64,000 nucleotides of DNA from positions 7,621 through 71,620 of the forward strand of contig JAHFJJ010000001.1 in assembly GCA_023245895.1 (NCBI GenBank), given 5' to 3'. Within the stretch, counting starts at the first letter, position 1, and the number at the start of each line of letters is the position of its first letter. The notes under the pieces are model-generated. The model was not told the DNA's origin and did no database searches. It saw only the letters and a list, made by a program, of their open reading frames with translations. This DNA is from Candidatus Doudnabacteria bacterium (GTDB taxonomy: Bacteria > Patescibacteriota > Doudnabacteria > UBA920). This document shows, piece by piece, positions 1 through 64,000 of this stretch. The translations under genes and the position numbers were made by a program.

Positions 1-1
1 C

Positions 2-838
2 ATTCCGCTGGTGTTTATAAATGTCCTTGACCTTGTCGGCGTAGGACAAGAAGGCGACGCAATCAGCGAAACCTATAAAAACTTATTAAAAGGTTTGGGT
101 GATGTAGTAAAACAGGCAAAAATTGTCGCGCTAAAAGGCGAGACGGCGCAAATGGGAATCTTTATTAATTCCGAAATAGCTGATTCCAAAACTAAATTCA
201 ACTGGTCCGGCACAATGATAGGCGCTTACCATCCGGATAAAATGATAACCGGAAAAACTTTACAGGAAGGTCAGGTAATTATCGCCCTTAAGGAAAACGG
301 CTTTAGGTGCAACGGCATAAGCAGCGTGCGCCAAGCTTTAAAAGAAAAATTTGGAAATGAATGGTATAAAAATCCTGAAGCCGCGGAAAGTCTTAAACAA
401 GCCGCCGCTCCTTCCGTGCTTTACGATATGTTAATAAATACTTTGCACGGCTGGTTTAACCCTCATTTTAAAGCCGAAATTACTATCCACTCTGTCATCC
501 ACCTTTCCGGCGGCGGCATAAAAGAAAAATTGGCAAAAGACGTTATTTTCCCCCGCGGACTTTCGGCTGAACTTACGGAACTTTGGGAGCCGCCCCAAAT
601 AATGAAAGAGTGCGCGGCCTGGCACAATATTAGCGATGAAGAGTTTTATGAAGTCTGGAACGGCGGGCAGGGGATGTTGCTTATTATAGATGAAAAAGAT
701 GTCGATTTGTGCTTAAAAAGAGCGGCCGAATTTTCAGTCCAGGCAAAAATTTGTGGTAAAATAACCAAGGAAACAAACCCGCAAGTATTAATATCTTCAC
801 AATTCACCAAAGGCAAAAGCATTATTTACGATGGATAA
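2..838 (+). CDS. purM: Phosphoribosylformylglycinamidine cyclo-ligase (AIR synthetase), C-terminal part; the 5' end lies outside the window
   Basis: The C-terminal domain matches the PurM pattern: LSGGGI glycine motif, FxW...G.....EE.Y..WN.GQGM....D, then a lysine-rich end. The ORF track starts at GTG 11, but the frame is open back to the window edge. It overlaps purC by 8 nt, as in an operon. Confidence 0.7.
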   Translation: MPLVFINVLDLVGVGQEGDAISETYKNLLKGLGDVVKQAKIVALKGETAQMGIFINSEIADSKTKFNWSGTMIGAYHPDKMITGKTLQEGQVIIALKENGFRCNGISSVRQALKEKFGNEWYKNPEAAESLKQAAAPSVLYDMLINTLHGWFNPHFKAEITIHSVIHLSGGGIKEKLAKDVIFPRGLSAELTELWEPPQIMKECAAWHNISDEEFYEVWNGGQGMLLIIDEKDVDLCLKRAAEFSVQAKICGKITKETNPQVLISSQFTKGKSIIYDG

Positions 839-1796
839 ATCTATAATTGAACAAAACATAAATAAGGTCATAGAAAAAACTGATTTCAAAAATTTGGGCG
901 AGCGCCGCCAGGGCAAGGTGCGCGACATTTACACCCAGCCTGACAAAATAATTTTGGTATCAACCGACAGGTATTCTGCTTTTGACAGGAATTTGGCGCT
1001 AGTCCCCTTCAAGGGCCAGGTGCTGACCCAAACCAGCAAATGGTGGTTTGAAAAGACGGCTGATATAATCCAAAACCATCTCATTAGTTCGCCGGACCCA
1101 AATGTGGTGGTGGTAAAAAAATGCAGCGTGATCCCAATCGAAATGGTTGTAAGGGGCTATATAACCGGCGTGACCGGAACCGCGCTTTGGACGCTTTACC
1201 AAAACGGCCAGAGGAATTTTGGGGATTTTGTTTTGCCGGACGGCATGAAAAAAAACCAAAAGTTAGACAAGCCTGTCCTAACCCCTACTACAAAATCCGA
1301 CGACCACGATGCGCCTCTCACCACCAAAGAAATACTTGAACAGCAAATAGTGCCGAAAGAATTGTGGAAACAACTCGCAGACACCGCTATAAAATTATTC
1401 ATCCGCGGACAGGAACTGGCCCTTAAACAGGGATTAATTTTGGTAGATACCAAATACGAATTCGGCTTGGACGAAAACGGCAAACTAATGTTGATAGACG
1501 AAATCCATACGCCGGATTCTTCCAGGTACTGGCAGGCTGATTCCTATCAAGCCCGCATAGACGCCGGCCAGGAACCGCAGAACTTTGACAAAGAATTCTT
1601 GCGCCTGTGGTTTAAAGCCAACTCCAACCCCTACGAAGACAAAGAACTCCCCAAAGCCCCGACGGACATGATTGTCGAGCTCTCCGCCCGATACATCCAA
1701 ATTTACGAACAAATTACCGGCCAGAAATTCGAGGCGGACTTAAATACCCCTGTTTTGCAAAGGATAGAAAAGAATTTAAAGAACTACCAGCTGTAA
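831..1796 (+). CDS. purC: SAICAR synthetase, long form of about 320 aa
   Basis: GKVRDIY...LVSTDRYSAFD is the classic SAICAR synthetase signature. The length fits the long eukaryote/Bacteroidetes-type form. It sits between purM and purB. Confidence 0.85.
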   Translation: MDKSIIEQNINKVIEKTDFKNLGERRQGKVRDIYTQPDKIILVSTDRYSAFDRNLALVPFKGQVLTQTSKWWFEKTADIIQNHLISSPDPNVVVVKKCSVIPIEMVVRGYITGVTGTALWTLYQNGQRNFGDFVLPDGMKKNQKLDKPVLTPTTKSDDHDAPLTTKEILEQQIVPKELWKQLADTAIKLFIRGQELALKQGLILVDTKYEFGLDENGKLMLIDEIHTPDSSRYWQADSYQARIDAGQEPQNFDKEFLRLWFKANSNPYEDKELPKAPTDMIVELSARYIQIYEQITGQKFEADLNTPVLQRIEKNLKNYQL

Positions 1797-1808
1797 ATAA
1801 GCTCCGGA

Positions 1809-1836
1809 GTGTAGCGTGCCCATTTATGGGCGATCT
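1809..1836. repeat. REP half-site gtgtagcgtgcccatttatgggcgatct, flanking the RAYT on the left
   Basis: Hairpin gccca-tttat-gggc. The same unit recurs at 3720, 8133, 8781 and 20927. It is the inverted partner of the unit at 2266-2291. Confidence 0.7.
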
Positions 1837-1847
1837 AAGATCTAAAT

Positions 1848-2261
1848 ATGGATGGAAGAAAAAAAATTAGGCTAAAGAATTATGACTACAAAAGTAACGG
1901 CTACTACTTTATTACAGCTGTTTCCAAATTAAGAGAAAATATATTTTTAGGCAAAGAATACTTAGTTGAGGTGGAACTAAAAGACCTGCAAAGTAAAACT
2001 CCCGGAGTAAATCTTGATTATTTCGTAATAATGCCGAACCATATTCATGCTATACTAATTTTACAAAATTGCGATTTGCATTTAGGAGAGATAATTAGAA
2101 GGCTTAAGGCCAAAGTATCGTATAGCTTCGGACAGAACGTTTGGCAAGCCAATTACTACGAGCATGTAATTAGAAATGAGACAGCACTTACAAAAATTAG
2201 AGAATATATCATTAACAATCCGCAAGAGCTTTTATTAAAATTCGATAATTTCTATAAATAA
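1848..2261 (+). CDS. IS200/IS605-family Y1 (HuH) transposase, REP-associated (RAYT-like)
   Basis: HuH motif MPNHIHAIL. A tyrosine-bearing C-terminal segment ANYYEHVIRNE. The 137 aa size is typical of TnpA(IS200). It is flanked at 12-40 nt on each side by inverted REP units. Confidence 0.8.
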   Translation: MDGRKKIRLKNYDYKSNGYYFITAVSKLRENIFLGKEYLVEVELKDLQSKTPGVNLDYFVIMPNHIHAILILQNCDLHLGEIIRRLKAKVSYSFGQNVWQANYYEHVIRNETALTKIREYIINNPQELLLKFDNFYK

Positions 2262-2265
2262 CTGG

Positions 2266-2291
2266 GACGCCGATAAATCGGCACGCTACAG
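2266..2291. repeat. REP half-site, right flank of the RAYT
   Basis: gacgccgataaatcggcacgctacag is the near reverse complement of the left unit, with compensating loop changes (cat/gat, ggg/cgg). Confidence 0.7.
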
Positions 2292-2340
2292 CTCCCCCCT
2301 CAAGGGGGAGAACGAAAAGTAAAAGTTAGATAATAATCCC

Positions 2341-3723
2341 ATGCCACTATCATCTATCAGTCCCATTGACGGCCGCTACGCCAAACAAACCAAACCGCTG
2401 GTTGAATTTTTCAGCGAACAGGCTTTAATGCGCTACCGCCTTATTGTTGAAGGCGAATATTTAATCGCGCTGTCGGAACTAAAACTCAAGCTTAGGAAAT
2501 TATCTGACAAAGAAAAAAAACTTATCCGCTCCCTTTATAAATTGCCAACAACCGATGCGCAAATTATTTCTGATATTGAACAGAAAGGCTACAAAAATAT
2601 CCCGGCAACCAACCACGACGTAAAAGCCGTGGAATACTTTTTAAAGTTAAAGCTGGAAAAAACTTCCCTAAAAAAAGTCTTGGAATGGGTGCATTTTGGC
2701 TTAACTTCTTACGATATAAATACTCCCGCCCGCGGCATGATGCTGGGCGATGCTTTGGAAGAAGTAATCTTGCCGAAAATTAATTTGGTAATCCAAAATA
2801 TTGAATCGTTAGCGAAAAAACATAAAAGCCTGCCCATGCTTTCGCGCACCCACGGCCAGCCTGCCTCCCCCACCACTTTTGGCAAGGAGATGGCTGTTTT
2901 TTCCACGAGATTAAAAAAACAATTGGCTGTTCTGAAAAATACAAAAATCTCGGTAAAACTCAGCGGCGCCACCGGCAACTTTAACGCCCATGTGGCGGCT
3001 TACCCAAAAGTTGACTGGATAAAATTTGCCAAAAATTTTATTAACAGCGCCAATAAAAACAGAATCCTCAAACTGGAATTAAATTTGCCCACTACCCAAA
3101 TAGACCCGCATGACAGCGAAGCGGAAATTTTTGACTGTTTGCGCCGTATGAACAGCATTTTAATTGGCTTTAACCAGGACATGTGGCGCTACATTAGCGA
3201 CGAGTGGGTTGGCCAAAAAGCCGTAAAAGGCGAAGTCGGCTCCTCTGCCATGCCGCATAAAATCAACCCCATAAATTTTGAAAACAGCGAAGGCAACTTA
3301 GGCCTGGCCAATGCTTTGTTAAACCATTTTTCGATGAAATTGCCAATCTCGCGACTGCAAAGGGATTTATCAGATTCCACAGTAGAAAGAAACTTTGGTT
3401 CAGCCCTGGCTTACAGCCTAATTGCTTACGAAAATTTACTAAAAGGACTGTCCCGAATTGAGGTAAATAAATTTAAGATGGCGCAAGATTTAAAAGCCCA
3501 TCCCGAAGTCATTGCCGAAGCCATTCAAACAGTCTTGCGCAGGGAAGGCGTAAAAATGCCTTACGAAAAACTTAAAGAACTTACTCGCGGCGAAAAAGTT
3601 ACGCTCAATGATATGCATAAGTTTGTTGATGGTTTAGATGTAAGCGATAAAGTTAAAAAAGAGCTAAAAAAGTTTACCCCGGAAAATTATACCGGATTAG
3701 CAAATAAACTGGCCTTGATGTAG
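2341..3723 (+). CDS. purB: Adenylosuccinate lyase
   Basis: Fumarate-lyase family signature GSSAMPHKINPINFENSEGN. N-terminal SPIDGRYA. 460 aa. Confidence 0.9.
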   Translation: MPLSSISPIDGRYAKQTKPLVEFFSEQALMRYRLIVEGEYLIALSELKLKLRKLSDKEKKLIRSLYKLPTTDAQIISDIEQKGYKNIPATNHDVKAVEYFLKLKLEKTSLKKVLEWVHFGLTSYDINTPARGMMLGDALEEVILPKINLVIQNIESLAKKHKSLPMLSRTHGQPASPTTFGKEMAVFSTRLKKQLAVLKNTKISVKLSGATGNFNAHVAAYPKVDWIKFAKNFINSANKNRILKLELNLPTTQIDPHDSEAEIFDCLRRMNSILIGFNQDMWRYISDEWVGQKAVKGEVGSSAMPHKINPINFENSEGNLGLANALLNHFSMKLPISRLQRDLSDSTVERNFGSALAYSLIAYENLLKGLSRIEVNKFKMAQDLKAHPEVIAEAIQTVLRREGVKMPYEKLKELTRGEKVTLNDMHKFVDGLDVSDKVKKELKKFTPENYTGLANKLALM

Positions 3724-3773
3724 CGTGCCCATTTATGGGCGATCTTAGACGCCGATAAATCGGCACGCTACAC
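3720..3773. repeat. REP doublet (two inverted units with a 3-nt spacer) overlapping the purB stop codon
   Basis: gtagcgtgcccatttatgggcgatct-tag-acgccgataaatcggcacgctacac. The TAG stop of purB is the TAG inside the terminal GTAG of the REP. Confidence 0.8.
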
Positions 3774-3775
3774 GA

Positions 3776-3808
3776 AACAACCCCGGCAAGCCGGGGTTGT
3801 TTTTTTAA
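3776..3808. terminator. Bidirectional rho-independent terminator between purB (+) and the DinB gene (-)
   Basis: aaacaaccccgg-caag-ccggggttgttttttt. A 10-bp GC-rich stem with a T-run on the plus strand and an A-run on the other side. Confidence 0.75.
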
Positions 3809-3815
3809 ATTTGTA

Positions 3816-4316
3816 TTAGTTAGCTTCAGCAGGCTTGTGCTCGCCGTCCCAGGGTTCATCCGCGCTCGGGCCGTAAATGGAAGGCACCAAACCTCCGGCC
3901 AAACGGATGTAAACGCTAAACTGGCCGCGGTGGTGAATGGAATCCATCATCATAAAACCAAACACATCCATAGCGCGGATTTTCATTCCCGCAAAATCCA
4001 CAATTTGGTTGGTTTGCTCTTCGCTCGCCGACTTTATGGCATCCATAGAAGCTTTGTGGTTTTTTTCCAGCAGCGTCAGAATTTCACCCATGGTGGCAGG
4101 GACTTTGTTGTCGTAAACCGAAAAATCTATTTTGCCGTTAAGCGCGTCTGTATTCACTCTTTCTTCCAGGGCAAAATTGTACGCCAGCTCGCCCGCGCTT
4201 TTGGATTTTTCGTGCGGTTTAAAGCTTAGCTTGTCTGCCGGAAAAGCCTTAAGCACGCGGACTGTAGTCTGGTACTCTCTTTCTTTGACATTTAAAAACA
4301 TTTCTTTTTCGTTCAT
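3816..4316 (-). CDS. DinB/YfiT-like (DinB_2) family protein
   Basis: Conserved HHRGQ histidine triad region. The C-terminal GPSADE tail is shared with the paralog at 29470-29970. Confidence 0.7.
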   Translation of the reverse strand: MNEKEMFLNVKEREYQTTVRVLKAFPADKLSFKPHEKSKSAGELAYNFALEERVNTDALNGKIDFSVYDNKVPATMGEILTLLEKNHKASMDAIKSASEEQTNQIVDFAGMKIRAMDVFGFMMMDSIHHRGQFSVYIRLAGGLVPSIYGPSADEPWDGEHKPAEAN

Positions 4317-4540
4317 AAATCTCCTTTAGTCGCCTATGAGCGATCTAATTAATTTTATCTGGATAGTTATTATATCACAAATTTTCCCTGCTAACTTTAG
4401 ACAAAATTTGGTAACATTTCACAACCCTGAGTAAAGTCATAAATTTGCCAGTATTTGATGGACACCTTCTCTGAATTTCTTAAAGATTTCCGAGAAGGTG
4501 CCCATCTGACTTGGTCCTTTGAACTGTTACAAATTTGCTA

Positions 4541-4569
4541 TTGACAATTGGGCGGGTTATGTGTATTAT
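4541..4569 (+). promoter_or_regulatory. Sigma-70-like promoter: TTGACA, 17-nt spacer, TATTAT
   Basis: TTGACA at 4541-4546 and TATTAT at 4564-4569, 68 nt upstream of ATG 4637. A GAGG Shine-Dalgarno sits 8 nt before the ATG. Confidence 0.5.
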
Positions 4570-4636
4570 TTGGATACCTGTGCAACATTTCTAGACAGGA
4601 TAATGTTCACGTTCCAAAACTCAAAGTGAGGAAAAT

Positions 4637-5074
4637 ATGTTGAAGATCAGACTCTTCCTGCCACTGTTGCTCGTCTTGATTATCGGGACGGCAACTTCCG
4701 CTTTCGCGAACACGAGCCCCCCTGAAGCGCTGACAGTGGACTCCGCGGCGGTTCTGAACCAACTCCAGGTCAACGGCACGGCGAGTTACGCCGCTGGCAT
4801 GGAGAATTCCCTTTATATATTTGCTGCTTCGAACAACGGCGCGTCCCCGGGTCACCTTTTGAACCTTACCCTGGCGAACGTCAACGCGAATAGCATGCCC
4901 GACATGAACCTGGCCAACGGCGCTTCGCCCGGCTTTAACATCATTACGATGGCGACGAATACGGCTCCACACGACATAGCCCAAAACGTCGCGGCGAATC
5001 TGCAAACCCTATCGCGGCACCAAGTGGAGGCCACCTCCTCCGCCACGGTGACGTTCGGCAACATCCAGGGCTAA
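4637..5074 (+). CDS. Secreted hypothetical protein with a signal peptide, Ala/Asn/Thr-rich; visibly higher GC than its flanks
   Basis: N-terminal MLKIRLFLPLLLVLIIGTATSAFA looks like a signal peptide. Codon usage is GC3-rich, unlike the neighbours. It has its own promoter and terminator. Confidence 0.5.
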   Translation: MLKIRLFLPLLLVLIIGTATSAFANTSPPEALTVDSAAVLNQLQVNGTASYAAGMENSLYIFAASNNGASPGHLLNLTLANVNANSMPDMNLANGASPGFNIITMATNTAPHDIAQNVAANLQTLSRHQVEATSSATVTFGNIQG

Positions 5075-5087
5075 CTGCGTAACGGCC

Positions 5088-5128
5088 TACGGCCCCTGTG
5101 CATGAGCATAGGGGCCGGTTTCTTTTTT
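5088..5128 (+). terminator. Rho-independent terminator
   Basis: cggcccctgtgcatgagcataggggccgg followed by tttcttttttt. Confidence 0.7.
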
Positions 5129-5159
5129 TACCACGCCAAATGGCGTGTTTTTTGTTGGG

Positions 5160-5170
5160 CATGGTATAAT
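5160..5170 (+). promoter_or_regulatory. Extended -10 element TGGTATAAT upstream of cyoA
   Basis: TGnTATAAT sits only about 12 nt before ATG 5182. That implies a very short leader, or another promoter further upstream. Confidence 0.3.
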
Positions 5171-5181
5171 GAAAATATCAA

Positions 5182-6072
5182 ATGACACGCCGAAACAAAA
5201 TAAAACTGGCTATTTTTATTGCCGTTGACGCCTTACTGGTGGGTTTTTCACTCTGGATGATGGCAAGGCCGGAGTTCCACTTTGGCAACTTTGCCGTACT
5301 CAACCCTAAGGGCATTATTGCGCTAAAGGAACGCGGGCTAATGTTTACATCTGTTTTGTTGATGCTGTTTGCCGTAGTCCCGGCATATTTTCTTTTATTT
5401 TACTTTTCTAAAAAATATAGCGCTAAAAATAATTCCCAAAACAAATATTCGCCAAATTTGGAAAGCAACCTAATTGGCGCGCTTATTTGGGTAGTCCCGA
5501 GTGTTGTTATTTTTATTATTGCGGGAATTATTTGGAAAAGTACCCACGACCTTGACCCATACAAACCCATTGAGTCAAACATAAGACCTTTAACAATACA
5601 GGTTGTGGCACTAAGATGGAAATGGCTGTTTATTTACCCGGAGCAAAACATTGCGACTGTAAATTTTATTGAGTTCCCAAAAGACACGCCTATTAATTTT
5701 GAACTAACTTCAGACGGACCAATGAGTACCTTTTGGATTCCCCAGTTAAGCGGCCAAACCTACGCTATGGCCGCTATGAGCACCAAACTCCACCTAATGG
5801 CAAACGACACCGGAGAATTCAACGGCTTGTCTTCGGAAATAAACGGACAGGGATACTCGGGGATGCGTTTTGTGGCTAAGGCTACATCACAAAATGATTT
5901 TGAAGCCTGGGTGGAATCCATAAAAAAATCCCCGGATATTCTCAACGAAGACCAATATAACGAACTCGAAAAACCGAGCGAAAATAATCCGCGGGCCTAT
6001 TATTCAATGGTGGAAGAAAGTTTGTATAATAACATTATGATGAAGTATATGATACCTGATAAAGCCAAATAG
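5182..6072 (+). CDS. cyoA: Cytochrome bo3 ubiquinol oxidase subunit II
   Basis: FWIPQLSGQTYAMAAMSTKLHLMANDTGEFNGLSSE...GYSGMRF matches the E. coli CyoA C-terminal domain. The CuA Cys/His ligand motif is absent, which marks a quinol oxidase rather than a cytochrome c oxidase. The N-terminus is lipoprotein-like. Confidence 0.85.
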   Translation: MTRRNKIKLAIFIAVDALLVGFSLWMMARPEFHFGNFAVLNPKGIIALKERGLMFTSVLLMLFAVVPAYFLLFYFSKKYSAKNNSQNKYSPNLESNLIGALIWVVPSVVIFIIAGIIWKSTHDLDPYKPIESNIRPLTIQVVALRWKWLFIYPEQNIATVNFIEFPKDTPINFELTSDGPMSTFWIPQLSGQTYAMAAMSTKLHLMANDTGEFNGLSSEINGQGYSGMRFVAKATSQNDFEAWVESIKKSPDILNEDQYNELEKPSENNPRAYYSMVEESLYNNIMMKYMIPDKAK

Positions 6073-8136
6073 ATGTCTCTACTTTTTGGAAAACTTACAT
6101 TAGCCGCCCTGCCCCACGAATGGTTCACCATCGCGGGAACGGTTTCAATGATGTTAGGCGGCCTTGGCGTTGCGCTTTTTTTGACCTACTACAAGCGCTG
6201 GAAATGGCTGTGGACAGAATGGCTGACATCTACCGACCCTAAAAGAATTGGCATTATGTATTTTGTGGTGGCTTCTTTAATGCTGGCCAGGGGCGCTCTG
6301 GACGCGGGCATGATATGGCTACAGCAGGCGCTTTCAGTGGGCAGCTCCCACGGCTACTTAAGCGCCGACCACTTCCAGCAAATTTTTACGGCCCACGGCG
6401 CAATAATGGTCTTTTTTGTTACCATGGGTTTTTTGTCCGGACTAATTAACTACATAATGCCCCTGCAAATTGGCGCGCGCGACGTGGCATCGCCTTTGCT
6501 TAACACTTTAAGCTTTTGGCTTTACGTTGCCGGCGCGGTTTTAATAAATTTGTTTTTCGTGTTCGGCGGGGAATTCGCGGCAACCGGATGGCTGTCCATT
6601 GCCCCGCTTTCGGGCATTGAGTTTTCCCCCGGCGTAGGCGTGGACTACTGGATATGGAGTTTGCAAATTTCCGGCTTGGGCAGTTTGCTTGCGGGCGTGA
6701 ACTTTATTGTCACCATTTTAAAAATGCGAGCGCCGGGCATGACTTTAATGCGCATGCCAATGTTCGTTTGGACATCCCTCTCCAGCATGGTGCTGGTAGT
6801 TTCTGTTTTTCCAATTTTGGCCATGACTTTAATCCTTTTAACTTTAGACCGCCAATTCGGTACGCATTTTTTTACCTCGGGTTTTGGCGGCAACCCCATG
6901 CTTTATACCAACCTTATTTGGTCGTGGGGGCATCCGGAAGTTTATATTTTAATGATACCCGCCTTTGGCGTTTACTCCGAAGTCGTATCTACCTTTAGCC
7001 AGAAAAAATTATTCAGCTACAAGTCTTTGGTTGTCGCGGCCATTCTAATTACTTTGCTTTCGGTTTTGGTCTGGCTTCATCACTTCTTTACCATGGGCGC
7101 GGGCGCTAATGTTAACGCCTTTTTCGGAATTATGACCGGCGTAATTGCGATTCCAACCGGCGTGCAGGTTTTTACCTGGCTGGCCACAATGTACAAAGGA
7201 AAAATTAACTTTAAACAGCCCATGCTCTGGTTTGTTGGCTTTATCTGCACCTTTACCTTGGGCGGAGTGGCCGGAGTCATGCTTGGAATTCCGGGGATTG
7301 ATTTTCAGGTGCACAACAGCCTGTTTTTGGTTGCCCACTTCCATACCATGGCCATAGGCGGAGCGCTGTTCGGGATTTTTTGCGGCATTACCTACTGGTT
7401 CCCCAAAATTACAGGTTTTATGCTAAACGAACGGCTTGGCAAATACGCCTTCTGGTCTTGGATAGTCGGCTTTTTTGTTTCCTTTATGCCGCTCTACATT
7501 TTAGGTTTTATGGGCGCGCCCAGGAGGCTTGACCACTACGATGCATCGTTGGGCTGGCAATGGTTGTTTATAGTCGCGGGTTTTGGATTTTTAATTATTT
7601 GCTTAGGCGCGGCTTTGCAGGTTTTACAAATTATAGTAAGCGTTATACAAAGAAAAGAAAGTATGGATGTTACCGGAGACCCCTGGAACGGTAGGACTTT
7701 GGAGTGGGCAACGTCTTCTCCTCCCCCTGTTTACAATTTTGCAATTATACCCGAAGTTAGGGATCGCGATGCTTTCTGGGATATGAAACAATACGCTGTC
7801 ATTGCGAGAAGTGCAGCCGACGAAGCAATCTTATCCGAGAGTAGATTGCCGCGCCCCTCGGATGCACTCGGGGCTCGCAATGACACACAAAAAATTACTT
7901 ACAAAGATATAGTGATGCCAAAAAACACCGCCATTGGCATCTACATTTCCGCCTGCACCTTCTTTTTTGGCTTTGCTTTTGTTTGGCACATTTGGTGGCT
8001 GGTTATTGCAAGTGCAATAGGCGCAATCGTATGCTTAATTGTCAGGTCGTTCGATGAAGAAACTGAATATGTTATTACTGCGGTGGAAGTTGAAAAAATA
8101 GAAAGCATAAATAAATCTTCTACGTTCCCGATGTAG
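6073..8136 (+). CDS. cyoB: Cytochrome bo3 ubiquinol oxidase subunit I, with an in-frame palindromic-element insertion near the C-terminus
   Basis: Haem-copper oxidase subunit I with 12 or more TM helices and the motifs WFFGHPEVYI-like (GHPEVYILMIPAFG) and HFHTMAIGG. The C-terminal IVMPKNTAIG...VWHIWWL matches the CyoB tail. An extra segment of about 27 aa is encoded by the repeat at 7798-7886. Confidence 0.9.
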   Translation: MSLLFGKLTLAALPHEWFTIAGTVSMMLGGLGVALFLTYYKRWKWLWTEWLTSTDPKRIGIMYFVVASLMLARGALDAGMIWLQQALSVGSSHGYLSADHFQQIFTAHGAIMVFFVTMGFLSGLINYIMPLQIGARDVASPLLNTLSFWLYVAGAVLINLFFVFGGEFAATGWLSIAPLSGIEFSPGVGVDYWIWSLQISGLGSLLAGVNFIVTILKMRAPGMTLMRMPMFVWTSLSSMVLVVSVFPILAMTLILLTLDRQFGTHFFTSGFGGNPMLYTNLIWSWGHPEVYILMIPAFGVYSEVVSTFSQKKLFSYKSLVVAAILITLLSVLVWLHHFFTMGAGANVNAFFGIMTGVIAIPTGVQVFTWLATMYKGKINFKQPMLWFVGFICTFTLGGVAGVMLGIPGIDFQVHNSLFLVAHFHTMAIGGALFGIFCGITYWFPKITGFMLNERLGKYAFWSWIVGFFVSFMPLYILGFMGAPRRLDHYDASLGWQWLFIVAGFGFLIICLGAALQVLQIIVSVIQRKESMDVTGDPWNGRTLEWATSSPPPVYNFAIIPEVRDRDAFWDMKQYAVIARSAADEAILSESRLPRPSDALGARNDTQKITYKDIVMPKNTAIGIYISACTFFFGFAFVWHIWWLVIASAIGAIVCLIVRSFDEETEYVITAVEVEKIESINKSSTFPM
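7798..7886. repeat. Palindromic element family B (gtcattgcgag...ctcgcaatgac) lying in frame inside cyoB
   Basis: Perfect 11-bp terminal inverted repeat, gtcattgcgag at 7798-7808 against ctcgcaatgac at 7874-7884, with nested internal stems. Near-identical to the intergenic copy at 25249-25324. It translates as AVIARSAADEAILSESRLPRPSDALGARNDT, which has no counterpart in E. coli CyoB. Confidence 0.75.
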
Positions 8137-8186
8137 TTAGCCCATTTATGGGCTGTCTATAACAGCTGATAAATCAGCTAACTACA
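8133..8186. repeat. REP doublet (variant) overlapping the cyoB stop codon
   Basis: gtagttagcccatttatgggctgtct-ataac-agctgataaatcagctaactac. The cyoB TAG stop is the GTAG of the REP. Confidence 0.75.
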
Positions 8187-8198
8187 AAACAACAAACT

Positions 8199-8786
8199 AT
8201 GCAAAAACCTGATTTACAAATAACCCAACACAATGACAGCAAAACCATCCTCGGATTTTGGGTCTATTTAATGACGGACTTAATTATGTTCGCTGTGCTG
8301 TTCGCGACTTACGCCGCGCTTAAAACCAGCACCTTTGGCGGCCCCGGCCCAAGCGAACTTTTCAGCCTAAACGGAGCTCTTGCTGAAACGTTGATATTAC
8401 TTACCAGCAGTTTTACCTGCGGACTGGCTATGCTCGCGGCGCATCGCCAAAATAAAAACCAAACCATTATTTGGTTTCTGGTTACACTGGCTCTTGGCCT
8501 AACTTTCCTTGGCCTGGAATTAAAAGAATTTTCACAGCTTATTGCCGAAGGCCATACCTGGCAAAAAAGCGCGTTCTTGTCATCATTCTTTGCGCTCGTC
8601 AGCACTCACGGTTTGCATATTGCAATTGGCTCGCTTTGGATAGTTGTCGCCATAAAACAAATTTACTCGCGCGGACTTACACCTTTTATTACTTCCAAAC
8701 TCACCCGCCTAAGCCTCTTCTGGCACTTTTTGGATATTGTCTGGATTTTTATTTTTACGATTGTTTATTTAATGGCGAAAGTGTAG
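8199..8786 (+). CDS. cyoC: Cytochrome bo3 ubiquinol oxidase subunit III
   Basis: 195 aa with 5 TM helices. HGLHIAIG and FWHFLDIVWIFIF are typical of subunit III. It sits in the cyoABCDE order. Confidence 0.85.
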   Translation: MQKPDLQITQHNDSKTILGFWVYLMTDLIMFAVLFATYAALKTSTFGGPGPSELFSLNGALAETLILLTSSFTCGLAMLAAHRQNKNQTIIWFLVTLALGLTFLGLELKEFSQLIAEGHTWQKSAFLSSFFALVSTHGLHIAIGSLWIVVAIKQIYSRGLTPFITSKLTRLSLFWHFLDIVWIFIFTIVYLMAKV

Positions 8787-8808
8787 CGTACCGATTTATC
8801 GGCGAACT
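8781..8808. repeat. Single REP unit overlapping the cyoC stop codon
   Basis: gtgtagcgtaccgatttatcggcgaact. The TAG stop of cyoC lies within its GTAG. Confidence 0.7.
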
Positions 8809-8810
8809 AA

Positions 8811-8945
8811 GCAAAACTGCGGAGCCTTCTCCCCTGGCAAGGGGAGATGTCATGAGTGCATCCGAATGACAGAGAGGTCGAAACCGAGGAACACCTCATC
8901 TGTCCCTCAGATGCATTCGGGACATCTTCTCCTCAAGGAGAAGAG
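8811..8945. repeat. Cluster of three hairpins between cyoC and cyoD
   Basis: tctcccctggcaaggggaga, then a degenerate family-B core (gagtgcatccgaatgaca ... gatgcattcgggac), then tcttctcctcaaggagaaga. The ORF-track N-terminal extension of the cyoD ORF (8856) is encoded entirely by these hairpins. Confidence 0.55.
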
Positions 8946-8972
8946 GGTACACAAGGAATTGCAAACAAAAAT

Positions 8973-9311
8973 ATGGCAACATTCAAATCCTACATCACCG
9001 GCTTCATATTCTCCATCGCCTTAACCCTAATGGCCTATTTCGCCGTGGCCAACCACGCGCCTAATATACTGCCAATAATCCTAACCCTTGCCATAATCCA
9101 ACTATTCGTCCAGTTAATATTTTTCCTGCACGTCGGCAAAGGCTCAGACAGAATCTGGAACCTGGTAGTTTTATTTTCCACCGTCGGCATTGTGTTAATT
9201 CTGGTCTTAGGCTCAATTTGGATAATGGGGCATTTAAATTACAACATGACGCCCGGACAAGTACAGGAATTTATTTTAAAAGATGAAAGCTTAATGCCGG
9301 ATATGAAATAA
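8973..9311 (+). CDS. cyoD: Cytochrome bo3 ubiquinol oxidase subunit IV
   Basis: From MATFKSYITGFIFSIALTL it runs to about 113 aa with 3 TM helices, the size of E. coli CyoD. I prefer this start over the track start at 8856, which reads through the hairpin cluster. Confidence 0.6.
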   Translation: MATFKSYITGFIFSIALTLMAYFAVANHAPNILPIILTLAIIQLFVQLIFFLHVGKGSDRIWNLVVLFSTVGIVLILVLGSIWIMGHLNYNMTPGQVQEFILKDESLMPDMK

Positions 9312-9321
9312 CCGCTTATGT

Positions 9322-9424
9322 GTCATTGCGGGGAGTCCCGCCCTTTTTGCATAAAAGGGCGGGACGACGTGGCAATCCCTTACCTCGGATAAAAAGATTG
9401 CTTCGGTGCTACTGGCAATGACAA
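9322..9424. repeat. Composite palindromic element (family B ends, gtcattgc...gcaatgaca) between cyoD and cyoE
   Basis: Terminal inverted repeat tgtcattgc/gcaatgaca. Internal hairpins gtcccgccctttt-tgcat-aaaagggcgggac and gcaatc...gattgc. Confidence 0.65.
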
Positions 9425-9427
9425 AAA

Positions 9428-10318
9428 TTGCTTATGTTCAAAACCTACTACAAATTAGCCAAACCCGGAATTATTTACGGCAATGCCATAAATGCGATTG
9501 CCGGGTTTTTACTTGCCTCGCAGGACGGTTACGATTTTAGACTGTTAATGATAACCCTAATCGGTATTTCCTTGATAGTCGCCTCGGCCTGCGTTTTCAA
9601 CAACATTTGGGACGCGGAGATTGACGCCAAAATGGAACGCACCAAAAACCGCGCCATGGCAGTAAAATCCATAACAAAATCCAACGCGGCTGTTTACGGC
9701 GGCTTGCTTTTCATGCTGGGAGCAACTATTCTCCACTATCACATAAACGATGCCGCGCTCTTTGCCGCGTCTTTTGGTTTTTTAGTTTATGTATTCCTTT
9801 ATACCCCGCTCAAACGCCATACAATTTACGCCACGCAAATTGGCGCGGTTGCGGGAGCCATGCCCGCCGTTGCCGGATACACTGCCATAACGAATAATTT
9901 TGACCTTGGGGCCGGAATATTGTTTTTAATTATAGCCCTCTGGCAAATGCCCCACTTTTACGCCATAGCCATTTACAGGATGGATGAATACGCCGCGGCC
10001 GGTGTCCCCGTCCTTTCGGTTAAAAAAGGCATAAATTTTACCAAAATAAGTACTTTAATTTATTTAATAGCCTTTACTGCTTCTACCAGCTTACTAACGG
10101 TATACGGCTTGACCGGCTACCTTTATTTGGCGGTAATGTTGTTATTAGGCTTAATCTGGCTCTACAAAGGCGTAAAAGGACTTTCCGCCAGAGGCGGATC
10201 CGCCTTTGGCGGAAAAGTTGCTGACGATATTCTGTGGGCAAAAAAGATGTTCCGGTTATCGCTTATTATAATTTTGGCCTTTTGTGTTATAATTCCTATA
10301 GATAAATTTTTCAAATGA
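9428..10318 (+). CDS. cyoE: Protohaem IX farnesyltransferase (haem O synthase), carrying a 28-nt palindrome in frame
   Basis: UbiA-family polyprenyltransferase with about 9 TM helices and NxxxDxxxD (NNIWDAEIDAKMERT). It is the last gene of the cyo operon. Residues SARGGSAFGG are encoded by the palindrome at 10185-10212. Confidence 0.9.
   Translation: MLMFKTYYKLAKPGIIYGNAINAIAGFLLASQDGYDFRLLMITLIGISLIVASACVFNNIWDAEIDAKMERTKNRAMAVKSITKSNAAVYGGLLFMLGATILHYHINDAALFAASFGFLVYVFLYTPLKRHTIYATQIGAVAGAMPAVAGYTAITNNFDLGAGILFLIIALWQMPHFYAIAIYRMDEYAAAGVPVLSVKKGINFTKISTLIYLIAFTASTSLLTVYGLTGYLYLAVMLLLGLIWLYKGVKGLSARGGSAFGGKVADDILWAKKMFRLSLIIILAFCVIIPIDKFFK
10185..10212. repeat. Palindrome ccgccagaggcggatccgcctttggcgg inside the cyoE reading frame
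   Basis: The same 28-nt palindrome occurs intergenically at 10839-10866 as a perfect palindrome, and inside rpoD at 53916-53943. Confidence 0.7.
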
Positions 10319-10575
10319 TTTTAGTCTTCCACATAATAATAGCCTTAATAAGCCTCATGCAAACCGGATATGTATTTTTCCGTCCATCCGACTCCGGCCT
10401 TAAAGTTTCTTATGCCTTGGTTATTTTTACCCTAATTAGCGGTTTTGGCTTAGTGCTAAGCAAACCCGCAAACATGACTCAAGCCTGCGTAACCGGTTTG
10501 ATTTACCTTGGCTTTGTTTCTTTCGGAGTTGTTTCAGCAAGATACAGGCTGGCAAAAGCAAAAATAAATCCATAA
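10315..10575 (+). CDS. Small hypothetical membrane protein (2-3 TM helices) overlapping the cyoE stop
   Basis: Hydrophobic 86 aa ORF whose start overlaps the cyoE stop by 4 nt. No recognisable motif. Confidence 0.3.
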   Translation: MILVFHIIIALISLMQTGYVFFRPSDSGLKVSYALVIFTLISGFGLVLSKPANMTQACVTGLIYLGFVSFGVVSARYRLAKAKINP

Positions 10576-10584
10576 ATAAAAAAA

Positions 10585-10612
10585 TACCTCCGTCAGTCAC
10601 GGGGGTATTTTT
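10585..10612. terminator. Bidirectional terminator hairpin
   Basis: atacctccgtcagtcacgggggtat flanked by an A-run and a T-run, between convergent genes. Confidence 0.55.
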
Positions 10613-10622
10613 TTATTGAGCG

Positions 10623-10817
10623 CTATTTTTTGTTTAAAAATTTGGCCGCTTGATAGGCTAAGAAAAGCGCTACCGGCGCCCCTATCCAGCTCACCCACAA
10701 AGGTACTACAAAAGTGGAAATTTTTACCTGCCAACCATTAAGCAGGCGAAGCACATGGACTATGGCGATGACGGTAAAAATAACCGAAATTGTTTGCAAA
10801 TATATTTTTTGTTTCAT
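10623..10817 (-). CDS. Small hypothetical membrane protein, 64 aa with 2 TM helices
   Basis: Hydrophobic ORF between the terminator and the perfect palindrome at 10839. Confidence 0.3.
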   Translation of the reverse strand: MKQKIYLQTISVIFTVIAIVHVLRLLNGWQVKISTFVVPLWVSWIGAPVALFLAYQAAKFLNKK

Positions 10818-10838
10818 TAGTTTATAAGATTAATTTTC

Positions 10839-10866
10839 CGCCAAAGGCGGATCCGCCTTTGGCGGA
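10839..10866. repeat. Perfect 28-nt palindrome ccgccaaaggcggatccgcctttggcgg, the intergenic copy
   Basis: Its reverse complement is identical to itself. Same family as 10185 and 53916. Confidence 0.75.
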
Positions 10867-10975
10867 AATATTTAATATACTGATTATAACATACTTTACC
10901 AAACCTGGCACATTTCCCTGATGCCTGTCAGATACATATTGGCATAAGCCATTAATTTTATATTATTATACCCCT

Positions 10976-12205
10976 TTATTTCGGATTATTTTCTGCCGTG
11001 AGCCTTATTTTACGCGAAATAAGGAAACAAATTAAAATTAAAACCGCGCCGGCTAAGAACGCGTAATTTATGGCAAGCAAAGCAACCGCTCCCCCGGCCA
11101 AAGGCCCGACTATCTGCCCAAGGCTCATATAAGAAAAATTAACTCCCATAATCTCCCCCTGTCTCTGGGGCTCGGTTTCCAAAGAAAGTACAGTTGAGGA
11201 TAAAGTTTGAATTATAGAGTTAGACAGTCCCATAATTATAGAAGCTATAATAAGGCCGGTTAAGGTTTTAACAAAAAACAAAAGTGTGAAAGACGCTGTT
11301 AAAGTAAACAGCGCGAGAGTAAAAGCAGTAAGCACTCCCAATTTTTTACTTACCCTTGGCACTAGGAACAGCTGGCTAACCAGGCCAATGGCCCCGAACA
11401 TCACAAAAACCAAAGATACTCCCTTTGAAGTCAGGCCGATAATTTTTAAAGAAAAAGGCTGGAAAGCAAAAATAAACATACCAAAGGCAAAGGCCCACAA
11501 AAAGGTTATTAAAAGCGTGGAGCCGACCCGTTTGTCAAAAAGCGTTTTGCCCAGCTTTTTAAAGTCAAAAAGTTTCTTATGTTCCACTTGGCCAATATGG
11601 GGGTTGGTTTCGTCTAAAAGCGTAAAAGCCAAAATTACGGCAATAACGGAAATTATGCCGGCTATGATGAAAGGCAGGCTCATGGAGATTCCTACGGTCA
11701 GGGCGGAAATGGCCGGGCCGGCTATAAAACCTATGCCAAAGCACGCGCCAATAATCCCAAAACCTTTGGCTCGGTCCTGTCCCTCAATGGAGTCTGAAAT
11801 CACGGCCTGGGCCACGGGAAAGTTGCCCGCGGTCAAGCCATCCAAAGCCCGGGCCAAGAACAAGAACAGGGCGCTGGGGGCGAAAGCCATAATAAAGAAA
11901 GACACGGCTGTGCCTATTAGCGAAATAATCAGCAAAGGCCTTCTTCCATACCTGTCCGAAAGCATGCCAATTACCGGCGTAGATATAAATTGGCAAATGG
12001 AAAAAACAGAAAACAGGATGCCATTTTCAAAATCCGAAAGCCCGTATTTTACAGAATACGGATATAAAATAGGGATTACAATCCCGTAACCCAAAGCGCC
12101 CACCAAAGTAACCGCAGCAATTACTATAAGCCGTTTGTTGTTTTTAATCATAGGTTTCATTTTAGCAAAAAATCCCGGTTTTGCCAATGAAGCTCCCCGC
12201 GGCAA
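10976..12205 (-). CDS. MFS transporter, drug:H+ antiporter-like, 12 TM helices
   Basis: MFS motif A GMLSDRYGRRPLL, 12 predicted TM segments, 409 aa. Confidence 0.8.
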   Translation of the reverse strand: MPRGASLAKPGFFAKMKPMIKNNKRLIVIAAVTLVGALGYGIVIPILYPYSVKYGLSDFENGILFSVFSICQFISTPVIGMLSDRYGRRPLLIISLIGTAVSFFIMAFAPSALFLFLARALDGLTAGNFPVAQAVISDSIEGQDRAKGFGIIGACFGIGFIAGPAISALTVGISMSLPFIIAGIISVIAVILAFTLLDETNPHIGQVEHKKLFDFKKLGKTLFDKRVGSTLLITFLWAFAFGMFIFAFQPFSLKIIGLTSKGVSLVFVMFGAIGLVSQLFLVPRVSKKLGVLTAFTLALFTLTASFTLLFFVKTLTGLIIASIIMGLSNSIIQTLSSTVLSLETEPQRQGEIMGVNFSYMSLGQIVGPLAGGAVALLAINYAFLAGAVLILICFLISRKIRLTAENNPK

Positions 12206-12276
12206 GCCCTTTTACAAGCTCTTGCACATACTATCCTCTGCTTTGTGTGGATAACCTCCCACTAGAATAAATTTAG

Positions 12277-12942
12277 TCATAATTTTTTTAATAACTCTAA
12301 AGTTACCTCTCTAAGACTGCCGACTACTATGTCAGCCCTGGCGAAATTGTGGTCTTTAGTATAAATATTCGGAATGGCTATGGCTTTCATCCCGGCGTCT
12401 TTGGCAGAAATTATTCCGACATCTGTATCTTCTAAAACTATACATTCTTCCGGCTTTACTCCTATTTCTTTAGCGGTATGAAGGTAAATATCGGGATAAG
12501 GCTTACCCCTTCTTCCTTCCGCGGGCCCGACAATAGTACGGAAGTGGTGCTTAACCTTTAACTTTTCCAAAACTAAGTGCAGGAATGTTTCATTCCTATT
12601 GGAAGCCAGCGCGATTATTAATTTGTTTTCTTGGAGTAACGCAATAAGTTCGATAAACCCCGGAAATGCTTTAATTTCCTCCTCTTCCACCATTTTCTGC
12701 CAGTAGGCCCGCTTTTTATCCCGCACAATATCAGCATCTATTGGCAGATTATATTGTTTCTTAAAATTTTCATAATAAGTTTTTGCTTCCACAGCCCCTC
12801 CAATCTTATGCAACAAGCCGTTTTCATAGAGCTCGGCCTTTATTCCATATTCATTAAGCAGCTTTTCAAAAGAACGGGATTCTATAATCTCTGTATCAAG
12901 GATAAGTCCGTCCATGTCAAAAATCACAGCTTTGTATTTCAT
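12277..12942 (-). CDS. HAD-superfamily hydrolase, beta-phosphoglucomutase/phosphatase-like
   Basis: N-terminal AVIFDMDGLILDTE (the DxD motif of HAD subfamily IA). A C-terminal ...DTDVG... region. Confidence 0.75.
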   Translation of the reverse strand: MKYKAVIFDMDGLILDTEIIESRSFEKLLNEYGIKAELYENGLLHKIGGAVEAKTYYENFKKQYNLPIDADIVRDKKRAYWQKMVEEEEIKAFPGFIELIALLQENKLIIALASNRNETFLHLVLEKLKVKHHFRTIVGPAEGRRGKPYPDIYLHTAKEIGVKPEECIVLEDTDVGIISAKDAGMKAIAIPNIYTKDHNFARADIVVGSLREVTLELLKKL

Positions 12943-13403
12943 AACTTTTTTTTATAAAAAATTACTTCCAAAGGCCAGCCTTCGGTTGCCCTTCTTACTT
13001 CTGTAAACCCATATTTTTGGTAAAATTTTTGGGCTACAACCTGTTTAACAGTCGTATCAAGCACCAAATCCGTAAACCCCAACTGCCTTGCCCTGTCTTC
13101 TAATTTTTTCAGCATGATTTTACCTAATCCCTGGCCTTGCAGTTCAGGCAGCACCCTCATTCTTTTAATCTCGGCCGTTGTTGTAGAAATTTTTTTAAGC
13201 GCGCCCATTACAACCAGCCTGCCCTCCATAAACCCAACCAAAAACTCGCCTCCCTGCAAATACACCTCAGGGATTTTATCCAAGTCCCCGTCCCACTTGC
13301 CGCTTTTATAAAACGCCCCGGCAGACTTTAATGCCGCCTCATGAAGATTCTTTACCTGTTGCTTGTCAGCATCATCGTATTGGCGAAAAATAATTTTGTC
13401 CAT
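12939..13403 (-). CDS. GNAT family N-acetyltransferase
   Basis: Acetyl-CoA binding motif VLPELQGQGLGKIMLKKLEDRARQLG (Q/RxxGxG/A). Its stop overlaps the HAD gene start by 4 nt. Confidence 0.8.
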   Translation of the reverse strand: MDKIIFRQYDDADKQQVKNLHEAALKSAGAFYKSGKWDGDLDKIPEVYLQGGEFLVGFMEGRLVVMGALKKISTTTAEIKRMRVLPELQGQGLGKIMLKKLEDRARQLGFTDLVLDTTVKQVVAQKFYQKYGFTEVRRATEGWPLEVIFYKKKL

Positions 13404-13422
13404 AGTTCATTATTTATAAAAT

Positions 13423-14544
13423 TTACTGAAACTGAATATAAACCGGGATGGGAGTAAGTTTCAAGAGTTGCTGGGGTGTTAACATCCCGCCGCCCACAAC
13501 GTCGTTTTTATAAAAAAGTTTAAAGCCCGTGAATTGGATTGGCTCTTTATATACATACTGCTGGTAAGTATTTAGCTTGGCGCCCTGTCCGCCAAAGCCG
13601 TCCATGTCCATAACAATTTGGACTTCGGGAAGAGGCTGGATTTTTTTTGCGTTGGTGACCATTGCCTGGGTAAACCGGTGGACTATGAGAACTTTGGGCG
13701 TGAGGTTGTTATCGCGGACAATTTTTGCAAGATACTCCGCGGCAAAATTAAAATCAGCCGCGTCCAAAGTCCCTATTACGGTGCCCGGCCTTTGGCCGTT
13801 ATGCATGGCAAACTCCGGGTCTATGCCCAAATGCACATTGGGAAGTTTTAAATACTTTTCCAAAAGCGGGACTTCTGTTTGGACATTGCTTTGCCCGACT
13901 TGGATGTCCAAAAATACCAAACCGTGGATTTTATCAGCCATTGCTAATACTTTTTTTATTTCCGACTCCGGCATCCTTGCTCTATATTTTCCGTCGCGCC
14001 CTCCACCGGCCTGCGCTACTACCACAATGTAATGAAGTGCAGGGATTACTGGCGTAGTCGGATCGGCCTCCTGCCATTTCTTTACTTCGCTTGATAGTTT
14101 ATCCAGCATGACATCTTCGGTATACTCGCCCAGCACGCCCATGCCCTTTGAATATAAATTTCCGTAATAAGCCACTATCCGGTTAAAAGGCAAAAGCGCC
14201 CCGTAATTTGGGTAAACGGTTTTTACCGGCCATAGTAGGTTTTCCTTGCTCCCTCTCCCTATGGGAGAGGGCCGGGGTGAGGGTTCTGTGGACGTAGCAG
14301 TTGATGATGCGACTACAGGATTATTCGCTATCTGCTCTAACTTTAAATCATAAGCCACAAAATCCAGTTTAGGCGGTTCGGGAACGGGCGTTACTGTTTC
14401 CGCTGATTTAACCTGTCCGGGTTTTTGCATAACCGCAATTTTAGGATGGCTAAAAATCTTAAACTTCAAATAAAACCCTGCACATACCAAAACCGCCGCA
14501 GCCGTGATAAACCAAAAAACTTTATTTTTAAGCACATTTTTCAT
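13423..14544 (-). CDS. Membrane-anchored hypothetical protein with a Pro/Ser/Thr linker, carrying a short palindromic element in frame
   Basis: An N-terminal TM anchor followed by a large extracytoplasmic domain of unknown family. Residues SPRPSPIGRGS are encoded by the hairpin ccctctccctatgggagagggccggggtgaggg at 14251-14283. Confidence 0.45.
   Translation of the reverse strand: MKNVLKNKVFWFITAAAVLVCAGFYLKFKIFSHPKIAVMQKPGQVKSAETVTPVPEPPKLDFVAYDLKLEQIANNPVVASSTATSTEPSPRPSPIGRGSKENLLWPVKTVYPNYGALLPFNRIVAYYGNLYSKGMGVLGEYTEDVMLDKLSSEVKKWQEADPTTPVIPALHYIVVVAQAGGGRDGKYRARMPESEIKKVLAMADKIHGLVFLDIQVGQSNVQTEVPLLEKYLKLPNVHLGIDPEFAMHNGQRPGTVIGTLDAADFNFAAEYLAKIVRDNNLTPKVLIVHRFTQAMVTNAKKIQPLPEVQIVMDMDGFGGQGAKLNTYQQYVYKEPIQFTGFKLFYKNDVVGGGMLTPQQLLKLTPIPVYIQFQ
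14251..14283. repeat. Hairpin element ccctctccc-tatg-ggagaggg-ccggggtgaggg inside an ORF
   Basis: A related element, cccctctcttttcaaaagagaggggcggggtgag, lies intergenically at 56216-56250 immediately upstream of dnaG. Confidence 0.6.
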
Positions 14545-14609
14545 GTATTTACAGTATACGCCAAAATTAAAAAGCGCCCAAACGGACGCTTTTTAATTTA
14601 GCTCAAGCT

Positions 14610-15008
14610 TTATTTCGGCATGGACGCCGGGTCCGGCTGAATAACCCCAAAAATATTGCCCTCCGGGTCTTTGCGGTAGGCGAGCAAACCAACCCCAGGA
14701 ATATCCATTTTTTCCGTAGCAATAGTCCCGCCGGCTTTTTCTATTTTGGCAAGGGTCTCGTCTATACTACTTACCCCAATGGTGCAGACAAACGCGTTAA
14801 CGGCCGCGCCTTCTTTGGGCAAGTCGCCTTTGCGCAAAACCATGCCGCCGTTAATACCCATATCTCCGGGTTTGCCGCTTACCAAAACGCGGTAGCCACC
14901 AAATGCCTCGCCCATGGCAGACACTTCCCAGCCAAAACAATCCTGGTAAAATTTTTGCATTGCATCCATGTCTTTGGCATGGATTTCAAAATGTACGACA
15001 CGATTCAT
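14610..15008 (-). CDS. VOC (glyoxalase/bleomycin-resistance/dioxygenase) family protein
   Basis: 132 aa. HFEIHAKDMDAMQKFYQDCFGWEV is typical of PF00903 proteins. Confidence 0.7.
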   Translation of the reverse strand: MNRVVHFEIHAKDMDAMQKFYQDCFGWEVSAMGEAFGGYRVLVSGKPGDMGINGGMVLRKGDLPKEGAAVNAFVCTIGVSSIDETLAKIEKAGGTIATEKMDIPGVGLLAYRKDPEGNIFGVIQPDPASMPK

Positions 15009-15072
15009 GGTAATTTCCTTTCTTTTTTAATATTAATTTTTCCTATATAATACTTATAAATAAGGAGGTCTT

Positions 15073-15336
15073 ATGGCATCTGTCCTATATAGCGCGGAAG
15101 CGCTTGCGGGAAGGCTGGACCGGCTTTTTCCGACCGGAGGCAGGGAAGAAAAAATTGAGCCAATACGGGATGACTGCGATGAGTTGGCTGAATTGATTAC
15201 CGAGGTCTGGGATTCTTTGCCGCAAACTTTGCAGAAACGCATTCAAGACATTGAACTGGAAGTATGCAAACGGGAGCCTTTCGCCCTGCGCATCCTGCCT
15301 TGGGTAACAATCGAAATCCTTGATGACCTTGGGTAA
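15073..15336 (+). CDS. Hypothetical small acidic protein
   Basis: Strong Shine-Dalgarno AAGGAGG 6 nt upstream of the ATG, and a terminator directly after it. Confidence 0.5.
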   Translation: MASVLYSAEALAGRLDRLFPTGGREEKIEPIRDDCDELAELITEVWDSLPQTLQKRIQDIELEVCKREPFALRILPWVTIEILDDLG

Positions 15337-15344
15337 CCCCCACC

Positions 15345-15379
15345 CTAACTAGGGCACGTTAAACCGTGCCCTGATTTTT
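15345..15379 (+). terminator. Rho-independent terminator
   Basis: agggcacgttaaaccgtgccct followed by gatttttt. Confidence 0.65.
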
Positions 15380-15897
15380 TATCCCTGGGATGCTTTTTCC
15401 AAATCCGCGATTATTATCTTTTTCATTTTCAGCATGGCTTGCATTACTCGGCCCGACTTCTCCTTGTCCGGGTCGCTTAAAAGCTCGCCCAGTATCTTCG
15501 GGGTAACCTGCCAGCCAAAACCATATTTGTCCGAAAGCCAGCCGCATTGGGATTCCTTTCCGCCGCCCGTAATAAATTTATCCCAAAAATGGTCAACTTC
15601 TTCCTGAGTTTCGCATTCAATAAGCAGCGAAACTACTCCGCCTTTTGGAAAAACGCCCGGACCGCCGTCTAAAGCCATAAACCTTTGCCCTTCCAGTTCA
15701 AAAATCGCGGTTATAACCTTGCCCGATACTTCCTTTGGCCAAGGCGGATTTGGGATGTTCTCCGGATATTTTTGCATGCTTACCACCCTAGAGCCGCCTT
15801 TACTTTTTGGCGCGCTGTTAAAAAGTGACACATAGAAGTTAACGCCCTCTTCACAATCTTTCTCAAACCATAAACATGGGGTGATTTTTTGAACCAT
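15379..15897 (-). CDS. VOC-superfamily protein of the PhnB/YjdN type
   Basis: The N-terminal ITPCLWF motif is characteristic of this family. 172 aa. Confidence 0.65.
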   Translation of the reverse strand: MVQKITPCLWFEKDCEEGVNFYVSLFNSAPKSKGGSRVVSMQKYPENIPNPPWPKEVSGKVITAIFELEGQRFMALDGGPGVFPKGGVVSLLIECETQEEVDHFWDKFITGGGKESQCGWLSDKYGFGWQVTPKILGELLSDPDKEKSGRVMQAMLKMKKIIIADLEKASQG

Positions 15898-16132
15898 AAA
15901 AATTCCTTAATTGGCTCTACTAGATACTTAAATTTACGAAAATACAAAATCTAAGGTTTAAAGCTTTAGTATTTTATTTTAAGTTTCGCCTGCCTGCGGT
16001 AGGCAGGTATTTAGTAGAAAAATTTAATAATTATTTTATATGATTTATTGTAGCAAAATTTTGGCTTTTGTAAAAAGTAAAACGTTAATTTTTAATTATT
16101 GTTCTTATAATACTGCTAAGCCCTTACCAACA

Positions 16133-16351
16133 TGAGCCCAAAAACCTCTGTCATCCCGGAATTTTTTGGCACGTCCGACGTAGCTTTAGCGAAGTTGGAA
16201 GGGCTGTAAAAATATCCCTGCCTACCGCAGGCAGGCGGGATCCAGAACTTGGCTTATATACTGGATCCCGGCTCTCGGATGTCGTACCTTCGGTAGATCT
16301 GCCGTAGGCACGACATTCGGCCGGGATGACAGACTAAGGGTTTTTGGGCTC
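16133..16351. repeat. Composite nested palindrome of about 220 nt, MITE-like or a structured RNA
   Basis: Outer inverted repeat gagcccaaaaacc/ggtttttgggctc. Inner inverted repeat ctgtcatcccgg/ccgggatgacag. Internal pairs cgggatccag/ctggatcccg and cctgcctaccgcaggcagg. The last unit also occurs in opposite orientation at 15991-16010. Confidence 0.55.
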
Positions 16352-16367
16352 ACGTCTTACCAGCCAA

Positions 16368-16410
16368 ACAAAAGCGCAACCCCAACCATTGAAGGTCGTG
16401 GTTGCGCCTA
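16368..16410 (-). terminator. Terminator for the membrane-protein gene at 16448-17017
   Basis: On the minus strand it reads gcgcaacc...ggttgcgc followed by ttttgttt. Confidence 0.5.
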
Positions 16411-16447
16411 CGAAATACGCTTTGCTCTAAAAGACCCAACCGGAAAG

Positions 16448-17017
16448 CTATATTTTGCCTTTAAAAAAAGCGTTAATCTCGCGCTCTATTTCCTTGAGCG
16501 ACTCGCTAAACTTTTCTTCGCGCGAATCTACCTGCTTGGACATAAGCCAAGGCCATACGCATATTCCGGGCGCGCCGACCAAAACAGCCAGTACTAAGGA
16601 TTCCCAGTCTGCGAGCCGAAACCCCAGATAAATCCCATATAAGATTGTAAATCCGGAAGCCGTCCATAAGCCTGCCATAGCCAGCTGTTGCCATAAGGCA
16701 AGCTCCCCAAAGGGAACTTTTCTGTTGGCCGTCGGGGCGCGCGCGGGCATTGGCGTTTTCTCCTGGCGGATAGCCTCCTTTAAGGCTTGTGTTAAATCAG
16801 TCCTCTCTACCGGGGACACGGAAAGCAAGAACGCTGCCCCCATTAAAACAAACGCGACGGAAATATCCAGGTAGCTGGCAAACTCTCTCCAAAAAGCGCT
16901 AATAGGACGGTTGGTTTCATGCAGGATAAGTCCGAACATAAGTGTGACCGCGCAAAAGACCAGTAAAAGTCCTAAACGGCGCCTGCTGGAACCTTTTAAG
17001 AGCAAAAGTTTCTTCAT
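16448..17017 (-). CDS. Hypothetical integral membrane protein with 4-5 TM helices; higher GC than the flanks
   Basis: Hydrophobic 189 aa ORF with an Arg-rich N-terminus. Its GC-rich codon usage resembles the neighbouring island. Confidence 0.45.
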   Translation of the reverse strand: MKKLLLLKGSSRRRLGLLLVFCAVTLMFGLILHETNRPISAFWREFASYLDISVAFVLMGAAFLLSVSPVERTDLTQALKEAIRQEKTPMPARAPTANRKVPFGELALWQQLAMAGLWTASGFTILYGIYLGFRLADWESLVLAVLVGAPGICVWPWLMSKQVDSREEKFSESLKEIEREINAFFKGKI

Positions 17018-17250
17018 GTGCCCTCCTTATTTGATTCTAAATTATATCAATTAGGATGAATGTATGCAATCTTTAATATAATCTGTCAATTATTTTTAAC
17101 GAAATAATAATTAAAATTACCTTTAAATTAAAGCAAAAATTATTATTAATTTATATTATTCAAAATTAATTTACTATATTTGGTTGTATAAGTATATTAC
17201 TTAAGCCACTCAATTAAGGGCGGTAAATACAACCACAAAAAGAGGAAAAA

Positions 17251-18924
17251 ATGACCAATAGCGCGAGTCCGACAGGCAACGTTATTCTGCTTAACCGTTT
17301 CCAGTTCTGCCACGTTCGCAATAAGAACAACGGCGACATCCTGCTCCACGAGGGTGAGCCGAAACACGGCAAGCGCCTCCAGCTGGAAAGCCATGAAGAA
17401 GTGGTGGGAGTCTGGGAAAAAATCCGGGTGCCCGACCATAAGTACGCCGTAGTCCTCAACCCTTTCAGCGCCGCGACAGGTGACATTATTCCGGGCGACC
17501 GTGAAATCCGCCCCGGGCCGGCGGAATTCTCCCTGCATCCCGGGGAGGCCTTAGAAGGCATTGAAGATGAGATAGTTTTGGCCGACGACGAGGGGCTGCT
17601 GCTTAGGGCGGAAAAAGATTCTCCGCATCCCCTGGCCGGCGAGCAATCTTTTCCCGCCGAAGCCATGCTAAAAGCGGGCCAGGAAATCCTGATTAAAGGA
17701 GAGCGGCGGTACATTCCGCACAAACACATTCGGATAAAAGAAAAAAGGAAGTCCATACCGCTCTCGTCCAAAAACGGGAAGTATGTCCAAAACAGCGACA
17801 CGGGCAAAGTCCGGCTGGTCCGCGGCGAATGCGACTTGTTTTTGGAGCACAACGAATCGCTTTGGAACAAAACCTTGACCCGCGAGGAGGCACAAGCATT
17901 GGGCTACGAAGAACAAACCACGCCAAACCAAAGCCGCGTGCTGGTAGCTGAACCCCGCCAGCGCAAGGACCTATCCGACGCCATTGTGGTTGACCTTGAA
18001 GCCAACGAAGCCATTGCCATTTACAACGGCAATACCGAGCGGGTGGTATTCGGCCCCGATGCCGTTTTCCTGGAACCGCACGAGCGGCCAAAGGTACTGT
18101 TTATTTCCGGAGGCGTGCCGGTCAGGCCCAACGCGCTGAGGATTGCCATCCTCAAAATGGGTCCGGATTTTATTCACGACCAGCTTACAGTAAGAACCAA
18201 AGACAACGCGACGTTGGCCATAGACGTCAACTTCCGCTGGCGCTTCCAAATTGACCGCGAGCATCCGTACAGGCTGTTCGCCCTCAAAGACTTTGTGGGC
18301 TTTGTGGCCCAAACCTTGTCTTCGGAAATCCGCGAGGAAGCTGCCAAACACACCTTTGAGGACTTCCACTCCAAGGCCGCGGAACTGGTAAAGCAAACTT
18401 TGTTCAACGGCCAAAGCAGCCGCCTGTTCACGGAAAACGGCCTGGAAATTTTTGGCATTGACGTGGAAGGCATTGTGCCTGAAGACCCGGAAATCAAAAA
18501 GAAACTGGCCGATGCCATCAAGACCAACGTGGACATTTACACGCAACGCGTAAAGGAGGAGGCTGAACTGGAAAGCGCCCGCCGGCTAATTGACGGCCGG
18601 GAAAAAAACGAGAAAGCAAGGCAAAACTTAATTACCCTGGAAATTGCCAATAGCCGCACGCTGACTATTGAACAGGCAAAAATTAAGGGTGAAGCTGCGG
18701 TTGCCTTTGCCGAATCCGAAGCCCAAGCCGTGGAAATCCGGACCAAAGCCGAACGGGAAGCCGAGATACTGAGGCTAAAAGACCTTACCGGCATTTTGTC
18801 GGGAGACGGCGGCAAGGCCTACATTGAACTGGAACGGGCCAGGGCATTGCGCGAAACCGACAAGGTGGTAGTTCCAACCGATTCCAAGCTGGTTTTAGGG
18901 CTGGAAAAATACCTGAACGAATAA
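17251..18924 (+). CDS. Major vault protein (MVP) homolog, a shortened bacterial version: about three MVP repeats, the shoulder domain and part of the cap helix
   Basis: Collinear similarity to eukaryotic MVP, written as window sequence / human MVP. MVP repeats 7-9: HKYAVVLNPF / HNYCVILDPV; DEGLLLRAEK / QQGLLLRALQ; KNGKYVQNSDTGKVRLVRG / NEGIYVQDVKTGKVRAVIG. Shoulder domain: VVFGPDAVFLEPHERPKVLFISGGVPVRPNALRIAILKMGPDF / [43 protein letters not shown], and DFVGFVAQTLSSEIREEAAKHTFEDFHSKAAELVKQTLF / [39 protein letters not shown]. A coiled-coil cap-helix region follows. The human sequence is quoted from memory. Confidence 0.75.
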   Translation: MTNSASPTGNVILLNRFQFCHVRNKNNGDILLHEGEPKHGKRLQLESHEEVVGVWEKIRVPDHKYAVVLNPFSAATGDIIPGDREIRPGPAEFSLHPGEALEGIEDEIVLADDEGLLLRAEKDSPHPLAGEQSFPAEAMLKAGQEILIKGERRYIPHKHIRIKEKRKSIPLSSKNGKYVQNSDTGKVRLVRGECDLFLEHNESLWNKTLTREEAQALGYEEQTTPNQSRVLVAEPRQRKDLSDAIVVDLEANEAIAIYNGNTERVVFGPDAVFLEPHERPKVLFISGGVPVRPNALRIAILKMGPDFIHDQLTVRTKDNATLAIDVNFRWRFQIDREHPYRLFALKDFVGFVAQTLSSEIREEAAKHTFEDFHSKAAELVKQTLFNGQSSRLFTENGLEIFGIDVEGIVPEDPEIKKKLADAIKTNVDIYTQRVKEEAELESARRLIDGREKNEKARQNLITLEIANSRTLTIEQAKIKGEAAVAFAESEAQAVEIRTKAEREAEILRLKDLTGILSGDGGKAYIELERARALRETDKVVVPTDSKLVLGLEKYLNE

Positions 18925-18948
18925 AGCCCCGGTTCGCTACAATATGTT

Positions 18949-18990
18949 AAGTCAAGCGTGCGTTCAAACTTGGACGCACGCTTATTTTTA
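18949..18990 (+). terminator. Rho-independent terminator after the MVP gene
   Basis: aagcgtgcgttcaaacttggacgcacgctt followed by atttttat. Confidence 0.65.
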
Positions 18991-19224
18991 TATTTTCATT
19001 ATCTTATGGTCAGGATGTACGCAAACATAACAGTCGGCAAAAGAAAAGGCGAACAAATTAAGGTCTGCTTACTTCCGCTACTGCGCTAAAACACGCGCGT
19101 CCAAAATTTTAAGGACGCGCGGTTTTTTTATAAGTTGATTCTTAAATGAATCAACTCCGAACCTTAATTGGTGTTGGCGGTTTAAATTTAATTTTAAAAT
19201 AAATTTATTGCTTCTATTTTGGTA

Positions 19225-19572
19225 TTATGGTTTAAAAATTTTCCATTTCCCGTCTTTAAATACCGCTGCCGATGTTCCGCCTACGGGTACGCCATTTTCA
19301 TAATAAGTTACATGGATTTCGGTTGTAGAACTTTCGCGTTCCGGGTAGCGGCCTTTTCTTAAATAATCATAGCCTATTGTTTCTCCCGCCCCCTCACCCG
19401 GTACTTCAACATCCAATAAATAAAGGCCTTTTTCGTCTTCACGTTTTTTGGTTTCTTTATACTCTCTCCCTTGTCCTATTAACTCCCTAAACACCGAATG
19501 CACTTCTTCCGCGCTGGGAATATGCTCCGGATTCATTTCATGTACATTTCTTTCTTCTTCTGTCATAAACAC
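19225..19572 (-). CDS. Hypothetical protein, 115 aa
   Basis: ORF with no recognisable motif, inside the higher-GC island. Confidence 0.4.
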   Translation of the reverse strand: MFMTEEERNVHEMNPEHIPSAEEVHSVFRELIGQGREYKETKKREDEKGLYLLDVEVPGEGAGETIGYDYLRKGRYPERESSTTEIHVTYYENGVPVGGTSAAVFKDGKWKIFKP

Positions 19573-19648
19573 ATAATAGCATATAAAACTTTAATATATA
19601 AAAAGGGTAGCGAAACAGAATGTCTCGCTACCTGTAGAACCGAGCAAG

Positions 19649-20737
19649 CTACTCGGCGCTTAATGCTGTTCTGGAACGCAAAAAAAGTGTTGCGCTCCAG
19701 AGTTGTTCAAGCGCGCCGTACCCTTTGCCGGTGGCCGGGTCGTACCACTCGCGGAAGCCTTTAAGGCCGCTAAGTTTCCTAAACTGGTCTTCGGCCATAC
19801 CGCGCTCGCCTATCTTAAGGAGCGCTAGGATTGAGAAGCCAACAACAAAAGGCCAGACCACAACGCCATCGGTAATTTCCACAACCGCCTTCTCTTCTTG
19901 CGAGGTTGGGTTATGCCGGCACTGTATGGTAACGCCGTACGCTGTGTCAACCGAACGGAAACTTTCCGCTAAGCTGCCATAGCGTTCTTTTGGCGCCACA
20001 TCGTAAAGAATTGCGAAAGCGCCGCCGAGAGGGTCAAACCGTGAACTGCCCGGGTAGTCCAAATAACCGTTGCCCGTCCAAAACCTTTCGTTTATCCGTT
20101 TCTTAAGCTGTTCCGCTTTTGCCCGCTCTCCCATTAGCCGGTAAGCGTGGTACATAAGACAGTTGTTGGTTAAAAGCGGCTTGTTGCCCAACTCCAAATG
20201 CATGGTGTCGCGCCAATCACAGCCCAAAACCAAACCGTCTTTTATGAGGTTTTTCTCAATGTAGGCAAGGGCCCGTGTAATGCGCGAAGCATACTTTGCC
20301 AGCAAAGTCCCATCTCCGGTCCGGTTCGCGTACTCGTGCATTCCAATAATGTAAAGGATTTCCGAGTCCCTGGTTCCGGGCGTAAGGTTCCAAAGCTGGC
20401 CTTTTAGGAATCGGCCTAGCATAAACGCCAGCTTCTTGTCCCGCCAGCTCTTTTTGAGCTTTTCAAAAAGAAACGGTCTTGTTTGGTCAAGAAAGAGAAT
20501 TGGGATTTGACCCTTTGAGCGCTGTCGCTTAGAAAGGTTATTGAGATGAGTTTTGACTATTTCCTTCTGGCCCGATTCAATCAGCGCCGGCATAATCGCA
20601 ATAACAAAGTCACGCGTCCAGCATTGGAAACGATACCGCGTGGGATCGGCCCAAACGCCTTTAGTGCCAATGCACCTCTGTAGGATTGCGGTTGCTGTCC
20701 TAACTTTTCCGTATACGGAATCCACCAATTTCATCAT
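19649..20737 (-). CDS. Six-hairpin (alpha/alpha-toroid) glycoside hydrolase-like protein, GDE_C/GH63/GH100-like
   Basis: 362 aa. Trp/Tyr-rich segments (CWTRDF, GCDWRDTMH, FWTGNGYLDYPG) resemble the glycogen-debranching C-terminal and neutral-invertase type toroid glycosidases. Weakly supported. Confidence 0.4.
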   Translation of the reverse strand: MMKLVDSVYGKVRTATAILQRCIGTKGVWADPTRYRFQCWTRDFVIAIMPALIESGQKEIVKTHLNNLSKRQRSKGQIPILFLDQTRPFLFEKLKKSWRDKKLAFMLGRFLKGQLWNLTPGTRDSEILYIIGMHEYANRTGDGTLLAKYASRITRALAYIEKNLIKDGLVLGCDWRDTMHLELGNKPLLTNNCLMYHAYRLMGERAKAEQLKKRINERFWTGNGYLDYPGSSRFDPLGGAFAILYDVAPKERYGSLAESFRSVDTAYGVTIQCRHNPTSQEEKAVVEITDGVVVWPFVVGFSILALLKIGERGMAEDQFRKLSGLKGFREWYDPATGKGYGALEQLWSATLFLRSRTALSAE

Positions 20738-20926
20738 AAAGCCTCGCTTTCTGTTGGTACTTTCAGGCGTTCATTCGTATGTCCTTAGCGTCTTGCCGAA
20801 TGCTTTTTTTCATACGGTCCTCCTATAAACTATAACAACTAAAAATATCACAAAAGGCCTGTTTTGTAAAGGATTTGGGCTTTCCCCGCATAGGGGGTAT
20901 CGGTGCACAAGAACGAGCCACAAAGA

Positions 20927-20978
20927 GTAGTTGCCTGATTTATCAGGCCCTTGGAGGCTCGATAAATCGAGCAACTAC
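20927..20978. repeat. REP doublet (variant) in the intergenic region of the GC-rich island
   Basis: gtagttgcctgatttatcaggc-ccttggag-gctcgataaatcgagcaactac. Same gtag...ctac termini and ttatc/gataa loop logic as the REPs at 3720 and 8133. Confidence 0.7.
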
Positions 20979-21002
20979 AGGAAAAATATTAATAAAATTA
21001 AA

Positions 21003-21047
21003 AAAAGAAACGTACGTTACCATCGGTTAAGATGGACGTACGTTTAA
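21003..21047 (-). terminator. Terminator for the gene at 21084-21638
   Basis: On the minus strand: aaacgtacgtccatcttaaccgatggtaacgtacgttt followed by cttttttt. Confidence 0.6.
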
Positions 21048-21083
21048 TGGTGTTTGTGGTTGAGCCGCCAATCAGGTCTGTTG

Positions 21084-21638
21084 TTAACCACCTATTGGAC
21101 TTACCGCTAGCGAGCTGGTGGTCATCAAAGTATTGATTGCGTCCACGTCCGCCATTGGAATGCCGTTGGCCAAGATTGTCGTGCCACCAGTGCTATAGGT
21201 GACAGTTTTCAAAGGACCAACCCCTGTTTCCTCCGCCCTCTCCGAAGCCAACTGCCTAATTCTGGTCAAGTTTTCAGCTATGACCCTGCGGCCTTCGGGC
21301 GTTAATAGTTGCTCAGCCGTGGCTGGAGACCCAAGCACGTCAAGGCCGCGGAATGAAATACTGCGGGAGCCAAAAAACTCTTCGCAGAATTGCTTCAGTT
21401 TCAGCTCCTCGCTTTCGCCAACCTTAACCTGAATGTGGTAGCCGGCGGGATGTTCGTAGTAGCTGTCAACTGGCCGAAAGCGGTGAACTCCTTCCATTGA
21501 GTCGCCAAGAGCAAAAGCCTTGCCAAACGCTTCCATGAACTTCCACTCAAACCCCAACGGAACTACAATGTCCCAGCGGACATCACGCTTGTAGACAATC
21601 GCCCGCCTCGTCTCGCTATTACCAGACGGTGAACTCAT
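21084..21638 (-). CDS. Hypothetical protein, 184 aa
   Basis: ORF with GC-rich codon usage. No motif recognised. Confidence 0.4.
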   Translation of the reverse strand: MSSPSGNSETRRAIVYKRDVRWDIVVPLGFEWKFMEAFGKAFALGDSMEGVHRFRPVDSYYEHPAGYHIQVKVGESEELKLKQFCEEFFGSRSISFRGLDVLGSPATAEQLLTPEGRRVIAENLTRIRQLASERAEETGVGPLKTVTYSTGGTTILANGIPMADVDAINTLMTTSSLAVSPIGG

Positions 21639-21802
21639 GCTAATACCTCCTTCGTGACTCTTAACTTATTACTCCCAAGCGTTGCCAAGAGATTCTGCAT
21701 AATATCAAGAAAACCCGGACTTGTCCAGGTTAAAATTTATTATTAAAAAAAGAAGCGTGTGCTGTTGCTGGCTAAGGCCAACAACACACGCTTCCAAAGT
21801 TC

Positions 21803-22678
21803 TCAGTCCCGTTCCAGGACTTCCACCGTGTCGCCGACACGAATGTAGCCGGGTCCCCGGTGATTAAAGTTGCGTCCAAAGAACAGAGCGCTTTGCTTAG
21901 CCGGATCCATAATGCCAATGTGGCGGCCTCGCCTGTACTGCCCCCAAGTCGCGCTCGGCTCCTTTAGCCGCACTGCGGTTTCCTGGTTAGTGCAGGGTAA
22001 GGGGCAGCGTTCACAGAGCGTCATTCCATCCAGCACTATGCCGCTGTCGCCGCCTATCTTTACAACTTTCATATGGTCTTCGGCATGCGGCTCGCCGCCG
22101 CTGAACACAAAATTCGGGCGGAAACGGTTAACAGGCAGGCTTCCCTGGCCTTTGTTGGCCAAGCGCTCATTGAGTCCGTCAATAGAAGCCTGCTCTAATC
22201 CCATTAACGGATAAGCGTCGCCAAACCCTACCTGCGCTGTGCCCTGCTTAGCCTTCCGAAAAAAATCGTCAGCAATGCGCACAAGGCGATATTTGCCCGG
22301 TCGTTCCTGGCTCAGAAAGCTGCTAAACCAATCGGCAAGATGGTTGCCCATATCGTAGGCGCGGATGCCAGTAGTATTCCAAACCTGGACCACGACCTCT
22401 TGCTGTTGCATAGATGGATGGGCATAAACCGTCCGGCGGCCGGGGGCGGTAATAAAAATAGTGTCCGTGTCCTCTATCCACGTCCTAACCTTGCACAGGC
22501 TTTTGACTTCAATGCCAAGGCCTTTGGCTTTGCGCTGGGCCGCGAACATGCCGATGTTGGCATCTATAATCATATACTCGCGGTCGTGTTCAATGCCTCG
22601 CGGGCCGACCCGTGCCTCTGAAAGCCGAATGCCGCCGCACGATTTTATTGGGTAGCAATACAATTCGCTAATATGCAT
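21803..22678 (-). CDS. MOSC domain protein (MOSC_N beta-barrel plus MOSC), YcbX/mARC-like
   Basis: N-terminal LYCYPIKSCGG is the hallmark of the MOSC N-terminal beta-barrel. A C-terminal conserved Cys region (CERCPLPC). 291 aa. Confidence 0.75.
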   Translation of the reverse strand: MHISELYCYPIKSCGGIRLSEARVGPRGIEHDREYMIIDANIGMFAAQRKAKGLGIEVKSLCKVRTWIEDTDTIFITAPGRRTVYAHPSMQQQEVVVQVWNTTGIRAYDMGNHLADWFSSFLSQERPGKYRLVRIADDFFRKAKQGTAQVGFGDAYPLMGLEQASIDGLNERLANKGQGSLPVNRFRPNFVFSGGEPHAEDHMKVVKIGGDSGIVLDGMTLCERCPLPCTNQETAVRLKEPSATWGQYRRGRHIGIMDPAKQSALFFGRNFNHRGPGYIRVGDTVEVLERD

Positions 22679-22828
22679 CCTCCTGCTCCTTTCTTCTCTG
22701 ATGTGTATTTCAAAGACCCTGTATCATATCAAAAAATCCTGGCACTTGTCCAGGATAAAATTGAAAGTATTGTGTAAAAAAATAATACCCCGCGTTACTC
22801 GTCCGTTAGGACTTTCGCGCGGGCTCGG

Positions 22829-23446
22829 TTATGGACACCAGTGCTCACTGCACTCGCTATACGATACGCCGGAATGGTGCTTTACAAGGTCATCAATAAA
22901 TTCCCGAATGGTCGGGGGTATTTTGGGAAGTTTTTCGTCCGGAACTTGGTACTTAACCTCGCCGGAACTCATATCCAGGTCAACATCGCAAGCAACCCAA
23001 AACTTGCCCCACAGGCGGCGCAGGGACTGGGTATTAAGCGGGAGCAACTCAAGCTTAATCCCTTCCTGTATCTTCTTTGCGTCGTCCTCGGCAATCTCAA
23101 GCACTTCCGAAAGGGCCCTGTAAAATTTTGTCCTCGCATAATCCCGAGTCCAAGCAACATCTGTAACTTCACAACCGCACGGCAGGCACTGCCCGCGCTT
23201 GAGTTGTTGCATTTGCTCCATCCGCTCGCCGTAATTGCTGGGTTTCTCAAATTGGACGGTCATACGCGCCCGGAGTTTCGGAAGGTGGCTAGTCCACCCA
23301 AACATTCTTTCATGACACTGTTCACACACTTCAACGTGGCCGTCAATCTGCTCCGTGCGTTCACGAATAAATGTGTAAAAATCATAGTGGCGTTGCTGTA
23401 TGAGGGCATGAATATCTTCTGCATTAGCTTCACCGGTTTCCGTCAT
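22829..23446 (-). CDS. Hypothetical Cys/His-rich protein, 205 aa
   Basis: Several CxxC/CxC motifs (CEQCHE, CLPCGCE, ECSEHWCP) suggest metal binding. Confidence 0.4.
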   Translation of the reverse strand: MTETGEANAEDIHALIQQRHYDFYTFIRERTEQIDGHVEVCEQCHERMFGWTSHLPKLRARMTVQFEKPSNYGERMEQMQQLKRGQCLPCGCEVTDVAWTRDYARTKFYRALSEVLEIAEDDAKKIQEGIKLELLPLNTQSLRRLWGKFWVACDVDLDMSSGEVKYQVPDEKLPKIPPTIREFIDDLVKHHSGVSYSECSEHWCP

Positions 23447-23574
23447 AATTCCTCCTCAGGATATAAATTTTAACATTATAACATTATTAAAACAAACCTA
23501 TGTAAATTTGACTTAACATTGACTTAAGCCCCTAAACCGGCTATACTTTTTAATCAAACAAAGGGAGGACTTAT

Positions 23575-23895
23575 ATGTCGGAAAGGAAAGTGCCTGAATT
23601 AAAGGTGGGCTCGAGATTTAAGTTTTCTCGGGGGAAAACAATTTATACTGTAACGGAAATTTTTGTTCAAAGAGAAGATTTTGTCGAAATCGAAGTGGAA
23701 GACAATCAAGAACCCGATAAATGTATACAATGGATGTTCGACCTGACAGACCATACTGGGATTAATATATACAAAATATTTGTATATTCAATAGATAAAC
23801 TTGGGTTAAGCCTAGATCAGGTCAAAGATTGGGAACAGACGCACGCAGTTGGAACGGCATCCTTCAATTTTGATGGAGAAGAATTTTTACTATAG
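23575..23895 (+). CDS. Hypothetical protein, 106 aa
   Basis: Strong Shine-Dalgarno AAAGGGAGG 7 nt upstream of the ATG. Confidence 0.5.
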   Translation: MSERKVPELKVGSRFKFSRGKTIYTVTEIFVQREDFVEIEVEDNQEPDKCIQWMFDLTDHTGINIYKIFVYSIDKLGLSLDQVKDWEQTHAVGTASFNFDGEEFLL

Positions 23896-24241
23896 GGCAT
23901 CGACGAATTTGAGGATTACAAAAAATTATCTTTTTCTTCCTCAAAAATAAGCAAGGGATGTATTAACATCCAATGGTCCACTAAAGAAGATGCTGAATTC
24001 GTAGAACACATCGTATATCCTTTTAAAGTAGACATGAGACTCGAAACCTTCCAAAACCTATTCCAGCTTTTATCGGAGTAAGCATGCCTTTCACCAGACA
24101 CCTTTGGTCCGACTAGGCAAAATTAATAAACTCAGATCCTACGACGCAAGCGAGCGGTGGGTCCTGGGTTTTTTCTTTATTTTAACTCCCATTTGCCCAA
24201 CAAAAAATACTAGCTTTTCGCCAGCGTTTTTTAGTTTTGAT

Positions 24242-24637
24242 TTACGCTTGCTTTCTCGCAATATTTACCATCCACCTTATACCAAATTTGTCGCCCCAGG
24301 GAGCCGGTACCAAAGGCTGTTCTACTTTTCCGCCGGCAGACAGTTTATCCCAGTAACCTTGAAGTTCGACTTCTTCATCCCCGCTTAAAGAAATGGAAAT
24401 GTTGGTACCGGGCTTATATTCCCATTCTTTGGGAGTATCAGATGCCATAAGCGTTATTCCGTTATCCGCGACCAGCATGGCGTGCATAATTTTATTTTCT
24501 TCGCTTGGATCGTGCGGCATACCGCCTTCTTTAAAAGTACTCATGGTAAGCTTGCCGCCTAAAGCAGAACTATAAAACTCCATTACTTCCTTGGCTTTGC
24601 CGTCAAAATTTAAGTACGGGTTCAGTTTGTTGTTCAT
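24242..24637 (-). CDS. VOC-family protein of the PhnB type
   Basis: N-terminal PYLNFDGKAKEVMEFYSSALGG is the characteristic PhnB/3-demethylubiquinone-9 methyltransferase-like signature. Confidence 0.7.
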   Translation of the reverse strand: MNNKLNPYLNFDGKAKEVMEFYSSALGGKLTMSTFKEGGMPHDPSEENKIMHAMLVADNGITLMASDTPKEWEYKPGTNISISLSGDEEVELQGYWDKLSAGGKVEQPLVPAPWGDKFGIRWMVNIARKQA

Positions 24638-24702
24638 ATATTTTTATAATTAATTATTTTCTCTCATGATTATAACATATATTTAATAACAATAATAATA
24701 TA

Positions 24703-24731
24703 TTGACAAACGATAAATAGTAGTATACGAT
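24703..24731 (+). promoter_or_regulatory. Sigma-70-like promoter: TTGACA, 17 nt, TACGAT
   Basis: 32 nt upstream of the DUF2975 gene start at 24763. Confidence 0.4.
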
Positions 24732-24762
24732 ATTAATATCAAGAATTAAGCAATCAATCTTT

Positions 24763-25242
24763 ATGAAAAAAACCTCAACAATATTTCTTCAGGTAGTCAT
24801 TGTGGCTCTTGGCATTGTTGCGCTTGCCCTTTTGCTTTGGGAACCTCAAATCGAGGGCAGGAACGCGCATGCTACGCTCTTTGAGATTTACTTTAAAGAT
24901 CCATTTCTGGCTCTTGTCTACATAGGGTCTATTCCTTTTTTCATAGCACTCTACCAAGCATTCAAGTTGCTGGGGTACGTAAGGCAAAATAAGACATTCT
25001 CCCAGGCAACTGTAAAAGCTCTGCGTACTATAAAATATTGCGCGCTGGCTATAATTGGTTTTGTTGTGGTAGAAGAAATTTTTATTATGCTCAACCATGG
25101 TAGTGATGATCCTGCAGGCGGGGTTTTTATGGGTGTTCTCATTACCTTCGGTTCAATCGTCATTGCCACCGCGGCGGCGATGTTTCAACGGATTTTGCAA
25201 AATGCCGTGGAAATAAAATCGGAAAACGATTTAACAGTTTAG
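24763..25242 (+). CDS. DUF2975-family membrane protein, the partner of a YozG-like HTH regulator
   Basis: 159 aa with 4 TM helices. The typical pairing has a small XRE HTH gene immediately downstream. Confidence 0.6.
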   Translation: MKKTSTIFLQVVIVALGIVALALLLWEPQIEGRNAHATLFEIYFKDPFLALVYIGSIPFFIALYQAFKLLGYVRQNKTFSQATVKALRTIKYCALAIIGFVVVEEIFIMLNHGSDDPAGGVFMGVLITFGSIVIATAAAMFQRILQNAVEIKSENDLTV

Positions 25243-25248
25243 TAACAT

Positions 25249-25324
25249 GTCATTGCGAGGAGTGCAGCCGACGAAGCAATCTTATCTAAGGAAAAGATCG
25301 CTTCGGATGCACTCGCGATGACAT
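25249..25324. repeat. Palindromic element family B, the intergenic copy
   Basis: gtcattgcgaggagtgcagccgacgaagcaatcttatc...gatcgcttcggatgcactcgcgatgacat. Roughly 90 % identical to the copy inside cyoB. Confidence 0.75.
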
Positions 25325-25347
25325 GGAAGAGAATAATCAAAAATATT

Positions 25348-25551
25348 ATGGCAATAATAATAAATATAGATGTCATGCTGGCCAAAAGGAAAATGAGCGT
25401 CACCGAACTTACGGAAAAGGTCGGCATAACCATGGCCAACATTTCGATTTTAAAAAATGGCAAAGCAAAAGCCATCCGCTTTTCCACCCTGGAAGCAATT
25501 TGCAAAGCTTTAAATTGCCAACCTGGGGATATTTTAGAATTCAAAAGATAA
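25348..25551 (+). CDS. XRE-family HTH transcriptional regulator, YozG-like
   Basis: MAIIINIDVMLAKRKMSVTELTEKVGITMANISILKNGKAKAIRFSTLEAICKALNCQPGDILEF is a near-consensus YozG. I moved the start to ATG 25348, because the track start at 25318 lies inside the repeat. Confidence 0.8.
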   Translation: MAIIINIDVMLAKRKMSVTELTEKVGITMANISILKNGKAKAIRFSTLEAICKALNCQPGDILEFKR

Positions 25552-25602
25552 TTAAAAAACAGTGGGTTATCTACCCACTGTTTTTTAATCTCTGATGATT
25601 AT

Positions 25603-26484
25603 TTAGACAAATGATCCGGTTTTTACTTCTCCCGCTCTTTCGTAGTTGGCTACAATAACTCCGCTGGGTGTAACTTTGCTATCAGTTAATTTGAATGCGA
25701 CGGGAATTGTGCCTCCTGCCTGCCGCGTCCGGCCGGCTTTCCACTCACGTTTTAACCATTTTCGGCCAAATCCTGTCTTCAAATCATGCTCACGCTTTAC
25801 TGCCAGTTCACGAGTAATATACTCCTCATAATGGATTATCTCTATAGGCTTACGCAGTTTTGTGTGTTCAGCACCATAGCCGGCTGCATGCTGATTCCAA
25901 CGCTCTGATAGGTCTTGGGTTTGGCCAATATATATCGATCCATCATCACAGAGTATCGCATATACAAAAAATAGATTCGGCCGCGGCGCAGGCAGGTCGG
26001 CAAATAGGCGCTTACCCGAGCCTAAGGTTACAGGAAAAGTTTTTAGCAGTAATTCATCTACCAAATCGTGTTTCAAAAGCGTTTGGATGAGGTTAGCGCT
26101 GCCCCAGACTTTTAAGTCAGGCCCGTCTTGGGCTTTGAGTTTTTTAATTTCCTCTACAATGTCGTCTTTTATAATAATGGAGTTTTTCCAGTCAGCTTTT
26201 GTAAGCGTATTTGAAACTACATACTTGGTGGCTTCGTTAATGCCGGGCCAGCCTTCTTCGTGCTGTGGCCAATAGTTAGAAAATATGTCAAAAGTTTTTC
26301 TGCCCAGGAGCAAATCGGAAGGCTGTTTCATTTGCTCGCCCATTATTTTGCCGGCTACTTCATCAAAATAAGGAAAAGTCCAGCCGCCATACTTAAAGCC
26401 GCCCGAAGTATCTTCTTCCGGTCCGCCCGGCGCCTGCATTACGCCGTCTAAACTAATAAAACTAAGGACAATAATTTTTCTCAT
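25603..26484 (-). CDS. RibD_C/DHFR-like (YwjB-type) reductase-family protein with a GIY-YIG nuclease domain inserted in frame (aa 172-258)
   Basis: The N-terminal 171 aa (IIVLSFISLDGVMQAPGGPEED...GSGKRLF) and the C-terminal 35 aa (TIPVAFKLTDSKVTPSGVIVANYERA) together make a normal RibD C-terminal-domain protein. Between them sits a complete COG2827-type GIY-YIG domain (FFVYAILCDDGSIYIGQTQDLSERWNQHAAGYG...REHDLKTGFGRKWLKRE), encoded at about 25711-25971. Confidence 0.65.
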   Translation of the reverse strand: MRKIIVLSFISLDGVMQAPGGPEEDTSGGFKYGGWTFPYFDEVAGKIMGEQMKQPSDLLLGRKTFDIFSNYWPQHEEGWPGINEATKYVVSNTLTKADWKNSIIIKDDIVEEIKKLKAQDGPDLKVWGSANLIQTLLKHDLVDELLLKTFPVTLGSGKRLFADLPAPRPNLFFVYAILCDDGSIYIGQTQDLSERWNQHAAGYGAEHTKLRKPIEIIHYEEYITRELAVKREHDLKTGFGRKWLKREWKAGRTRQAGGTIPVAFKLTDSKVTPSGVIVANYERAGEVKTGSFV

Positions 26485-26721
26485 ATTTTCGCATTATTAA
26501 TTACGTTTAGACCCTCTATTGAACATTGCTTGGATTAATGGGCTTACTAATTTGTCTGTGAAAAAGGTATCAGGTATCTTTTCTTATTTAAGTTGGGCTG
26601 ACGGATGTTACTTTCCGGCCGCAAGGAGTATGCAGGCTTGGCCGGCGCGGGTTTTAGTGCCTGCCGATTGTTTGACTGAGTCTATCCAGGTAACAAAGTC
26701 CCAAAGTCGGGACTGACTGCT

Positions 26722-27063
26722 TTATTTAGTCCTGAACGGCCGTTGATTAACTTCTTTAAGGATTCTAAGTGTGGCGTGTACCGAGAGGTTATCGCTTGGT
26801 AAAAGTATTAGTTTATCGCCTAATTGGTTGAGCAGCCGGCTTAAAAACTCATCGGCCCAAGACGGCGACAGTGTTAATATGCCGGAAAAATCTATTTCCA
26901 GTTCTTCGTCTTTAGGTAGCCCCCGTAAAGTAGTTTGAAAAGCCTTAAAAGCCTCGCTGCCCAATTCACGCGATATTAAGGTTTTACCAAATTTTTCCAG
27001 TTGCAATTTCATAGTAAGTATTAAATTATTTCCATTTTTTAAAATTCTATTTTTGCCAAACAT
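26722..27063 (-). CDS. DUF4325/STAS-like small protein
   Basis: 113 aa, co-directional with the upstream GHKL ATPase gene and overlapping it by 25 nt. The SpoIIAA-like fold call is weak, made from pattern only. Confidence 0.4.
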   Translation of the reverse strand: MFGKNRILKNGNNLILTMKLQLEKFGKTLISRELGSEAFKAFQTTLRGLPKDEELEIDFSGILTLSPSWADEFLSRLLNQLGDKLILLPSDNLSVHATLRILKEVNQRPFRTK

Positions 27064-27758
27064 CCCCGTACAATGTTCTGCCCGCGTGTAACGCGAAATA
27101 GCTTATCTGTTCCTTGCATGCGCACCTCCGCGTCCCCGCTGGTAAAAAATAAGTCCAGCGGCTGCTCGATTACCACTTCACGGACAAGCTTAAGCCCGTT
27201 GCCGCGTTTTTCCGGCGCGCGTCCGGAGATGAATTCGGTAAACGCGACCTTCACCGCCTCAACATGGCTTGGAAGCTCAGGGCGAACTTGGCGCAAAGTT
27301 TCTAAAATACCCAAACCTCTGTCGGCAAGTACAACAATACCCTTAGCAAGATCGTAACCAAAAAAAATTCCTGCCGTGTCCGGCCATTTACCCAAGTTAT
27401 GGGCAAACGAATTATCGCCAATCTCTCCGGTAATTAAAGTAACCAAGGAATATAACTTTTCAAATCCAGGCTTTTGCATAAGTTCGTATTCCATTTTTGT
27501 GAGCCTTGCATTAAAAATGGAACTTGTTGGACAATAAAACACATTGGGAAACTCGACACCTTCCGAAATCCACTCGGAGGCAAATTTCATCATATCGCTG
27601 GCAAATATTTCTAAGTCTTTTTCTCGATAATAACGATGGCTGCCGCCGTCTTTTTTTATAGCTACCAATTTACCGCTCTCGTCCCAACGGCGTAGTGTAT
27701 TCAAAGAAACCCCAAGATATTGGGATGCCTGGCTAATTGTGAGTAATTTTTCTTCCAT
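27039..27758 (-). CDS. MerR/excisionase-type HTH fused to a GHKL (HATPase_c) ATPase domain
   Basis: N-terminal LTISQASQYLGVSLNTLRRWDESGKL is an HTH_17/MerR-like motif. The C-terminal half has the GHKL N-box and G-boxes (GEIGDNSFAHN; LADRGLGI; RGNGLKLV). Confidence 0.55.
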   Translation of the reverse strand: MEEKLLTISQASQYLGVSLNTLRRWDESGKLVAIKKDGGSHRYYREKDLEIFASDMMKFASEWISEGVEFPNVFYCPTSSIFNARLTKMEYELMQKPGFEKLYSLVTLITGEIGDNSFAHNLGKWPDTAGIFFGYDLAKGIVVLADRGLGILETLRQVRPELPSHVEAVKVAFTEFISGRAPEKRGNGLKLVREVVIEQPLDLFFTSGDAEVRMQGTDKLFRVTRGQNIVRGCLAKIEF

Positions 27759-27960
27759 ACAAACATACTATCACAATATTAAAATCTACACAAGTATAGT
27801 ATAAATCTACCCAAAAAGATGATAATCTACTCATTAATTAGCTAAAATACATACTAACCTAACATAATATTGAACATACATGTATACCGTATGTACATAT
27901 ATTATTCATAAAAATAAGGTAAAATTTGTTAAAACAATGAGGCAATGTCCCATTTTTATG

Positions 27961-28278
27961 TTATTTTTTAGATCGCCTATTAAGTGCCCATTGTACCGAA
28001 GGGCTCACAGACTTATCTGCGCGATGCATACAGCCCAGCCAGCAACACGGACGGCGCATGCCTTCTTTGAGTTCACTGACCACTCTTTTAACATGGTCCT
28101 TCCTGGTCTCTTCTTTCTTGACGAAGGTAGTCCAGCAAATCCACTCATTGCGAGCTAATGGAGTAATGTCCTGCCACAATGCCAAAGCTTTAGCATCGGA
28201 AGCCAGGGCTTTTTTTAAGTCCGTGGGCATTGTGTGCACTGTGCCAGAGGAGATTTTTTTAGTTAGTTTGGTATCCAT
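27961..28278 (-). CDS. YdeI/OmpD-associated family protein
   Basis: 105 aa with the pattern LARNEWICW...ETRKDHVKR typical of this family. Confidence 0.55.
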   Translation of the reverse strand: MDTKLTKKISSGTVHTMPTDLKKALASDAKALALWQDITPLARNEWICWTTFVKKEETRKDHVKRVVSELKEGMRRPCCWLGCMHRADKSVSPSVQWALNRRSKK

Positions 28279-28283
28279 TTATA

Positions 28284-28748
28284 TTACTGACTAATTAATA
28301 CTAATTTACCTTCTGGTTTAGTCCAGTCTGTCCACCGCCACCAAGTTGGAATAAAAACAAACTTCACATAATTTGGTCCGTGGGCCTTATCCTTCTTTTC
28401 AGGAAACTTCCCATGATAAATTTTTTCATACAAATCTGCTTCGTTACCTTTTATTAATCTTGCTATCCCATCCATTTGAAAAGTTTTCATATCTGCCTCA
28501 TTTGTCCCAATTACAACAGATGCCCTGGTTTCTTCCCTTCCGAAAAGGGCCTCGCTTTTCCTATAAGTTTTATTTGTCTCAAAGAAAAACATTAATGGAT
28601 TGTCCTGATGGGCAAAATGAACCGCGGCCGCGTGCGGTGAGCCGTCCATCATTTCTACTGACAACACGCAAACTCGCTGGGATTTAATATAATCAAGTAT
28701 TTCTCGGTTCATATAAAAATAAGCAGGGTTAGTTAAACCTAGAGCCAA
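28284..28748 (-). CDS. Pyridoxamine 5'-phosphate oxidase-like FMN-binding protein
   Basis: 154 aa in a split-barrel pattern (VCVLSVEMMDGSPHAAAVHFAH..., ...ETRASVVIG). Confidence 0.55.
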   Translation of the reverse strand: MALGLTNPAYFYMNREILDYIKSQRVCVLSVEMMDGSPHAAAVHFAHQDNPLMFFFETNKTYRKSEALFGREETRASVVIGTNEADMKTFQMDGIARLIKGNEADLYEKIYHGKFPEKKDKAHGPNYVKFVFIPTWWRWTDWTKPEGKLVLISQ

Positions 28749-28998
28749 AAAATAGAGCTGAGCACAAAATATTCATTATAAAAAACAAGGCCAGAATAAC
28801 CCATGGATTCTTTTGGGGAGTTGTATTTTTATAGACATAATAAATTATTAGCGTACCAATAATGGTGTATATAATCCAAGCCATTATTGCGGTAGGGATA
28901 GATAGGCTCTTGGTAGTTGCATCAAAAAGAAAAGACGTGGCTATTCCTAACATTACACTAACATAGTACATTCTTGAGCTGCTGCCTAAATTTGGCAT
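28729..28998 (-). CDS. Small membrane protein, 3 TM helices
   Basis: Hydrophobic 89 aa ORF overlapping the start of the upstream gene. Confidence 0.3.
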   Translation of the reverse strand: MPNLGSSSRMYYVSVMLGIATSFLFDATTKSLSIPTAIMAWIIYTIIGTLIIYYVYKNTTPQKNPWVILALFFIMNILCSALFFGSRFN

Positions 28999-29054
28999 AT
29001 TTTGTGATTTTACTTAATAAAAGAAGTAAAAGGGACCAAGAGCTTTTACTTTGC

Positions 29055-29462
29055 CTAATTATCTGAATTTTGGTTGATTCCTTTTTGGAGACTTAAAAAT
29101 TTTGTAACAATTTTATTTAACAACGGCCATTCCTTCCACTCTCCGGAGTTGGCTACCCTATTTATTCCTATAACTATTAAAAGCAGGACTGCGCTTATTA
29201 CGGTTTTAAAAATAAATAAAGGGCTGATAGAAACAACTTGATTGGCTATTTCGGTCCGAAAAATAAAGTAGACACCTATAAAAAATAAAATACCCGCTAC
29301 TAAATCAAAAAACTGTGAGAAAGGACGGTCTTTACTAACAACCCCATCTTCCGGTCTCCAGGCTGTATGACCAAAAGTATTACCTAACCAATATAACAAC
29401 AGGCTAATTGTTGCTGTGAGAATAAAAGGAATGAAAATAAAAAATTTAAACAACCTATTCAT
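29055..29462 (-). CDS. Membrane protein, 4 TM helices
   Basis: Hydrophobic 135 aa ORF. Confidence 0.35.
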   Translation of the reverse strand: MNRLFKFFIFIPFILTATISLLLYWLGNTFGHTAWRPEDGVVSKDRPFSQFFDLVAGILFFIGVYFIFRTEIANQVVSISPLFIFKTVISAVLLLIVIGINRVANSGEWKEWPLLNKIVTKFLSLQKGINQNSDN

Positions 29463-29469
29463 ATATTAC

Positions 29470-29970
29470 TTAAAAGTTTCCCTCGTCTGCCGAAGGCCCA
29501 TACAAGGAAGGGACGGGGAGGTTATTGAGCCTCATATATACGGTTAACTGGCCGCGGTGGTGGACCGAGTGGTTTATGGTGGAGCCGATAAAATCTTTAA
29601 TAGGCATGCTCATAAGCACTTTGCCGCCGGCTTTGAGCTCAAAGGGCTCTACTATGTCTTGGTCGGAAATATTTTGCAGGGCTTTTTTTGCTGCCTGCAT
29701 ATTTTCGTCAAAATGGTTAACCAAGTCCGCGGTTACTTTTAAGTCTATATGCTTCCAGGTGGCAAAATCTATTTCCCCGCCGCTGGCCATTGTGGCAATC
29801 CACTTGGGCACTTCCGCCACAAGCAACGCCAAATAACCCATAGCCATAGACTTTTCGTGCGGCTTATACTGGAACAAACTTTCCGGAATCCTCTCCAAAC
29901 ATTTCCTGCTGGCCGCTGCCTCTGCCTCCAGCTCTGCTAAAAACATTTGCCCTATTGTTGTATTATTCAT
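29470..29970 (-). CDS. DinB/YfiT-like (DinB_2) family protein, a paralog of 3816-4316
   Basis: HHRGQ motif. The C-terminal SLYGPSADE is almost identical to the other copy. 166 aa, the same length. Confidence 0.7.
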   Translation of the reverse strand: MNNTTIGQMFLAELEAEAAASRKCLERIPESLFQYKPHEKSMAMGYLALLVAEVPKWIATMASGGEIDFATWKHIDLKVTADLVNHFDENMQAAKKALQNISDQDIVEPFELKAGGKVLMSMPIKDFIGSTINHSVHHRGQLTVYMRLNNLPVPSLYGPSADEGNF

Positions 29971-29981
29971 GTTACCCCTTT

Positions 29982-30413
29982 CTATATATTATTTTTTTGA
30001 TGAATTTTTTTTCTATGCATATATACAGTTTTTATTAGCGAGGCCAGCACTTTCTCGTTTACATCGGAAAGGCGGTTTATGTACAGGCAGCCTCCGCCTC
30101 TTTTATGCTTTCCTAATTTAGCCAAAAGCGCCGGGTCTTCCTGCTTCCACGCCAAAATATAAAGAGTCAGGTTTTGCTTACGGGGTGAAAAACCCACCAA
30201 AAACCAGTCGCCCTCCTGCGCGCTTTTCTCGGATTTATAATGGTATTTCCCAAAGCCCACCATACTCGTCCCCCACATTACCGGTTTTTCGCCGGTAATT
30301 TTTTTAAAAAGTTTAAGCAATGTAAGGGCGTCTTTGCGCTTTTCGTCCGGCTTTATGGAGTTTATAAATTTTAAAACGCTCTCTTTGGTTGCCTTTGTTT
30401 TTAGTTCTGCCAT
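29982..30413 (-). CDS. DUF1801 (YdhG-like) family protein
   Basis: 143 aa with the pattern VLKFINSI...ALTLLKLFKKITGEKPVMWGTSMVGFGKYHYKS. Confidence 0.55.
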   Translation of the reverse strand: MAELKTKATKESVLKFINSIKPDEKRKDALTLLKLFKKITGEKPVMWGTSMVGFGKYHYKSEKSAQEGDWFLVGFSPRKQNLTLYILAWKQEDPALLAKLGKHKRGGGCLYINRLSDVNEKVLASLIKTVYMHRKKIHQKNNI

Positions 30414-30435
30414 AAAATTTGCTTTGTAAATTTTA

Positions 30436-30478
30436 CTCCGACCTGTTCCGACTGAAACGTCGGAACAGGTCGGAGTAA
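30436..30478. repeat. Perfect 19-bp-stem hairpin tactccgacctgttccgac-tgaaa-cgtcggaacaggtcggagta
   Basis: It lies between divergent genes. It is too long and GC-balanced for a simple terminator, so a recombination or operator site is possible. Confidence 0.5.
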
Positions 30479-31245
30479 GTACTAAATTTAATTATATAAT
30501 CATAATAACCCAAGGCGCTAGGCTTTGTCGAGGTCGCCTGCCTGCCTAACCCCCAGGATGCGCGGGAACACGTAAAATTTTCTATTATATACCTTTTGTG
30601 CTATACTCGTATTATGAAGAATAAAAAATATCTAGCTTTTGCAGGTTGTATGTTTTTGGGGATGGGCATAGGCGCTCTGTTGGGTGATACCGGCGCGGGC
30701 ACGCTCATTGGTATGGGCGCGGGCTTTCTTGCCAGTCTTTTCGTGAAATAGGAACGAACCCTTACTCATAAAACATTTGGAATGTAAAAACCACCATGAG
30801 CTTGTCGAATGGTGATTTTTGTTGGCTCAGCACTATAGAAAGCGTTGGAACTATTTGGAAAAGAAAATTAGACTTCTTTTGTCAGCTCCCATTTCCGATT
30901 ACGAACTGTATAAACTTTTTTCCATTGAACCCCAACTGCACCTTGGGGCGCCTCAACGTCGCCTTTATGATTATAATAGTCCTCAGTGCCTTTGCTTTCG
31001 TCGCGTCGCAAAATAACAGTATGTTGATCGCCTTCTTTTGAACCAAATCCGTCTTAGGATAACTCCCAGTTGAATACAGGCTCCTTTGCTGAACCTTGCC
31101 AGCCTGCTTCGGTTAAATAGTGATTTGTATCTAAACCGGAAAAATCGGGCGTTTCTTTTTCGTTCATATTTTTATAAAATAAATTTATTTAACTTTTTCT
31201 GCAACTTAATTATAGCATAAACAGGTCCGAGCTTCTACTTCCCCG

Positions 31246-31282
31246 AATTAAAATCCACCAATGTTTATTGGTGGATTTTAAT
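31246..31282. promoter_or_regulatory. 36-nt palindrome attaaaatccaccaat-gttt-attggtggattttaat upstream of the Fic-like gene
   Basis: A perfect 16-bp inverted repeat about 140 nt upstream of a TATAAT (31423-31428) and ATG 31442. Candidate operator or att-like site. Confidence 0.4.
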
Positions 31283-31441
31283 GGCTCCGAGCGGCACGAG
31301 AACTTAGAACCGTTATTTTAAGCGGATGGAAATCTTATAAAATGGACATGGCAGTAAAAATAATCAGAAAGGGTCTGTAAGCTTACTAGGCCAAGCCCCA
31401 ATTATGACCTTCCAATTAATTATTGCTATAATCGTATCAAT

Positions 31442-32530
31442 ATGATACGATATAAGTACTTAAATGATACGAAAATGACTACTATATCAACAAAACAGCA
31501 AACTATTATAGGTATCTTCCTTGAAAAAGGAGGTATACAATCATCCGATGTCTATGAAGAAGTCACCAAACTTGGAGAAAAAACTTCACTAGTAACGGTA
31601 AAAAGGATGCTGTCTGAAATGGCCAGTGAAGGTATTTTGGAAGTTTCCGGCTCCGGAAGGTCAACCGGCTATCATATTAGTCCTAAAGGTCGAGTGTTTG
31701 CCGAAATAAATTCCAAAGAATATATTTCTGCGGAACCTGATAAGCGGTTTGGCTTAAGCCGTTATAATTTTGACTTGTTGTCATCCATTCCCGAGGAGAT
31801 TTTTACAGATGAAGAATTAAAACGATTGAAAAACGCTACTATTGAATATGAAAAAAGAATAACGGACTTGCCAGCGGCAATCCAAAAAAAAGAAATGGAA
31901 CGGCTGATCATTGAGCTATCTTGGAAATCATCACGGATAGAAGGCAATACCTATACTCTCTTGGATACCGAGAAGTTGATTCTGGAAAACAAGGAAGCAC
32001 CTGGTCATAGTAAAAAAGAAGCGCAAATGATACTCAACCATAAAGATGCTTTTAACTACATTCACAAAAACTCCGCCCAATTTAAAACTTTGACCCGAAA
32101 AAATCTTGAAGAACTACACGCTATCTTGGTGAAAGATTTAAGTGTGGGACTGGGACTGCGAAAAAAACCGGTGGGAGTTACAGGTTCCAAATATTTACCC
32201 TTGGATAATATCCACCAGATTACAGAAGCAGTGGAAAACCTTTCGGCCACTGTAACGCGTATAACCACTCCTTATGCCAAGGCCTTGGTTGCCTTATTGG
32301 GTATTAGTTATATCCAACCGTTTGAAGACGGCAACAAAAGGACATCCCGGCTTATGGCTAATGCCTTACTTCTTTCCCATTCCCTTGCCCCGCTTTCGTA
32401 TAGGAGTGTTGATGAAAATGAATACCGCGAAGCCGTGTTGGTATTTTATGAATTGAATTCTCTTGTACCGATGAAAAAAATATTCATCAATCAATATGAG
32501 TTTGCTACCCAAAATTACGCGGTAAAATAA
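31442..32530 (+). CDS. Fic/Doc-family protein with a non-canonical motif (QPFEDGNKRTSR)
   Basis: N-terminal winged-helix-like region plus a Fic core. The motif position reads QPFEDGNKR. Canonical Fic is HPFx(D/E)GNGR and Doc is HxFx(D/N)(A/G)NKR, so it is Doc-like (NKR) with the catalytic His replaced by Gln. Confidence 0.7.
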   Translation: MIRYKYLNDTKMTTISTKQQTIIGIFLEKGGIQSSDVYEEVTKLGEKTSLVTVKRMLSEMASEGILEVSGSGRSTGYHISPKGRVFAEINSKEYISAEPDKRFGLSRYNFDLLSSIPEEIFTDEELKRLKNATIEYEKRITDLPAAIQKKEMERLIIELSWKSSRIEGNTYTLLDTEKLILENKEAPGHSKKEAQMILNHKDAFNYIHKNSAQFKTLTRKNLEELHAILVKDLSVGLGLRKKPVGVTGSKYLPLDNIHQITEAVENLSATVTRITTPYAKALVALLGISYIQPFEDGNKRTSRLMANALLLSHSLAPLSYRSVDENEYREAVLVFYELNSLVPMKKIFINQYEFATQNYAVK

Positions 32531-32531
32531 A

Positions 32532-34703
32532 TTAAATCTTTACAAGTTTGTTATAATAGCGTTTCCGCTGTTTAAATTGCCTTTCAAGAAAGGCGATTTT
32601 TTTGTCTTCGTAATCAATAATGGTTTTTTGGTTATTCTTGCCTCGCATGCGGCCAATATATTGGATTAGTTTTCCTTCAAAAGAAAATGGAAAAGCAATT
32701 ATCAAACAGTCAATGCTTGGGATGTCCAGCCCTTCACCAAAAAATTGGCCAGTTGAAAGAATTGCTTGGTAATGGCCGGTTTGGATTTGTTTCAGTTTGA
32801 TTGTTCGTTTGGCGTTGGAATCCTCACCTGATATGGTAATAGTTTCGCATAGGCCTTTGAGATAAAGACTTAAAATTTCCAAGTGATCACGTCGTTCCGA
32901 CAAAAACAAGACTTTTTTGCCTTGGCTGGTTTGTTCCTGAATGTCTTTGACTATCATCTGGTTGCGGTTAGTATCAAAACAAATAAGTTTGGCCAAGAGT
33001 TGAAAGTTGTCAGTGGTGAACTTGAAAGGAACTTCCAGGTTGGTTTCTCGGACAATGATTTGCGTGTTGACTGATTTGTAAGCTGCCGCAGCCGTTTCAG
33101 CTATTATTTCCAGTGCATACTCCATTTGGGCGATGATGTCTCCAATGAACATATAAATTAAGGGCTCATCGTTATGCTTCCGCTTGGGCGTAGCAGTAAG
33201 GCCATAAATGTATTTGGGATTAAGCTGGCTGATAACCTCGCGGAAAGTCTTGGCAGGAATATGGTGACATTCATCTACAATTATCGTACCGAATTTGTTT
33301 TGCAGTTCGGCAAAATTGCCAATTCGTACTAAAGTTTGCATCATGGCTATTGTAATTTCCTCGCCGGTCTTTTTCTTAACAGAATAGTATTGCCCAATGT
33401 CCTTTTTAGGAATTCCCAAAAACGATTGCGTACGTTCAACCCATTGGTCAAGCAATTGCTTGCGATGAACTAAAATTAAGGCCGGCAGTTTTCTTTTGGC
33501 GATAACCTCCAGACCTATTATAGTTTTGCCACTACCGGAAGGTGCGACAATAACGCCGCTATCAGCTTCCAAGGCCTTTGCTACAATCGGCTTCTGCTCA
33601 GGTAAGAGCTTAATGTTGCTCGTAAACTTTACCTCCGGTATTTGCGGTCGTTGGTCTTTAATTTGATAAGCAATTCGGTTATCATGCAAAAAAGAAATTA
33701 GCTGATTTAAAAATCCCCGCGGCAATAAAACATCATCGCCATCTTCCTCAAGCAATTTAAAGAACTTTTGGACTTTGTGAACGGATTTGCCTAACCGTTT
33801 CTTGGTTAAGTATTCCGTGCTAATAAAATTGAGCTTTTCTTTCAAAAAATGGATAAGCTGAGGGGTGAGCTCAGAGCGATTTAAAATAATTTTGCTGTTT
33901 AAAGTTAATCTGACCGATGAAACACCTAACGCTTCCGACACAAAGCTAACGGGCTTGTTAAATACGTTTGAATAAGCTGTTTCAAGTTCCACACCTGTGT
34001 GCTTATATATCGTTTGCAAAAAAGCCCATTGATCGGGATAGGGCTTAAAAGTTTCAGGATCTAAAAATAACGTATTGCTTAGCCGAACAGCTTGGCCTTG
34101 CAGAGGAATGGCAATAAGGTTACCAAACCCCTCTTTGGCTAAACTGTCTTGGTTTGGAAAAAGTCTGTCAAAGCTGACTTCCTTATCAAATTCCGAAAGT
34201 TTTAACACCCGGCGGATTATTTCCAAAATTATTTGTCGGCTCTTATAGCAAGGGTATGGGCTTCCAAAAAATATCCAAACATGCCCGCCGTTGCCTGAAC
34301 GGGATCGTTCAAGATAGGGGTGGAGGCCAACCTTTAGGCATTCGTCAATAAAATTTTTGCAATCCTGTTGCCAAGTACTGCCGTCAAAATCAGCGGCGAT
34401 AAAATACGAAGTATTATCTTGCAGAATTGGGTAAATACCAATAGCACTTGCACCAATTAAATGTTTTCTAACAATATCCGGTGTTAAGGGTATTAATTTT
34501 TTATCTTTAAAGTCCTTGAAGGCCCCACCCTTAAGTTTAAAATTATTGTAAGCTGTCCAATTGACGTCGTAAGCCGGACTATAGTTGCCTTGGCCATTCT
34601 TCTCCCAGTACTTGGCATACACATCTGTTCTGCCGCGAAAGAGCGACTGGTATAAATTCAGCTGTTCTTCAGTAATACTCTGTATCATATATTTAAATTC
34701 CAA
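32532..34703 (-). CDS. PrimPol (archaeo-eukaryotic primase-like) domain fused to an SF2 DExH helicase
   Basis: N-terminal AEP motifs: FIAADFDGSTW (the DxD motif) and SRSGNGGHVWIFF (sGxGxH). C-terminal helicase motifs: VIVAPSGSGKT (Walker A), IIVDECHH (motif II), GLTATP (III), LDIPSIDCLI (V) and QYIGRMRG (VI). 723 aa. Confidence 0.7.
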   Translation of the reverse strand: MEFKYMIQSITEEQLNLYQSLFRGRTDVYAKYWEKNGQGNYSPAYDVNWTAYNNFKLKGGAFKDFKDKKLIPLTPDIVRKHLIGASAIGIYPILQDNTSYFIAADFDGSTWQQDCKNFIDECLKVGLHPYLERSRSGNGGHVWIFFGSPYPCYKSRQIILEIIRRVLKLSEFDKEVSFDRLFPNQDSLAKEGFGNLIAIPLQGQAVRLSNTLFLDPETFKPYPDQWAFLQTIYKHTGVELETAYSNVFNKPVSFVSEALGVSSVRLTLNSKIILNRSELTPQLIHFLKEKLNFISTEYLTKKRLGKSVHKVQKFFKLLEEDGDDVLLPRGFLNQLISFLHDNRIAYQIKDQRPQIPEVKFTSNIKLLPEQKPIVAKALEADSGVIVAPSGSGKTIIGLEVIAKRKLPALILVHRKQLLDQWVERTQSFLGIPKKDIGQYYSVKKKTGEEITIAMMQTLVRIGNFAELQNKFGTIIVDECHHIPAKTFREVISQLNPKYIYGLTATPKRKHNDEPLIYMFIGDIIAQMEYALEIIAETAAAAYKSVNTQIIVRETNLEVPFKFTTDNFQLLAKLICFDTNRNQMIVKDIQEQTSQGKKVLFLSERRDHLEILSLYLKGLCETITISGEDSNAKRTIKLKQIQTGHYQAILSTGQFFGEGLDIPSIDCLIIAFPFSFEGKLIQYIGRMRGKNNQKTIIDYEDKKIAFLERQFKQRKRYYNKLVKI

Positions 34704-35556
34704 AACAATTTACGGCTTCATCCTTAAACCAATTTATAAATTGGGACATACTATCATGGGCTATTAAATCTTTGGCGTCGAAAGTAAAGAGTTGTCCGTA
34801 CCTAGAGAAATAAATTGCAAGTTTGTTTACCTCGCATTTGCCAGGGGTATCCCCAATGCCACCAATTTTATGCAGTAAATAATAACCGGCTAACTGATGA
34901 AGCATTGGTCTGTCAAATTTTAAGTATTTCGTTGTTTTGATGTCAATCAGGATATCGTCGACGAGCAAATCAGCATCCGCGCCGCCGACTAAATTAGAAG
35001 CATGTCCAAAAGTAGGATTAAGCAAACATATGTTTTTTGCGGCAAATATCTCTGGCTTAACCAAATGGATTAAATTTTCAAGATCGGTTACATCTCCCTG
35101 ATCAACAACGCCAAAGTTCCGATCAAGTCGGCCTTCCCTATAAATTTTATCAAGCTGGGCAAGGAGGATGGCGCTCTTAATGATTCCTTTTGTAATCTGG
35201 CCTGATTTAAGATAATCAGCATAAAGTTGTTTGGCCTCATTTAGAATTGCCAATCCTTTATTGTAAGTTTTTTCATACCAAGAGCGACCAAAAATGGAAT
35301 ATGATGTTCCCCATCCAAAGGTTTCGGGAATCTGCTTTACTGCCTGTTCGGCAACCCAGGTTTTAATTATAGCGTTTGGGTTTAAGCGCTTTAAATAGAA
35401 CCGCAGCAGATAATCAAAAGCCGTGCCGACCAGCATATAGTTTTGGGTAAGCGGAGGGGCTAGCAAAGCAGTTTGACAATTGAAATCCGGCAACATGAAT
35501 GTTTCCTGAAATTTTTCCCGCACCTGCTTTACTTTAATGAATGAAGTAAGGCTCAT
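34693..35556 (-). CDS. PD-(D/E)xK nuclease-like hypothetical protein, upstream of and overlapping the PrimPol-helicase
   Basis: GGADADLLVDDILIDIKTTKY fits the D...(D/E)xK restriction-endonuclease-fold motif. Weakly supported. Confidence 0.4.
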   Translation of the reverse strand: MSLTSFIKVKQVREKFQETFMLPDFNCQTALLAPPLTQNYMLVGTAFDYLLRFYLKRLNPNAIIKTWVAEQAVKQIPETFGWGTSYSIFGRSWYEKTYNKGLAILNEAKQLYADYLKSGQITKGIIKSAILLAQLDKIYREGRLDRNFGVVDQGDVTDLENLIHLVKPEIFAAKNICLLNPTFGHASNLVGGADADLLVDDILIDIKTTKYLKFDRPMLHQLAGYYLLHKIGGIGDTPGKCEVNKLAIYFSRYGQLFTFDAKDLIAHDSMSQFINWFKDEAVNCFGI

Positions 35557-35718
35557 TAAGGTATTTTAGCCTAAATAAAGCGGTTTATGCAAAAGGCCCA
35601 TTCCGCTATTTTTTGTTTTTTTATACAGGGTTTATTTTTTGTGGTATAATAAAAGCACTTAGTTTGCCTGAGCAAAACAAAACCAAAAATTTAATCTGCT
35701 TAAGCCACACTCTTCTAT

Positions 35719-35907
35719 ATGGAACCCCTAAGAGAAAATTTTTTAAAGACTTACGCCAATACCCCTATTAACTTGCGAGGAGATATAATTTTGGTTTTGG
35801 ATAAATTGGGACCGGTTAGTTGGAACGCGGCCTATATTGAAGTTGAACAAAAGTCAGAAATATCGGAAACAATTTTAAAAGAACTTAAGGCCCTGGATTT
35901 AATTTAA
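35719..35907 (+). CDS. Small hypothetical protein, 62 aa
   Basis: ORF only. Confidence 0.25.
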   Translation: MEPLRENFLKTYANTPINLRGDIILVLDKLGPVSWNAAYIEVEQKSEISETILKELKALDLI

Positions 35908-35911
35908 AACT

Positions 35912-36160
35912 ATGCAAAAAGAAACTCAAGAAAACTTGAAAAAAGAACGCGAGTTAGTTATAGCGCGTTTAGAAGTTATGTCGCCGGAATTGCATTTTTC
36001 CAGCGGTCATAGTTTTCAAAATTTCTCCAGGGACGAAATTATTGCCCAAATTAAGGAAGGTACCAATGTTGGAGCAGAGTTTGTTAAAACAGAAATGGAA
36101 TTCTTAAGAGCCTTAAAAGACGGTAAGTTACTAAAAAGTTTAATACCTGATCAAACATAG
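35912..36160 (+). CDS. Small hypothetical protein, 82 aa
   Basis: ORF only, in a tightly spaced co-directional series. Confidence 0.25.
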   Translation: MQKETQENLKKERELVIARLEVMSPELHFSSGHSFQNFSRDEIIAQIKEGTNVGAEFVKTEMEFLRALKDGKLLKSLIPDQT

Positions 36161-36814
36161 ATGTCTAGAATTCTTATTGTAACCAACCCATGCGACGATA
36201 AGGTTACTGAATATCTGGATACTTGGTCGGAAAAAGCAATTAATCTGGCTAAAGCTCAGCCAGATACTTTTGTTTATGAGCTGCGCGGGGGAAAGGCAAA
36301 CAGAGAAGACTTTGTTAAGGTTATAGAAGAAAAGCAGCCGCAACTTATTCTATTTAACAGTCATGGCAACCACGATTCTATTACCGGCTTTAATCAAGAC
36401 GTGCTCGTTCGGTGCGGTGAAAATGAACACCTATTAAAAGACAAAATAATCCATGCAATGTCTTGCAACGCGGGTAAAACGCTTGGACCGGAAGCCATAA
36501 AAATTGGAGGCGTGGCATATATAGGTTATAAAGAAGAGTTTAAGCTCACCCATCTTAACAAAAATACTAAAGCCGAACAGTTGCGAGATGAGGTCGCCCA
36601 GTTTTTCTTGGAGCCTGCCTATGAAGCCATAATAGCTCTTGTCGAAGGAAGCACAGTTGAAGAAGCTTTCAACCGTTCACGAAAAATGTGCGCAGATAAT
36701 TTAACTTCTTTAATAACCAGCAATTCTCCCAGTTTAAACTCCAGCGTTGCCAGTCGCTTATACCATAACTACCAGCATCAAGTTTATTTGGGAAATGGCG
36801 CAGCCACGTTCTAA
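36161..36814 (+). CDS. Hypothetical protein with a possible caspase-like His-Gly...Cys dyad
   Basis: LILFNSHGNHDSITG (His-Gly) followed about 40 aa later by IIHAMSCNAGKT (Cys) recalls the C14/CHAT-type protease dyad spacing. Speculative. Confidence 0.3.
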   Translation: MSRILIVTNPCDDKVTEYLDTWSEKAINLAKAQPDTFVYELRGGKANREDFVKVIEEKQPQLILFNSHGNHDSITGFNQDVLVRCGENEHLLKDKIIHAMSCNAGKTLGPEAIKIGGVAYIGYKEEFKLTHLNKNTKAEQLRDEVAQFFLEPAYEAIIALVEGSTVEEAFNRSRKMCADNLTSLITSNSPSLNSSVASRLYHNYQHQVYLGNGAATF

Positions 36815-36838
36815 TTTAACTCATTTCAAAACAGGCTC

Positions 36839-38257
36839 TTGGAAATACATACGCCGGGACAAATTTTTAGAAACACTCCGTACGATAAATTTATTTTGAA
36901 CCTTTCGTGCAGCCAAGCTAAGCTGGAAAATGACAACAAAGGAGTAGATGTAAAGCGCGGACTTAGAAAGAAAATTGCAGCAGGTATGACCATTGGCTTG
37001 GTACCGGAAGGTTATGTAAATTCCAAATATGCAGCCAGGGGCACAAACGTGGCGTTAAAAGATTCAGAGCGTTTTCCTTTGGTCCGCAAAATGTGGGACT
37101 TAATGCTTACAGGAAATTATACACCGCAACAAATTTTAAAAATTGCAAACAGAGAATGGGGTTATAAAACAATTCAGCGGCACAAAATTGGTGGCAAATC
37201 TTTATCTCGTAGTGCAATCTACCAAATGTTTAAAAATCCATTTTATTATGGTTCTATATTTCTTCGTAAAGCTGACGAAGTACATCCGGGCACTCACGAG
37301 CCAATGGTTACCAAAGAAGAATTTGACCGCGTCCAATTTTTGCTCCGCAGCAAGGGCTTAAAATCCGCGCCTCATACAAAAGAGTTTGCCCATACCGGAC
37401 AAATTGTTTGCCAGGAGTGCGGCTGCCAAATTACAGCAGAAGAAAAAAATAAATTCGTCTGCACCAATTGCAAACAAAAGTTCACCCATTCCTTTAAAGG
37501 TAATAAAGCGGCCTGCCCGTACTGCGGTACTTTAATTGCTAACATGGAAAAGCCAAAAAGCTACCATTATGTTCACTACCGCTGCACCAAACGCAAGAAC
37601 ACTGAAACTTTCCGCTGCTCTCAATCCAGCGTTAGTGAAAAAGACTTGGAAGGCCAGGTTAAAAACTTCCTAGCGACAATAAGCATAAACCCCAAATATC
37701 TGGAATGGGGCCTTAAGCATTTAAACGAAAACAAACCAAAAGAAGCCGTAACAGAGGAGGCTATAGCTCAAAATGCAGAAAAGGCATTAGCCGGCATAGA
37801 GAAAAAACTCGGTGGTTTAATTGATATGCGCGCTGCGGGAGAAATTAGCGAGGAGGAATTTAGCAAACGCAGGCAAGCGGCTCTAAATGAAAAGGAGCTG
37901 ATGGAAACAATTTTAAAAAAGAATAAACGCGATGACAGCCAAGGCACTAACAAAGCAAAAGAAACTTTAACATTTGCCGAGCGCGCCTTAAGAGAATACG
38001 AAAATGGCGACAAAAGAAAGAAACACGAGATATTAAAGACCTTAAGTTCGGAACTAAAGCTAAACAACAAAACACTTCTTATACATGCGCAGAAACCTTC
38101 TATAATTCTAACTCAATCTCTTGTGGCCGTACCTGAAGCAAAAGCAGGGTTAGGAACCGTAGAACCCACTATAAACAAAAGACGAACTGCGTCTTTCGAC
38201 GTCGTTCGTCCTTCGTGGCTCGGGAGCTGGGATTCGAACCCAGAACCAATCGATTAA
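36839..38257 (+). pseudogene. Large serine recombinase lacking the N-terminal catalytic (resolvase) domain: recombinase domain, zinc ribbon and coiled coil only
   Basis: It carries the recombinase-domain motif (YQMFKNPFYYGSI), a CxxC...CxxC zinc beta-ribbon (CQECGC...CTNC...CPYCG) and a coiled-coil tail. No Ser-containing resolvase domain or alpha-E helix appears upstream. Its 3' end runs into tRNA-Asn, the expected att site. Confidence 0.65.
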
Positions 38258-38290
38258 CAGTCGATTGCTCTACCGTTGAGCTACTCCCGA
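38216..38290 (-). tRNA. tRNA-Asn (anticodon GTT), CCA encoded
   Basis: The cloverleaf reads out by hand: acceptor tcgggag/ctcccga, D-arm gctc-aacggta-gagc, anticodon stem atcga/tcgat with loop ctGTTaa, T-arm ctggg-ttcgaat-cccag, discriminator G then CCA. 75 nt. Confidence 0.85.
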
Positions 38291-38526
38291 ATATTTTCGT
38301 CAAGCCATTTGCGGCCTTGACCAGACTTTAAGAATTTTTCTCTTCTTAAGGCCTCGTTTTTTGTCGCAAACATCTCTTGATGGATTAATATCCAAGGCTT
38401 GTTATGTCGAGTAAAGATGTTAGTCCCATTGTTATGTTCGGCAAGGCGCGCTTCCGCAGATTTTGAGCTGGAGCCGACATAGCGTTTGCTATTCCTTTGG
38501 CTTTTTAACACATATACGCGGAACAT
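38281..38526 (-). CDS. GIY-YIG nuclease (COG2827/Slx1-URI-like), free-standing; its last 3 codons overlap the tRNA-Asn 5' end
   Basis: 81 aa. YVLKSQ...RYVGSS...RLAEHNNG...KPWILIHQEMFATKNEALRREKFLKSGQGRKWLDEN. It is a paralog of the domain inserted in the DHFR-like gene. Confidence 0.75.
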   Translation of the reverse strand: MFRVYVLKSQRNSKRYVGSSSKSAEARLAEHNNGTNIFTRHNKPWILIHQEMFATKNEALRREKFLKSGQGRKWLDENIRE

Positions 38527-38538
38527 ATTTTTACAGTC

Positions 38539-38599
38539 TCCGCCGGAGGCGGACCAGCCTCTGGCTGGGATTGCTCTACCGTTGAGCTACTCCCGAATA
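38539..38599. repeat. Palindrome ccgccggaggcggaccagcctctggctgg, followed by a 31-nt duplicate of the tRNA-Asn 5' half
   Basis: 38569-38599 (gattgctctaccgttgagctactcccgaata) is identical to 38263-38293, which covers tRNA nt 1-28 plus 3 flanking nt. The GIY-YIG gene lies between the two copies. Confidence 0.75.
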
Positions 38600-38682
38600 A
38601 GATTATTACGATAAAACTCCTGTATATATTAACAGATTATAAAATTTCTATCAAGCAATTCTATCAAGCAGGGTATTAAACA

Positions 38683-38715
38683 AAATAAACGCCCCGCCAA
38701 TGGGGACGCTTATTT
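38683..38715. terminator. Bidirectional terminator hairpin
   Basis: aaacgccccgccaatggggacgctt flanked by an A-run and a T-run. Confidence 0.5.
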
Positions 38716-38731
38716 TTTAACTAAAATTAAA

Positions 38732-39019
38732 TTAAACTGTCTGGCGCAAAGCCCGGACTATGGCTATTAGCACTATGGCGCCCAGTAGCGCGACCAGGAA
38801 GCTGTAAAGGTTAAAACCGCTTATTCCGTTCTGACCAAAGAAGCTCATTAGCCAACCCCCTACTACCGCTCCAATTATCCCGACCACAACATTCATAAAC
38901 GAGCCTTGCTCGGCGTCGGTCTTCATTACGAGCGAAGCCACCCAGCCGACCAGCGCGCCAAAAATAATCCAAAGAATAATTCCCATACCCAGTATATCAA
39001 CTTTCAATTCCAACCGCAT
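38732..39019 (-). CDS. GlsB/YeaQ/YmgE-family stress membrane protein (transglycosylase-associated)
   Basis: 95 aa. ILWIIFGALVGWVASLVM...VVGIIGAVVGGWL is the family pattern. Confidence 0.75.
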   Translation of the reverse strand: MRLELKVDILGMGIILWIIFGALVGWVASLVMKTDAEQGSFMNVVVGIIGAVVGGWLMSFFGQNGISGFNLYSFLVALLGAIVLIAIVRALRQTV

Positions 39020-39124
39020 AAAGCGAATGGAGTTTAGATAAATTATAAAATTTAGCCTGCTTACACCCAGCTACAATATTGAAAGTTGTATTACTGGGCA
39101 TAAATTTTATTATTAATGATTAAA

Positions 39125-39328
39125 TTAATTAGAAGGTTTGCTGACATTCACGTCAATCCTGTCAGGCACGTTTATGTTGGTGCCGGAATTCCGCTCCCGC
39201 AAAGCGGGCAGGCCATAGGCGAAAAACAGGAAGACAAGCACAGCCGCCAGGATAATACCGATTATTAGTCCCGCGCTGCTGCCGCTATCACTGGCGTTTT
39301 GCGGCGGATTGTTTATTATAGTTGGCAT
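39125..39328 (-). CDS. Small single-pass membrane protein, 67 aa
   Basis: Hydrophilic Ser-rich N-terminus followed by 1 TM helix. Confidence 0.3.
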   Translation of the reverse strand: MPTIINNPPQNASDSGSSAGLIIGIILAAVLVFLFFAYGLPALRERNSGTNINVPDRIDVNVSKPSN

Positions 39329-39362
39329 ATGTTTATTTGTTATTAATTATCTAATATAAGGC

Positions 39363-39506
39363 CTAGTCCCTATCCCTTAAAACTTCAGCCTCCTCGCGGT
39401 GGCCGGCGGCCTTGTCCTGCTCCTCCGCGGCAGCGGCATCGTGCTCCCGCGCCGCGTTCTCTTCAGCCTGGGCCGCGTCGTTGTCGGCCTGGTTGGTATC
39501 TGCCAT
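39363..39506 (-). CDS. Small acidic Ala/Glu-rich protein, 47 aa; an alternative frame to the track ORF 39377-39568
   Basis: MADTNQADNDAAQAEENAAREHDAAAAEEQDKAAGHREEAEVLRDRD, with aaaggga 7 nt upstream of the ATG. I cannot decide from sequence whether this frame or the track frame is real. Confidence 0.25.
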   Translation of the reverse strand: MADTNQADNDAAQAEENAAREHDAAAAEEQDKAAGHREEAEVLRDRD

Positions 39507-39632
39507 ATAATTTCCCTTTCATAAAGATTGCGCCGCCCGCCCGCTTGGGCCTGACTAAGGCGAGACAAGCCAAACCTTATTTATTAACTATTCCGTCCCC
39601 GCCATTTATAACGCTTATTTTTGGAAAATGAT

Positions 39633-39992
39633 TCAACTAAAAGCTAATTTTTGCTTGGCCTTTTCTACCACCTCACGCAAACTCCAGTTATAAGGCAGGT
39701 GTTCGTCCAGCCCCATGGAGTACTGCGTGAATATTTCTCGGTCCCGGAAGCTGTTGAGGAATAAAGCCGGCAGCTTCCTTGCCCAGCTCTGCCTGCGGAT
39801 TTGATTTACCGCCGGCTGCCCTTCTTCTTCGGCCACATCCACTACCACTAAGTCCGGATGCCGGCTCTGCGCGACTTTTACCGCTGCCTGTCCGCTGGAA
39901 GCGGTTAGCACCTCAAAACCCTCGGTCTTAAATTTTTGTACCCAGGCCTTTTCCAGGCTCGCGGTATCTTCTATTACTAATATTTTTGCCAT
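39633..39992 (-). CDS. Response regulator receiver (CheY-like) domain protein
   Basis: ILVIED near the N-terminus, the phospho-acceptor region DLVVVD, 119 aa. It lies directly downstream of the GGDEF-EAL gene. Confidence 0.65.
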   Translation of the reverse strand: MAKILVIEDTASLEKAWVQKFKTEGFEVLTASSGQAAVKVAQSRHPDLVVVDVAEEEGQPAVNQIRRQSWARKLPALFLNSFRDREIFTQYSMGLDEHLPYNWSLREVVEKAKQKLAFS

Positions 39993-40065
39993 TTTGGCTC
40001 CTTTTTTAATTTTAATTATTTTTTACGCCGGCCTTACGACTTAGCCGGCATCAAAATATTTCTAT

Positions 40066-40150
40066 AAAAACAAAAACCGAACAAACATTTGTCCGGTTTC
40101 GCCATTGGCCTCCCCGCAGCTTTAAGGCGACCATATAATAAGCTGCGGAT
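40066..40150 (-). ncRNA. Conserved structured element, copy A: hairpin with conserved loop ATTATaTGGTCGCCTTA plus palindrome ccgGacaaatgtttgttcgg
   Basis: A second copy sits at 44333-44458. Loop and palindrome are conserved between copies, while the flanking stem differs with compensatory changes (gcagctt/aagctgc against ctgaaagtt/aactttcag). Confidence 0.4.
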
Positions 40151-40167
40151 TTAGGGCTTACAGAATA

Positions 40168-42480
40168 TTAAATTTTTACCGGTTCCTGCGCGGGTTCTTT
40201 TTTCGGCAACAGCTTTTTTGCTTCCAGCCAGCCGGCGACTGCTTCAGGCGCCATAGGCGGGGAAATATAATAGCCCTGCGCCGCGTCGCATCCCAGGCCT
40301 GCCAAAAAATTAAATTGCTGGTCAGTCTCCACGCCTTCGGCAATGACTTTTAAATTCAAGGTGCGGGCCATAGAAACAATGGTGCGCACAATACCCGCGT
40401 CCTGTTCATTTACAATGCACTGCCTGACGAAAGAACGGTCAATTTTAAGGTTATGGATAGGAAAGCGCTTTAAATAACTTAAGGAGGAATAGCCCGTCCC
40501 AAAATCATCTATGCTAATCCTAACGCCCATTTTCTTAAGCTGTTTCAAATTATGGCTTGTGGTTTCCAGGTTGCTCATTGCAACGCTCTCGGTAATCTCT
40601 ACTTCCAGGTTGCCCGCATCCATGGCGGATTCTTGCAAAATACGCGCCAGCTGCTCAAGGAATTCGCTGTCGGCAAAGCTTTGGGCTGAAAGATTAACAG
40701 CCATCCGGAACTGCGGAAAACCCATAGCCTCCCAGTCTATATATTGCCGGCAGGTCGCTTTTAAGGCATATTCGCTAAAGCGTAAAATTAAACCGGTTTC
40801 TTCGGCCAGGGGAATAAATTCCGCCGGCGAAAGTAATCCTTTAACCGGATGCTGCCAGCGGGCCAGGGCTTCCATAGCCATGAGTTTTCCGGTTTTCAAA
40901 TTTACAATCGGCTGGTAATAAAGCGACACTTGATTTTCGGCCAGAGCGCGGCGGAGGTCATTTTCCAAAGCCAGTTTTTCAGAGGCGTGGGTGTCCGAGG
41001 ATGGGTTATAGAGGCTGTAACAGTTGCGGCCTTTTTCCTTGGCGCGGTAGAGGGCCATATCCGCGTGCTTTTTTAGTTCATGAGTATCGTGGCCGTCGTA
41101 AGGGTAAATAGCAATACCAATGCTGACCGAAGGGTGGAATGTATGCGCGCCCAGCTGTACCGGTATGCTACTGGCTTTTAGGATTTTTTCCGCGACCTTT
41201 ACCGCCTCGCCTCCGGAATGTATTTCGTTCAATAAAATTAAAAACTCATCCCCCCCAAAACGCGCAATAGTGTCCTCCGCCCTCAGACAGGACTTAAAAC
41301 GCGTGGCCGCTAATTTTAGCACGGTATCGCCCACCGAATGGCCCAGTGTGTCATTAATGCTTTTAAAGCGGTCCATGTCCAAAAACATTATTGCCATTTT
41401 CCTGTTATGCCGCTTAGCCGCTTCTATGGCTTGTTCAACCCTAATACCGAATTGCTTGCGGTTGGGCAGGCCGGTTAGGGAATCATGGTAGGCCTGGTGT
41501 AAAATGGTCTGTTCTGAAAATTTGCGTTCGGTAATGTCGCGCAGGTTGGCCACAATACTGCCTACGCCGGGATGGTCCATCATGTTAACCAATGTCGCTT
41601 CCAGCCAGCGCACGGAACCGTCGCTATGCCAAAAACGGAACTCAAGCGTTTTGGAGCTTTGGGGGACCTGCAAAATTTCAGTGCTATGGGAACGTAAAAG
41701 CGGCAGGTCTTCTTCTAAAACCAACTCGGTAATTTTTTTGTTAATTAAATCGGCCGATTTGTATCCGGACACCTTTGCGGCCGAAGGAGTCATGTCTAAA
41801 ATTTGCCCCTCGGGAGAAATAAGGGCAATAATGTCATAGCTGTTTTCAACCAGGGCCTGGAAACGGGATTTTTGGTTTTCGGCTTCCAGCCTGGCGGCCT
41901 GTTCGCTGGCCAACAAACGGTATATGGTAATGGCCTGGGCGGCACTATGACCAATTAAAACACAAAGGTCTTTTTCATCATCCGTGAATTCGTGTACGTT
42001 GTTGTAGCAAATGTTGAAAGTGCCGTAATTAGTATTTTTATATGCAATGGGAATTGCCACAAAACCTTTAATGTAGGGCTTGAGCTCAGATACCAGCTTG
42101 TCCCATTGTGTATAATCCGACATATAAATAGGCATTTTGTCGTCAAATGCCTTTTGTGTAATGCCGTCTGTCCTGGGCGGGGTCGGTTCAAAAGGAGTAC
42201 GCGGGTCTTTATAGAGCAGCCTAAATTCTTTTTCAGTACTGTCTTTAAAAAAAGAAAAGCCGTAATTGGCGTTTAAAATATCAACTGTAACGTCAGTAAA
42301 ATTTTGTACGATTTGCCTCTCGTTGGCCGCGCCGACAGATTTAAGGACAGCCTGGTTTAACCTATTAAAATTTTTCTTAATGTTTTCTTGCATAAAGTTA
42401 AAGGAAAGGGGCTTGCTGGAGGAATGGGAAATTCCCCCAGCAAGTGTAGCGTAGGCTATTGGAACACCAACAAACGGCAC
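40168..42480 (-). CDS. GAF/PAS sensor protein with GGDEF and EAL domains (c-di-GMP turnover)
   Basis: RFGGDEF with an upstream LDMDRFKSIND GGDEF core. EAL motifs EALARWQHP and the DDFGTGYSSL region. Central PAS segment. 770 aa. Confidence 0.85.
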   Translation of the reverse strand: MPFVGVPIAYATLAGGISHSSSKPLSFNFMQENIKKNFNRLNQAVLKSVGAANERQIVQNFTDVTVDILNANYGFSFFKDSTEKEFRLLYKDPRTPFEPTPPRTDGITQKAFDDKMPIYMSDYTQWDKLVSELKPYIKGFVAIPIAYKNTNYGTFNICYNNVHEFTDDEKDLCVLIGHSAAQAITIYRLLASEQAARLEAENQKSRFQALVENSYDIIALISPEGQILDMTPSAAKVSGYKSADLINKKITELVLEEDLPLLRSHSTEILQVPQSSKTLEFRFWHSDGSVRWLEATLVNMMDHPGVGSIVANLRDITERKFSEQTILHQAYHDSLTGLPNRKQFGIRVEQAIEAAKRHNRKMAIMFLDMDRFKSINDTLGHSVGDTVLKLAATRFKSCLRAEDTIARFGGDEFLILLNEIHSGGEAVKVAEKILKASSIPVQLGAHTFHPSVSIGIAIYPYDGHDTHELKKHADMALYRAKEKGRNCYSLYNPSSDTHASEKLALENDLRRALAENQVSLYYQPIVNLKTGKLMAMEALARWQHPVKGLLSPAEFIPLAEETGLILRFSEYALKATCRQYIDWEAMGFPQFRMAVNLSAQSFADSEFLEQLARILQESAMDAGNLEVEITESVAMSNLETTSHNLKQLKKMGVRISIDDFGTGYSSLSYLKRFPIHNLKIDRSFVRQCIVNEQDAGIVRTIVSMARTLNLKVIAEGVETDQQFNFLAGLGCDAAQGYYISPPMAPEAVAGWLEAKKLLPKKEPAQEPVKI

Positions 42481-43247
42481 TTGTCGTCTTGGTTCTCCAA
42501 TACCGGGCCTGAGTCATGGACCAGGCGCATGGGCTGTAGGTGCGTCTGGTAGCTTAGAGTATGCCAGTGCCAAGCCCCAGGGCTTGCAGGGCGGTCTTGC
42601 GGCCTGTCGTTTTCAAACAGTTCAGTTATGGCCAAAATACCTTCCGGCTTAAGCAGGGACTTAACCGATGCCAGGGTCAAAACCCTTTCCTCATTTGGTA
42701 CCCTGTGCAGTCCGCGGATAGCTACGACCGCGTCCACCATGCCTAGCAACACTCCGTGCCTTGCGAGTTCGTCAGCGACTAAATGGACCGGAGTATGAAG
42801 GACCTGGGCGTTGGGGAAAGAATCGCGATGTTTGGCCAGCTCTCTTTTCAAATCGGCTACTACGCTCTCGGCATAGTCAACCAAAAACAGCGTACCATTT
42901 AGGCCTGCCATTGTGGCCAATTCCAGCCCAAAGTCCATACCCGCGCAAAGATAGACAACAACGCCGGCATCCAACTTGGACATAACCAGTTCACTACGGG
43001 CAAGGGAAGCTGTAAGCTGGTCATGGAATTTTTGGTTGGCAACCAGATGCTCAGCAATCAGCTCCCGTTGCGAACCGGTGTCTCCCATGTAGTAGGCCTG
43101 CATAATGGCTTCCCGCTTGGGAGCGCGGGCAACAAAAAAATCCGGGCAATGAAGCGCGTCTCTGCAAAAAGCGTACCATTGGCTCCAGGCATCAGCATCG
43201 GTCAGTACAGGCACCTGTTGCAAGCTCAGACCTGGATGATCTTTCAT
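42456..43247 (-). CDS. Putative class I SAM-dependent methyltransferase-like protein; higher GC
   Basis: VVYLCAGMDFGLELATMAGLNGTLFLVDYAE resembles methyltransferase motif I and post-I. It overlaps the start of the GGDEF-EAL gene by 25 nt. Weakly supported. Confidence 0.4.
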   Translation of the reverse strand: MKDHPGLSLQQVPVLTDADAWSQWYAFCRDALHCPDFFVARAPKREAIMQAYYMGDTGSQRELIAEHLVANQKFHDQLTASLARSELVMSKLDAGVVVYLCAGMDFGLELATMAGLNGTLFLVDYAESVVADLKRELAKHRDSFPNAQVLHTPVHLVADELARHGVLLGMVDAVVAIRGLHRVPNEERVLTLASVKSLLKPEGILAITELFENDRPQDRPASPGAWHWHTLSYQTHLQPMRLVHDSGPVLENQDDKCRLLVFQ

Positions 43248-43368
43248 TTGTCCTCCAACACTAATTGAAATCTATTCGCAAGCCTAAGCTTGCGGACTAT
43301 GAGTATTATAATCAAAGGCCAATAATACCACAAACCCAAAACTCCCCCTCACCACCCTTAAAAAACCT

Positions 43369-43614
43369 TTAATTATGCGGGAACCGGTTTAAAGAACGGC
43401 CAATATGGATGATTGCCACCGCGCCCGTTAGCGCTACTAATAGCGTATAAGTGGTGTACCCCGCCGCGCCAGGCATGCCGATAGCGCTAATTAAAGAACT
43501 GCTGGCCAGGGCGCCAACTATGCCCATGGCAATGTCCCAGCGGCGGTTTTGCGAAGGCTTGGAAACCAGCCAACCCACAATGCCGCCAAAAAACATTAAA
43601 ATTAAAATATCCAT
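43369..43614 (-). CDS. GlsB/YeaQ/YmgE-family stress membrane protein, second paralog
   Basis: 81 aa. FFGGIVGWLVS...AMGIVGALASS. Confidence 0.7.
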   Translation of the reverse strand: MDILILMFFGGIVGWLVSKPSQNRRWDIAMGIVGALASSSLISAIGMPGAAGYTTYTLLVALTGAVAIIHIGRSLNRFPHN

Positions 43615-43945
43615 AAATCTTCCTTTCTTAAAAATTAATCTTCTGATTACTCAGCGTACAATCAGCGTCCCTGTCATTACCTAGACTTCGCTCGGAGTGA
43701 CGCTGATCCTCCTAAGGCGGACTAATGGGTCAGCGAATAATCAGCGGTCATAAGATTCAAGCGCCTGGATTTTTGAGCCCCGCCAAAAGCAGGAGCTGTG
43801 TAACTGTGCAAGCCCGGTAGAGCAACGTTACAAGCTATTTATTAAAAAACCAAAAAAATATCAAACGTTTTTTAACTACCACAGTAGAATAAAGCAACTA
43901 ATTGTAACGTGATTCTACCGGGCAAGCGCATAAATCCTAAATAAT

Positions 43946-44112
43946 ACTATGGCCCCGCAATAAAGGTTTCCCACCGCAAGCAGCGGGGTATTGGAACCTA
44001 TATTAGCTCCTCGGCTCGCTCGGCTGCAAGCAGCCGGACTCGCTCTACGTCGCTAATAAAGCTAGAAGATTTCCCGCTTTTCCTCCAAGTCCCTCCGAAC
44101 TTGCGGGGCCAT
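43946..44112. ncRNA. Candidate structured RNA of about 165 nt, closed by a 12-bp terminal helix
   Basis: tggccccgcaa at the 5' end pairs with ttgcggggcca at the 3' end. Internal hairpins cccaccgcaagcagcggggt and cggctgcaagcagccg. It sits in a roughly 1 kb non-coding gap with no ORF. Identity unknown. Confidence 0.25.
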
Positions 44113-44133
44113 ATTAACAGTCAAAATTAAGCC

Positions 44134-44230
44134 CTATTCATTATCTTGGCTCATGTCTCCTTGTCCTCGATGGTCAGCCTGGCCAGACTTGCCTTGCTGG
44201 TTACCTGCCTGGTTATTGTAAATCTGCATA
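44134..44230 (-). CDS. Small Gln/Gly-rich protein of 31 aa with a strong RBS, KGG/stress-peptide-like
   Basis: GGAGAGGGG sits 8 nt upstream of the ATG. The product is MQIYNNQAGNQQGKSGQADHRGQGDMSQDNE. Confidence 0.3.
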
Positions 44231-44332
44231 TTTCTCACCCCTCTCCAAATATCTAATTAATTTTACCTAAATAACCTATCCGCTTCGTTTTGTTTTTGCC
44301 CCGGCAAAAGCCCAGGGGTTTTAGGAAGCGAA

Positions 44333-44458
44333 AAAACAAAAAATCCGAACAAATGTTTGTTCGGTTTCGCCATTGGCCTTGGCCGCCTAAATTTTATTGG
44401 CAATAAAATTTTGGTGGCCTAGCTGAAAGTTTAAGGCGACCAGATAATAACTTTCAGG
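44333..44458 (-). ncRNA. Conserved structured element, copy B, with an extra internal hairpin
   Basis: ccgaacaaatgtttgttcggtttcgccattggcc and ctgaaagtt-taaggcgaccagataat-aactttcag. See copy A. Confidence 0.4.
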
Positions 44459-44605
44459 TTACAGGCTAACAATTTATATGAAATTTTTGCTTTCTTTACT
44501 AAAGATACTCCTGTTTAAAAAAAGTGTCAAGCAAGATTTTTGCTTTTTCTTTAGGGGGATTTTTTGTTTATCCACAAAAAATAAGCGCTATGTTTAAATC
44601 GGCTT

Positions 44606-45853
44606 TTAAAAAACCAGCGTTGAAAAATAATCCTCTAAAGTTTCCGCGCGTCGAATGAGCTTATGGCTTCCGTCTTTACACAAAAGCAATTCAGCGGAAC
44701 GCAGCTTGCCATTATAATTAAAACCCATGGAGTGGCCGTGCGCGCCGGCGTCGTGAATTACTAAAATGTCTCCAATTTCTATTTTGGGAAGCCTTCTTCC
44801 CACACAGAACTTATCGTTATTCTCACATAAAGACCCTACTACATCATACACTTGAGTTTGGGGCTGGGCTTCTTTGCCTAAAATGCTAATGTGGTGGTAA
44901 GCCCCGTACATGCCGGGCCGCATTAAATTCGCCATGCACGCGTCCACGCCAACGTAGTCTTTATAAGTATGCTTTTCATGTACTACCCGCGTAACCAAAT
45001 AACCATAAGGGCCGGTAACCATGCGGCCCGATTCCGTAAAAATTTTAAGCGGCGGCAAATTGTTGTTAATAATTTTTGCTTCATACATTGAGCGGATGCC
45101 GGCAGACCATTTTTCCAAATCCACGGCCTGCTCTTCCGGTTTATAAGCTATACCAATGCCGCCTCCCAAATTTATAAACTCAAAAGTTATATTTAATTTC
45201 CCGGAAATTTCTACAACCAAATCTAAAACCGCCTCGGCTGTTTCGGCCAAAGCCTCCAGCCTAAGTTCATTGGAAACCACCATGGTATGAAGGCCAAACC
45301 TTTTTACGCCTTTGTCCCTCATTATCCTGTAACCCTCTAAAAGCTGTTCTTTGGTCATGCCGAACTTGGCCTCAGTCGGATCGCCGATAATTGAATTGCC
45401 AACGCTTTTCCTAAAAGGACCCGGATTAAAGCGAAAGCTTATTATTTCAGGCACAGGCAAGACAGATTCCAGCATAGGTATGTGGGAAATATCATCTAAA
45501 TTTATTATGGCTTTTAATTCAGCGGCCTTTGTAAACTCTTCCAAAGAAGTATTGTTGGATGTAAACATAATACCCTCTCCCCTCATGCCACACCTTTCGG
45601 CTAACACCAATTCCGCAAGTGAGCTGCAATCTACTCCCATGCCCGCCTGTTTTAAAAGGCTGATTATGTGCGGATTCGGCAAAACTTTTACCGCGAAATA
45701 ATTTTTATACGCTGACGCCCAAGAAAAAACCCCATACAACCTTCGGGCATTATCTAAAATCGCTTTTTCGTCGTAAATATAAAAAGGCGTTGGATAAGTT
45801 CTAACAATCTGTTCAATTTCTTTTTTGCCAAACGGCAATTGTTTATTGTCCAT
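44606..45853 (-). CDS. lysA: Diaminopimelate decarboxylase (Orn/DAP/Arg decarboxylase family 2)
   Basis: N-terminal TPFYIYDE. A TIM-barrel PLP region with the conserved Lys (YAVKVL?N). C-terminal ...GAYG/CEN.D.. pattern (VVGSLCENNDKF). 415 aa. A carboxynorspermidine decarboxylase cannot be fully excluded. Confidence 0.7.
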   Translation of the reverse strand: MDNKQLPFGKKEIEQIVRTYPTPFYIYDEKAILDNARRLYGVFSWASAYKNYFAVKVLPNPHIISLLKQAGMGVDCSSLAELVLAERCGMRGEGIMFTSNNTSLEEFTKAAELKAIINLDDISHIPMLESVLPVPEIISFRFNPGPFRKSVGNSIIGDPTEAKFGMTKEQLLEGYRIMRDKGVKRFGLHTMVVSNELRLEALAETAEAVLDLVVEISGKLNITFEFINLGGGIGIAYKPEEQAVDLEKWSAGIRSMYEAKIINNNLPPLKIFTESGRMVTGPYGYLVTRVVHEKHTYKDYVGVDACMANLMRPGMYGAYHHISILGKEAQPQTQVYDVVGSLCENNDKFCVGRRLPKIEIGDILVIHDAGAHGHSMGFNYNGKLRSAELLLCKDGSHKLIRRAETLEDYFSTLVF

Positions 45854-45930
45854 AAATTTTTATATAGATAAGAATAGTGGCGGGGATTGGCAGTCTCCCC
45901 GCCGGTATACCACATTCCTTACTACCTCCT

Positions 45931-47250
45931 TCAATTTTGTTTAGGATAGAACTTCCTAAACTTTCCGTAAATTGCCCGAATCGCGTTTTGCCACTGGCTT
46001 TCATCAACCCCAACTATTACGTTAGCCTGCCGAAAGTCCTGGCTAATCATACGAACCTTAATTCCCTCGTTAGCCAAAGCTTCTGCAATGTCAGCTAGGC
46101 TACGAGTATAGTTGGCCATACCGAATCCCACAATAGTAACTAAAGCAATCCCATTAGAAACTTCCACGGGATTTCCGGGGGTTATGGCCTGCAGCCGCTC
46201 AAGCACTCTATCTGTTTTATCACAAAGTTTATCCTTATGAACGACTACAGATAAAGTATCAGTCCCGGTCGGAAAATGCTCTACTGAAACTCCGAGGTCG
46301 CGGAAAACGCAAAATACGCTGGCGGCAAAACCCGTTTGGTCATGAAGACCCGGCATAGCCAAATTAAAACGTACGAACCCTGCCTTGCCCGCTATGCCCG
46401 CAACAACTTCTGGTCCAGGCTCTCTCTCAAACCGGATTATGCTGCCAAGGTCATTGGGTTTGTTGGTGTCGGCTATGCGTATTTGGACGCCTCTTACCCT
46501 TGCCGGCTCAATCGCGTCTGCGTGCAAAACACTAGCCCCTAAATAAGCAAGCTCCCGTATTTCACGGAAAGTAATGCTCCGAATTATAGCGGCATCTGGT
46601 ACAATCCTGGGGTCGGCTACCCTCAACGGTGTATCGGACCAATTCTCATACAAATCTGCGGCAAGAGCTCCGGCCACAATTGCGCCGGTAATGTCCGATC
46701 CGTTCCTTGGAAAGGCCTTTACTGCTTCTCCCTGTCTACCATAGAAGCCGGGAACAATATATCCATTGGACCCATTGCAACGCTCCGCAATTTTTTCGTA
46801 AGTTACAGGGTGGACTTGGCCGTGGTGGCCAAAAAAGATGAGCTGGTCTGCGTCGACAAACTCGAAATCCATGTATTGTGCCATAAGCAGCCCGCAAAGG
46901 TACTCGCCCCGGCTGACCACGAAGTCGTAAGTTGCCTTCTTTGACCGGATTTGCTTTTCAATCGTGGCAAAATACGCCGGAAGATCAAGCCTCAACTTCA
47001 GGTCCGCAGCAATTTCCACAAAACGCTCCGTAACAGCCTTCCATGGTCCTGACCAGTCTTGACTGACCCTTCTTGAGTCCCAAACTTTAACAAGGAAATC
47101 CGTTACCTTGTCCGGATGCGCCTCATCTTTGCCCGGGGCTGACACCACTATAAACCGACGACTTGGATCATCCCGGACAATTGCGGCAATTTTCCTAAAC
47201 TGTACTGCGTTGGCAGTCGACGACCCTCCAAACTTGCATACTTTCTTCAT
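45931..47250 (-). CDS. lysC: Aspartate kinase
   Basis: N-terminal KFGGSS, an amino-acid kinase fold, C-terminal ACT-like regions. 439 aa. Adjacent to lysA. Confidence 0.8.
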   Translation of the reverse strand: MKKVCKFGGSSTANAVQFRKIAAIVRDDPSRRFIVVSAPGKDEAHPDKVTDFLVKVWDSRRVSQDWSGPWKAVTERFVEIAADLKLRLDLPAYFATIEKQIRSKKATYDFVVSRGEYLCGLLMAQYMDFEFVDADQLIFFGHHGQVHPVTYEKIAERCNGSNGYIVPGFYGRQGEAVKAFPRNGSDITGAIVAGALAADLYENWSDTPLRVADPRIVPDAAIIRSITFREIRELAYLGASVLHADAIEPARVRGVQIRIADTNKPNDLGSIIRFEREPGPEVVAGIAGKAGFVRFNLAMPGLHDQTGFAASVFCVFRDLGVSVEHFPTGTDTLSVVVHKDKLCDKTDRVLERLQAITPGNPVEVSNGIALVTIVGFGMANYTRSLADIAEALANEGIKVRMISQDFRQANVIVGVDESQWQNAIRAIYGKFRKFYPKQN

Positions 47251-47385
47251 TCCTTAATCCTCCTTAAAAATTTCTGCCTTAGCGGCATTTGGCTGAGGGT
47301 TTACTTAAGCCCGCAAACAAATTCCGCCAATCATCCGCCTCAGGCGGACTATCTTCTATAATATAAATTAAGATAAATAGAAAAA

Positions 47386-47420
47386 CGCCACCCGGCTGGG
47401 GTGGCGCTTTAAAGTTTTTA
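47386..47420. terminator. Bidirectional terminator
   Basis: aaaaacgccaccc-ggct-ggggtggcgcttt flanked by an A-run and a T-run. Confidence 0.65.
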
Positions 47421-47589
47421 GACAAACTAAAGCATTACCGCCTCAAACGGGTGGAAATGCTCTTCTTAGCGAATTGTGAGAATTGCGCGTTCATCTTATT
47501 TTTTATTCCTGGCGATTAAAGTGGGCAAAGCTAAAAGAATAAATCCTAAGACTACTACAGCAATGGTTAAATATCCTATTAACATATTT

Positions 47590-47808
47590 TTATTTAGCCT
47601 TAATTAATACCAAACTACAAACAAAACAAAAAATAGCAACAAGGATTCCAAAGAACAAGAGCAATATATTAAACCTGTCAAAAATGGCGGGTAAGACTAT
47701 GGAAGCTATGCACACTAGGCCTAAATCTGCAGTAATATCGGACAATTTTTGCAGTTGTTCAGAAGACAAACGTATGTCTTTGTATTTATTATACCTTATT
47801 CGGAACAT
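47590..47808 (-). CDS. Small membrane protein, 72 aa with 2 TM helices
   Basis: Hydrophobic ORF. Confidence 0.3.
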   Translation of the reverse strand: MFRIRYNKYKDIRLSSEQLQKLSDITADLGLVCIASIVLPAIFDRFNILLLFFGILVAIFCFVCSLVLIKAK

Positions 47809-47823
47809 ATGTCAAATGTAACT

Positions 47824-49338
47824 CTAAATTGAATTTAAGTCAACCGTCTCATCAATCCGAATTTGCGAAACAAAATCAGGAATATGGGAGACCATTAACA
47901 TTGCGCCTTGGTATTCGTCCAATGCTTTGGCGATGATGGGAAGATGGCGGAAGTTTATGTGGTTGGTGGGTTCATCTAATATCAGCAACCCCGGTTTCAT
48001 TAAGACTAACCTGCAAAAAGATAGTAACCCTTTTTGCCCTTCGGACAAAGCGGCAATCGGATGGTCTAAAAGTTTGCCGTCGATTAAAAAGCCCGCAGCG
48101 GTGGCGCGTAAATGGTGCTCGTCAAACTTTTCCATAACTTCTTTTAGCGCGTCAAAGGCTTTTTGTTCAAAGTCAAAATTGCTGAAGTCCTGTTTGTAGT
48201 AGCCTATTTTTATGCCTTTGGCGATTGCGAAACCATCAGAAGTTAAGGGATTCCTCGGCTCGGATGCACTCGCCTCGGAATGACGGGGAAAGGTGGAAGC
48301 GATTTTTTCAAGTAAAGTTGATTTGCCAATGCCATTAGGTCCGCTGATGATGATATGGGTATTTTTGCGGACGACCAACTCCAGCTCTTTTGTTATCGGC
48401 TGATGATTTTTGAGCGCCGATATTGAATTGAATTCCATTATCTTTCCGTCAAAAAATTTATCAAACTCCTGGCAAGGCATAACAAATTCGCGGATGGTTC
48501 TGTCTTCCTGCCTAACTTCCACAATATTTTCCTCGGCTTCTTCCGCCGCCTCGCGCATGCGTTTGGCAACCGCGCGAAGCTTGCCGCCTTTGTGGGCAAA
48601 AACTTCCGCCTGGCTTCGCTTTTCTTTAATTTCCATTTGCATACGCGCGTTCTGCAAATTTTCTCTCTCTATTCGATTTTTAATTTCTTCAACTACATCG
48701 TAATAGTTGCCGGAATACTGTTCAACCTTATGAGTAAAGACATCTAAATACAAAACGCCGTCAGAAAAAGCGTTTAAAAAATCCGCGTCGTGGGAAATTA
48801 CAATTACGGTTTTTTCATACATCATTAAAAAACCGGTTAAATGCTCTATGCCCTGCTGGTCTAAATTGTTGGTGGGCTCGTCCAGCAAAAGAATGTCGGG
48901 ATTTTGGATTAAAGCGTGCGCCAAAAGCAACCTAGCCTGCTGTCCGCCCGATAAAGCTTTTACCTGCCTGTCCAAAGGCAAATCCACATTTACAACCTCA
49001 AAAACATCTTTAATCAGCTTGTCCAAATTATATTTCTTTTCCGTAAACGCCGTGGCAAAATAATCCCTGACGGTTAATTCCAAAACATCCAAAGGCATAA
49101 CCTGGCGCGCAATGGCAATACTGGCATCCCTTGGCGTGCGGTGAACATCTCCCGATGTCGGCTTAAGCTCGCCGGTTATCATTTTAAAAAGGGAAGATTT
49201 CCCCGCGCCGTTCTGTCCCATTAAAGTTATCCGGCTTCCGGTGCGCACGGAAAAACTCGCCTCATCTAAAATGTGCTTATTATGGCCGTATTCAAAACTG
49301 ACATCGGAAAATCTAAGTATGACGCTGTCGTTTGGCAT
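47824..49338 (-). CDS. ABC-F family ATPase (two ABC domains, no TM region), carrying a partial family-B palindromic element in frame
   Basis: Two Walker A motifs (GQNGAGKSSL; GPNGIGKSTL), two ABC signature motifs (LSGGQQ; LSEGQK) and D-loops. 504 aa. Residues FPRHSEASASEPRNPLTSD are encoded by 48252-48287, which matches the family-B core tcggatgcactcg. Confidence 0.85.
   Translation of the reverse strand: MPNDSVILRFSDVSFEYGHNKHILDEASFSVRTGSRITLMGQNGAGKSSLFKMITGELKPTSGDVHRTPRDASIAIARQVMPLDVLELTVRDYFATAFTEKKYNLDKLIKDVFEVVNVDLPLDRQVKALSGGQQARLLLAHALIQNPDILLLDEPTNNLDQQGIEHLTGFLMMYEKTVIVISHDADFLNAFSDGVLYLDVFTHKVEQYSGNYYDVVEEIKNRIERENLQNARMQMEIKEKRSQAEVFAHKGGKLRAVAKRMREAAEEAEENIVEVRQEDRTIREFVMPCQEFDKFFDGKIMEFNSISALKNHQPITKELELVVRKNTHIIISGPNGIGKSTLLEKIASTFPRHSEASASEPRNPLTSDGFAIAKGIKIGYYKQDFSNFDFEQKAFDALKEVMEKFDEHHLRATAAGFLIDGKLLDHPIAALSEGQKGLLSFCRLVLMKPGLLILDEPTNHINFRHLPIIAKALDEYQGAMLMVSHIPDFVSQIRIDETVDLNSI
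48252..48287. repeat. Partial family-B palindromic element inside the ABC-F ORF
   Basis: cctcggctcggatgcactcgcctcggaatgacg compared with the family-B right half cttcggatgcactcgcgatgaca. Confidence 0.55.
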
Positions 49339-49486
49339 GGAGTTAAAAAATCCCCGCCCGGGGATAAAATTTACCTATGTATTATACTTTTATTTTGTCG
49401 TCGCGTCAATGGATTGGAAGTCATTTTTTAAAAAACAATAGGGCAGAATCCTTACGGATCCCGCCCTTAAAGCTTTTCGATTCGGC

Positions 49487-50230
49487 CTACTGAACGAGTC
49501 GAGCAAAAGCCCCTTTGGATTTGGTTCTCATCTCTTCCAGGAAGACCCTGCTTGTCAGAGGTACATAACCATTTCGTGTCCTAACCCAGAGTTGTCCGAG
49601 GTCAGACATGCTGGCGCCCTGTTGCCCCATAAGCCTTACAGGAGTTTGCCTAGTCCTTCGCAGAAGTTTAAATGGAACGAAACGGCGGATTTGGCCTCCA
49701 ACGACAATCATCCCAATGTCGAATGCAAGCCACAGTTCGATTGACCCACTTAATCCACCGCATAATGCTTTTACTGCGGCTTCATACCTTTTTATGGGCA
49801 CAAAATTGAGGCCAGAAAGGAATCGCAGAAAATAGAGCTCCGTGTCACTCGGTCTTGCAGAGGCTTCGGTGTGCAGGGCGTGAACAGCCTGTTCAAAAGC
49901 GTTCACAACTCCGGCATTTCGATACTCTGTTAAGAGGCCGCCAAATTCCTTTTTAATCCTGACTCCCGGATCAGCCGCCTCCTTGACCGGCAGTACTTCA
50001 ACTTCCAAAATTTTTATCTCCAAATGAAGCTGAAGAACCGCGCTACAATGCGGGCAGTCCATGCACTCGCTGCGCTCAAAGTTTTCCTCTTCGGGGAGTC
50101 TTGGGCTGCGTATTTCAAATTCTTCCAACTTAAACGTTTTTCGGATTTGAACTTTTTTGAGAAAAGCCAGCTCGTTTTTGCAATTGGGACAAACCACCGA
50201 CTGACGAAAGGTAGTGTTTTGTTCGCTCAT
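49487..50230 (-). CDS. Hypothetical protein with an N-terminal zinc ribbon
   Basis: CPNCKN...CMDCPHC, a four-Cys ribbon. The C-terminal 150 aa have no recognised family. Confidence 0.4.
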   Translation of the reverse strand: MSEQNTTFRQSVVCPNCKNELAFLKKVQIRKTFKLEEFEIRSPRLPEEENFERSECMDCPHCSAVLQLHLEIKILEVEVLPVKEAADPGVRIKKEFGGLLTEYRNAGVVNAFEQAVHALHTEASARPSDTELYFLRFLSGLNFVPIKRYEAAVKALCGGLSGSIELWLAFDIGMIVVGGQIRRFVPFKLLRRTRQTPVRLMGQQGASMSDLGQLWVRTRNGYVPLTSRVFLEEMRTKSKGAFARLVQ

Positions 50231-50291
50231 GTTCCTCCTTTTGAAAGATTATACTACATTAAAAAGGAAGGGGTTGCAAATGGACGTATAA

Positions 50292-50325
50292 CAAAACAAC
50301 CCTGCTTTTAAAAAGCAGGGTTGTT
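50292..50325. terminator. Terminator hairpin
   Basis: aacaaccctgc-ttttaaaa-gcagggttgtt. Confidence 0.5.
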
Positions 50326-50545
50326 CATAAGTTTTAAATTTAGGATGTCTTAATGGCGGCTTTTAAATTGACCCGGGCTTTTTCCGCAGCCGTATGGAAG
50401 TCGTCCATGGCTTTTTTAACCGCCGCGTTGCGGGTCTGCGCCAAAGCACTAATTTGCGGACCGGCCTTTGTCTATAGCTTTGCGGTCAGCTACAAGCTGG
50501 GTTACGGCAGTTTTAATAAAGCGAGAAATTATAAGCTTTGTTTCA

Positions 50546-51001
50546 CTAAGCCAAATTCACTTCTTGGCCGCAAAAGGCGCAACGTTTGGCCAAAACAGGA
50601 ATTTCACTTAGGCACTCCGGGCATTTTTTTGTTTGCCCTGAACCGGAGGAATTTGATGACGACTGGTTCGGGGTGGTTGGGTCAGACTCTTTGCGGAGCC
50701 TGGCAAGGAAAAGGTTCATGGGCGTAATGACAAAAAAATAGACCACGGAGGCAATGAGTACAAAAGAAATTAGGGCGTTTAAAAAATCCCCGTACAAAAA
50801 TTGGCTGTCGTTTATGCTAAACGACAAATTGGAAAAATCCGAAGTATTTATAATCGCGCCGATGATTGGCGTTATTAAATCTTTAACCAGCGAATTCACT
50901 ACATTGGAAAACCCCGCGCCAATAACAACACCAACCGCCAAATCTATGGCATTACCGCGTAAAATAAATTTTTTAAACCCGCTTAATGTATCTTTTATCA
51001 T
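50546..51001 (-). CDS. mscL: Large-conductance mechanosensitive channel with a C-terminal zinc-ribbon extension
   Basis: The N-terminus GFKKFILRGNAIDLAVGVVIGAGF is a near-consensus MscL. A Ser-rich linker follows, then CPECLSEIPVLAKRCAFCGQ. Confidence 0.8.
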   Translation of the reverse strand: MIKDTLSGFKKFILRGNAIDLAVGVVIGAGFSNVVNSLVKDLITPIIGAIINTSDFSNLSFSINDSQFLYGDFLNALISFVLIASVVYFFVITPMNLFLARLRKESDPTTPNQSSSNSSGSGQTKKCPECLSEIPVLAKRCAFCGQEVNLA

Positions 51002-51130
51002 AATATCCTTAGCTTAATACTTATTACATAAAGAAGCAAGATCCAAGAATCAAGAAGCGGAAAAATTTAAATATTCAAACCTTGGTTCTTTTTTGGTTCT
51101 TGCAATCTTGATTCTTGGTTCTTATTATTG

Positions 51131-52468
51131 TTATTTACCCAAGTCAGCAATATCATCTTCATACTTCTTAGCCGTGGCCATTACACTATCCCCGTAAAAA
51201 CGGTACTTCACATTGGTGCCGCCGGAAAAATAGCGCATCGCAGCGTTCCACTCGCCCTGGTAAGTGCCGTCCGCGCCGCCGGCGCTAAGCTTAATGGCTG
51301 AAGCTAAAAACGCGTCGCGGATGTCCCAGGGGTTCGCGGCTTTGCCGGTTATGGCCGTCACTTTGTCTTTATAGCCCATCCAGGTAGATGGGATAAATTG
51401 CGCCGGCCCCATGGCTCCGCCCCAGCCCGACTGGTTGCCGTTCCTGTCTTTTAAAGGGCAAGACACCGGCGTCACTTCCGGGTCAAGCCCGAGCTCGGCA
51501 GTAATTTGCAAAAACGGCTGGATGTCGCGGTCGGGCTTCATTACAACTTTATAACTTTTGTTTGGCGGGTCGCCGGGACGGTTGCAGGTGCCTACGTTTT
51601 TGCCTAAGTTTGATTCTTGAGTAAGAATTGCCAGCAAAAATGCCGGCCTGATACCCGTAGATTGCTGGGCCCACTGCGCAATTTTAAGCGCCTCGCCAAA
51701 AGTAATTTGCGAACTAATACCTAAAAGCTGGTAAATGCGGCCCTGGATTTCCGCGGCCTGCCGCTTAGTATCGTTAAGCGTAATTTGGTAATCTGCCTCA
51801 CGGCCCTTAGTCTGCTGGAGCAAAACATTCTGCTGGCCAACAGTATCTGCAAGCTGGGCCTGTTGCAAAACTTTTATTGACAATAAATTTTCCGCGTCTT
51901 CCTGCTGGCCGGTCAGCTCTTCCTGTTGTTTGGCCAATGCAATGTTGGACTCTCTTATTTCCCCAACTAAGGCAGACAAATTTTCGGAGACTTTTTGGTA
52001 ATCGTAATAGGCGTTAAAGATGTCGGACAATTGTTTCTTGGAAACTACGGTGTATAAAAATGGGTAGGAATCACCTTCACTTATTCTCCTAATTACTTCC
52101 GCCACCTTAACTTTTAACTGCTGGGCGTGTTCAATATTTTGGCTAATGGACTGCTTGGTTTCATTAATTTGCCCGCCCAAAGCCGTGACTTGCAAATTAG
52201 TCTGCTTAATTTGCAAATTTAAAACGCTCTGCTGTTTTTTTAAAACTTTAATTTTATTGGCCAGGGTATTTTTTTCCGCCTGGGTCTGGGCCAATTGGCC
52301 CTGGAACAGGGCTATTTGGTTCTGGATTTCCAAAAGCTGTTGCTGCAATTGCGCCTGTTGGACAACTCTATCAGCTTGTTCGTCGGCAAAAATTGTTCCC
52401 GGATAACACAAAAAGCTTAAATAAGCGACTATAACAATACTTATAGAAAACTTTTTCCAAATTTCCAT
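51131..52468 (-). CDS. Secreted coiled-coil protein with a C-terminal lytic transglycosylase (SLT_2/MltB-like) domain
   Basis: Signal peptide, then about 200 aa of Gln-rich coiled coil. The C-terminal LAILTQESNLG ... GAMGPAQFIPSTW is the SLT catalytic-Glu and substrate-binding signature. Confidence 0.7.
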   Translation of the reverse strand: MEIWKKFSISIVIVAYLSFLCYPGTIFADEQADRVVQQAQLQQQLLEIQNQIALFQGQLAQTQAEKNTLANKIKVLKKQQSVLNLQIKQTNLQVTALGGQINETKQSISQNIEHAQQLKVKVAEVIRRISEGDSYPFLYTVVSKKQLSDIFNAYYDYQKVSENLSALVGEIRESNIALAKQQEELTGQQEDAENLLSIKVLQQAQLADTVGQQNVLLQQTKGREADYQITLNDTKRQAAEIQGRIYQLLGISSQITFGEALKIAQWAQQSTGIRPAFLLAILTQESNLGKNVGTCNRPGDPPNKSYKVVMKPDRDIQPFLQITAELGLDPEVTPVSCPLKDRNGNQSGWGGAMGPAQFIPSTWMGYKDKVTAITGKAANPWDIRDAFLASAIKLSAGGADGTYQGEWNAAMRYFSGGTNVKYRFYGDSVMATAKKYEDDIADLGK

Positions 52469-52825
52469 ATTTTAATCATACCATAAGTATACGAACCTAT
52501 AAACGATAAACCCCCTCGTCCTAAAATGGATGGAGGGGGTTTACCCTAAGGTAGCTTTTCCCATATGCGATTTTCTCGTTTTCTACTTAATTGTAGAGGT
52601 CAGGTTTAGCACCTGTAGGCTCTTCGCTGCTTTGGAAAAGCTACCTGTCCGTAACCTGTTAATCATCTATGGCGTTCCTTTCTAATTAAATGTTACGCCT
52701 GCTAAAATTCCGGGTCAAGCAAGTTATCCACTTTATCCGATTTTTTAGCGTAAGATGAAGCAAAAACAAAATTCCGCCCTTTTTTAAGGGTGGAATTTTG
52801 AACACGCCGCAAGCTATATATAAAA

Positions 52826-53020
52826 TTATTTTCTAGTTGCAGCAATGGCTGTTTGTAATTTTACTATCAGACTTTCAACAGTAGATCGCGAATTGGGATA
52901 TGCTTTAAAATAATTCACCAAAGATCTTTCTGTAAAGCCATTTAATCCCATTAGCTTAGTGTTTATATCTTCTACTAACTCTCTATCCATACTTTCTTGA
53001 GAAACTTGCGGATAATCCAT
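52826..53020 (-). CDS. Small hypothetical protein, 64 aa
   Basis: ORF only, downstream of rpoD. Confidence 0.25.
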   Translation of the reverse strand: MDYPQVSQESMDRELVEDINTKLMGLNGFTERSLVNYFKAYPNSRSTVESLIVKLQTAIAATRK

Positions 53021-53041
53021 ATAATTAATCCTTTTTTAAAT

Positions 53042-54361
53042 TTAATAATCTCTTAATTTATTTATATCAATATGCTCCCTTATCCTTTCAAGGGCTTTTG
53101 ATTCAATTTGCCTAATGCGTTCCCTGGTAACTCCGAATTCTTCACCCACTTCTTCCAAGGTATGGGTTACGCCGTCTTCCAGGCCAAAGCGCATTTTTAA
53201 AATTTTCTGTTCGCGCGGGTCTAAGTCATTCAAAATTCCGCCCACGTATTCTTTTAAAATTTGCCTGCCGGCCACTTCATTTGGCTTGGTGGTTTCTTCG
53301 TCTACTATAAAGTCGCCCAAAGATGAGTCTTCACCGTCATCTTCCCCTACCGGCGAGTCTATGGAAACCGTTTCCTGCGAGATTTTTTTAAGATGGTAAA
53401 CTTTTTCAACCTCAATGCCCATTTCCGCGGCAATTTCTTCGGGCAAAGGTTCGCGGCCTAAATCTTGAACCAATGATCTTTCTGCCTGGGCATATTTATT
53501 CAAAGTTTCCACCATGTGGACCGGGATGCGGATAGTACGGGACTGGTCAGCCAGCGCGCGGGTAATGGCTTGTCTTATCCACCACGTGGCGTAAGTAGAA
53601 AACTTATAGCCCTTTCGCCAGTCAAACTTTTCCACGGCCCTGAACAAACCCAGGTTGCCTTCCTGGATTAAATCCAACAGCCCCAAATTCCTGCCCATGT
53701 ATTTTTTAGCAATAGAAACTACCAAACGCAGGTTGGCTTCGGTAAGTTTTTTTCTCGCGGCCACATCGCCTTTGGTAATCCTTTTGGCCAGCTCCACCTC
53801 TTCTTCGCCTTTGAGCAAAGACACTTTGCCAATCTCGCGCAAATACATTTGAATGCTGTCGTCGTAAATGTCGCCCAGGTCAAAGGCGTCCACCATGTCA
53901 TCCGACTTTTTTCTGCCGGAGGTAGATCCGCCTTTGGCGGACTTTTTGCCCTTGCCTTTTACCGCTGTTTCATCATCCGCAGGCGCCTTGTTCTGCTCCC
54001 AAACGCTGGCTACTTCCTGGTCAACAATTTCAATGCCGCGCTTTTCCAACTGCTCCATTACATTTTCCAAACCCTGTATGTCGTCTTCAAAATAAGGGAT
54101 GCTATGCAAAATTTCCGCTTCCGTAACAAAACCGCGCTCACTGGCTTTTTCCATGAGCTTCTTTAAAAGTTTTTCCGTGTCCACCACCGGCTGCTTCAAC
54201 GGCAAAGCCCCCTGCACGGGCTTTGCGGCCGCGCGCTTGGCTTTTGCCTTAAGGCGCATTTTTATGGCCTTCTTATGCTGATTGTTTTGCTTGCGCTTAA
54301 CAACCTTCTGCTTCTTTGCGCCCTTCGCAGATTTTTTAATTGCCTTTTTTTTCTTAGCCAT
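53042..54361 (-). CDS. rpoD: RNA polymerase primary sigma factor (sigma-70), short form with a Lys-rich N-terminus; contains the GGATCC-palindrome element in frame
   Basis: Region 2 [40 protein letters not shown]. Regions 3 and 4 present, including [20 protein letters not shown]. It follows dnaG, the macromolecular-synthesis operon order. 53916-53943 encodes [11 protein letters not shown]. Confidence 0.9.
53916..53943. repeat. GGATCC-centred palindrome family, a copy inside the rpoD N-terminal low-complexity region
   Basis: ccggaggtagatccgcctttggcggac compared with the perfect palindrome ccgccaaaggcggatccgcctttggcgg at 10839. Confidence 0.6.
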
Positions 54362-54454
54362 ATATAAAGGATATTTATGGATATTAGGATATTAATAGAT
54401 ATTGAATTTGTAGATATTTGACAATATCCAATATCAATAAATATCTACTAATAC

Positions 54455-56215
54455 CTAAAGATGATTCTCAAATACTGCTCTCTCTTTTAACAAATTAGCA
54501 AAGGTTAGATTTAATTCATCAACTCTTAGTTTATTGCCGGCGGTTTCCGCGGCCTTAATGTCGGACTGCAAAGCCTGCTGTTGGCGTTTTAAGGAATTAA
54601 CTTTGAGCAATGCGAAAGATTTTTCTAAAATTCTCCTTAATCTGTCAGTCTCTCCGCCCAGTTCGTCCAGTTGTGATTCTACCATAAAAAGCACTTCTTT
54701 GGCTAGTGTTGTCTGTCGCGCTGATGCGGCTTGTTCTCCCCCTGCAATTAGCTGGCTTACTGCCTTACCAACCTCAGGATCCTCAAAATCTTGCGCCTGG
54801 ATTTTGCCCAAAATTGCAGCCAAAAAATCCGGCAAAAACAGCAACCCCCCCAAAACTTCCTTTTGCAAAAGCAGCCCCGGCGCAACTTTTTGGGCCTGTG
54901 ATATACTATCCCCTATACCCTGTACCCTCAACCCTCCCTTTATCTGGTCCCGAATAACCTTTTCCGAAATTAAAAACCTGGTGGCAATATTATGCACGTA
55001 ATGGTCCTGCTCTAACGGGTCGCTCACAAAGCCTAAAAACGGTACCACCTCTTTACTCAAATATAATTTTTGCTCTACCGAACCCTGTTTAAAATTGTTT
55101 TCGGCTAAATCTATGTAGTAATCCAAAAACCAAATAGCTTCGCTGATGGCTTTTTCCCAAAGCCCCGGAGATTTTTTTATTAGTTCGTCGGGGTCCTTAA
55201 CATTTTTAAGGATGATGAGTTTTAAACGGAAGCCATTCTTCAAAGCCAGCTCCCCGGCGCGTCGGCTGGCAGTCTGACCCGCGGCGTCACTGTCAAAACA
55301 AAACTTTAAATTTTTTGTCAGGCGCCCTAGTTGCTGGAGCTGTTGTTCTGTCAAAGCCGTGCCGCTGGATGCCACGGTGTTTGCAAAGCCAGCCTGGTGA
55401 GCCGCAATGCAATCCATTTGTCCCTCGACAATGACCGCTTCATCTTTTTTGCGAATAGCGTCTTTGGCAAAATTCAGCCCGAACAAAATTTTGCTTTTGT
55501 TGTAAATGGCGGTTTCAGGGCTATTAACATATTTCGCGGACTTACCATCATCGCGCAAAATTCTGGCAGAGAAACCAACGGTCTCACCAAAATAATTATA
55601 AATGGGAAAAGTTACGCGCCCACGGAATCGGTCGTACATTTGTCCGCGTTCATTTTTGGCCGACACTCCGGCTTTTACCAGCTCGTTGATGTTAACTTTT
55701 TTAGTTGCCAAAGCTTTTTCCAAAGCGTGAAAATCATCAGCCGCAAAACCAATTTCCCAGTTTTTTATTGTCGCCTCGCTAAGTCCGCGCGTTTTTAAAT
55801 ACTCCAAAGCTTCCGCGCCGCCTTTGCTTAATAAGACCTGATGATAGTAACGCGCGGCAAAAGCGTTTATCCTTAACAATAATTCTTTTTCATCCTGCTG
55901 ATACTGGTCAACCGGCTTATAGGTTGGCAACTTCACCCCCGCTTTGTCAGCCAAAATTTTCAGCGCGTCCCTAAATTCCAAATTCTCATATTTTCTCACA
56001 AAACCAAAAACATCCCCGCCCTCGCCGCAGCCAAAGCAATGCCAAATCTGCTTTTGCGGGCTTATGATTAAAGACGGTGACTTCTCATTATGAAAAGGGC
56101 AAGGCGCCTTAAAATTGACGCCGGCCTTCTTAAGTTGAATATAACCGCCGATGATATCCGCAATATTCAGCCTATCCTTAATCTCTTGTAATACCGGATC
56201 GTTCATAGGTTTCAA
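54455..56215 (-). CDS. dnaG: DNA primase
   Basis: Zinc-binding CPFHNEKSPSLIISPQKQIWHCFGCGEGGDVFGFV. A TOPRIM region (EGQMD...D.D..G). 586 aa. Immediately upstream of rpoD. Confidence 0.9.
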   Translation of the reverse strand: MKPMNDPVLQEIKDRLNIADIIGGYIQLKKAGVNFKAPCPFHNEKSPSLIISPQKQIWHCFGCGEGGDVFGFVRKYENLEFRDALKILADKAGVKLPTYKPVDQYQQDEKELLLRINAFAARYYHQVLLSKGGAEALEYLKTRGLSEATIKNWEIGFAADDFHALEKALATKKVNINELVKAGVSAKNERGQMYDRFRGRVTFPIYNYFGETVGFSARILRDDGKSAKYVNSPETAIYNKSKILFGLNFAKDAIRKKDEAVIVEGQMDCIAAHQAGFANTVASSGTALTEQQLQQLGRLTKNLKFCFDSDAAGQTASRRAGELALKNGFRLKLIILKNVKDPDELIKKSPGLWEKAISEAIWFLDYYIDLAENNFKQGSVEQKLYLSKEVVPFLGFVSDPLEQDHYVHNIATRFLISEKVIRDQIKGGLRVQGIGDSISQAQKVAPGLLLQKEVLGGLLFLPDFLAAILGKIQAQDFEDPEVGKAVSQLIAGGEQAASARQTTLAKEVLFMVESQLDELGGETDRLRRILEKSFALLKVNSLKRQQQALQSDIKAAETAGNKLRVDELNLTFANLLKERAVFENHL

Positions 56216-56250
56216 CCCCCTCTCTTTTCAAAAGAGAGGGGCGGGGTGAG
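56216..56250. repeat. Hairpin element cccctctcttttcaaaagagaggggcggggtgag directly upstream of dnaG
   Basis: Same family as the in-frame element at 14251-14283. Confidence 0.55.
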
Positions 56251-56304
56251 TTCTTTTGAGATATTCTTACCCTATTTTAGCTGTATTTCCAATATTCCAC
56301 TATA

Positions 56305-56334
56305 TTGACAGTATAGTCAATTTTATGCTATAAT
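56305..56334 (+). promoter_or_regulatory. Sigma-70-like promoter: TTGACA, 18 nt, TATAAT
   Basis: Consensus hexamers 160 nt upstream of ATG 56497. The leader contains two small hairpins. Confidence 0.5.
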
Positions 56335-56496
56335 ATAAGGTTAAATTAAATAATTGATTATTGTGAAAATTAGCCCATTTTTACGGCAATTTCCCGTTTA
56401 ATCAATTCTTTATAGGAATTGAACGTTCTTTGTCCGACCACTTAATCGTGGCCGGAAATTCAAACCTGCCCAAATGGGCAAACAAAAGAGGGAAAA

Positions 56497-57330
56497 ATGA
56501 AAGAAGAAAATAATATTGGAAACGCGTCCGACCAAACCGACTCCCCTGCATCTTCAGAGTCTACTCAAGAAGTCAGACTCGTGGAAGAAACTTCGGGATT
56601 AATTGCGTCACCAACACCGGTTGACAGCGAGACCCAAAAACCGCAAGAAAAAACGGGCAAAGATATCGTGCTCGTGTCTCAAGATCGCACAATCTTCAAA
56701 TCCGTCTACGCCTTGGAGGTCACCGGCCGAAGAGTGCAGTCGGTCTCCGGAATCCTTCACTGGAAGCCGGAGACTCTTATCAGAAGAATTAAAACGGCCC
56801 TTCCGGCAGTGGTTGAACAGCAGCTCTACCTTCATGTAGGCGGAGATTTCCGGATTCAACCGGAATCTTTGGCGAAGTTGCTGAGGAGTTTTCTGGGAAG
56901 CTATGAACTGCAACCCGACGATTTCTTCAGTGTTTCTGTCGGTAACAACCTCGTCAAAAACAAGTTTGCCGACGTTGCCGACTTTCTGGAAGGCGCGCTG
57001 ACCTTGCTCGACAAAGTTTCAATCGACTACGCTGGTTTTACCATGAGCATGGAAGACGCGGCGGAATTGGTAAAGACTTACGGCCCAGAGGGCGCAGAGT
57101 CAATAATCGATTCAATCGCGGCCAACATCGACCATATTGCCCCACGGCTGAATGCTGAAAACCGTTCTTTCGAACGCGCAATGGGCATTGCCATCGGGTT
57201 CCTGGTAGACGTAATCATTCCGGACAACCGTTCTTCACCGGCGGTTCTGGATATGCTTGAATACTTTCAAGACACTGACGGCCTCCTACGCGCGCAAATG
57301 CGCAGGGCCACCGGAAAGGACGAAGAATGA
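56497..57330 (+). CDS. Hypothetical protein, 277 aa; higher GC
   Basis: Acidic, Ser/Thr-rich N-terminus. It overlaps the downstream J-domain gene by 4 nt. Confidence 0.4.
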   Translation: MKEENNIGNASDQTDSPASSESTQEVRLVEETSGLIASPTPVDSETQKPQEKTGKDIVLVSQDRTIFKSVYALEVTGRRVQSVSGILHWKPETLIRRIKTALPAVVEQQLYLHVGGDFRIQPESLAKLLRSFLGSYELQPDDFFSVSVGNNLVKNKFADVADFLEGALTLLDKVSIDYAGFTMSMEDAAELVKTYGPEGAESIIDSIAANIDHIAPRLNAENRSFERAMGIAIGFLVDVIIPDNRSSPAVLDMLEYFQDTDGLLRAQMRRATGKDEE

Positions 57331-58457
57331 GCGACTTCACACGCGAGCTTCGAAGACAGTTCGAAGCCAAGCCCGTATGGGGCGACATAAATCCGCTGGT
57401 TGTTATGGGGCTGACCGAAGCTATTCTGGATTTGGAAGTTTCTGAAGACCAGTTGCACAAGATAGTCCGCAGTTTCGCCCGCCAACTTTCTGCCCAAGTT
57501 CACCCCGACAAAGCCCCTAACCAAGAAGTTACGGAGCGGCAAAAAAGCATTATTGCCGCCTTTGACTTCATTGACGATGAGGAAACTTTCCGGGTCGCTT
57601 TGAAAGACTTTAGGAATCTCAAAGCTGAGGATAGGAAAGAAAACCAAGCTCTTCGCCAAACTATCGCTGCCCTTCGCCGCCAACTTACTAGTCATGCAGA
57701 AGAGATGAATAGATTTGCGGACATTAGAAGGCAAATTACTGAAGAACGCTCCGCCTTCGAAAGAACAAAACTTGAAGATCCGGCCATGGTCCCAATTCTG
57801 GAGGAAAAAATTGAAAGATTCAACCAGGTGATCAGCGCACAAGAGCGGCGTATTGGGCATTCTGAAGAGATTCAAAAGCAATGGAGACGCAGGCATGCCG
57901 ATTCGCTCCGTTACATTATTAACCTAGGAGAAAGAGAGGAAAACCAACCTGGGGCAATTTTTGTGTACGACACGAAGTGGGCGGCCATTGCATCGCTCCC
58001 CGATATCGATTCGCCTTGGGTAGGAAAGCGACAAGAAATGGAGGATGTAGCACAAGCTGCAAAATCGATAGGAATCGCAGACAAGGAGATTACGCAGATA
58101 AAGGAAGCTTGGCAAAGGTATTACAATGATAACCAATTAGCAAGAAAGAGTCAGAACCATCGGCTAAGCCTCATCCAACTAAACACTGGAAAGCCCTCGC
58201 TGGTTATTGGTCAAAAGACCGCCGTATGGGGTGGCAACTTAATTGGCTCATTGGATCCTAAAGCCCTTCCTACGATGGGAAGAGGTTGGCTGGAATTCTC
58301 GCTGCAATATGAGAAGGTGATAAACACACTCACACCTTATCTCGCACCGGGCAATCTGCTGGTTTCCGTCTTTAAGAAAAGAGGTGATTCTCACCTGGAC
58401 ATTACTTGCCCAGCATTCAAGTTCACTACAAAGAAAATCATCATCGCTGTAGGTTAA
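57327..58457 (+). CDS. J-domain (DnaJ-like HPD motif) protein with a long coiled-coil and C-terminal domain of unknown function
   Basis: LHKIVRSFARQLSAQVHPDKAP reads as J-domain helix II followed by the HPD loop. No Gly/Phe region and no zinc-finger region, so it is not a DnaJ/CbpA orthologue. Confidence 0.5.
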   Translation: MSDFTRELRRQFEAKPVWGDINPLVVMGLTEAILDLEVSEDQLHKIVRSFARQLSAQVHPDKAPNQEVTERQKSIIAAFDFIDDEETFRVALKDFRNLKAEDRKENQALRQTIAALRRQLTSHAEEMNRFADIRRQITEERSAFERTKLEDPAMVPILEEKIERFNQVISAQERRIGHSEEIQKQWRRRHADSLRYIINLGEREENQPGAIFVYDTKWAAIASLPDIDSPWVGKRQEMEDVAQAAKSIGIADKEITQIKEAWQRYYNDNQLARKSQNHRLSLIQLNTGKPSLVIGQKTAVWGGNLIGSLDPKALPTMGRGWLEFSLQYEKVINTLTPYLAPGNLLVSVFKKRGDSHLDITCPAFKFTTKKIIIAVG

Positions 58458-58738
58458 CGACGTTTCCAGGCTGCGCGAAGCCAAAACAACAATCCGAGAC
58501 AAAGTATCGCGCTACTTTGTCTCTTTTCCAAAGCTTGTGATTCCGATCATGAATTTTGGAAAACAACTATCGACAAAACCAAATAAAAATGATATTCTAT
58601 GCAAAGCCACTTTAAAAGGACTCCCGAAAATCCACCTGAGAATTTTATTAAGGGATTTTTGGGAAAGAGGAGCAACTGCGGAGGGCGAGAGGCGATTCGC
58701 TTTAGCGAATCCCGAAAGCCCGAAGCAAGTTGCGACGA

Positions 58739-58828
58739 GGAAGCGTCGCATAGTGGTCTAGTGCACGCGCTTGGAAAGCGCGCAACCTGTCAAAGGGTTC
58801 GGGAGTTCGAATCTCCCCGCTTCCGCCA
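58739..58828 (+). tRNA. tRNA-Ser (anticodon GGA), CCA encoded
   Basis: Acceptor ggaagcg/cgcttcc, D-arm gcat-agtggtcta-gtgc, anticodon stem cgcgc/gcgcg with loop ttGGAaa, a long variable arm aacc-tgtcaaag-ggtt, T-arm gggag-ttcgaat-ctccc, discriminator G then CCA. 90 nt. Confidence 0.75.
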
Positions 58829-58835
58829 CAAAAAA

Positions 58836-58866
58836 CCAATCACAGATGTGATTGGTTTTTTGTGTC
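58836..58866 (+). terminator. Rho-independent terminator after tRNA-Ser
   Basis: aaccaatcacagatgtgattggtt followed by ttttgtgt. Confidence 0.7.
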
Positions 58867-58895
58867 CCGAGCGAAGTCGAGGGGCAAAAAATATG

Positions 58896-61361
58896 TTATT
58901 TCCCCAATTTATCTTCTACCTTCTTTATATTCATACTGGCTTTCAAAACTGTATCTGGATTTAACGATATCGAATCTATGCCGAGGCCGACTAAAAATTC
59001 CCCAAAATCCGGGAAGTCAGATGGCCCTTGGCCGCAAATGCCTACCTTAAGGCCGCGGTTGTGGGCTTCAGGGATGAGGATGGATATTAGTTTTTGCACA
59101 GATTTGTTGCGTTCGTTGCCAATGTGGGCGATGAGTTTGCTGTCGCGATCAAGTCCGAGCGTCAGTTGGGTTAAGTCGTTGCTGCCGATTGAAAATCCGT
59201 CAAAAATTTCCGCGAACTCGTCTACCTGCAAAATATTGGAAGGAATTTCGGCCATCACCCAAACTTCCACGCCTTCCACAAGGTCTCCATTTTTCTTTTT
59301 CTTCCTGTCATCAGCCGATATTCTTTTCAGGCCATGATAATTTAATATCTCAATTACTTTTTTTCCTTCTTCCGGCGTGCGGCAGAACGGCACCATAACG
59401 CTTAAATTCCACAAGCCCATTTCTTCGCGGATTTTTTTTACGGCTTCCACTTCCAAAGAGAACGCCTTTTCAAATTTGGAATCGTAATAGCGGCTAGCCC
59501 CGCGCCAGCCCATCATGGGATTTTCTTCAATGGGTTCGTATAATTTACCGCCAACTAATCCCGCGTATTCATTACTCTTGAAATCGGAAAATCTTAGCAG
59601 GACATCGTACGGATAAAAAGCGGAAGCCAGCTGGGCAACGCCGTAAGCAAACTTTTCGGAATAATACTGCACCTTGTCTTTATAGCCAGCGGTTAAACTG
59701 TCTATTTGCTGCTTAACTTTCTCATCCGTAAGCTTGTCATAATCAATGAGCGCGTTAGGGTGGATTTTAATAAAGTTGGAGATAATAAATTCCACGCGCG
59801 CAAGGCCTACGCCCTTGTTGGGCAAAAAAGAATAGTTAAAAGCCAATTCCGGGTCGGCGGCTATCATTTTAATATCTGTTTTGGGCGGCTGGAAATTGGT
59901 CAGGTCGGTTTTGTTGATTCTAAATTTCAGCAAGCCTTCGTAAACCTTGCCGACTTCGCCTTCGGCGCAGGATACGGTAATTTCCATGCCGTCCTTAATT
60001 ACTTCCGTGGCATTGCCGCAACCCACGACCGCCGGAATACCAAGCTCGCGCGAGACAATAGCCGCGTGCGATGTCCTGCCCCCCGCGTTAGTAACAATCG
60101 CGGACGCAATTTTCATAATCGGTTCCCAGTCCGGGTCCGTAATTTCCGTAACCAAAACTTCGCCCTTTTTAAATTCGCTAAGCTGTCCGGCATTGCGTAT
60201 ATAGCGGGCCTTGCCCTGGCCAATCTTGGCGCCCACCGCGGCCCCTTGAGCGATGATGTTACCCTTTTCTTCCATCACAAATTCTTCCAAAACATTTCCT
60301 TCTTTACGCGCCTGCACGGTTTCCGGCCTGGCCTGCACAATAAAGAGTTCTTTTGTTACTCCGTCGTAAGCCCATTCAATGTCCATTGGCCTTTGGTAGT
60401 GCTCCTCTATAATTACCGCCCACTTGGCCAATTTTAAAATCTGTTCATCGTTTAAAGTCCAGGCGTGCCTGTCTAAAGGGTCGACCGGCAATTCTTGTGT
60501 AGGTTCAGATGACCCCGCGGGGGTATAGACCAGCTTTTTCTCTTTGCTGCCTAAGCGTTTGCTAATTATGGACTTAAAGCCTTTTTTTAAAGTTGGCTTA
60601 AAAACTTTAAACTCATCCGGCGTAACCACGCCTTTAACCACAAACTCGCCAAGGCCCCAGGAGGCGTTAATTAAAACTAAATCTTTAAAGCCGCTTTCCG
60701 TATCCAGTGTAAAAATTACGCCGCTTGAGCCGCGGTCACTGCGCGCCATTTTTTGCACAGCCACGGAAAGTGCAATGTTAAAGTGGTCATAATTCTTGTC
60801 CTGCCTGTAAGAAATAGCCCGGTTGGTAAAAAGCGAGGCGAAAGCTTTTTTTATTGATTCCAGCAATTCGTGGTCGCCGCGCACATTTAAATAACTCTCC
60901 TGCTGTCCGGCAAAAGAAGCATCGGGCAAATCTTCCGCGGTTGCGGATGAACGGACAGCCACATCCAAATCCGCGGGCGAAAGTTTGAGTTTTTCCCCTA
61001 ACTGGCCAAAAGCTACTTTAATTTCCATTTCTAAATCTGCCGGAAACGGGGCCGATAAAATCAGCTCCCGCACTTGTGCGCCTTTTTCTTCCAAGTGTTT
61101 TATATTGTGCGTGTCCAAACCTGCCAAGGCGTCCTTAATTTTTTGGTCAAGGTTATTTTGCTTTATAAAATAATTATAGGAATAAGCGGAAACGGCAAAC
61201 CCAAAAGGAACAGAAATTTTTTCCCCGGGAAACAGCTTGCTCTCGGCGCCGGTTAAATTACGGTACATTTCCCCCAAATTCGCGTTCTTGCCTCCAACCA
61301 AATTCACATCTTCTTTGCCAATCTCGTCAAACCAAAAAATGAACTGATCTTCTTTTGCCAT
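58896..61361 (-). CDS. ppsA: Phosphoenolpyruvate synthase (pyruvate, water dikinase)
   Basis: N-terminal VNLVGGKNANLGEM. A central phospho-His domain (GGRTSHAAIVSRELGIPAVVG). A C-terminal PEP-utilising TIM barrel. 821 aa. Confidence 0.85.
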   Translation of the reverse strand: MAKEDQFIFWFDEIGKEDVNLVGGKNANLGEMYRNLTGAESKLFPGEKISVPFGFAVSAYSYNYFIKQNNLDQKIKDALAGLDTHNIKHLEEKGAQVRELILSAPFPADLEMEIKVAFGQLGEKLKLSPADLDVAVRSSATAEDLPDASFAGQQESYLNVRGDHELLESIKKAFASLFTNRAISYRQDKNYDHFNIALSVAVQKMARSDRGSSGVIFTLDTESGFKDLVLINASWGLGEFVVKGVVTPDEFKVFKPTLKKGFKSIISKRLGSKEKKLVYTPAGSSEPTQELPVDPLDRHAWTLNDEQILKLAKWAVIIEEHYQRPMDIEWAYDGVTKELFIVQARPETVQARKEGNVLEEFVMEEKGNIIAQGAAVGAKIGQGKARYIRNAGQLSEFKKGEVLVTEITDPDWEPIMKIASAIVTNAGGRTSHAAIVSRELGIPAVVGCGNATEVIKDGMEITVSCAEGEVGKVYEGLLKFRINKTDLTNFQPPKTDIKMIAADPELAFNYSFLPNKGVGLARVEFIISNFIKIHPNALIDYDKLTDEKVKQQIDSLTAGYKDKVQYYSEKFAYGVAQLASAFYPYDVLLRFSDFKSNEYAGLVGGKLYEPIEENPMMGWRGASRYYDSKFEKAFSLEVEAVKKIREEMGLWNLSVMVPFCRTPEEGKKVIEILNYHGLKRISADDRKKKKNGDLVEGVEVWVMAEIPSNILQVDEFAEIFDGFSIGSNDLTQLTLGLDRDSKLIAHIGNERNKSVQKLISILIPEAHNRGLKVGICGQGPSDFPDFGEFLVGLGIDSISLNPDTVLKASMNIKKVEDKLGK

Positions 61362-61418
61362 GTTTATATTTTAATAATCATAAAATATTATACCAATTTT
61401 AGATACTTTAATAAATTA

Positions 61419-61452
61419 GCCTCAATAATTCACGGCCGTGAATTATTGAGGC
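61419..61452. promoter_or_regulatory. Perfect 34-nt palindrome gcctcaataattcacggccgtgaattattgaggc covering the stop of the PaaX-like gene
   Basis: Exact self-complementarity. It shares the core ttcacggccgtgaa with the second palindrome at 62003-62036. Confidence 0.6.
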
Positions 61453-62009
61453 TTTCTGATTTTGTTCAAATCAAATCTTTTTCTTAGCTCCTCATCATTA
61501 TCCATTTCATCGACTTTAATAATCCTTATATAATTCATTAGACCGCTTTGCTGCAGATAGCCTATAGCCTCTCTGTTTAAAGGATAAGGGTTAATAAAAA
61601 CGCTGGCTTGAAGCTTTACAAAATTATTTCTTTTTAAAAGGCCTCGTAATTGATCTCGTTTATCTCTAGCCTCTTCTGGTACATCAAAAATTACAATCCT
61701 CCATTTTCCATCCCAATGATTGCTTTTACTGATACTTGCCTTTACAAAAAGTTTTTCCAATTCACCTTTGCTAGTTAAGGCAAGAAAATTGTTACTTCCT
61801 TTTTTAGCTACCTTTACCAATCCTTTACTTTTCATTCGGCGTATAGATTCATAACAACTTTTCTTGCTTGCCCCTTTAAGTTGATTTCGACGCCAGCTAT
61901 CCGTGTGCTCTAAAGGCCATTGGAAAAAGCCCGTCGATTCACCTATAGCTGTTAATAATATACTGCTTAATGACCCGTATTTATTGCTCATAAATTTATT
62001 ATACCTCAT
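61443..62009 (-). CDS. PaaX-family-like transcriptional regulator
   Basis: WDGKWRIVIFDVPEEARDKRDQLRGLLKRNNFVKLQASVF matches the PaaX C-terminal-domain pattern. The N-terminal part is winged-helix-like. Its start and stop codons lie inside the two flanking perfect palindromes. Confidence 0.5.
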   Translation of the reverse strand: MRYNKFMSNKYGSLSSILLTAIGESTGFFQWPLEHTDSWRRNQLKGASKKSCYESIRRMKSKGLVKVAKKGSNNFLALTSKGELEKLFVKASISKSNHWDGKWRIVIFDVPEEARDKRDQLRGLLKRNNFVKLQASVFINPYPLNREAIGYLQQSGLMNYIRIIKVDEMDNDEELRKRFDLNKIRKPQ

Positions 62010-62036
62010 TATTTCACGGCCGTGAAATAATGAGGT
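62003..62036. promoter_or_regulatory. Perfect 34-nt palindrome acctcattatttcacggccgtgaaataatgaggt covering the start codon of the PaaX-like gene
   Basis: Exact self-complementarity, about 85 % identical to the palindrome at 61419. Confidence 0.6.
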
Positions 62037-62043
62037 TATTTAA

Positions 62044-63309
62044 TCAAAATAAACTTGTTTGTTTAGGTTTTTTGAATAATTTTTCTTTTTCGTCCTGCTC
62101 ATATATACGAATTTTTCCGAACACTCCGTCGTAGCCGCCTTCTATGTGAACGTTGCCTTCCCGAACACGCAGAATCGATGTCGATATCTCCGGAGTAGCT
62201 ATTTTGGTAATTCTTTCCTTATCAAAATCTAGTAGAATTTCAAATTCCGGATATTTGGCCACCATTTGCTCATACATTGCTAAAACTTTTTTGCTTTGCG
62301 TACCCACTTCCATAGTATCAGCAATAATTTCTTCCAAAGGGATAACATTTTTAAACGGCACGGCTCTTGATGGGGCAAAACCCAATTCCCTGTCGGCTAA
62401 CTCGTCAACACGGTTTAAAACCCCCACAAGCAGCTTTTTGCCGCAGACCGGACAAATACCTTTTAGTTTTTTAGTCTGCGCTGGCAGGCAGGAAAATTTG
62501 CAGTCACGGTGGCCGTCCAAATGGTATTTTCCTTCTTCGGGAAAAAACTCTAAAGTGTATAAAAATTCTTTAGGGTTTTTACTGTAAAGCACTCTGATAA
62601 TTTCGGAATAAGATAGTTTTTCAGGATTAATTTCAAAAACATTTGCTTCCCTGCCAATCTTCCTTAAAGAATGCGCGTCAGAGTTGGAAGTAAGTGAATA
62701 CTTGTCCAAACCCGAAATTTGCCAGTTCATTTTTGGGTCCGAAGAAAGGCCCGTTTCAATTGCCTTAATATACTTTGCCTGGTCGCCGAAAGCTTCCTCT
62801 ATAGAATTAAAACCGGAAAGCGAACCAAACACCCCAAAATGCGGCGTCCAGGCGTGGGCGGGGATGACTTCGGTTTCCGCAGATGCTTCTTTTACTATCT
62901 TTACTAACTCGTCGCAGTGAATGCCCATAATCGGCCGGCCGTCGGCTTTTAGGTTTGCGCCGCGCTTTTCCAGGCCGCTGATAATTCTATCCACGGCCTC
63001 AAAATTCGGGGCAAAAATCATATTATGGACCCGCCGGACTTTCTCTCCCTGCTTATATATAGAGGAGACTTCGGATGTCAGCATAAAGTAAGCCCGTGCC
63101 GATTTATCTTTCAATTGGTATAACCCAGGCCTTACTTCTTCAAGAGCCTCTTTTAATTCCATTAGCCATTTTGGATGCGTAAAATCTCCGGTGCCAATTA
63201 CCTGTATGCCTTTTTTATCCGCCCAGTGGCCAATATTTTTTGGGTTTAAATCCTGCGAGCAGGCCCTGGAATATTTACTGTGAATTTGGAGGTCGGCTAT
63301 CACGCGCAT
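62044..63309 (-). CDS. PHP-domain protein with a zinc finger, endonuclease Q (TIGR00375)-like
   Basis: N-terminal ADLQIHSKYS (a PHP metal-binding His pair) and other His/Asp ligands (HAWTPHFG; SDAH). A CPVCG zinc finger. 421 aa, the size of EndoQ. Confidence 0.55.
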   Translation of the reverse strand: MRVIADLQIHSKYSRACSQDLNPKNIGHWADKKGIQVIGTGDFTHPKWLMELKEALEEVRPGLYQLKDKSARAYFMLTSEVSSIYKQGEKVRRVHNMIFAPNFEAVDRIISGLEKRGANLKADGRPIMGIHCDELVKIVKEASAETEVIPAHAWTPHFGVFGSLSGFNSIEEAFGDQAKYIKAIETGLSSDPKMNWQISGLDKYSLTSNSDAHSLRKIGREANVFEINPEKLSYSEIIRVLYSKNPKEFLYTLEFFPEEGKYHLDGHRDCKFSCLPAQTKKLKGICPVCGKKLLVGVLNRVDELADRELGFAPSRAVPFKNVIPLEEIIADTMEVGTQSKKVLAMYEQMVAKYPEFEILLDFDKERITKIATPEISTSILRVREGNVHIEGGYDGVFGKIRIYEQDEKEKLFKKPKQTSLF

Positions 63310-63333
63310 AAGTTATCTGTTATAATGATTGCT

Positions 63334-64000
63334 ATGAATAATCAGGATTATTTAAAAATTGCTATACAAGCCGCTAAAGCCTGCGGTCCTATGTTTAAAA
63401 AAACTTTTGGGAATGCCCCAGGTGTTACAAGCAAGAATAACGACCCGGCCAACTTGGTTACCGAAACGGACAAGGCTATTGAACTGAAAATTAGGAAGAT
63501 GCTTAATAAAAATTTCCCATCACACAAAATTATCGGCGAAGAGTTCTCAAAGGACGTTGTAGGGAAAAAAGATTTTGTTTGGGCCATTGACCCAATAGAC
63601 GGCACCACCAACTACATTCATGGCCTTCCTTTTTGCTGTATTTCTATAGGCTTGTGGGATGGCCAAGGGCCTTTAGTAGCGGCCCTTTACAACCCACTTT
63701 TAAAACAACTGTTTACCGCCATTCGCGGCAAAGGCGCCTGGCTTAACCAAAAGCCTATTAAGACATCAAACCAAAAAAAACTTAAAGATGCTTTTGGCGC
63801 GCTTGGCTGGATGAATATGGACGACGGCATAAAATTGTTTGCCGATATAGTTAAAAATTCCCGCAGGCCCCGGGTGCTGGCCAGTTCTGCTCTGCAAATT
63901 TGCCTGGTCGCTTCGGGGAATTTGGACTATTACGCGACTACCGATGTAAAAATTTGGGATTTTGCCGCGGCTGTGCTTGTCTTAACTGAAGCCGGCGGCC
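63334..64000 (+). CDS. Inositol monophosphatase-family protein (SuhB/IMPase-like); the 3' end lies outside the window
   Basis: WAIDPIDGTTNYIHGLPFF is the IMPase metal-binding signature, with the upstream EE..G motif (IGEEF). The frame is open to the window edge. The track ORF 63348-63611 on the opposite strand is antisense to it. Confidence 0.75.
   Translation, partial: MNNQDYLKIAIQAAKACGPMFKKTFGNAPGVTSKNNDPANLVTETDKAIELKIRKMLNKNFPSHKIIGEEFSKDVVGKKDFVWAIDPIDGTTNYIHGLPFCCISIGLWDGQGPLVAALYNPLLKQLFTAIRGKGAWLNQKPIKTSNQKKLKDAFGALGWMNMDDGIKLFADIVKNSRRPRVLASSALQICLVASGNLDYYATTDVKIWDFAAAVLVLTEAGG

What the first reader, a model, noticed from the sequence alone, without database searches (positions are those of the whole stretch)
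25711..25971. Complete GIY-YIG nuclease domain inserted in frame into a DHFR-family (RibD_C) gene
The ORF 25603-26484 reads as a normal YwjB-type reductase for 171 aa and then switches into a full COG2827-type GIY-YIG domain of about 87 aa (FFVYAILCDDGSIYIGQTQDL...GFGRKWLKRE). It then returns to the reductase C-terminal beta-strands (TIPVAFKLTDSKVTPSGVIVANYERA). There is no intein splicing domain, so the host protein would carry the nuclease as an internal domain. A free-standing paralog of the same GIY-YIG domain sits next to tRNA-Asn (38281-38526). This looks like an in-frame-inserting nuclease cassette, the protein-level equivalent of the palindromic elements. It may be a new class of mobile domain.
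Basis: partly seen in the sequence, partly recalled or inferred. Interest (0 to 1): 0.8.

Follow-up and report, generated by a model that had tools for sequence, protein, structure and literature searches.

The report
In-frame mobile GIY-YIG nuclease cassette
A 282-base selfish DNA element with inverted-repeat ends, encoding only a small nuclease and lacking its own start or stop codon, has landed in phase inside a reductase gene so that it is translated as an extra internal domain; the same element sits inside dozens of unrelated bacterial proteins and has apparently not been described as a mobile element.

Summary
ORF 25603-26484 (-) is a DHFR-like RibD_C reductase interrupted by a GIY-YIG domain. 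More than 100 close homologues (up to 87% identical) lack the insert.

The insert is a discrete DNA element, window 25715-25996, of 282 bp (94 codons). It ends in imperfect inverted repeats, CCTGCCTGCGCCGCGGCC...GGCCGGACGCGGCAGGCAGG. Removing it restores the empty-allele reading frame exactly, and there is no target duplication.

The same cassette was found at 396 metagenomic loci. Of the best 80, 75 are exactly 282 bp, and all 80 are stop-free and in frame within longer ORFs. Hosts span at least 25 protein families, mostly type I restriction HsdS, but also ArgRS, TrmD, MsrB and trigger factor.

The two ends co-vary at synonymous codon positions, so the constraint acts on nucleic acid. The nuclease interior is under purifying selection (dN/dS 0.03-0.26). 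The target is GA^YGR. Repeat-only miniature copies (21-45 bp, mostly multiples of 3) lie in the same contigs.

Best reading: a translated-through, hairpin-ended selfish element of the UPF0213/Slx1-like (possibly Ssn-like) nuclease group. Precedents are one case noted in 2006 and the 2025 Ssn/hairpin-repeat work. The transposition chemistry is inferred, not shown.

The parts
25603..26484 (-). Composite ORF (293 aa): DHFR-like RibD_C reductase carrying the cassette
25997..26484 (-). Host gene 5' part: codons 1-162 plus the 'GA' of the split GAN codon
   Evidence: Alignment to the empty allele L001:3001-3603 and codon map
25715..25996 (-). The mobile element: 282 bp (94 codons), 5'-CCTGCCTGCGCCGCGGCCGAAT...GCCGGCCGGACGCGGCAGGCAGG-3'. 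It has no start or stop codon of its own.
   Evidence: Deleting it gives GCC GA|A GGC ACA = FAEGT, as in the empty alleles.
25977..25996 (-). 5' terminal inverted repeat (element positions 1-20), encoding (D)LPAPRP
25715..25736 (-). 3' terminal inverted repeat (element positions 261-282), encoding AGRTRQAG
   Evidence: In this copy 17 of the 18 modelled stem pairs are complementary.
25768..25968 (-). GIY-YIG catalytic domain (residues 173-239), UPF0213/Slx1-like type
   Evidence: Pfam; PDB 1ywl and 1zg2 at E about 1e-10; pLDDT about 90
25603..25714 (-). Host gene 3' part: the displaced third base of the split codon, then GTIPVAFKL... to the stop codon
38281..38526 (-). Free-standing paralogue (81 aa, 38% identical to the cassette nuclease). 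Not part of the element; a related nuclease gene with its own ATG.
15989..16007 (.). 19-nt hairpin CCTGCCTGCGGTAGGCAGG sharing the cassette's 9-nt termini. A possible miniature relative; intergenic.
16217..16235 (.). The same hairpin in reverse orientation (CCTGCCTACCGCAGGCAGG); intergenic

Best explanation
Window 25715-25996 is a copy of a small selfish DNA element that lives inside protein-coding genes. It consists of a roughly 80-residue GIY-YIG nuclease of the bacterial UPF0213/Slx1-like group, bracketed by about 20-nt imperfect terminal inverted repeats. The repeats themselves are translated as Pro/Gly/Arg-rich linkers (LPAPRP... and ...GRTRQAG).

The element has no promoter, start codon or stop codon. 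It inserts after the second base of a codon, with target preference GA^YGR, and its length is a multiple of 3. The host ribosome therefore reads straight through it, and the host protein carries the nuclease as an extra internal domain. Nothing splices it out at the RNA or protein level. Only sense, in-phase insertions at tolerant sites both keep the host gene working and express the nuclease, so only those persist. These points are shown or follow directly from the data.

The following is inferred. In single-stranded DNA the two ends pair into a stem whose base lies exactly at the element-host junctions. The element's own nuclease recognises this structure, as the related single-domain Ssn nucleases recognise hairpin repeats in ssDNA. 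It cuts at the junctions and/or at GA^YGR targets, and host replication or repair completes the move. Repeat-only miniatures (21-45 bp) would be non-autonomous derivatives moved in trans.

Repeated occupation of the same site in diverged alleles suggests an additional homing-like route by recombination.
For: INSERTION
- More than 100 homologues of 198-200 aa, up to 87% identical, lack the insert.
- Excising 25715-25996 restores the empty-allele codons exactly.
- P0002 and P0108 serve as reciprocal empty sites for each other.

MOBILITY
- The same cassette lies in MsrB, TrmD, MGMT, HsdR, HsdM, ArgRS and a PD-(D/E)XK nuclease.
- A profile search gives 212 cluster representatives at E<1e-30. The top hits are nearly all internal insertions in proteins of 100-1101 aa.
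- Among 103 hosts scanned with Pfam, 69 are HsdS, and about 25 other families also occur.
- There are at least 30 distinct insertion contexts.
- Cassettes are more alike than their hosts: 74% against 59%, and 82% against 74% at different sites.

IN-FRAME, TRANSLATED THROUGH
- All 6 complete copies found by a context-blind DNA 19-mer scan are 282 bp, sense and in phase within long ORFs.
- Of the 80 best metagenomic copies, 75 are 282 bp and the rest are 303, 306 or 309 bp. None has an internal stop.
- No cassette of 73 has an in-frame ATG in its first 12 codons.

NUCLEIC-ACID CONSTRAINT ON THE ENDS
- Four-fold degenerate sites in the repeats are invariant or nearly so, while the interior is saturated at synonymous sites.
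- The 18-pair terminal stem is 94.6% paired. It has 56 double-change cells against 17 +/- 3.5 in shuffles (0 of 500 shuffles reach the observed value). Slid controls are 28-50% paired.
- The co-varying pairs 16-265 and 19-262 are third codon positions.
- The ends pair in both the DNA and RNA minimum-energy folds.

ACTIVE NUCLEASE
- Catalytic Tyr/Tyr/Arg/His/Glu columns are nearly invariant.
- dN/dS is 0.03-0.26.

TARGET
- -2 is G in 62 of 75 copies, -1 is A in 61, +1 is C/T in 67, +2 is G in 60.

MINIATURES
- 55 of 74 have a length that is a multiple of 3, and many lie inside long ORFs of the same contigs.
- A 13-aa presence/absence difference separates P0126 from P0128.

PRECEDENT FOR THE MECHANISM
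- Ssn nucleases bind hairpin repeats and cut ssDNA only, and their genes are flanked by such repeats (PMC11893778).
Against: - No movement has been observed. Near-identical cassettes occur only in orthologous hosts, and copies in unrelated hosts are at most 77% identical in DNA.
- The nearest empty alleles are 74% identical in DNA for this gene and 66% identical in protein for ArgRS. The insertions seen are therefore old.
- A hydrolytic GIY-YIG nuclease cannot by itself perform strand transfer, so the integration step is unexplained.
- Co-variation of the two ends could also arise if both are read as duplex DNA by one protein. The G:T (31) versus A:C (18) counts do not decide between strands or between DNA and RNA.
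- Target flanks show no self-complementarity.
- The strong, long-lasting purifying selection and the HsdS bias (69 of 103) would also fit a host-beneficial role.
- Membership of the Ssn family (cd10448) could not be tested.
- Only the best 80 of 396 metagenomic copies were examined, so decayed or out-of-frame copies may have been missed.
Confidence: 0.8

Rival explanations
1. It is a classical homing element. The embedded nuclease cuts empty alleles of the same gene, and the cassette is copied in by double-strand-break repair. The inverted repeats would be incidental or serve another purpose, and there is no hairpin-based transposition.
For: - The same site is occupied in diverged alleles: RibD_C in P0001 and P0002, with hosts 59% identical and cassettes 74% identical.
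- HsdM is occupied at the same site in a Brocadiaceae genome and a Verrucomicrobiota genome.
- Most HsdS copies lie at the conserved ...QDPND|EPAS... motif.
Against: - There are at least 30 unrelated insertion contexts sharing only GA^YGR, which is too short for a homing site.
- There is no DNA-binding module beyond the roughly 80-aa catalytic core.
- Homing does not explain the invariant, co-varying repeat ends or the repeat-only miniatures.
- Related hosts P0002 and P0108 carry the cassette at different sites.
Confidence: 0.3
2. The nuclease is a domesticated, host-beneficial internal domain. For example, it could be an added effector nuclease of restriction-modification complexes, with HsdS as its true home and the copies in housekeeping enzymes as occasional strays.
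For: - 69 of 103 hosts are HsdS, and further hosts are HsdR, HsdM, type IIG, type III Mod and BREX-like methylases.
- dN/dS of 0.03-0.26 persists in orthologous copies whose synonymous sites are saturated.
Against: - The identical unit sits in ArgRS, TrmD, MsrB, QueC, HPPK, trigger factor, pseudouridine synthases and this reductase, where a DNA nuclease has no evident role.
- DNA-level conservation and co-variation of the ends, and the miniatures, are hallmarks of a mobile element rather than a domain.
- Close homologues function without it.
Confidence: 0.12
3. The insert is removed before the protein matures, as an unrecognised intein-like, intron-like or translational-bypass element, so the reductase is made without it.
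For: - The two ends pair in the predicted RNA fold (z = -2.2).
- There is a slight excess of G:U over A:C in the stem (31 against 18).
Against: - There is no Hint/intein domain, and no Cys/Ser/Thr at either junction (D|L and G|G, E, Y or K).
- No Rfam family reaches threshold.
- RNA removal would not require lengths of 282/303/306/309 nt, absence of stops in 80 of 80 copies, or a fixed phase.
- 282 nt is far beyond known bypass gaps (from my own knowledge).
Confidence: 0.03
4. It is an assembly chimera, or an ancient and widespread two-domain architecture of this reductase family.
For: None was found beyond the general caution that applies to a metagenome-assembled sequence.
Against: - The identical protein occurs in independent assemblies.
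- The junctions are codon-precise.
- Only 3 of the best 120 listed homologues (8000 scored) carry the domain, one of them at a different site.
Confidence: 0.01

Closest known systems
Ssn nucleases with NTS/SRM hairpin repeats (Chenal et al. 2025, PMC11893778)
   Same: Both involve a single-domain GIY-YIG nuclease of about 94 aa with no separate DNA-binding domain. Both are tied to GC-rich hairpin-forming repeats that also occur as many gene-less copies. In Ssn the gene is bracketed by the repeats ('NTS-ssnA-NTS', likened to an insertion sequence). The shown activity is hairpin-guided cutting of ssDNA only.
   Different: Ssn genes are free-standing with their own expression signals, and each flank carries its own local hairpin. 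NTS copies are rarely inside genes (2%). Here the two ends pair with each other, the unit is inside an ORF, and it is translated through. There is no sequence similarity between NTS and these ends. Family membership (cd10448) was not testable here, and Ssn mobility is itself only hypothesised.
GIY-YIG insertion in HsdR MCA0838 of Methylococcus capsulatus (Dunin-Horkawicz et al. 2006, PMC1564403)
   Same: [quoted passage not shown] The authors suspected recent insertion and 'molecular parasites'.
   Different: It was a single instance described at the protein level only. No element boundaries, inverted repeats, target site, miniatures or host range were given. I could not retrieve that sequence to confirm it is the same cassette.
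Inteins with homing endonuclease domains
   Same: Both are selfish elements inserted in frame in host ORFs, including essential genes, that carry a nuclease and have no expression signals of their own.
   Different: Inteins excise by protein splicing (Hint domain, nucleophilic junction residues), and their endonucleases are LAGLIDADG or HNH types. Here there is no splicing machinery and the insert stays in the protein. Inteins have no inverted-repeat DNA ends.
Rickettsia palindromic elements (RPEs) and similar in-frame palindromic repeats (from my own knowledge; Ogata et al. 2000)
   Same: Both are palindromic DNA elements inserted in frame in protein-coding genes and translated as extra peptide segments.
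   Different: RPEs are 100-150 bp, encode no enzyme, and have no known mobilising protein. Here an autonomous nuclease-encoding form exists alongside 21-45 bp miniatures. Sequence relatedness was not tested.
Inverted-repeat DNA transposons with miniature derivatives (MITEs), and IS200/IS605 hairpin transposons
   Same: Shared features are terminal inverted repeats, many insertion sites, a short target motif and non-autonomous miniatures. Like IS200/IS605, there is no target duplication and DNA secondary structure is probably involved.
   Different: There is no DDE or HUH transposase. The only encoded protein is a hydrolytic GIY-YIG nuclease. The element has no gene-expression signals and depends on being in phase in a host ORF.
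GIY-YIG homing endonucleases (I-TevI, Seg proteins)
   Same: Both use the GIY-YIG catalytic fold in a selfish element, and both show repeated occupancy of the same site in diverged alleles.
   Different: Those enzymes carry long DNA-binding extensions and sit in introns or as free-standing genes. NCBIfam's group I intron endonuclease model scores 19.9 bits against a cut-off of 56.

Membership tests
GIY-YIG nuclease superfamily (PF01541) | Profile match above the curated threshold | tested here: met
   56.1 bits against a 22.6-bit cut-off, residues 173-239. All 103 host proteins scanned also match.
GIY-YIG nuclease superfamily (PF01541) | Catalytic residues: Tyr of 'GIY', Tyr of 'YIG', Arg, His and Glu | tested here: met
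   Present in the window copy (VY..IYIG..R..H..RE). The corresponding columns are invariant or at least 90% conserved across cassettes.
Bacterial UPF0213 / COG2827 / Slx1-like clade | Closest sequence relatives are single-domain UPF0213 proteins, with no C-terminal Asn motif and no extra domains | tested here: met
   PDB 1ywl (EF2693) at E 1e-10 and 1zg2 (BH0048) at E 9e-10. The clade description is from PMC1564403.
Ssn family (cd10448; PMC11893778) | CDD assignment to cd10448, or phylogenetic placement in the Ssn clade | not testable with these tools
   No CDD library and no SsnA sequence were available. The paper's supplements are not held.
Ssn family (cd10448; PMC11893778) | Free-standing single-domain protein of about 94 aa | tested here: not met
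   The size matches (94 codons), but the unit is embedded in host ORFs without its own start or stop codon.
Ssn family (cd10448; PMC11893778) | Gene bracketed by cognate hairpin-forming repeats that also occur as gene-less copies | tested here: met
   The paired inverted-repeat ends co-vary. Repeat-only copies of 21-45 bp occur in the same contigs. The layout differs, because the two ends pair with each other.
Ssn family (cd10448; PMC11893778) | Site-specific cleavage of ssDNA only | not testable with these tools
   This needs biochemistry.
Intein | Hint splicing domain, and nucleophilic Cys/Ser/Thr at the N-terminal junction and at +1 of the C-extein | tested here: not met
   Pfam finds only RibD_C and GIY-YIG. 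The junctions are D|L and G|G in the window. Across copies the +1 residue is mostly E, G, Y or K.
Self-splicing intron (group I or II) or another known RNA element | Match to a curated RNA family, and no requirement for reading-frame continuity | tested here: not met
   No Rfam hit reaches its gathering score in 25300-26800. All copies are in phase and stop-free.
Inverted-repeat DNA transposon with miniature derivatives | Terminal inverted repeats at the exact element ends | tested here: met
Inverted-repeat DNA transposon with miniature derivatives | Target-site duplication | tested here: not met
   Comparing filled and empty alleles shows none: GA|A GGC in the window, and the reciprocal P0002/P0108 sites.
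Inverted-repeat DNA transposon with miniature derivatives | Encoded transposase (DDE, HUH, or serine/tyrosine recombinase) | tested here: not met
   The only domain in the 94 codons is GIY-YIG.
Inverted-repeat DNA transposon with miniature derivatives | Multiple unrelated insertion sites and non-autonomous short derivatives | tested here: met
GIY-YIG homing endonuclease (I-TevI type) | Catalytic domain plus a DNA-binding extension (NUMOD, zinc finger or helix-turn-helix); an intron-encoded or free-standing gene | tested here: not met
   TIGR01453 scores 19.9 bits against a 56-bit cut-off, matching the N-terminal motif only. There is no room for further domains.
RibD_C / DHFR-like reductase (host gene) | Profile match and fold of the uninterrupted family, reconstituted from both halves | tested here: met
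   Pfam E 2.2e-23. 86-87% identity to 198-200-aa homologues once the cassette is removed. Foldseek hit to 8jsv spans the insertion.

The most novel reading that the evidence does not exclude
This is the autonomous member of a previously unrecognised class of bacterial transposable element, a 'translated-through' element. Its only gene is a hairpin-guided ssDNA GIY-YIG nuclease that can be expressed solely as an internal domain of whatever protein it lands in. Its paired ends form the substrate for its own excision or insertion in single-stranded DNA, and it mobilises in-frame palindromic miniatures in trans. If true, this would supply the missing enzyme for in-frame palindromic repeats such as the Rickettsia elements, and a natural function for Ssn-type nucleases.
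Probability: 0.4. Interest if true: 0.92.

Novelty: new variant of a known kind. Interest (0 to 1): 0.82.

Why it matters
- It would add a third way, besides inteins and introns, for a selfish nuclease element to live inside a gene without destroying it. The element simply stays in the protein, using its own translated inverted repeats as linkers.
- It links three loose ends: the unexplained function and IS-like layout of Ssn-type GIY-YIG nucleases, the old puzzle of palindromic repeats translated inside proteins, and the single 'odd' GIY-YIG insertion noted in 2006.
- It marks naturally insertion-tolerant sites in many enzymes, including an aminoacyl-tRNA synthetase.
- It warns annotators that 'GIY-YIG fusion proteins', especially HsdS-GIY-YIG, are parasitised genes rather than new enzyme architectures.
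- It offers a compact, possibly structure-guided ssDNA nuclease with a defined cognate stem.

Tried and rejected
- **Blind DNA scan of genome contigs with the 19-nt left end.** Only 7 cassettes and a few miniatures were usable, so it gives no copy-number estimate.
- **Word-indexed protein search with the cassette alone.** It gave only 17 candidates. The exhaustive profile search was needed.
- **Self-complementary (hairpin) target sites.** Tested at nine registers against permuted flanks, with no excess. Rejected.
- **Recent transposition.** No pair of near-identical cassettes was found in unrelated hosts. The ArgRS host has no close empty allele; the nearest is 66% identical.
- **Phage or plasmid carriage.** No copies in IMG/VR by pattern scan. 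PLSDB gave only a distant free-standing relative.
- **RNA families.** Nothing reached threshold.
- **G:T versus A:C counts, to decide between RNA, sense-strand and duplex recognition.** 31 against 18, which is inconclusive and not phylogenetically corrected.
- **Ssn membership.** No SsnA sequence or CDD model could be obtained.
- **Literature.** Eight searches found no description of an in-frame, repeat-ended GIY-YIG cassette. The library omits most subscription journals.
- **An alternative register for the terminal stem (positions 1-9, 14-20).** Considered but set aside. The 11-274 and 15-270 double changes favour the 1-8 / 11-15 / 16-20 register.
- **The large palindrome families elsewhere in the window.** They differ in sequence from the cassette ends.
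Full report
**1. What is in the window**

ORF 25603-26484 on the minus strand encodes 293 aa. Pfam places RibD_C on residues 2-168 (E 2.2e-23) and GIY-YIG on residues 173-239 (E 4.7e-15), and finds nothing else. NCBIfam gives only a sub-threshold hit to the group I intron endonuclease model, 19.9 bits against a cut-off of 56.

A search of 5.8 billion proteins returned the identical protein and a long list of RibD_C proteins of 198-200 aa, up to 87% identical, that cover only the host part. Only two other hits, P0002 and P0108, also carry PF01541.

In the alignment, the window protein and P0002 have about 94 extra residues between ...KRLFAD and GTIP.... P0108 has the same block about 70 residues further upstream.

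**2. The insert is a discrete DNA element**

I mapped the codons and aligned the gene with an empty allele, L001:3001-3603, which is 74% identical in DNA. The filled allele reads GCC GA[C CTG CCT ... CAG GCA GG]A GGC ACA. The empty allele reads GCA GAA GGT ACA.

Removing window 25715-25996 (282 bp) restores ...F-A-E-G-T... exactly. The element begins CCTGCCTGC and ends GCAGGCAGG, a perfect 9-bp inverted repeat. There is no target duplication.

P0002 and P0108 act as reciprocal empty sites for each other. Excision again restores the neighbour's codons: GA|T GGC in one case and CA|T GAT in the other.

The split host codon GAN becomes GA+C (Asp) at the left junction. At the right junction it becomes GG+N (Gly), whatever N is.

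**3. The same element lies in many proteins and phyla**

- A search with the cassette alone found it in MsrB, TrmD, HsdR, MGMT and HsdS/HsdM-like fragments. It always begins (D)LPAPRP and ends GR[TA]RQAG.
- A context-blind scan of 185,579 genomes with the 19-nt left end mostly hit high-GC noise. It did recover seven cassettes, six of them complete, in Patescibacteria, Saccharibacteria, Binatia, Brocadiaceae, Verrucomicrobiota and a deltaproteobacterium. Every complete copy is exactly 282 bp, sense, and in phase inside a long ORF: ArgRS, HsdM (twice, at the same site), HsdS, a PD-(D/E)XK nuclease/helicase, and RibD_C.
- An exhaustive profile search of 1.84 billion cluster representatives gave 212 hits at E<1e-30. 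The top 150 are almost all internal insertions in proteins of 100-1101 aa, some with two or three copies. The block is 94 aa in 50 of 70 parsed cases, and the preceding residue is Asp in 46 of 70.
- Of 103 hosts scanned with Pfam, 69 are type I specificity subunits (Methylase_S). The rest include HsdR, HsdM, type IIG and type III methylases, DUF1156/DUF559, trigger factor, pseudouridine synthases, TatD, QueC, HPPK, cobalamin adenosyltransferase, TrmD, ArgRS and SET.
- At least 30 different flanking contexts occur, including three distinct sites within HsdS.
- A protein-pattern scan of metagenome contigs confirmed 396 loci. Of the best 80, 75 are exactly 282 bp and the others are 303, 306 or 309 bp. 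None has an internal stop, and all continue in frame into host ORF on both sides.
- None was found in IMG/VR viral contigs or in PLSDB plasmids.

**4. Evidence that the ends work as nucleic acid**

In the gap-free alignment of 73 distinct 282-nt copies (A6), four-fold degenerate third positions inside the end repeats are invariant or nearly so. Examples are column 7 (T, 73 of 73), column 13 (G, 73 of 73) and column 280 (A, at least 90%). In contrast, the interior is saturated at synonymous sites, with dS up to more than 1.

The ends can pair as columns 1-8 with 275-282, 11-15 with 270-274, and 16-20 with 261-265. On this 18-pair stem:

- 94.6% of cells are standard pairs.
- 56 cells carry changes on both sides, against 17 +/- 3.5 in shuffles; 0 of 500 shuffles reach the observed value.
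- Sliding the 3' partner by 1-3 columns drops pairing to 28-50%.
- Pair 16-265 occurs as G-C (33), A-T (18) and C-G (8).
- Pair 19-262 occurs as G-C (24), A-T (10), C-G (10) and G-T (13).

Columns 16, 19, 262 and 265 are third positions of Arg, Pro, Ala and Gly codons. Protein-level selection therefore cannot explain the co-variation.

Minimum-energy folds of the window copy pair the two termini as both DNA and RNA.

Whether the pairing occurs in ssDNA, in a cruciform or in RNA is not settled. G:T (31) against A:C (18) is only a weak asymmetry, and the counts are not phylogenetically independent.

**5. Evidence that it is translated through and not removed**

- There is no Hint domain.
- Junction residues are not nucleophiles.
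- No Rfam family reaches its threshold in 25300-26800.
- RNA-level removal would not require a length that is a multiple of 3, a stop-free reading frame, or a fixed phase. All 80 of the 80 best copies satisfy these.
- None of 73 cassettes has an in-frame ATG in its first 12 codons, and 55 have no possible start codon at all. The nuclease can therefore only be made as part of the host polypeptide.
- In the AlphaFold model (mean pLDDT 71.7) the GIY-YIG block is confident, at about 90. The two linkers (residues 151-162 and 255-262) are below 50. The host halves together match the 195-aa DHFR-like enzyme 8jsv across the insertion.

**6. The nuclease is kept functional**

The catalytic Tyr, Tyr, Arg, His and Glu columns are invariant or nearly so. 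Interior dN/dS between copies at orthologous sites is 0.03-0.26. The closest solved relatives are the single-domain UPF0213 proteins 1ywl and 1zg2, at E about 1e-10. This is the bacterial 'Slx1-like' cluster of Dunin-Horkawicz et al. (PMC1564403).

**7. Target and miniatures**

The flanks give the motif GA^YGR. Position -2 is G in 62 of 75 copies, -1 is A in 61, +1 is C in 48 and T in 19, +2 is G in 60, and +3 is G in 47 and A in 24. The flanks are not self-complementary.

Cassette-bearing contigs are rich in repeat-only copies, CCTGCCTGC-loop-GCAGGCAGG, of 21-45 bp. Of 74 occurrences, counting both strands, 55 have lengths that are multiples of 3. Several lie inside the same long host ORFs, where they read LPA...QAG.

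P0126 and P0128 differ by exactly such a 13-aa unit next to the cassette end. The 303-309 bp cassettes look like 282-bp copies with nested miniatures.

In the window itself, two 19-nt hairpins (15989-16007 and 16217-16235) share the 9-nt termini and are intergenic. The window's larger palindrome families have other sequences.

**8. History**

Cassettes are more similar than their hosts. P0001 and P0002 are 74% identical in the cassette and 59% in the host, at the same site. P0002 and P0108 are 82% and 74%, at different sites. This pattern, together with the many empty homologues, favours independent gains over one ancient gain with many precise losses.

No recent event is visible, however. Near-identical cassettes always share a host context, and cassettes in unrelated hosts are at most 77% identical in DNA. 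The ArgRS carrying a cassette stands alone among its 120 nearest homologues, and the closest empty one is 66% identical.

**9. Most likely mechanism**

Shown, or following directly from the data:
- It is a discrete repeat-ended insertion.
- It is obligatorily in phase and translated through.
- The nuclease is conserved.
- The ends are constrained as nucleic acid.
- It has a short target motif.
- Miniatures exist.
- Its host range is broad.

Inferred: the ends pair in single-stranded DNA into a stem whose base coincides with the junctions, and the element's own nuclease recognises and cuts there and/or at GA^YGR. The support is an analogy with Ssn. Ssn nucleases are 94-aa single-domain GIY-YIG enzymes that bind hairpin repeats and cut only ssDNA near them. 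Their genes are bracketed by those repeats 'like an insertion sequence' (PMC11893778).

Integration cannot be catalysed by a hydrolytic nuclease alone. It must use host replication or repair, or recombination between homologous flanks. The latter would explain repeated use of the same site and the dominance of the recombination-prone hsdS conserved motif. I put about 0.8 on the 'selfish, mobile, translated-through cassette' reading and about 0.4 on the specific ssDNA-stem, self-nuclease mechanism.

**10. Rivals**

- Pure homing explains same-site reuse. It does not explain 30 or more unrelated sites, the absence of a DNA-binding module, the repeat ends or the miniatures.
- A domesticated restriction-modification effector explains the HsdS bias and the long-lasting purifying selection. 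It does not explain insertions in housekeeping enzymes or the DNA-level signatures.
- Splicing or bypass is contradicted by the frame statistics.
- Chimera or ancient architecture is contradicted by independent assemblies and by the homologue survey.

**11. Comparison with what is known, and novelty**

The closest precedents are:
- the single HsdR case (MCA0838) noted in 2006, with the suggestion that such domains may be molecular parasites;
- the Ssn/NTS system of 2025;
- inteins, Rickettsia palindromic elements, inverted-repeat transposons with miniatures, and IS200/IS605.

Tested defining features rule out membership of inteins, introns, I-TevI-type homing endonucleases and transposase-encoding transposons. 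Membership of Ssn (cd10448) could not be tested.

Eight full-text searches found no description of an in-frame, repeat-ended GIY-YIG cassette. The library lacks most subscription journals. I therefore rate it a new variant of known kinds, namely selfish GIY-YIG nuclease elements and in-frame palindromic elements. There is a substantial chance that it deserves a class of its own.

**12. Limits**

- Everything here is comparative. No activity or movement has been shown.
- Only the best 80 of 396 metagenomic loci and the best 150 of 212 or more representatives were inspected, which biases the sample toward intact copies.
- The co-variation counts are per sequence, not per evolutionary event.
- The source organism is inferred only from homologues labelled Parcubacteria or Patescibacteria.

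Noticed in passing
window 38216-38598 (-): The free-standing GIY-YIG ORF (38281-38526) ends inside tRNA-Asn (38216-38290); its last four codons, IRE*, are the tRNA's 5' end. A 30-nt direct repeat of that tRNA 5' part (ATTCGGGAGTAGCTCAACGGTAGAGCAATC) lies upstream at 38569-38598. This looks like an insertion into the tRNA gene that rebuilt an intact copy. Two small hairpins lie between the repeat and the ATG.
   Followed up: partly
window 10184, 10199, 10837, 10852, 38539, 43707, 47334, 53927: A hairpin TCCGCC-N3-GGCGGA occurs 8 times against 0.12 expected. One copy lies directly upstream of the free-standing GIY-YIG gene, which recalls the Ssn/hairpin-repeat association.
   Followed up: partly
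window 3719-3772, 8132-8186, 20927-20978: A family of palindromic elements of about 54 nt (TGTAGC..CCCATTTATGGGC / ..GATAAATC..GCTACA) that is unrelated in sequence to the cassette ends.
   Followed up: no
window 61418-61453 and 62003-62036: Two perfect palindromes of 34-36 nt from one family (AGCCTCAATAATTCACGG|CCGTGAATTATTGAGGCT and ACCTCATTATTTCACGG|CCGTGAAATAATGAGGT).
   Followed up: no
window 15989-16244: Two 19-nt hairpins with the cassette's 9-nt termini, in opposite orientation, bracket 209 bp of AT-rich intergenic DNA. The second sits within ATCCC...GGGATCCAG, which by eye resembles the layout of the Neisseria NTS repeat (ATTCCC..GGGAATCYRG).
   Followed up: partly
window 26610-26665: A GC-rich imperfect palindrome (CCGGCCGCAAGG...CTTGGCCGGCGCGG) lies just upstream of the host gene. 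Its relation to the cassette ends is unclear.
   Followed up: no
window 36839-38257 (+): A 472-aa ORF with Cys-rich motifs ends next to the tRNA-Asn/GIY-YIG locus. It may be an integrase or recombinase of an integrated element. It was not scanned.
   Followed up: no
L005:985-5566: The contig carrying P0108 has three free-standing GIY-YIG ORFs of 95-96 aa within 6.6 kb, in addition to the embedded cassette.
   Followed up: partly
L150:91-375 and 1078-1359; P0137; P0181: Single hsdS genes carry two or three cassettes. In L150 the two copies are divergent (47% and 65% identical to the window copy) and sit at the repeated conserved motifs of HsdS.
   Followed up: partly
L035, L067, L083, L115 (genome contigs): 33-bp repeat-only copies (LPAPRPxRQAG if translated) occur in Tectomicrobia, Nitrospira and Methylomirabilota contigs. 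They lie in non-coding, locally repetitive contexts and are sometimes nested in larger palindromes.
   Followed up: partly

What the first reader, a model, noticed from the sequence alone, without database searches (positions are those of the whole stretch)
26722..27758. MerR-HTH::GHKL ATPase fusion co-transcribed with a DUF4325/STAS-like protein
A MerR/excisionase-type HTH is fused to a histidine-kinase-like (Bergerat fold) ATPase domain. The gene is translationally coupled to a small STAS-like protein. This looks like a partner-switching-type or anti-sigma-like module wired directly to DNA binding. It sits at the edge of the accessory region, next to an AT-rich stretch with a palindrome (27880-27930) that may be its operator. 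Such HTH-GHKL plus small partner pairs are poorly characterised and may act as phage-triggered switches.
Basis: inference. Interest (0 to 1): 0.5.

Follow-up and report, generated by a model that had tools for sequence, protein, structure and literature searches.

The report
Self-regulated DNA-binding kinase with STAS partner
This is a real, highly conserved two-gene operon: a DNA-binding protein fused to an anti-sigma-type serine-kinase domain, plus a small STAS-fold partner, apparently switching its own promoter through three direct repeats; it is an uncharacterised architecture of the kinase/STAS regulator family described in 2026 (CapK/CapS).

Summary

**The two genes**
- Gene A (27039-27758, minus strand, 239 aa) is a BldC/Xis-like MerR-type HTH fused to a GHKL domain. 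That domain's best structural matches are the anti-sigma serine kinases SpoIIAB and RsbW.
- Gene B is a 96-aa DUF4325/STAS protein. It starts at 27012, not 27063, so it lies 26 nt after A rather than overlapping it.
- B follows A in 86 of 87 loci examined. The one exception is cut at a contig end.

**The operator**
It is three direct repeats, TGNNTAGWTT, at 27783-27833.
- The repeats sit 20-21 nt apart. The proximal one overlaps the -35 region of a leaderless, extended -10 promoter.
- Residue 20 of the HTH co-varies with the repeat sequence.

**Relation to known systems**
- Profile comparison links A and B to CapK and CapS (EMBO J 2026). B S51 aligns with the CapS phosphoserine.
- A lacks CapK's internal STAS domain, B lacks CapS's wHTH, and no effector gene is conserved next to the pair.

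**Evolution and setting**
- The pair is under very strong purifying selection (dN/dS about 0.03-0.05, synonymous sites saturated).
- It occurs in at least 523 species-level genomes. Of the 79 loci fetched, most are labelled CPR.
- In this window it sits in a low-GC island of what looks like a non-CPR host.

**Verdict**
- It is a new variant of a known kind.
- The signal it senses and its output beyond self-regulation are unknown.

The parts
27039..27758 (-). Gene A, 239 aa: HTH-GHKL fusion protein (includes the stop codon)
   Evidence: ORF. There are 4320 homologues; the top 120 are full length and 84-91% identical. AlphaFold model has pLDDT 86.
27600..27758 (-). A residues 1-53: BldC/Xis-like MerR-type HTH. 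The recognition helix starts at N20.
27042..27599 (-). A residues 54-239: conserved helical extension (W63, F74-Y75-C76, F82, R85) followed by a GHKL (Bergerat-fold) kinase/ATPase domain with N, G1 and G2 boxes
26722..27012 (-). Gene B, 96 aa: DUF4325 STAS-fold protein (includes the stop codon). The candidate phospho-acceptor is S51, in the motif S49-P50-S51-W52.
   Evidence: Homologues are 96-97 aa. Pfam DUF4325 at 26 bits. The model is a STAS fold. S51 is invariant in 80 of 80 sequences and aligns with CapS S54.
27013..27038 (-). 26-nt A/T-rich spacer between A and B, without a Shine-Dalgarno sequence
   Evidence: Across 81 loci the median spacer is 18 nt and only 5 have an SD-like sequence.
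27783..27792 (-). Operator repeat R3, TGTGTAGATT (-34 to -25 from the ATG). Overlaps the -35-like TTGTGT.
27804..27813 (-). Operator repeat R2, TGGGTAGATT (-55 to -46)
27824..27833 (-). Operator repeat R1, TGAGTAGATT (-75 to -66)
27765..27773 (-). Extended -10 promoter element TGA-TAGTAT. It ends 6 nt before the ATG, which implies a leaderless mRNA.
   Evidence: Read directly from the sequence. The element TGnTAnnAT is conserved at the same place across loci. The tool's stricter consensus scan did not call it.
26690..26714 (-). Hairpin AGTCCC-GACTTT-GGGACT followed by TTGTTAC, just after B's stop: a weak terminator-like element
   Evidence: Read from the sequence. It is below the tool's T-run threshold and is not conserved in other loci.

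Best explanation
This is a self-contained, autoregulated kinase/STAS switch.

**The proposed mechanism**
- Protein A binds, through its BldC/Xis-like HTH, three phased direct repeats (TGNNTAGWTT, 20-21 nt apart, so on one face of the helix).
- The proximal repeat covers the -35/spacer region of the operon's own leaderless, extended -10 promoter. Bound A therefore most likely represses transcription of A and B.
- A's C-terminal domain is an anti-sigma-type GHKL serine kinase with an intact ATP site.
- B is its STAS-fold partner and substrate. It docks on the kinase domain as SpoIIAA docks on SpoIIAB and is phosphorylated on S51, at the start of helix alpha-2 (the CapS S54 position).
- Whether B is bound, free or phosphorylated changes how A multimerises on the repeats, and so changes expression.

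**How it compares with CapK/CapS**
- It is a minimal relative in which the DNA-binding role sits on the kinase rather than on the STAS protein.

**Shown here**
- The folds and catalytic motifs.
- Obligate pairing of the two genes.
- The operator and its co-variation with the recognition helix.
- The promoter geometry.
- Very strong purifying selection.

**Inferred, not shown**
- Kinase activity and the phospho-acceptor residue.
- The direction of regulation (repression).
- The signal: ATP/ADP ratio, or ssDNA as for CapK.
- Any output beyond autoregulation.
For: **Folds and motifs**
- The N, G1 and G2 boxes are invariant. 21 of 46 relatives give weak HATPase_c_2 hits.

**Pairing**
- A and B are adjacent in 86 of 87 loci, and their identities to the window proteins rise and fall together: A 50-89%, B 46-88%.
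- An HTH-less paralogue is also followed by a DUF4325 gene.

**Operator**
- TGNGTAGATT occurs 3 times in the 64 kb window, all at 27783-27833, against 0.33 expected.
- All 78 loci with enough upstream sequence have at least 2 repeats, and 54 have at least 3. Spacing is 20 or 21 nt in 123 of 139 adjacent pairs. Background is 0.045 matches per 130 nt.
- HTH residue 20 tracks the repeat: N with TGnGTAG (30 of 30), D with TGCATAG (37), M with TGTATAG (7). This is the alignment column with the highest mutual information (0.82 bit). It also holds among proteins at least 80% identical to the window protein.
- BldC is known to bind direct repeats head to tail (PMC5859096).

**Link to CapK/CapS**
- hhalign of the B profile against CapS: E 7.5e-5, ungapped, with S51 aligned to the CapS phosphoserine S54.
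- hhalign of the A profile against CapK: E 4.7e-5, with N116 aligned to the catalytic N218.
- The CapK/CapS mechanism is taken from PMC13373217.

**Conserved residues and selection**
- B S51 is invariant; S49 is S or T throughout.
- dN/dS is about 0.03-0.05 with saturated synonymous sites, and GC3 tracks the GC content of the host locus.
Against: - No biochemical data exist for this family.
- The window protein itself gets no GHKL hit in Pfam or NCBIfam. A profile of the domain finds nothing among PDB sequences. The GHKL assignment therefore rests on motifs, a predicted fold and weak hits in relatives.
- hhalign probabilities against single CapK and CapS sequences are only 62-68%.
- No PP2C phosphatase was among the 25 commonest Pfam families of the 146 nearest neighbours, so nothing in the cassette would reset the switch.
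- A switch that controls only itself has no evident benefit, so an output is missing from the model.
- S49 rather than S51 could be the acceptor.
- A bound at -34 to -25 could in principle activate rather than repress.
- The A:B complex could not be modelled with the tools available.
Confidence: 0.55

Rival explanations
1. A CapK/CapS-style 'controller of adjacent pathway'. The pair exists to regulate whatever cargo operon lies downstream (immune or stress genes), by read-through or by further operator sites. Autoregulation is only part of the circuit.
For: - A and B are homologous to CapK and CapS. CapK/CapS precede diverse immune operons and often follow restriction-modification systems (PMC13373217).
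- The next ORF downstream is co-directional in 60 of 79 loci, and 19 of them start within 60 nt.
- There is no conserved terminator after B.
- Restriction-modification, AbiE, Fic and RadC genes recur nearby.
- In the window, Fic and a TOTE-type system lie 4-7 kb away.
Against: - The tightly linked downstream genes are heterogeneous and often housekeeping: EF-P, cytidylyltransferase, HIT, matrixin and others.
- Among the 146 nearest neighbours, the commonest Pfam family (Fic) appears only 5 times.
- The upstream gene is co-directional just as often (56 of 75), so co-orientation carries little information.
- The operator motif occurs nowhere else in the 64 kb window.
- In the window B is followed by a hairpin and a 237-nt gap.
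Confidence: 0.2
2. A toxin-antitoxin or abortive-infection-like module related to VapKSC. One partner is growth-inhibitory (for example, the kinase acting on host proteins) and the other neutralises it. The HTH provides the autoregulation typical of such modules.
For: - It is a two-gene, tightly autoregulated cassette found in variable genomic contexts.
- The relatives VapK/VapS work with a VapC toxin and protect against a phage (PMC13373217).
- A group of PIN toxins is coupled to DUF4325 genes (PMC5499597).
- A DUF4325 gene lies between the CI repressor and integrase genes of a Francisella prophage (PMC7924643).
- Several cassettes can occur in one genome or locus.
Against: - Neither protein has a recognisable toxin domain, and no PIN gene was seen next to the pair in the loci examined.
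- PADLOC gives no hit for the GHKL domain or for B.
- The very strong purifying selection, together with codon composition (GC3) matching the host locus, is unlike fast-evolving conflict genes.
- An HTH-less paralogue pair sits between def and fmt, next to rpsP and trmD.
- Relatives are almost absent from viral contigs.
Confidence: 0.12
3. A classical anti-sigma / anti-anti-sigma partner switch. A's kinase domain sequesters a sigma factor encoded elsewhere, and B releases it. The HTH only tunes expression.
For: The best structural matches are SpoIIAB, RsbW and UsfX for A, and SpoIIAA, RsbV and RsbS for B. The very high conservation would fit contact with a conserved host protein such as a sigma factor.
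Against: - No sigma-70 family or PP2C/SpoIIE family appeared among the 25 commonest Pfam families of the 146 nearest neighbours, and none was noticed in the recurrent clusters of 949 neighbour ORFs.
- The closest sequence relatives, CapK/CapS and VapK/VapS, act without sigma factors.
- The fused HTH and its co-evolving operator are integral to most members.
Confidence: 0.08
4. Not a kinase. The GHKL domain is an ATP-driven clamp or switch (MutL/MORC/Hsp90-like) that remodels the DNA-bound complex, and B is a non-phosphorylated regulatory subunit.
Against: - The domain is small and has no transducer domain.
- B keeps an invariant Ser at the known phospho-acceptor position.
Confidence: 0.05

Closest known systems
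CapK / CapS (Chambers et al., EMBO J 2026, PMC13373217)
   Same: - A GHKL anti-sigma-type kinase carrying an N-terminal HTH, encoded immediately upstream of a STAS-fold substrate.
- Shared kinase motifs (E..GN...H, DxGxGI, RGxGLK) and the STAS 'FG..L..RE' and Ser-aromatic motifs, seen when the CapK/CapS sequences are set beside the alignment consensus; hhalign E about 5e-5 for both proteins.
- B S51 aligns with the CapS phosphoserine S54.
- The promoter is autoregulated.
- Both are often found near restriction-modification and other conflict genes.
   Different: - CapK is HTH-STAS-GHKL (368 aa). A is 239 aa with no internal STAS domain, so the CapK ssDNA groove between the STAS and GHKL domains has no counterpart.
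- CapS carries the wHTH and is the repressor, binding palindromes. B is STAS-only (96 aa). Here DNA binding is on the kinase, through a BldC-like HTH that reads direct repeats.
- CapK's own HTH had no detectable role in the paper's assays.
- No conserved downstream operon is present here.
VapK / VapS / VapC toxin-antitoxin defence system (same paper)
   Same: A CapK-like GHKL kinase plus a small STAS protein with an absolutely conserved Ser/Thr (VapS S48). A group of VapC-type PIN toxins (PIN.4) is reported as transcriptionally coupled to DUF4325 genes (PMC5499597).
   Different: - No PIN/VapC gene is adjacent here.
- VapK has a STAS domain and no HTH.
- VapS has a C-terminal inhibitory helix (residues 94-116) that B is too short to carry.
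SpoIIAB/SpoIIAA and RsbW/RsbV partner-switching modules
   Same: These are the best structural matches for both proteins. They share the kinase/STAS substrate logic and a Ser at the start of STAS helix alpha-2.
   Different: No sigma factor and no PP2C phosphatase is linked to the pair. The kinase is fused to a DNA-binding domain. Sequence similarity is below Pfam thresholds for the window protein.
SiaB/SiaC (Pseudomonas aeruginosa)
   Different: The SiaABCD system includes a PP2C phosphatase and a diguanylate cyclase as output (my own knowledge). Neither is linked here.
BldC (Streptomyces) and Xis-type excisionase HTH proteins
   Different: BldC is a 68-residue stand-alone protein. Here the repeats are two helical turns apart and the HTH is tethered to a kinase domain, which presumably supplies the protein-protein contacts.

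Membership tests
GHKL (Bergerat-fold) ATPase/kinase superfamily | N-box (E...N...H), G1 box (DxGxG) and G2 box (Gly-rich) that form the ATP/Mg site | tested here: met
   E112, N116, H120, D146, G148, G150, G186 and G188 are invariant in 48 diverse relatives and in 46 C-terminal-domain or HTH-less relatives.
GHKL (Bergerat-fold) ATPase/kinase superfamily | Alpha/beta sandwich fold | tested here: met
Anti-sigma-factor serine kinases (Pfam HATPase_c_2; SpoIIAB/RsbW) | Significant match to the family profile | tested here: inconclusive
   The window protein gives no hit at E up to 1. 21 of 46 relatives give weak hits, the best at 6e-4. A profile of the domain finds nothing among PDB sequences.
Anti-sigma-factor serine kinases (Pfam HATPase_c_2; SpoIIAB/RsbW) | A cognate sigma factor and PP2C phosphatase in the same locus or regulon | tested here: not met
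   Neither appears among the 25 commonest Pfam families of the 146 nearest neighbours, and neither was noticed in the recurrent clusters of 949 neighbour ORFs. Genes elsewhere in the genomes were not examined.
Anti-sigma-factor serine kinases (Pfam HATPase_c_2; SpoIIAB/RsbW) | ATP-dependent phosphorylation of the STAS partner | not testable with these tools
   Needs a biochemical assay.
STAS fold / Pfam DUF4325 | Profile match above the curated cut-off, and a STAS fold | tested here: met
STAS fold / Pfam DUF4325 | Conserved Ser/Thr at the N-terminus of helix alpha-2 (the phospho-acceptor in SpoIIAA, RsbV, CapS and VapS) | tested here: met
   S51 is invariant in 80 of 80 sequences; S49 is S in 77 and T in 3. 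The helix spans residues 50-67. S51 aligns with CapS S54.
CapK/CapS | CapK architecture HTH-STAS-GHKL | tested here: not met
   A has only helices between the HTH (1-53) and the GHKL sandwich, with no strands before residue 131. hhalign aligns only A 106-217 with CapK 208-336.
CapK/CapS | CapS architecture STAS-wHTH, with CapS as the DNA-binding repressor | tested here: not met
   B is 96 aa and consists of the STAS fold only.
CapK/CapS | Followed by a regulated immune or stress operon | tested here: not met
   No conserved downstream gene was found; the downstream genes are heterogeneous.
CapK/CapS | Sequence homology of the kinase and STAS domains | tested here: inconclusive
   hhalign E 4.7e-5 (probability 68%) and E 7.5e-5 (probability 62%) against single sequences. 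The catalytic Asn and the phospho-Ser are in register.
VapKSC | Adjacent VapC (PIN) toxin, and a VapS C-terminal inhibitory helix | tested here: not met
   No PIN family appears in the neighbour census. B ends about 7 residues after its last helix.
Classical MerR regulators | HTH followed by a coiled-coil dimerisation helix and an effector-binding domain; a palindromic operator inside a long promoter spacer | tested here: not met
   Only the HTH part matches. The operator is direct repeats upstream of, and over, the -35 region.
BldC/Xis-like HTH proteins | MerR-like winged HTH without a dimerisation helix, binding direct repeats | tested here: met
MADS defence system (mad1) | mad1 together with the other mad genes | tested here: inconclusive
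   PADLOC mad1 at 1.5e-13 covers only the HTH, aa 1-53. Three of the 146 nearest neighbours hit mad2. No complete system was looked for.

The most novel reading that the evidence does not exclude
The pair is a portable partner switch that works without a sigma factor. In it the kinase is itself the DNA-bound regulator. It senses a universal intracellular cue, either energy charge (as RsbW and SpoIIAB sense ATP/ADP) or ssDNA (as CapK does). The free or phosphorylated STAS protein then acts on a highly conserved host component. That would explain near-ribosomal-protein levels of conservation in a patchily distributed accessory cassette. It would also make this a major, so far unrecognised regulatory device of CPR/Patescibacteria that has crossed into other phyla.
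Probability: 0.25. Interest if true: 0.7.

Novelty: new variant of a known kind. Interest (0 to 1): 0.55.

Why it matters
- **A third architecture.** GHKL-kinase/STAS pairs were shown only in 2026 to control immune operons and a toxin (CapK/CapS and VapK/VapS/VapC). This cassette has the DNA-binding domain on the kinase, a bare STAS partner and no linked effector.
- **Wide and conserved.** It occurs in at least 523 species-level genomes; of the 79 fetched, most are labelled as CPR lineages, whose regulation is almost unstudied. It is far more conserved than expected for an accessory gene.
- **Experimentally tractable.** The operator and the single recognition-helix residue that tracks it give a ready-made, testable protein-DNA specificity code. 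The pair is about 1.1 kb and could be reconstituted in E. coli.
- **What it could answer.** Working out its signal and output would show how far the partner-switching principle extends beyond sigma factors. It would also show whether this pair is a stress sensor, a defence controller or an addiction module.

Tried and rejected
1. **Palindrome at 27880-27930 as operator: rejected.** Upstream sequences of 80 loci share nothing beyond about -85.
2. **Direct family assignment of the C-terminal domain: no result.** Pfam, NCBIfam and PADLOC gave no hit. phmmer and a profile against PDB sequences found only the HTH or nothing.
3. **A conserved third gene or effector: none.** The largest cluster among 949 neighbour ORFs is present in 7 of about 80 loci, on either side of the pair.
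4. **Recent horizontal spread as the reason for 85-90% identity across lineages: rejected.** Synonymous sites are saturated (pS 0.65-0.8) and GC3 follows the GC content of each host locus.
5. **Phage-borne element: not supported.** There is 1 relative among 2.9 million viral contigs.
6. **Conserved intrinsic terminator after B: none.** Median folding z-score is -0.27.
7. **The tool's sigma-70 consensus scan does not call the promoter.** The promoter proposal rests on the conserved TGnTAnnAT element and its fixed distance to the repeats and the ATG.
8. **Finding CapS or VapS structures by searching with B.**
   - The profile search of PDB sequences found nothing significant.
   - phmmer gave 9z71_A, a structure listed in that paper's supplement, at only E 0.66.
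9. **Other dead ends.** The afdb50 fold library was unavailable. The host organism could not be named. A model of the A:B complex could not be run.
Full report
**1. What is in the sequence**

Gene A (27039-27758, 239 aa) starts with a clear helix-turn-helix at residues 5-52: Pfam HTH_17 4e-11, MerR_1 8e-10, MerR 2e-8, and TIGR01764 'excisionase'. PADLOC's mad1 hit (1.5e-13) covers only this HTH.

Gene B hits Pfam DUF4325, 'STAS-like domain', above the curated cut-off (26.0 vs 23 bits). Homologues of B are 96-97 aa.

The genes do not overlap. They are separated by a 26-nt A/T-rich spacer with no Shine-Dalgarno sequence. This is the general pattern: median spacer 18 nt, and only 5 of 81 loci have an SD-like sequence.

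**2. Is the C-terminal domain a GHKL domain?**

No family library recognises residues 55-239 of the window protein. Sequence searches of the PDB find only the HTH.

A whole-library phmmer search with residues 60-239 found a small family: 297 clusters at E of 1e-3 or better. About half carry the N-terminal HTH. The others are about 190-200 aa and lack it.

In alignments of diverse members the invariant residues are exactly the Bergerat-fold signature:
- E112, N116, H120 and N121 in 'GEIGNNSFDHN' (N-box);
- D146, G148 and G150 in 'ADRGQGI' (G1);
- R185, G186, G188, L189 and K190 in 'RGNGLK' (G2).

Scanned one by one, 21 of 46 relatives give weak HATPase_c_2 hits and 15 give HATPase_c hits.

**3. 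Gene B**

Across 80 distinct B sequences the motif D41-F42-x-G44-V-x-T47-x-S49-P50-S51-W52-x-D54-E55-F56 is essentially invariant:
- S51 is Ser in 80 of 80;
- S49 is Ser in 77 and Thr in 3.

Helix alpha-2 begins at residue 50. These serines therefore sit where the phospho-serine of anti-sigma antagonists sits.

**4. Do the genes go together?**

Yes. I examined 87 loci:
- 8 were fetched by exact protein look-up in metagenome and genome assemblies;
- 79 came from species-representative genomes.

B lies 3-57 nt downstream of A in 86 of them. The exception (L060) is cut at the contig end. The two proteins' identities to the window proteins rise and fall together: A 50-89%, B 46-88%.

An HTH-less paralogue (P0259, 194 aa) is also followed by a DUF4325 gene. 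There the pair lies between def and fmt, next to rpsP and trmD.

**5. The operator and promoter**

I aligned the upstream regions of about 80 loci. Conservation ends about 85 nt before the ATG.

Inside that block are direct repeats of TGNNTAGWTT.
- In the window they are TGAGTAGATT (27824-27833), TGGGTAGATT (27804-27813) and TGTGTAGATT (27783-27792).
- These are the only three matches to TGNGTAGATT in 64 kb, against 0.33 expected.
- All 78 loci with enough upstream sequence have at least 2 copies, and 54 have at least 3.
- Spacing is 20 or 21 nt in 123 of 139 adjacent pairs.
- The usual positions are -34/-35, -55/-56 and -75/-76.
- The background rate is 0.045 matches per 130 nt.

The proximal repeat overlaps a -35-like TTGTGT. 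Seventeen nt downstream lies a conserved extended -10 element, TGnTAnnAT (window 27765-27773). It ends 6 nt before the ATG, which implies a leaderless transcript. This is read from the sequence and from conservation; the tool's stricter consensus scan does not call it.

The repeat sequence co-varies with the first residue of the recognition helix, residue 20:
- N20 goes with TGnGTAG (30 of 30);
- D20 goes with TGCATAG (37);
- M20 goes with TGTATAG (7).

This column has the highest mutual information in the alignment (0.82 bit). The rule also holds among proteins at least 80% identical to the window protein: L012, L013, L028, L029, L035 and L039-L041 have D20 and TGCATAG. This is strong comparative evidence that A's HTH reads these repeats, so the operon is autoregulated.

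BldC, the closest solved HTH, binds direct repeats head to tail (PMC5859096). Here the repeats are two helical turns apart, so contacts between bound copies would have to run through the kinase domains. That last point is inference.

**6. Genomic context**

No third gene is conserved. Among 949 neighbour ORFs the largest cluster occurs in 7 of about 80 loci, on either side of the pair.

From the cluster sequences, the precomputed Pfam tags and the census, the recurrent neighbours appear to be GIY-YIG, NYN, DNA methylases, AbiEi/AbiEii, RadC, Fic/RhuM, HsdR/HsdS, PIF1-like helicases and MazG-like proteins.

A census of the 146 nearest neighbours gives Fic 5 times and everything else at most twice. 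It includes dnaK, rpoB and aminoacyl-tRNA synthetases. Sigma-70 and PP2C families are not among the 25 commonest.

Downstream ORFs that follow B within 60 nt are heterogeneous: EF-P, cytidylyltransferase, a C39-like peptidase, HIT, PD-(D/E)XK, DUF3800, APH and matrixin. No terminator is conserved after B. The window itself has a weak hairpin at 26690-26714.

**7. Evolution**

The top 120 homologues of A, and likewise of B, are 83-91% identical to the window proteins. They come from MAGs labelled Taylorbacteria, Falkowbacteria, Komeilibacteria, Peregrinibacteria, Nomurabacteria, Uhrbacteria, Doudnabacteria and others.

This is not recent spread.
- Synonymous sites are saturated (pS 0.65-0.8) while pN is 0.07-0.10, giving dN/dS of about 0.03-0.05.
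- GC3 of the gene follows the GC content of each host locus, for example 0.15 where the locus is 0.32 GC and 0.55 where it is 0.47.

The pair is long-resident and under unusually strong constraint for a patchily distributed gene.

Divergent subfamilies with different operator specificities can coexist.
- L014 and L074 come from one MAG and carry N20 with TGnGTAG and D20 with TGCATAG/TGCCTAG respectively.
- L050 and L056 carry a second B-like gene or a second whole cassette about 5 kb away.

**8. The window's host and island**

The window also encodes cyoB (962 bits), purB, ppsA, a 770-aa GGDEF-EAL protein and a Tet-like MFS pump. To my knowledge this gene content is atypical for CPR bacteria. 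Depositors label two other loci Gammaproteobacteria (L024, L025).

The cassette lies in a low-GC stretch: 24-38 kb at 0.39-0.41 GC, against 0.45-0.49 in the flanks. That stretch also holds:
- Fic (31442-32530);
- a TOTE-type AEP primase-helicase (32532-34703, PF22548 3e-77);
- a large serine recombinase without a detected resolvase domain (36839-38257), abutting tRNA-Asn.

The neighbouring DUF2975 + HTH_26 pair and the OmdA gene have 57-80% identical relatives next to the cassette in L023 and L063. So 'accessory region' is right, and the cassette here was probably acquired with other cargo. I could not name the host.

**9. Comparison with what is known**

A full-text search found the directly relevant paper: Chambers et al., EMBO J 2026 (PMC13373217).
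- CapK is HTH-STAS-GHKL. CapS is STAS-wHTH. They sit upstream of immune operons.
- ssDNA activates CapK, which phosphorylates CapS S54. This breaks the CapS dimer and de-represses transcription.
- A related trio, VapK (STAS-GHKL), VapS (STAS plus a C-terminal helix, conserved S48) and VapC (PIN), is a phage-protective toxin-antitoxin system.
- An older survey noted a PIN group coupled to DUF4325 genes (PMC5499597).

I took the CapK and CapS sequences from the paper's source data and ran profile comparisons.
- The B profile aligns with CapS residues 19-78 without gaps (E 7.5e-5, probability 62%). This puts B S51 on CapS S54.
- The A profile aligns residues 106-217 with CapK 208-336 (E 4.7e-5, probability 68%). 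This puts N116 on the catalytic N218.

The family relationship is therefore probable, but membership fails on architecture:
- A has no internal STAS domain, so it lacks the ssDNA groove described for CapK.
- B has no wHTH and no VapS-like tail.
- There is no conserved downstream operon or PIN toxin.

The DNA-binding role has moved from the STAS protein to the kinase, and it uses a different HTH type reading direct repeats. Only three papers in the searchable library mention DUF4325. A literature search found no paper that pairs Patescibacteria with these terms.

**10. Most likely mechanism, and confidence**

I put about 0.85 on the structural and regulatory skeleton. That skeleton is an HTH-GHKL protein with a STAS partner, encoded in one operon, with the HTH binding three phased direct repeats over its own promoter.

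I put about 0.45-0.55 on the functional cycle: A autorepresses, B docks on the kinase domain and is phosphorylated on S51, and B's state changes A's occupancy of the operator.

The signal is unknown. ATP/ADP, as for RsbW and SpoIIAB, and ssDNA, as for CapK, are the obvious candidates. The output beyond autoregulation is also unknown. That is the main gap, because a circuit controlling only itself has no evident benefit.

The rivals are: a CapK/CapS-like controller of variable adjacent cargo (0.2), a toxin-antitoxin-like module (0.12), a classical anti-sigma switch acting on a distant sigma factor (0.08), and a non-kinase ATPase clamp (0.05).

**11. Verdict**

It is a new architectural variant of a recently defined kind of regulator. 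It is widespread and extremely conserved, has a decodable operator, and has no known function. Interest is moderate to fairly high (0.55).

Noticed in passing
window 1-64000 (cyoB 6073-8136; purB 2341-3723; GGDEF-EAL 40168-42480; ppsA 58896-61361): The window's gene content (cytochrome o oxidase subunit I, PEP synthase, GGDEF-EAL protein, Tet-like MFS pump) looks unlike a CPR genome. Yet the cassette's named relatives are mostly from CPR MAGs at 84-91% identity. This implies transfer between phyla at some point. The host could not be named.
   Followed up: partly
window about 24000-38300: A low-GC island (0.39-0.41 against 0.45-0.49 in the flanks) contains the cassette. It also holds Fic (31442-32530), a TOTE-type AEP primase-helicase (32532-34703) with a 287-aa partner ORF (34693-35556), and a large serine recombinase lacking a detectable resolvase domain (36839-38257) that abuts tRNA-Asn (38216-38290).
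   Followed up: partly
window 38569-38599: A 31-nt exact copy of the 5' part of tRNA-Asn lies about 300 nt beyond the gene. It may be a remnant of an integration event or a degraded second tRNA.
   Followed up: no
window 25603-26484 (minus strand): A 293-aa protein in which a GIY-YIG nuclease domain (aa 173-239) follows a RibD_C (dihydrofolate-reductase-like) match (aa 2-168), with about 55 further residues after it. From the sequence it looks like an insertion into the RibD_C domain. Small stand-alone GIY-YIG genes are also among the most recurrent neighbours of the cassette in other loci.
   Followed up: no
window 26836-26838 (B residue 59): The window's B protein has Arg at position 59, where 77 of 80 homologues have Pro, in an otherwise nearly invariant stretch (DEFL-S/T-P-L).
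   Followed up: no
L089 4001-4873: An HTH-less paralogue of A (194 aa) with its own DUF4325 partner (87 aa) sits between def and fmt, next to rpsP, a KH-domain (KhpA-type) gene and trmD. This is a housekeeping context, not an island.
   Followed up: partly
L014 and L074 (same MAG); L056 2021-3073 and 7018-8070; L050 193-459: More than one cassette can occur per genome or per locus. One MAG has two subfamilies with different operator and residue-20 specificities. L056 has two equally scoring full copies 5 kb apart, which could be a duplication or an assembly repeat. L050 has a second, divergent B-like gene 6 kb upstream.
   Followed up: partly
spacer before B in about 80 loci (window 27013-27038): B almost never has a Shine-Dalgarno sequence. 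In many of the loci inspected the spacer ends in an A-rich '...AAAAATAT' just before the ATG, and A itself appears leaderless. Both genes may therefore use non-canonical translation initiation.
   Followed up: partly
nearest neighbours of the cassette in 77 loci (alignment A6): Three of the 146 nearest-neighbour ORFs hit PADLOC mad2, while A's HTH hits mad1. Whether the MADS regulator genes are related to this cassette was not examined.
   Followed up: no
window 24763-25551 and 27961-28278; L023, L063: The DUF2975 + HTH_26 gene pair and the OmdA gene that flank the cassette in the window have 57-80% identical relatives next to the cassette in two other MAG loci. This suggests a larger block of cargo that travels together.
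   Followed up: no
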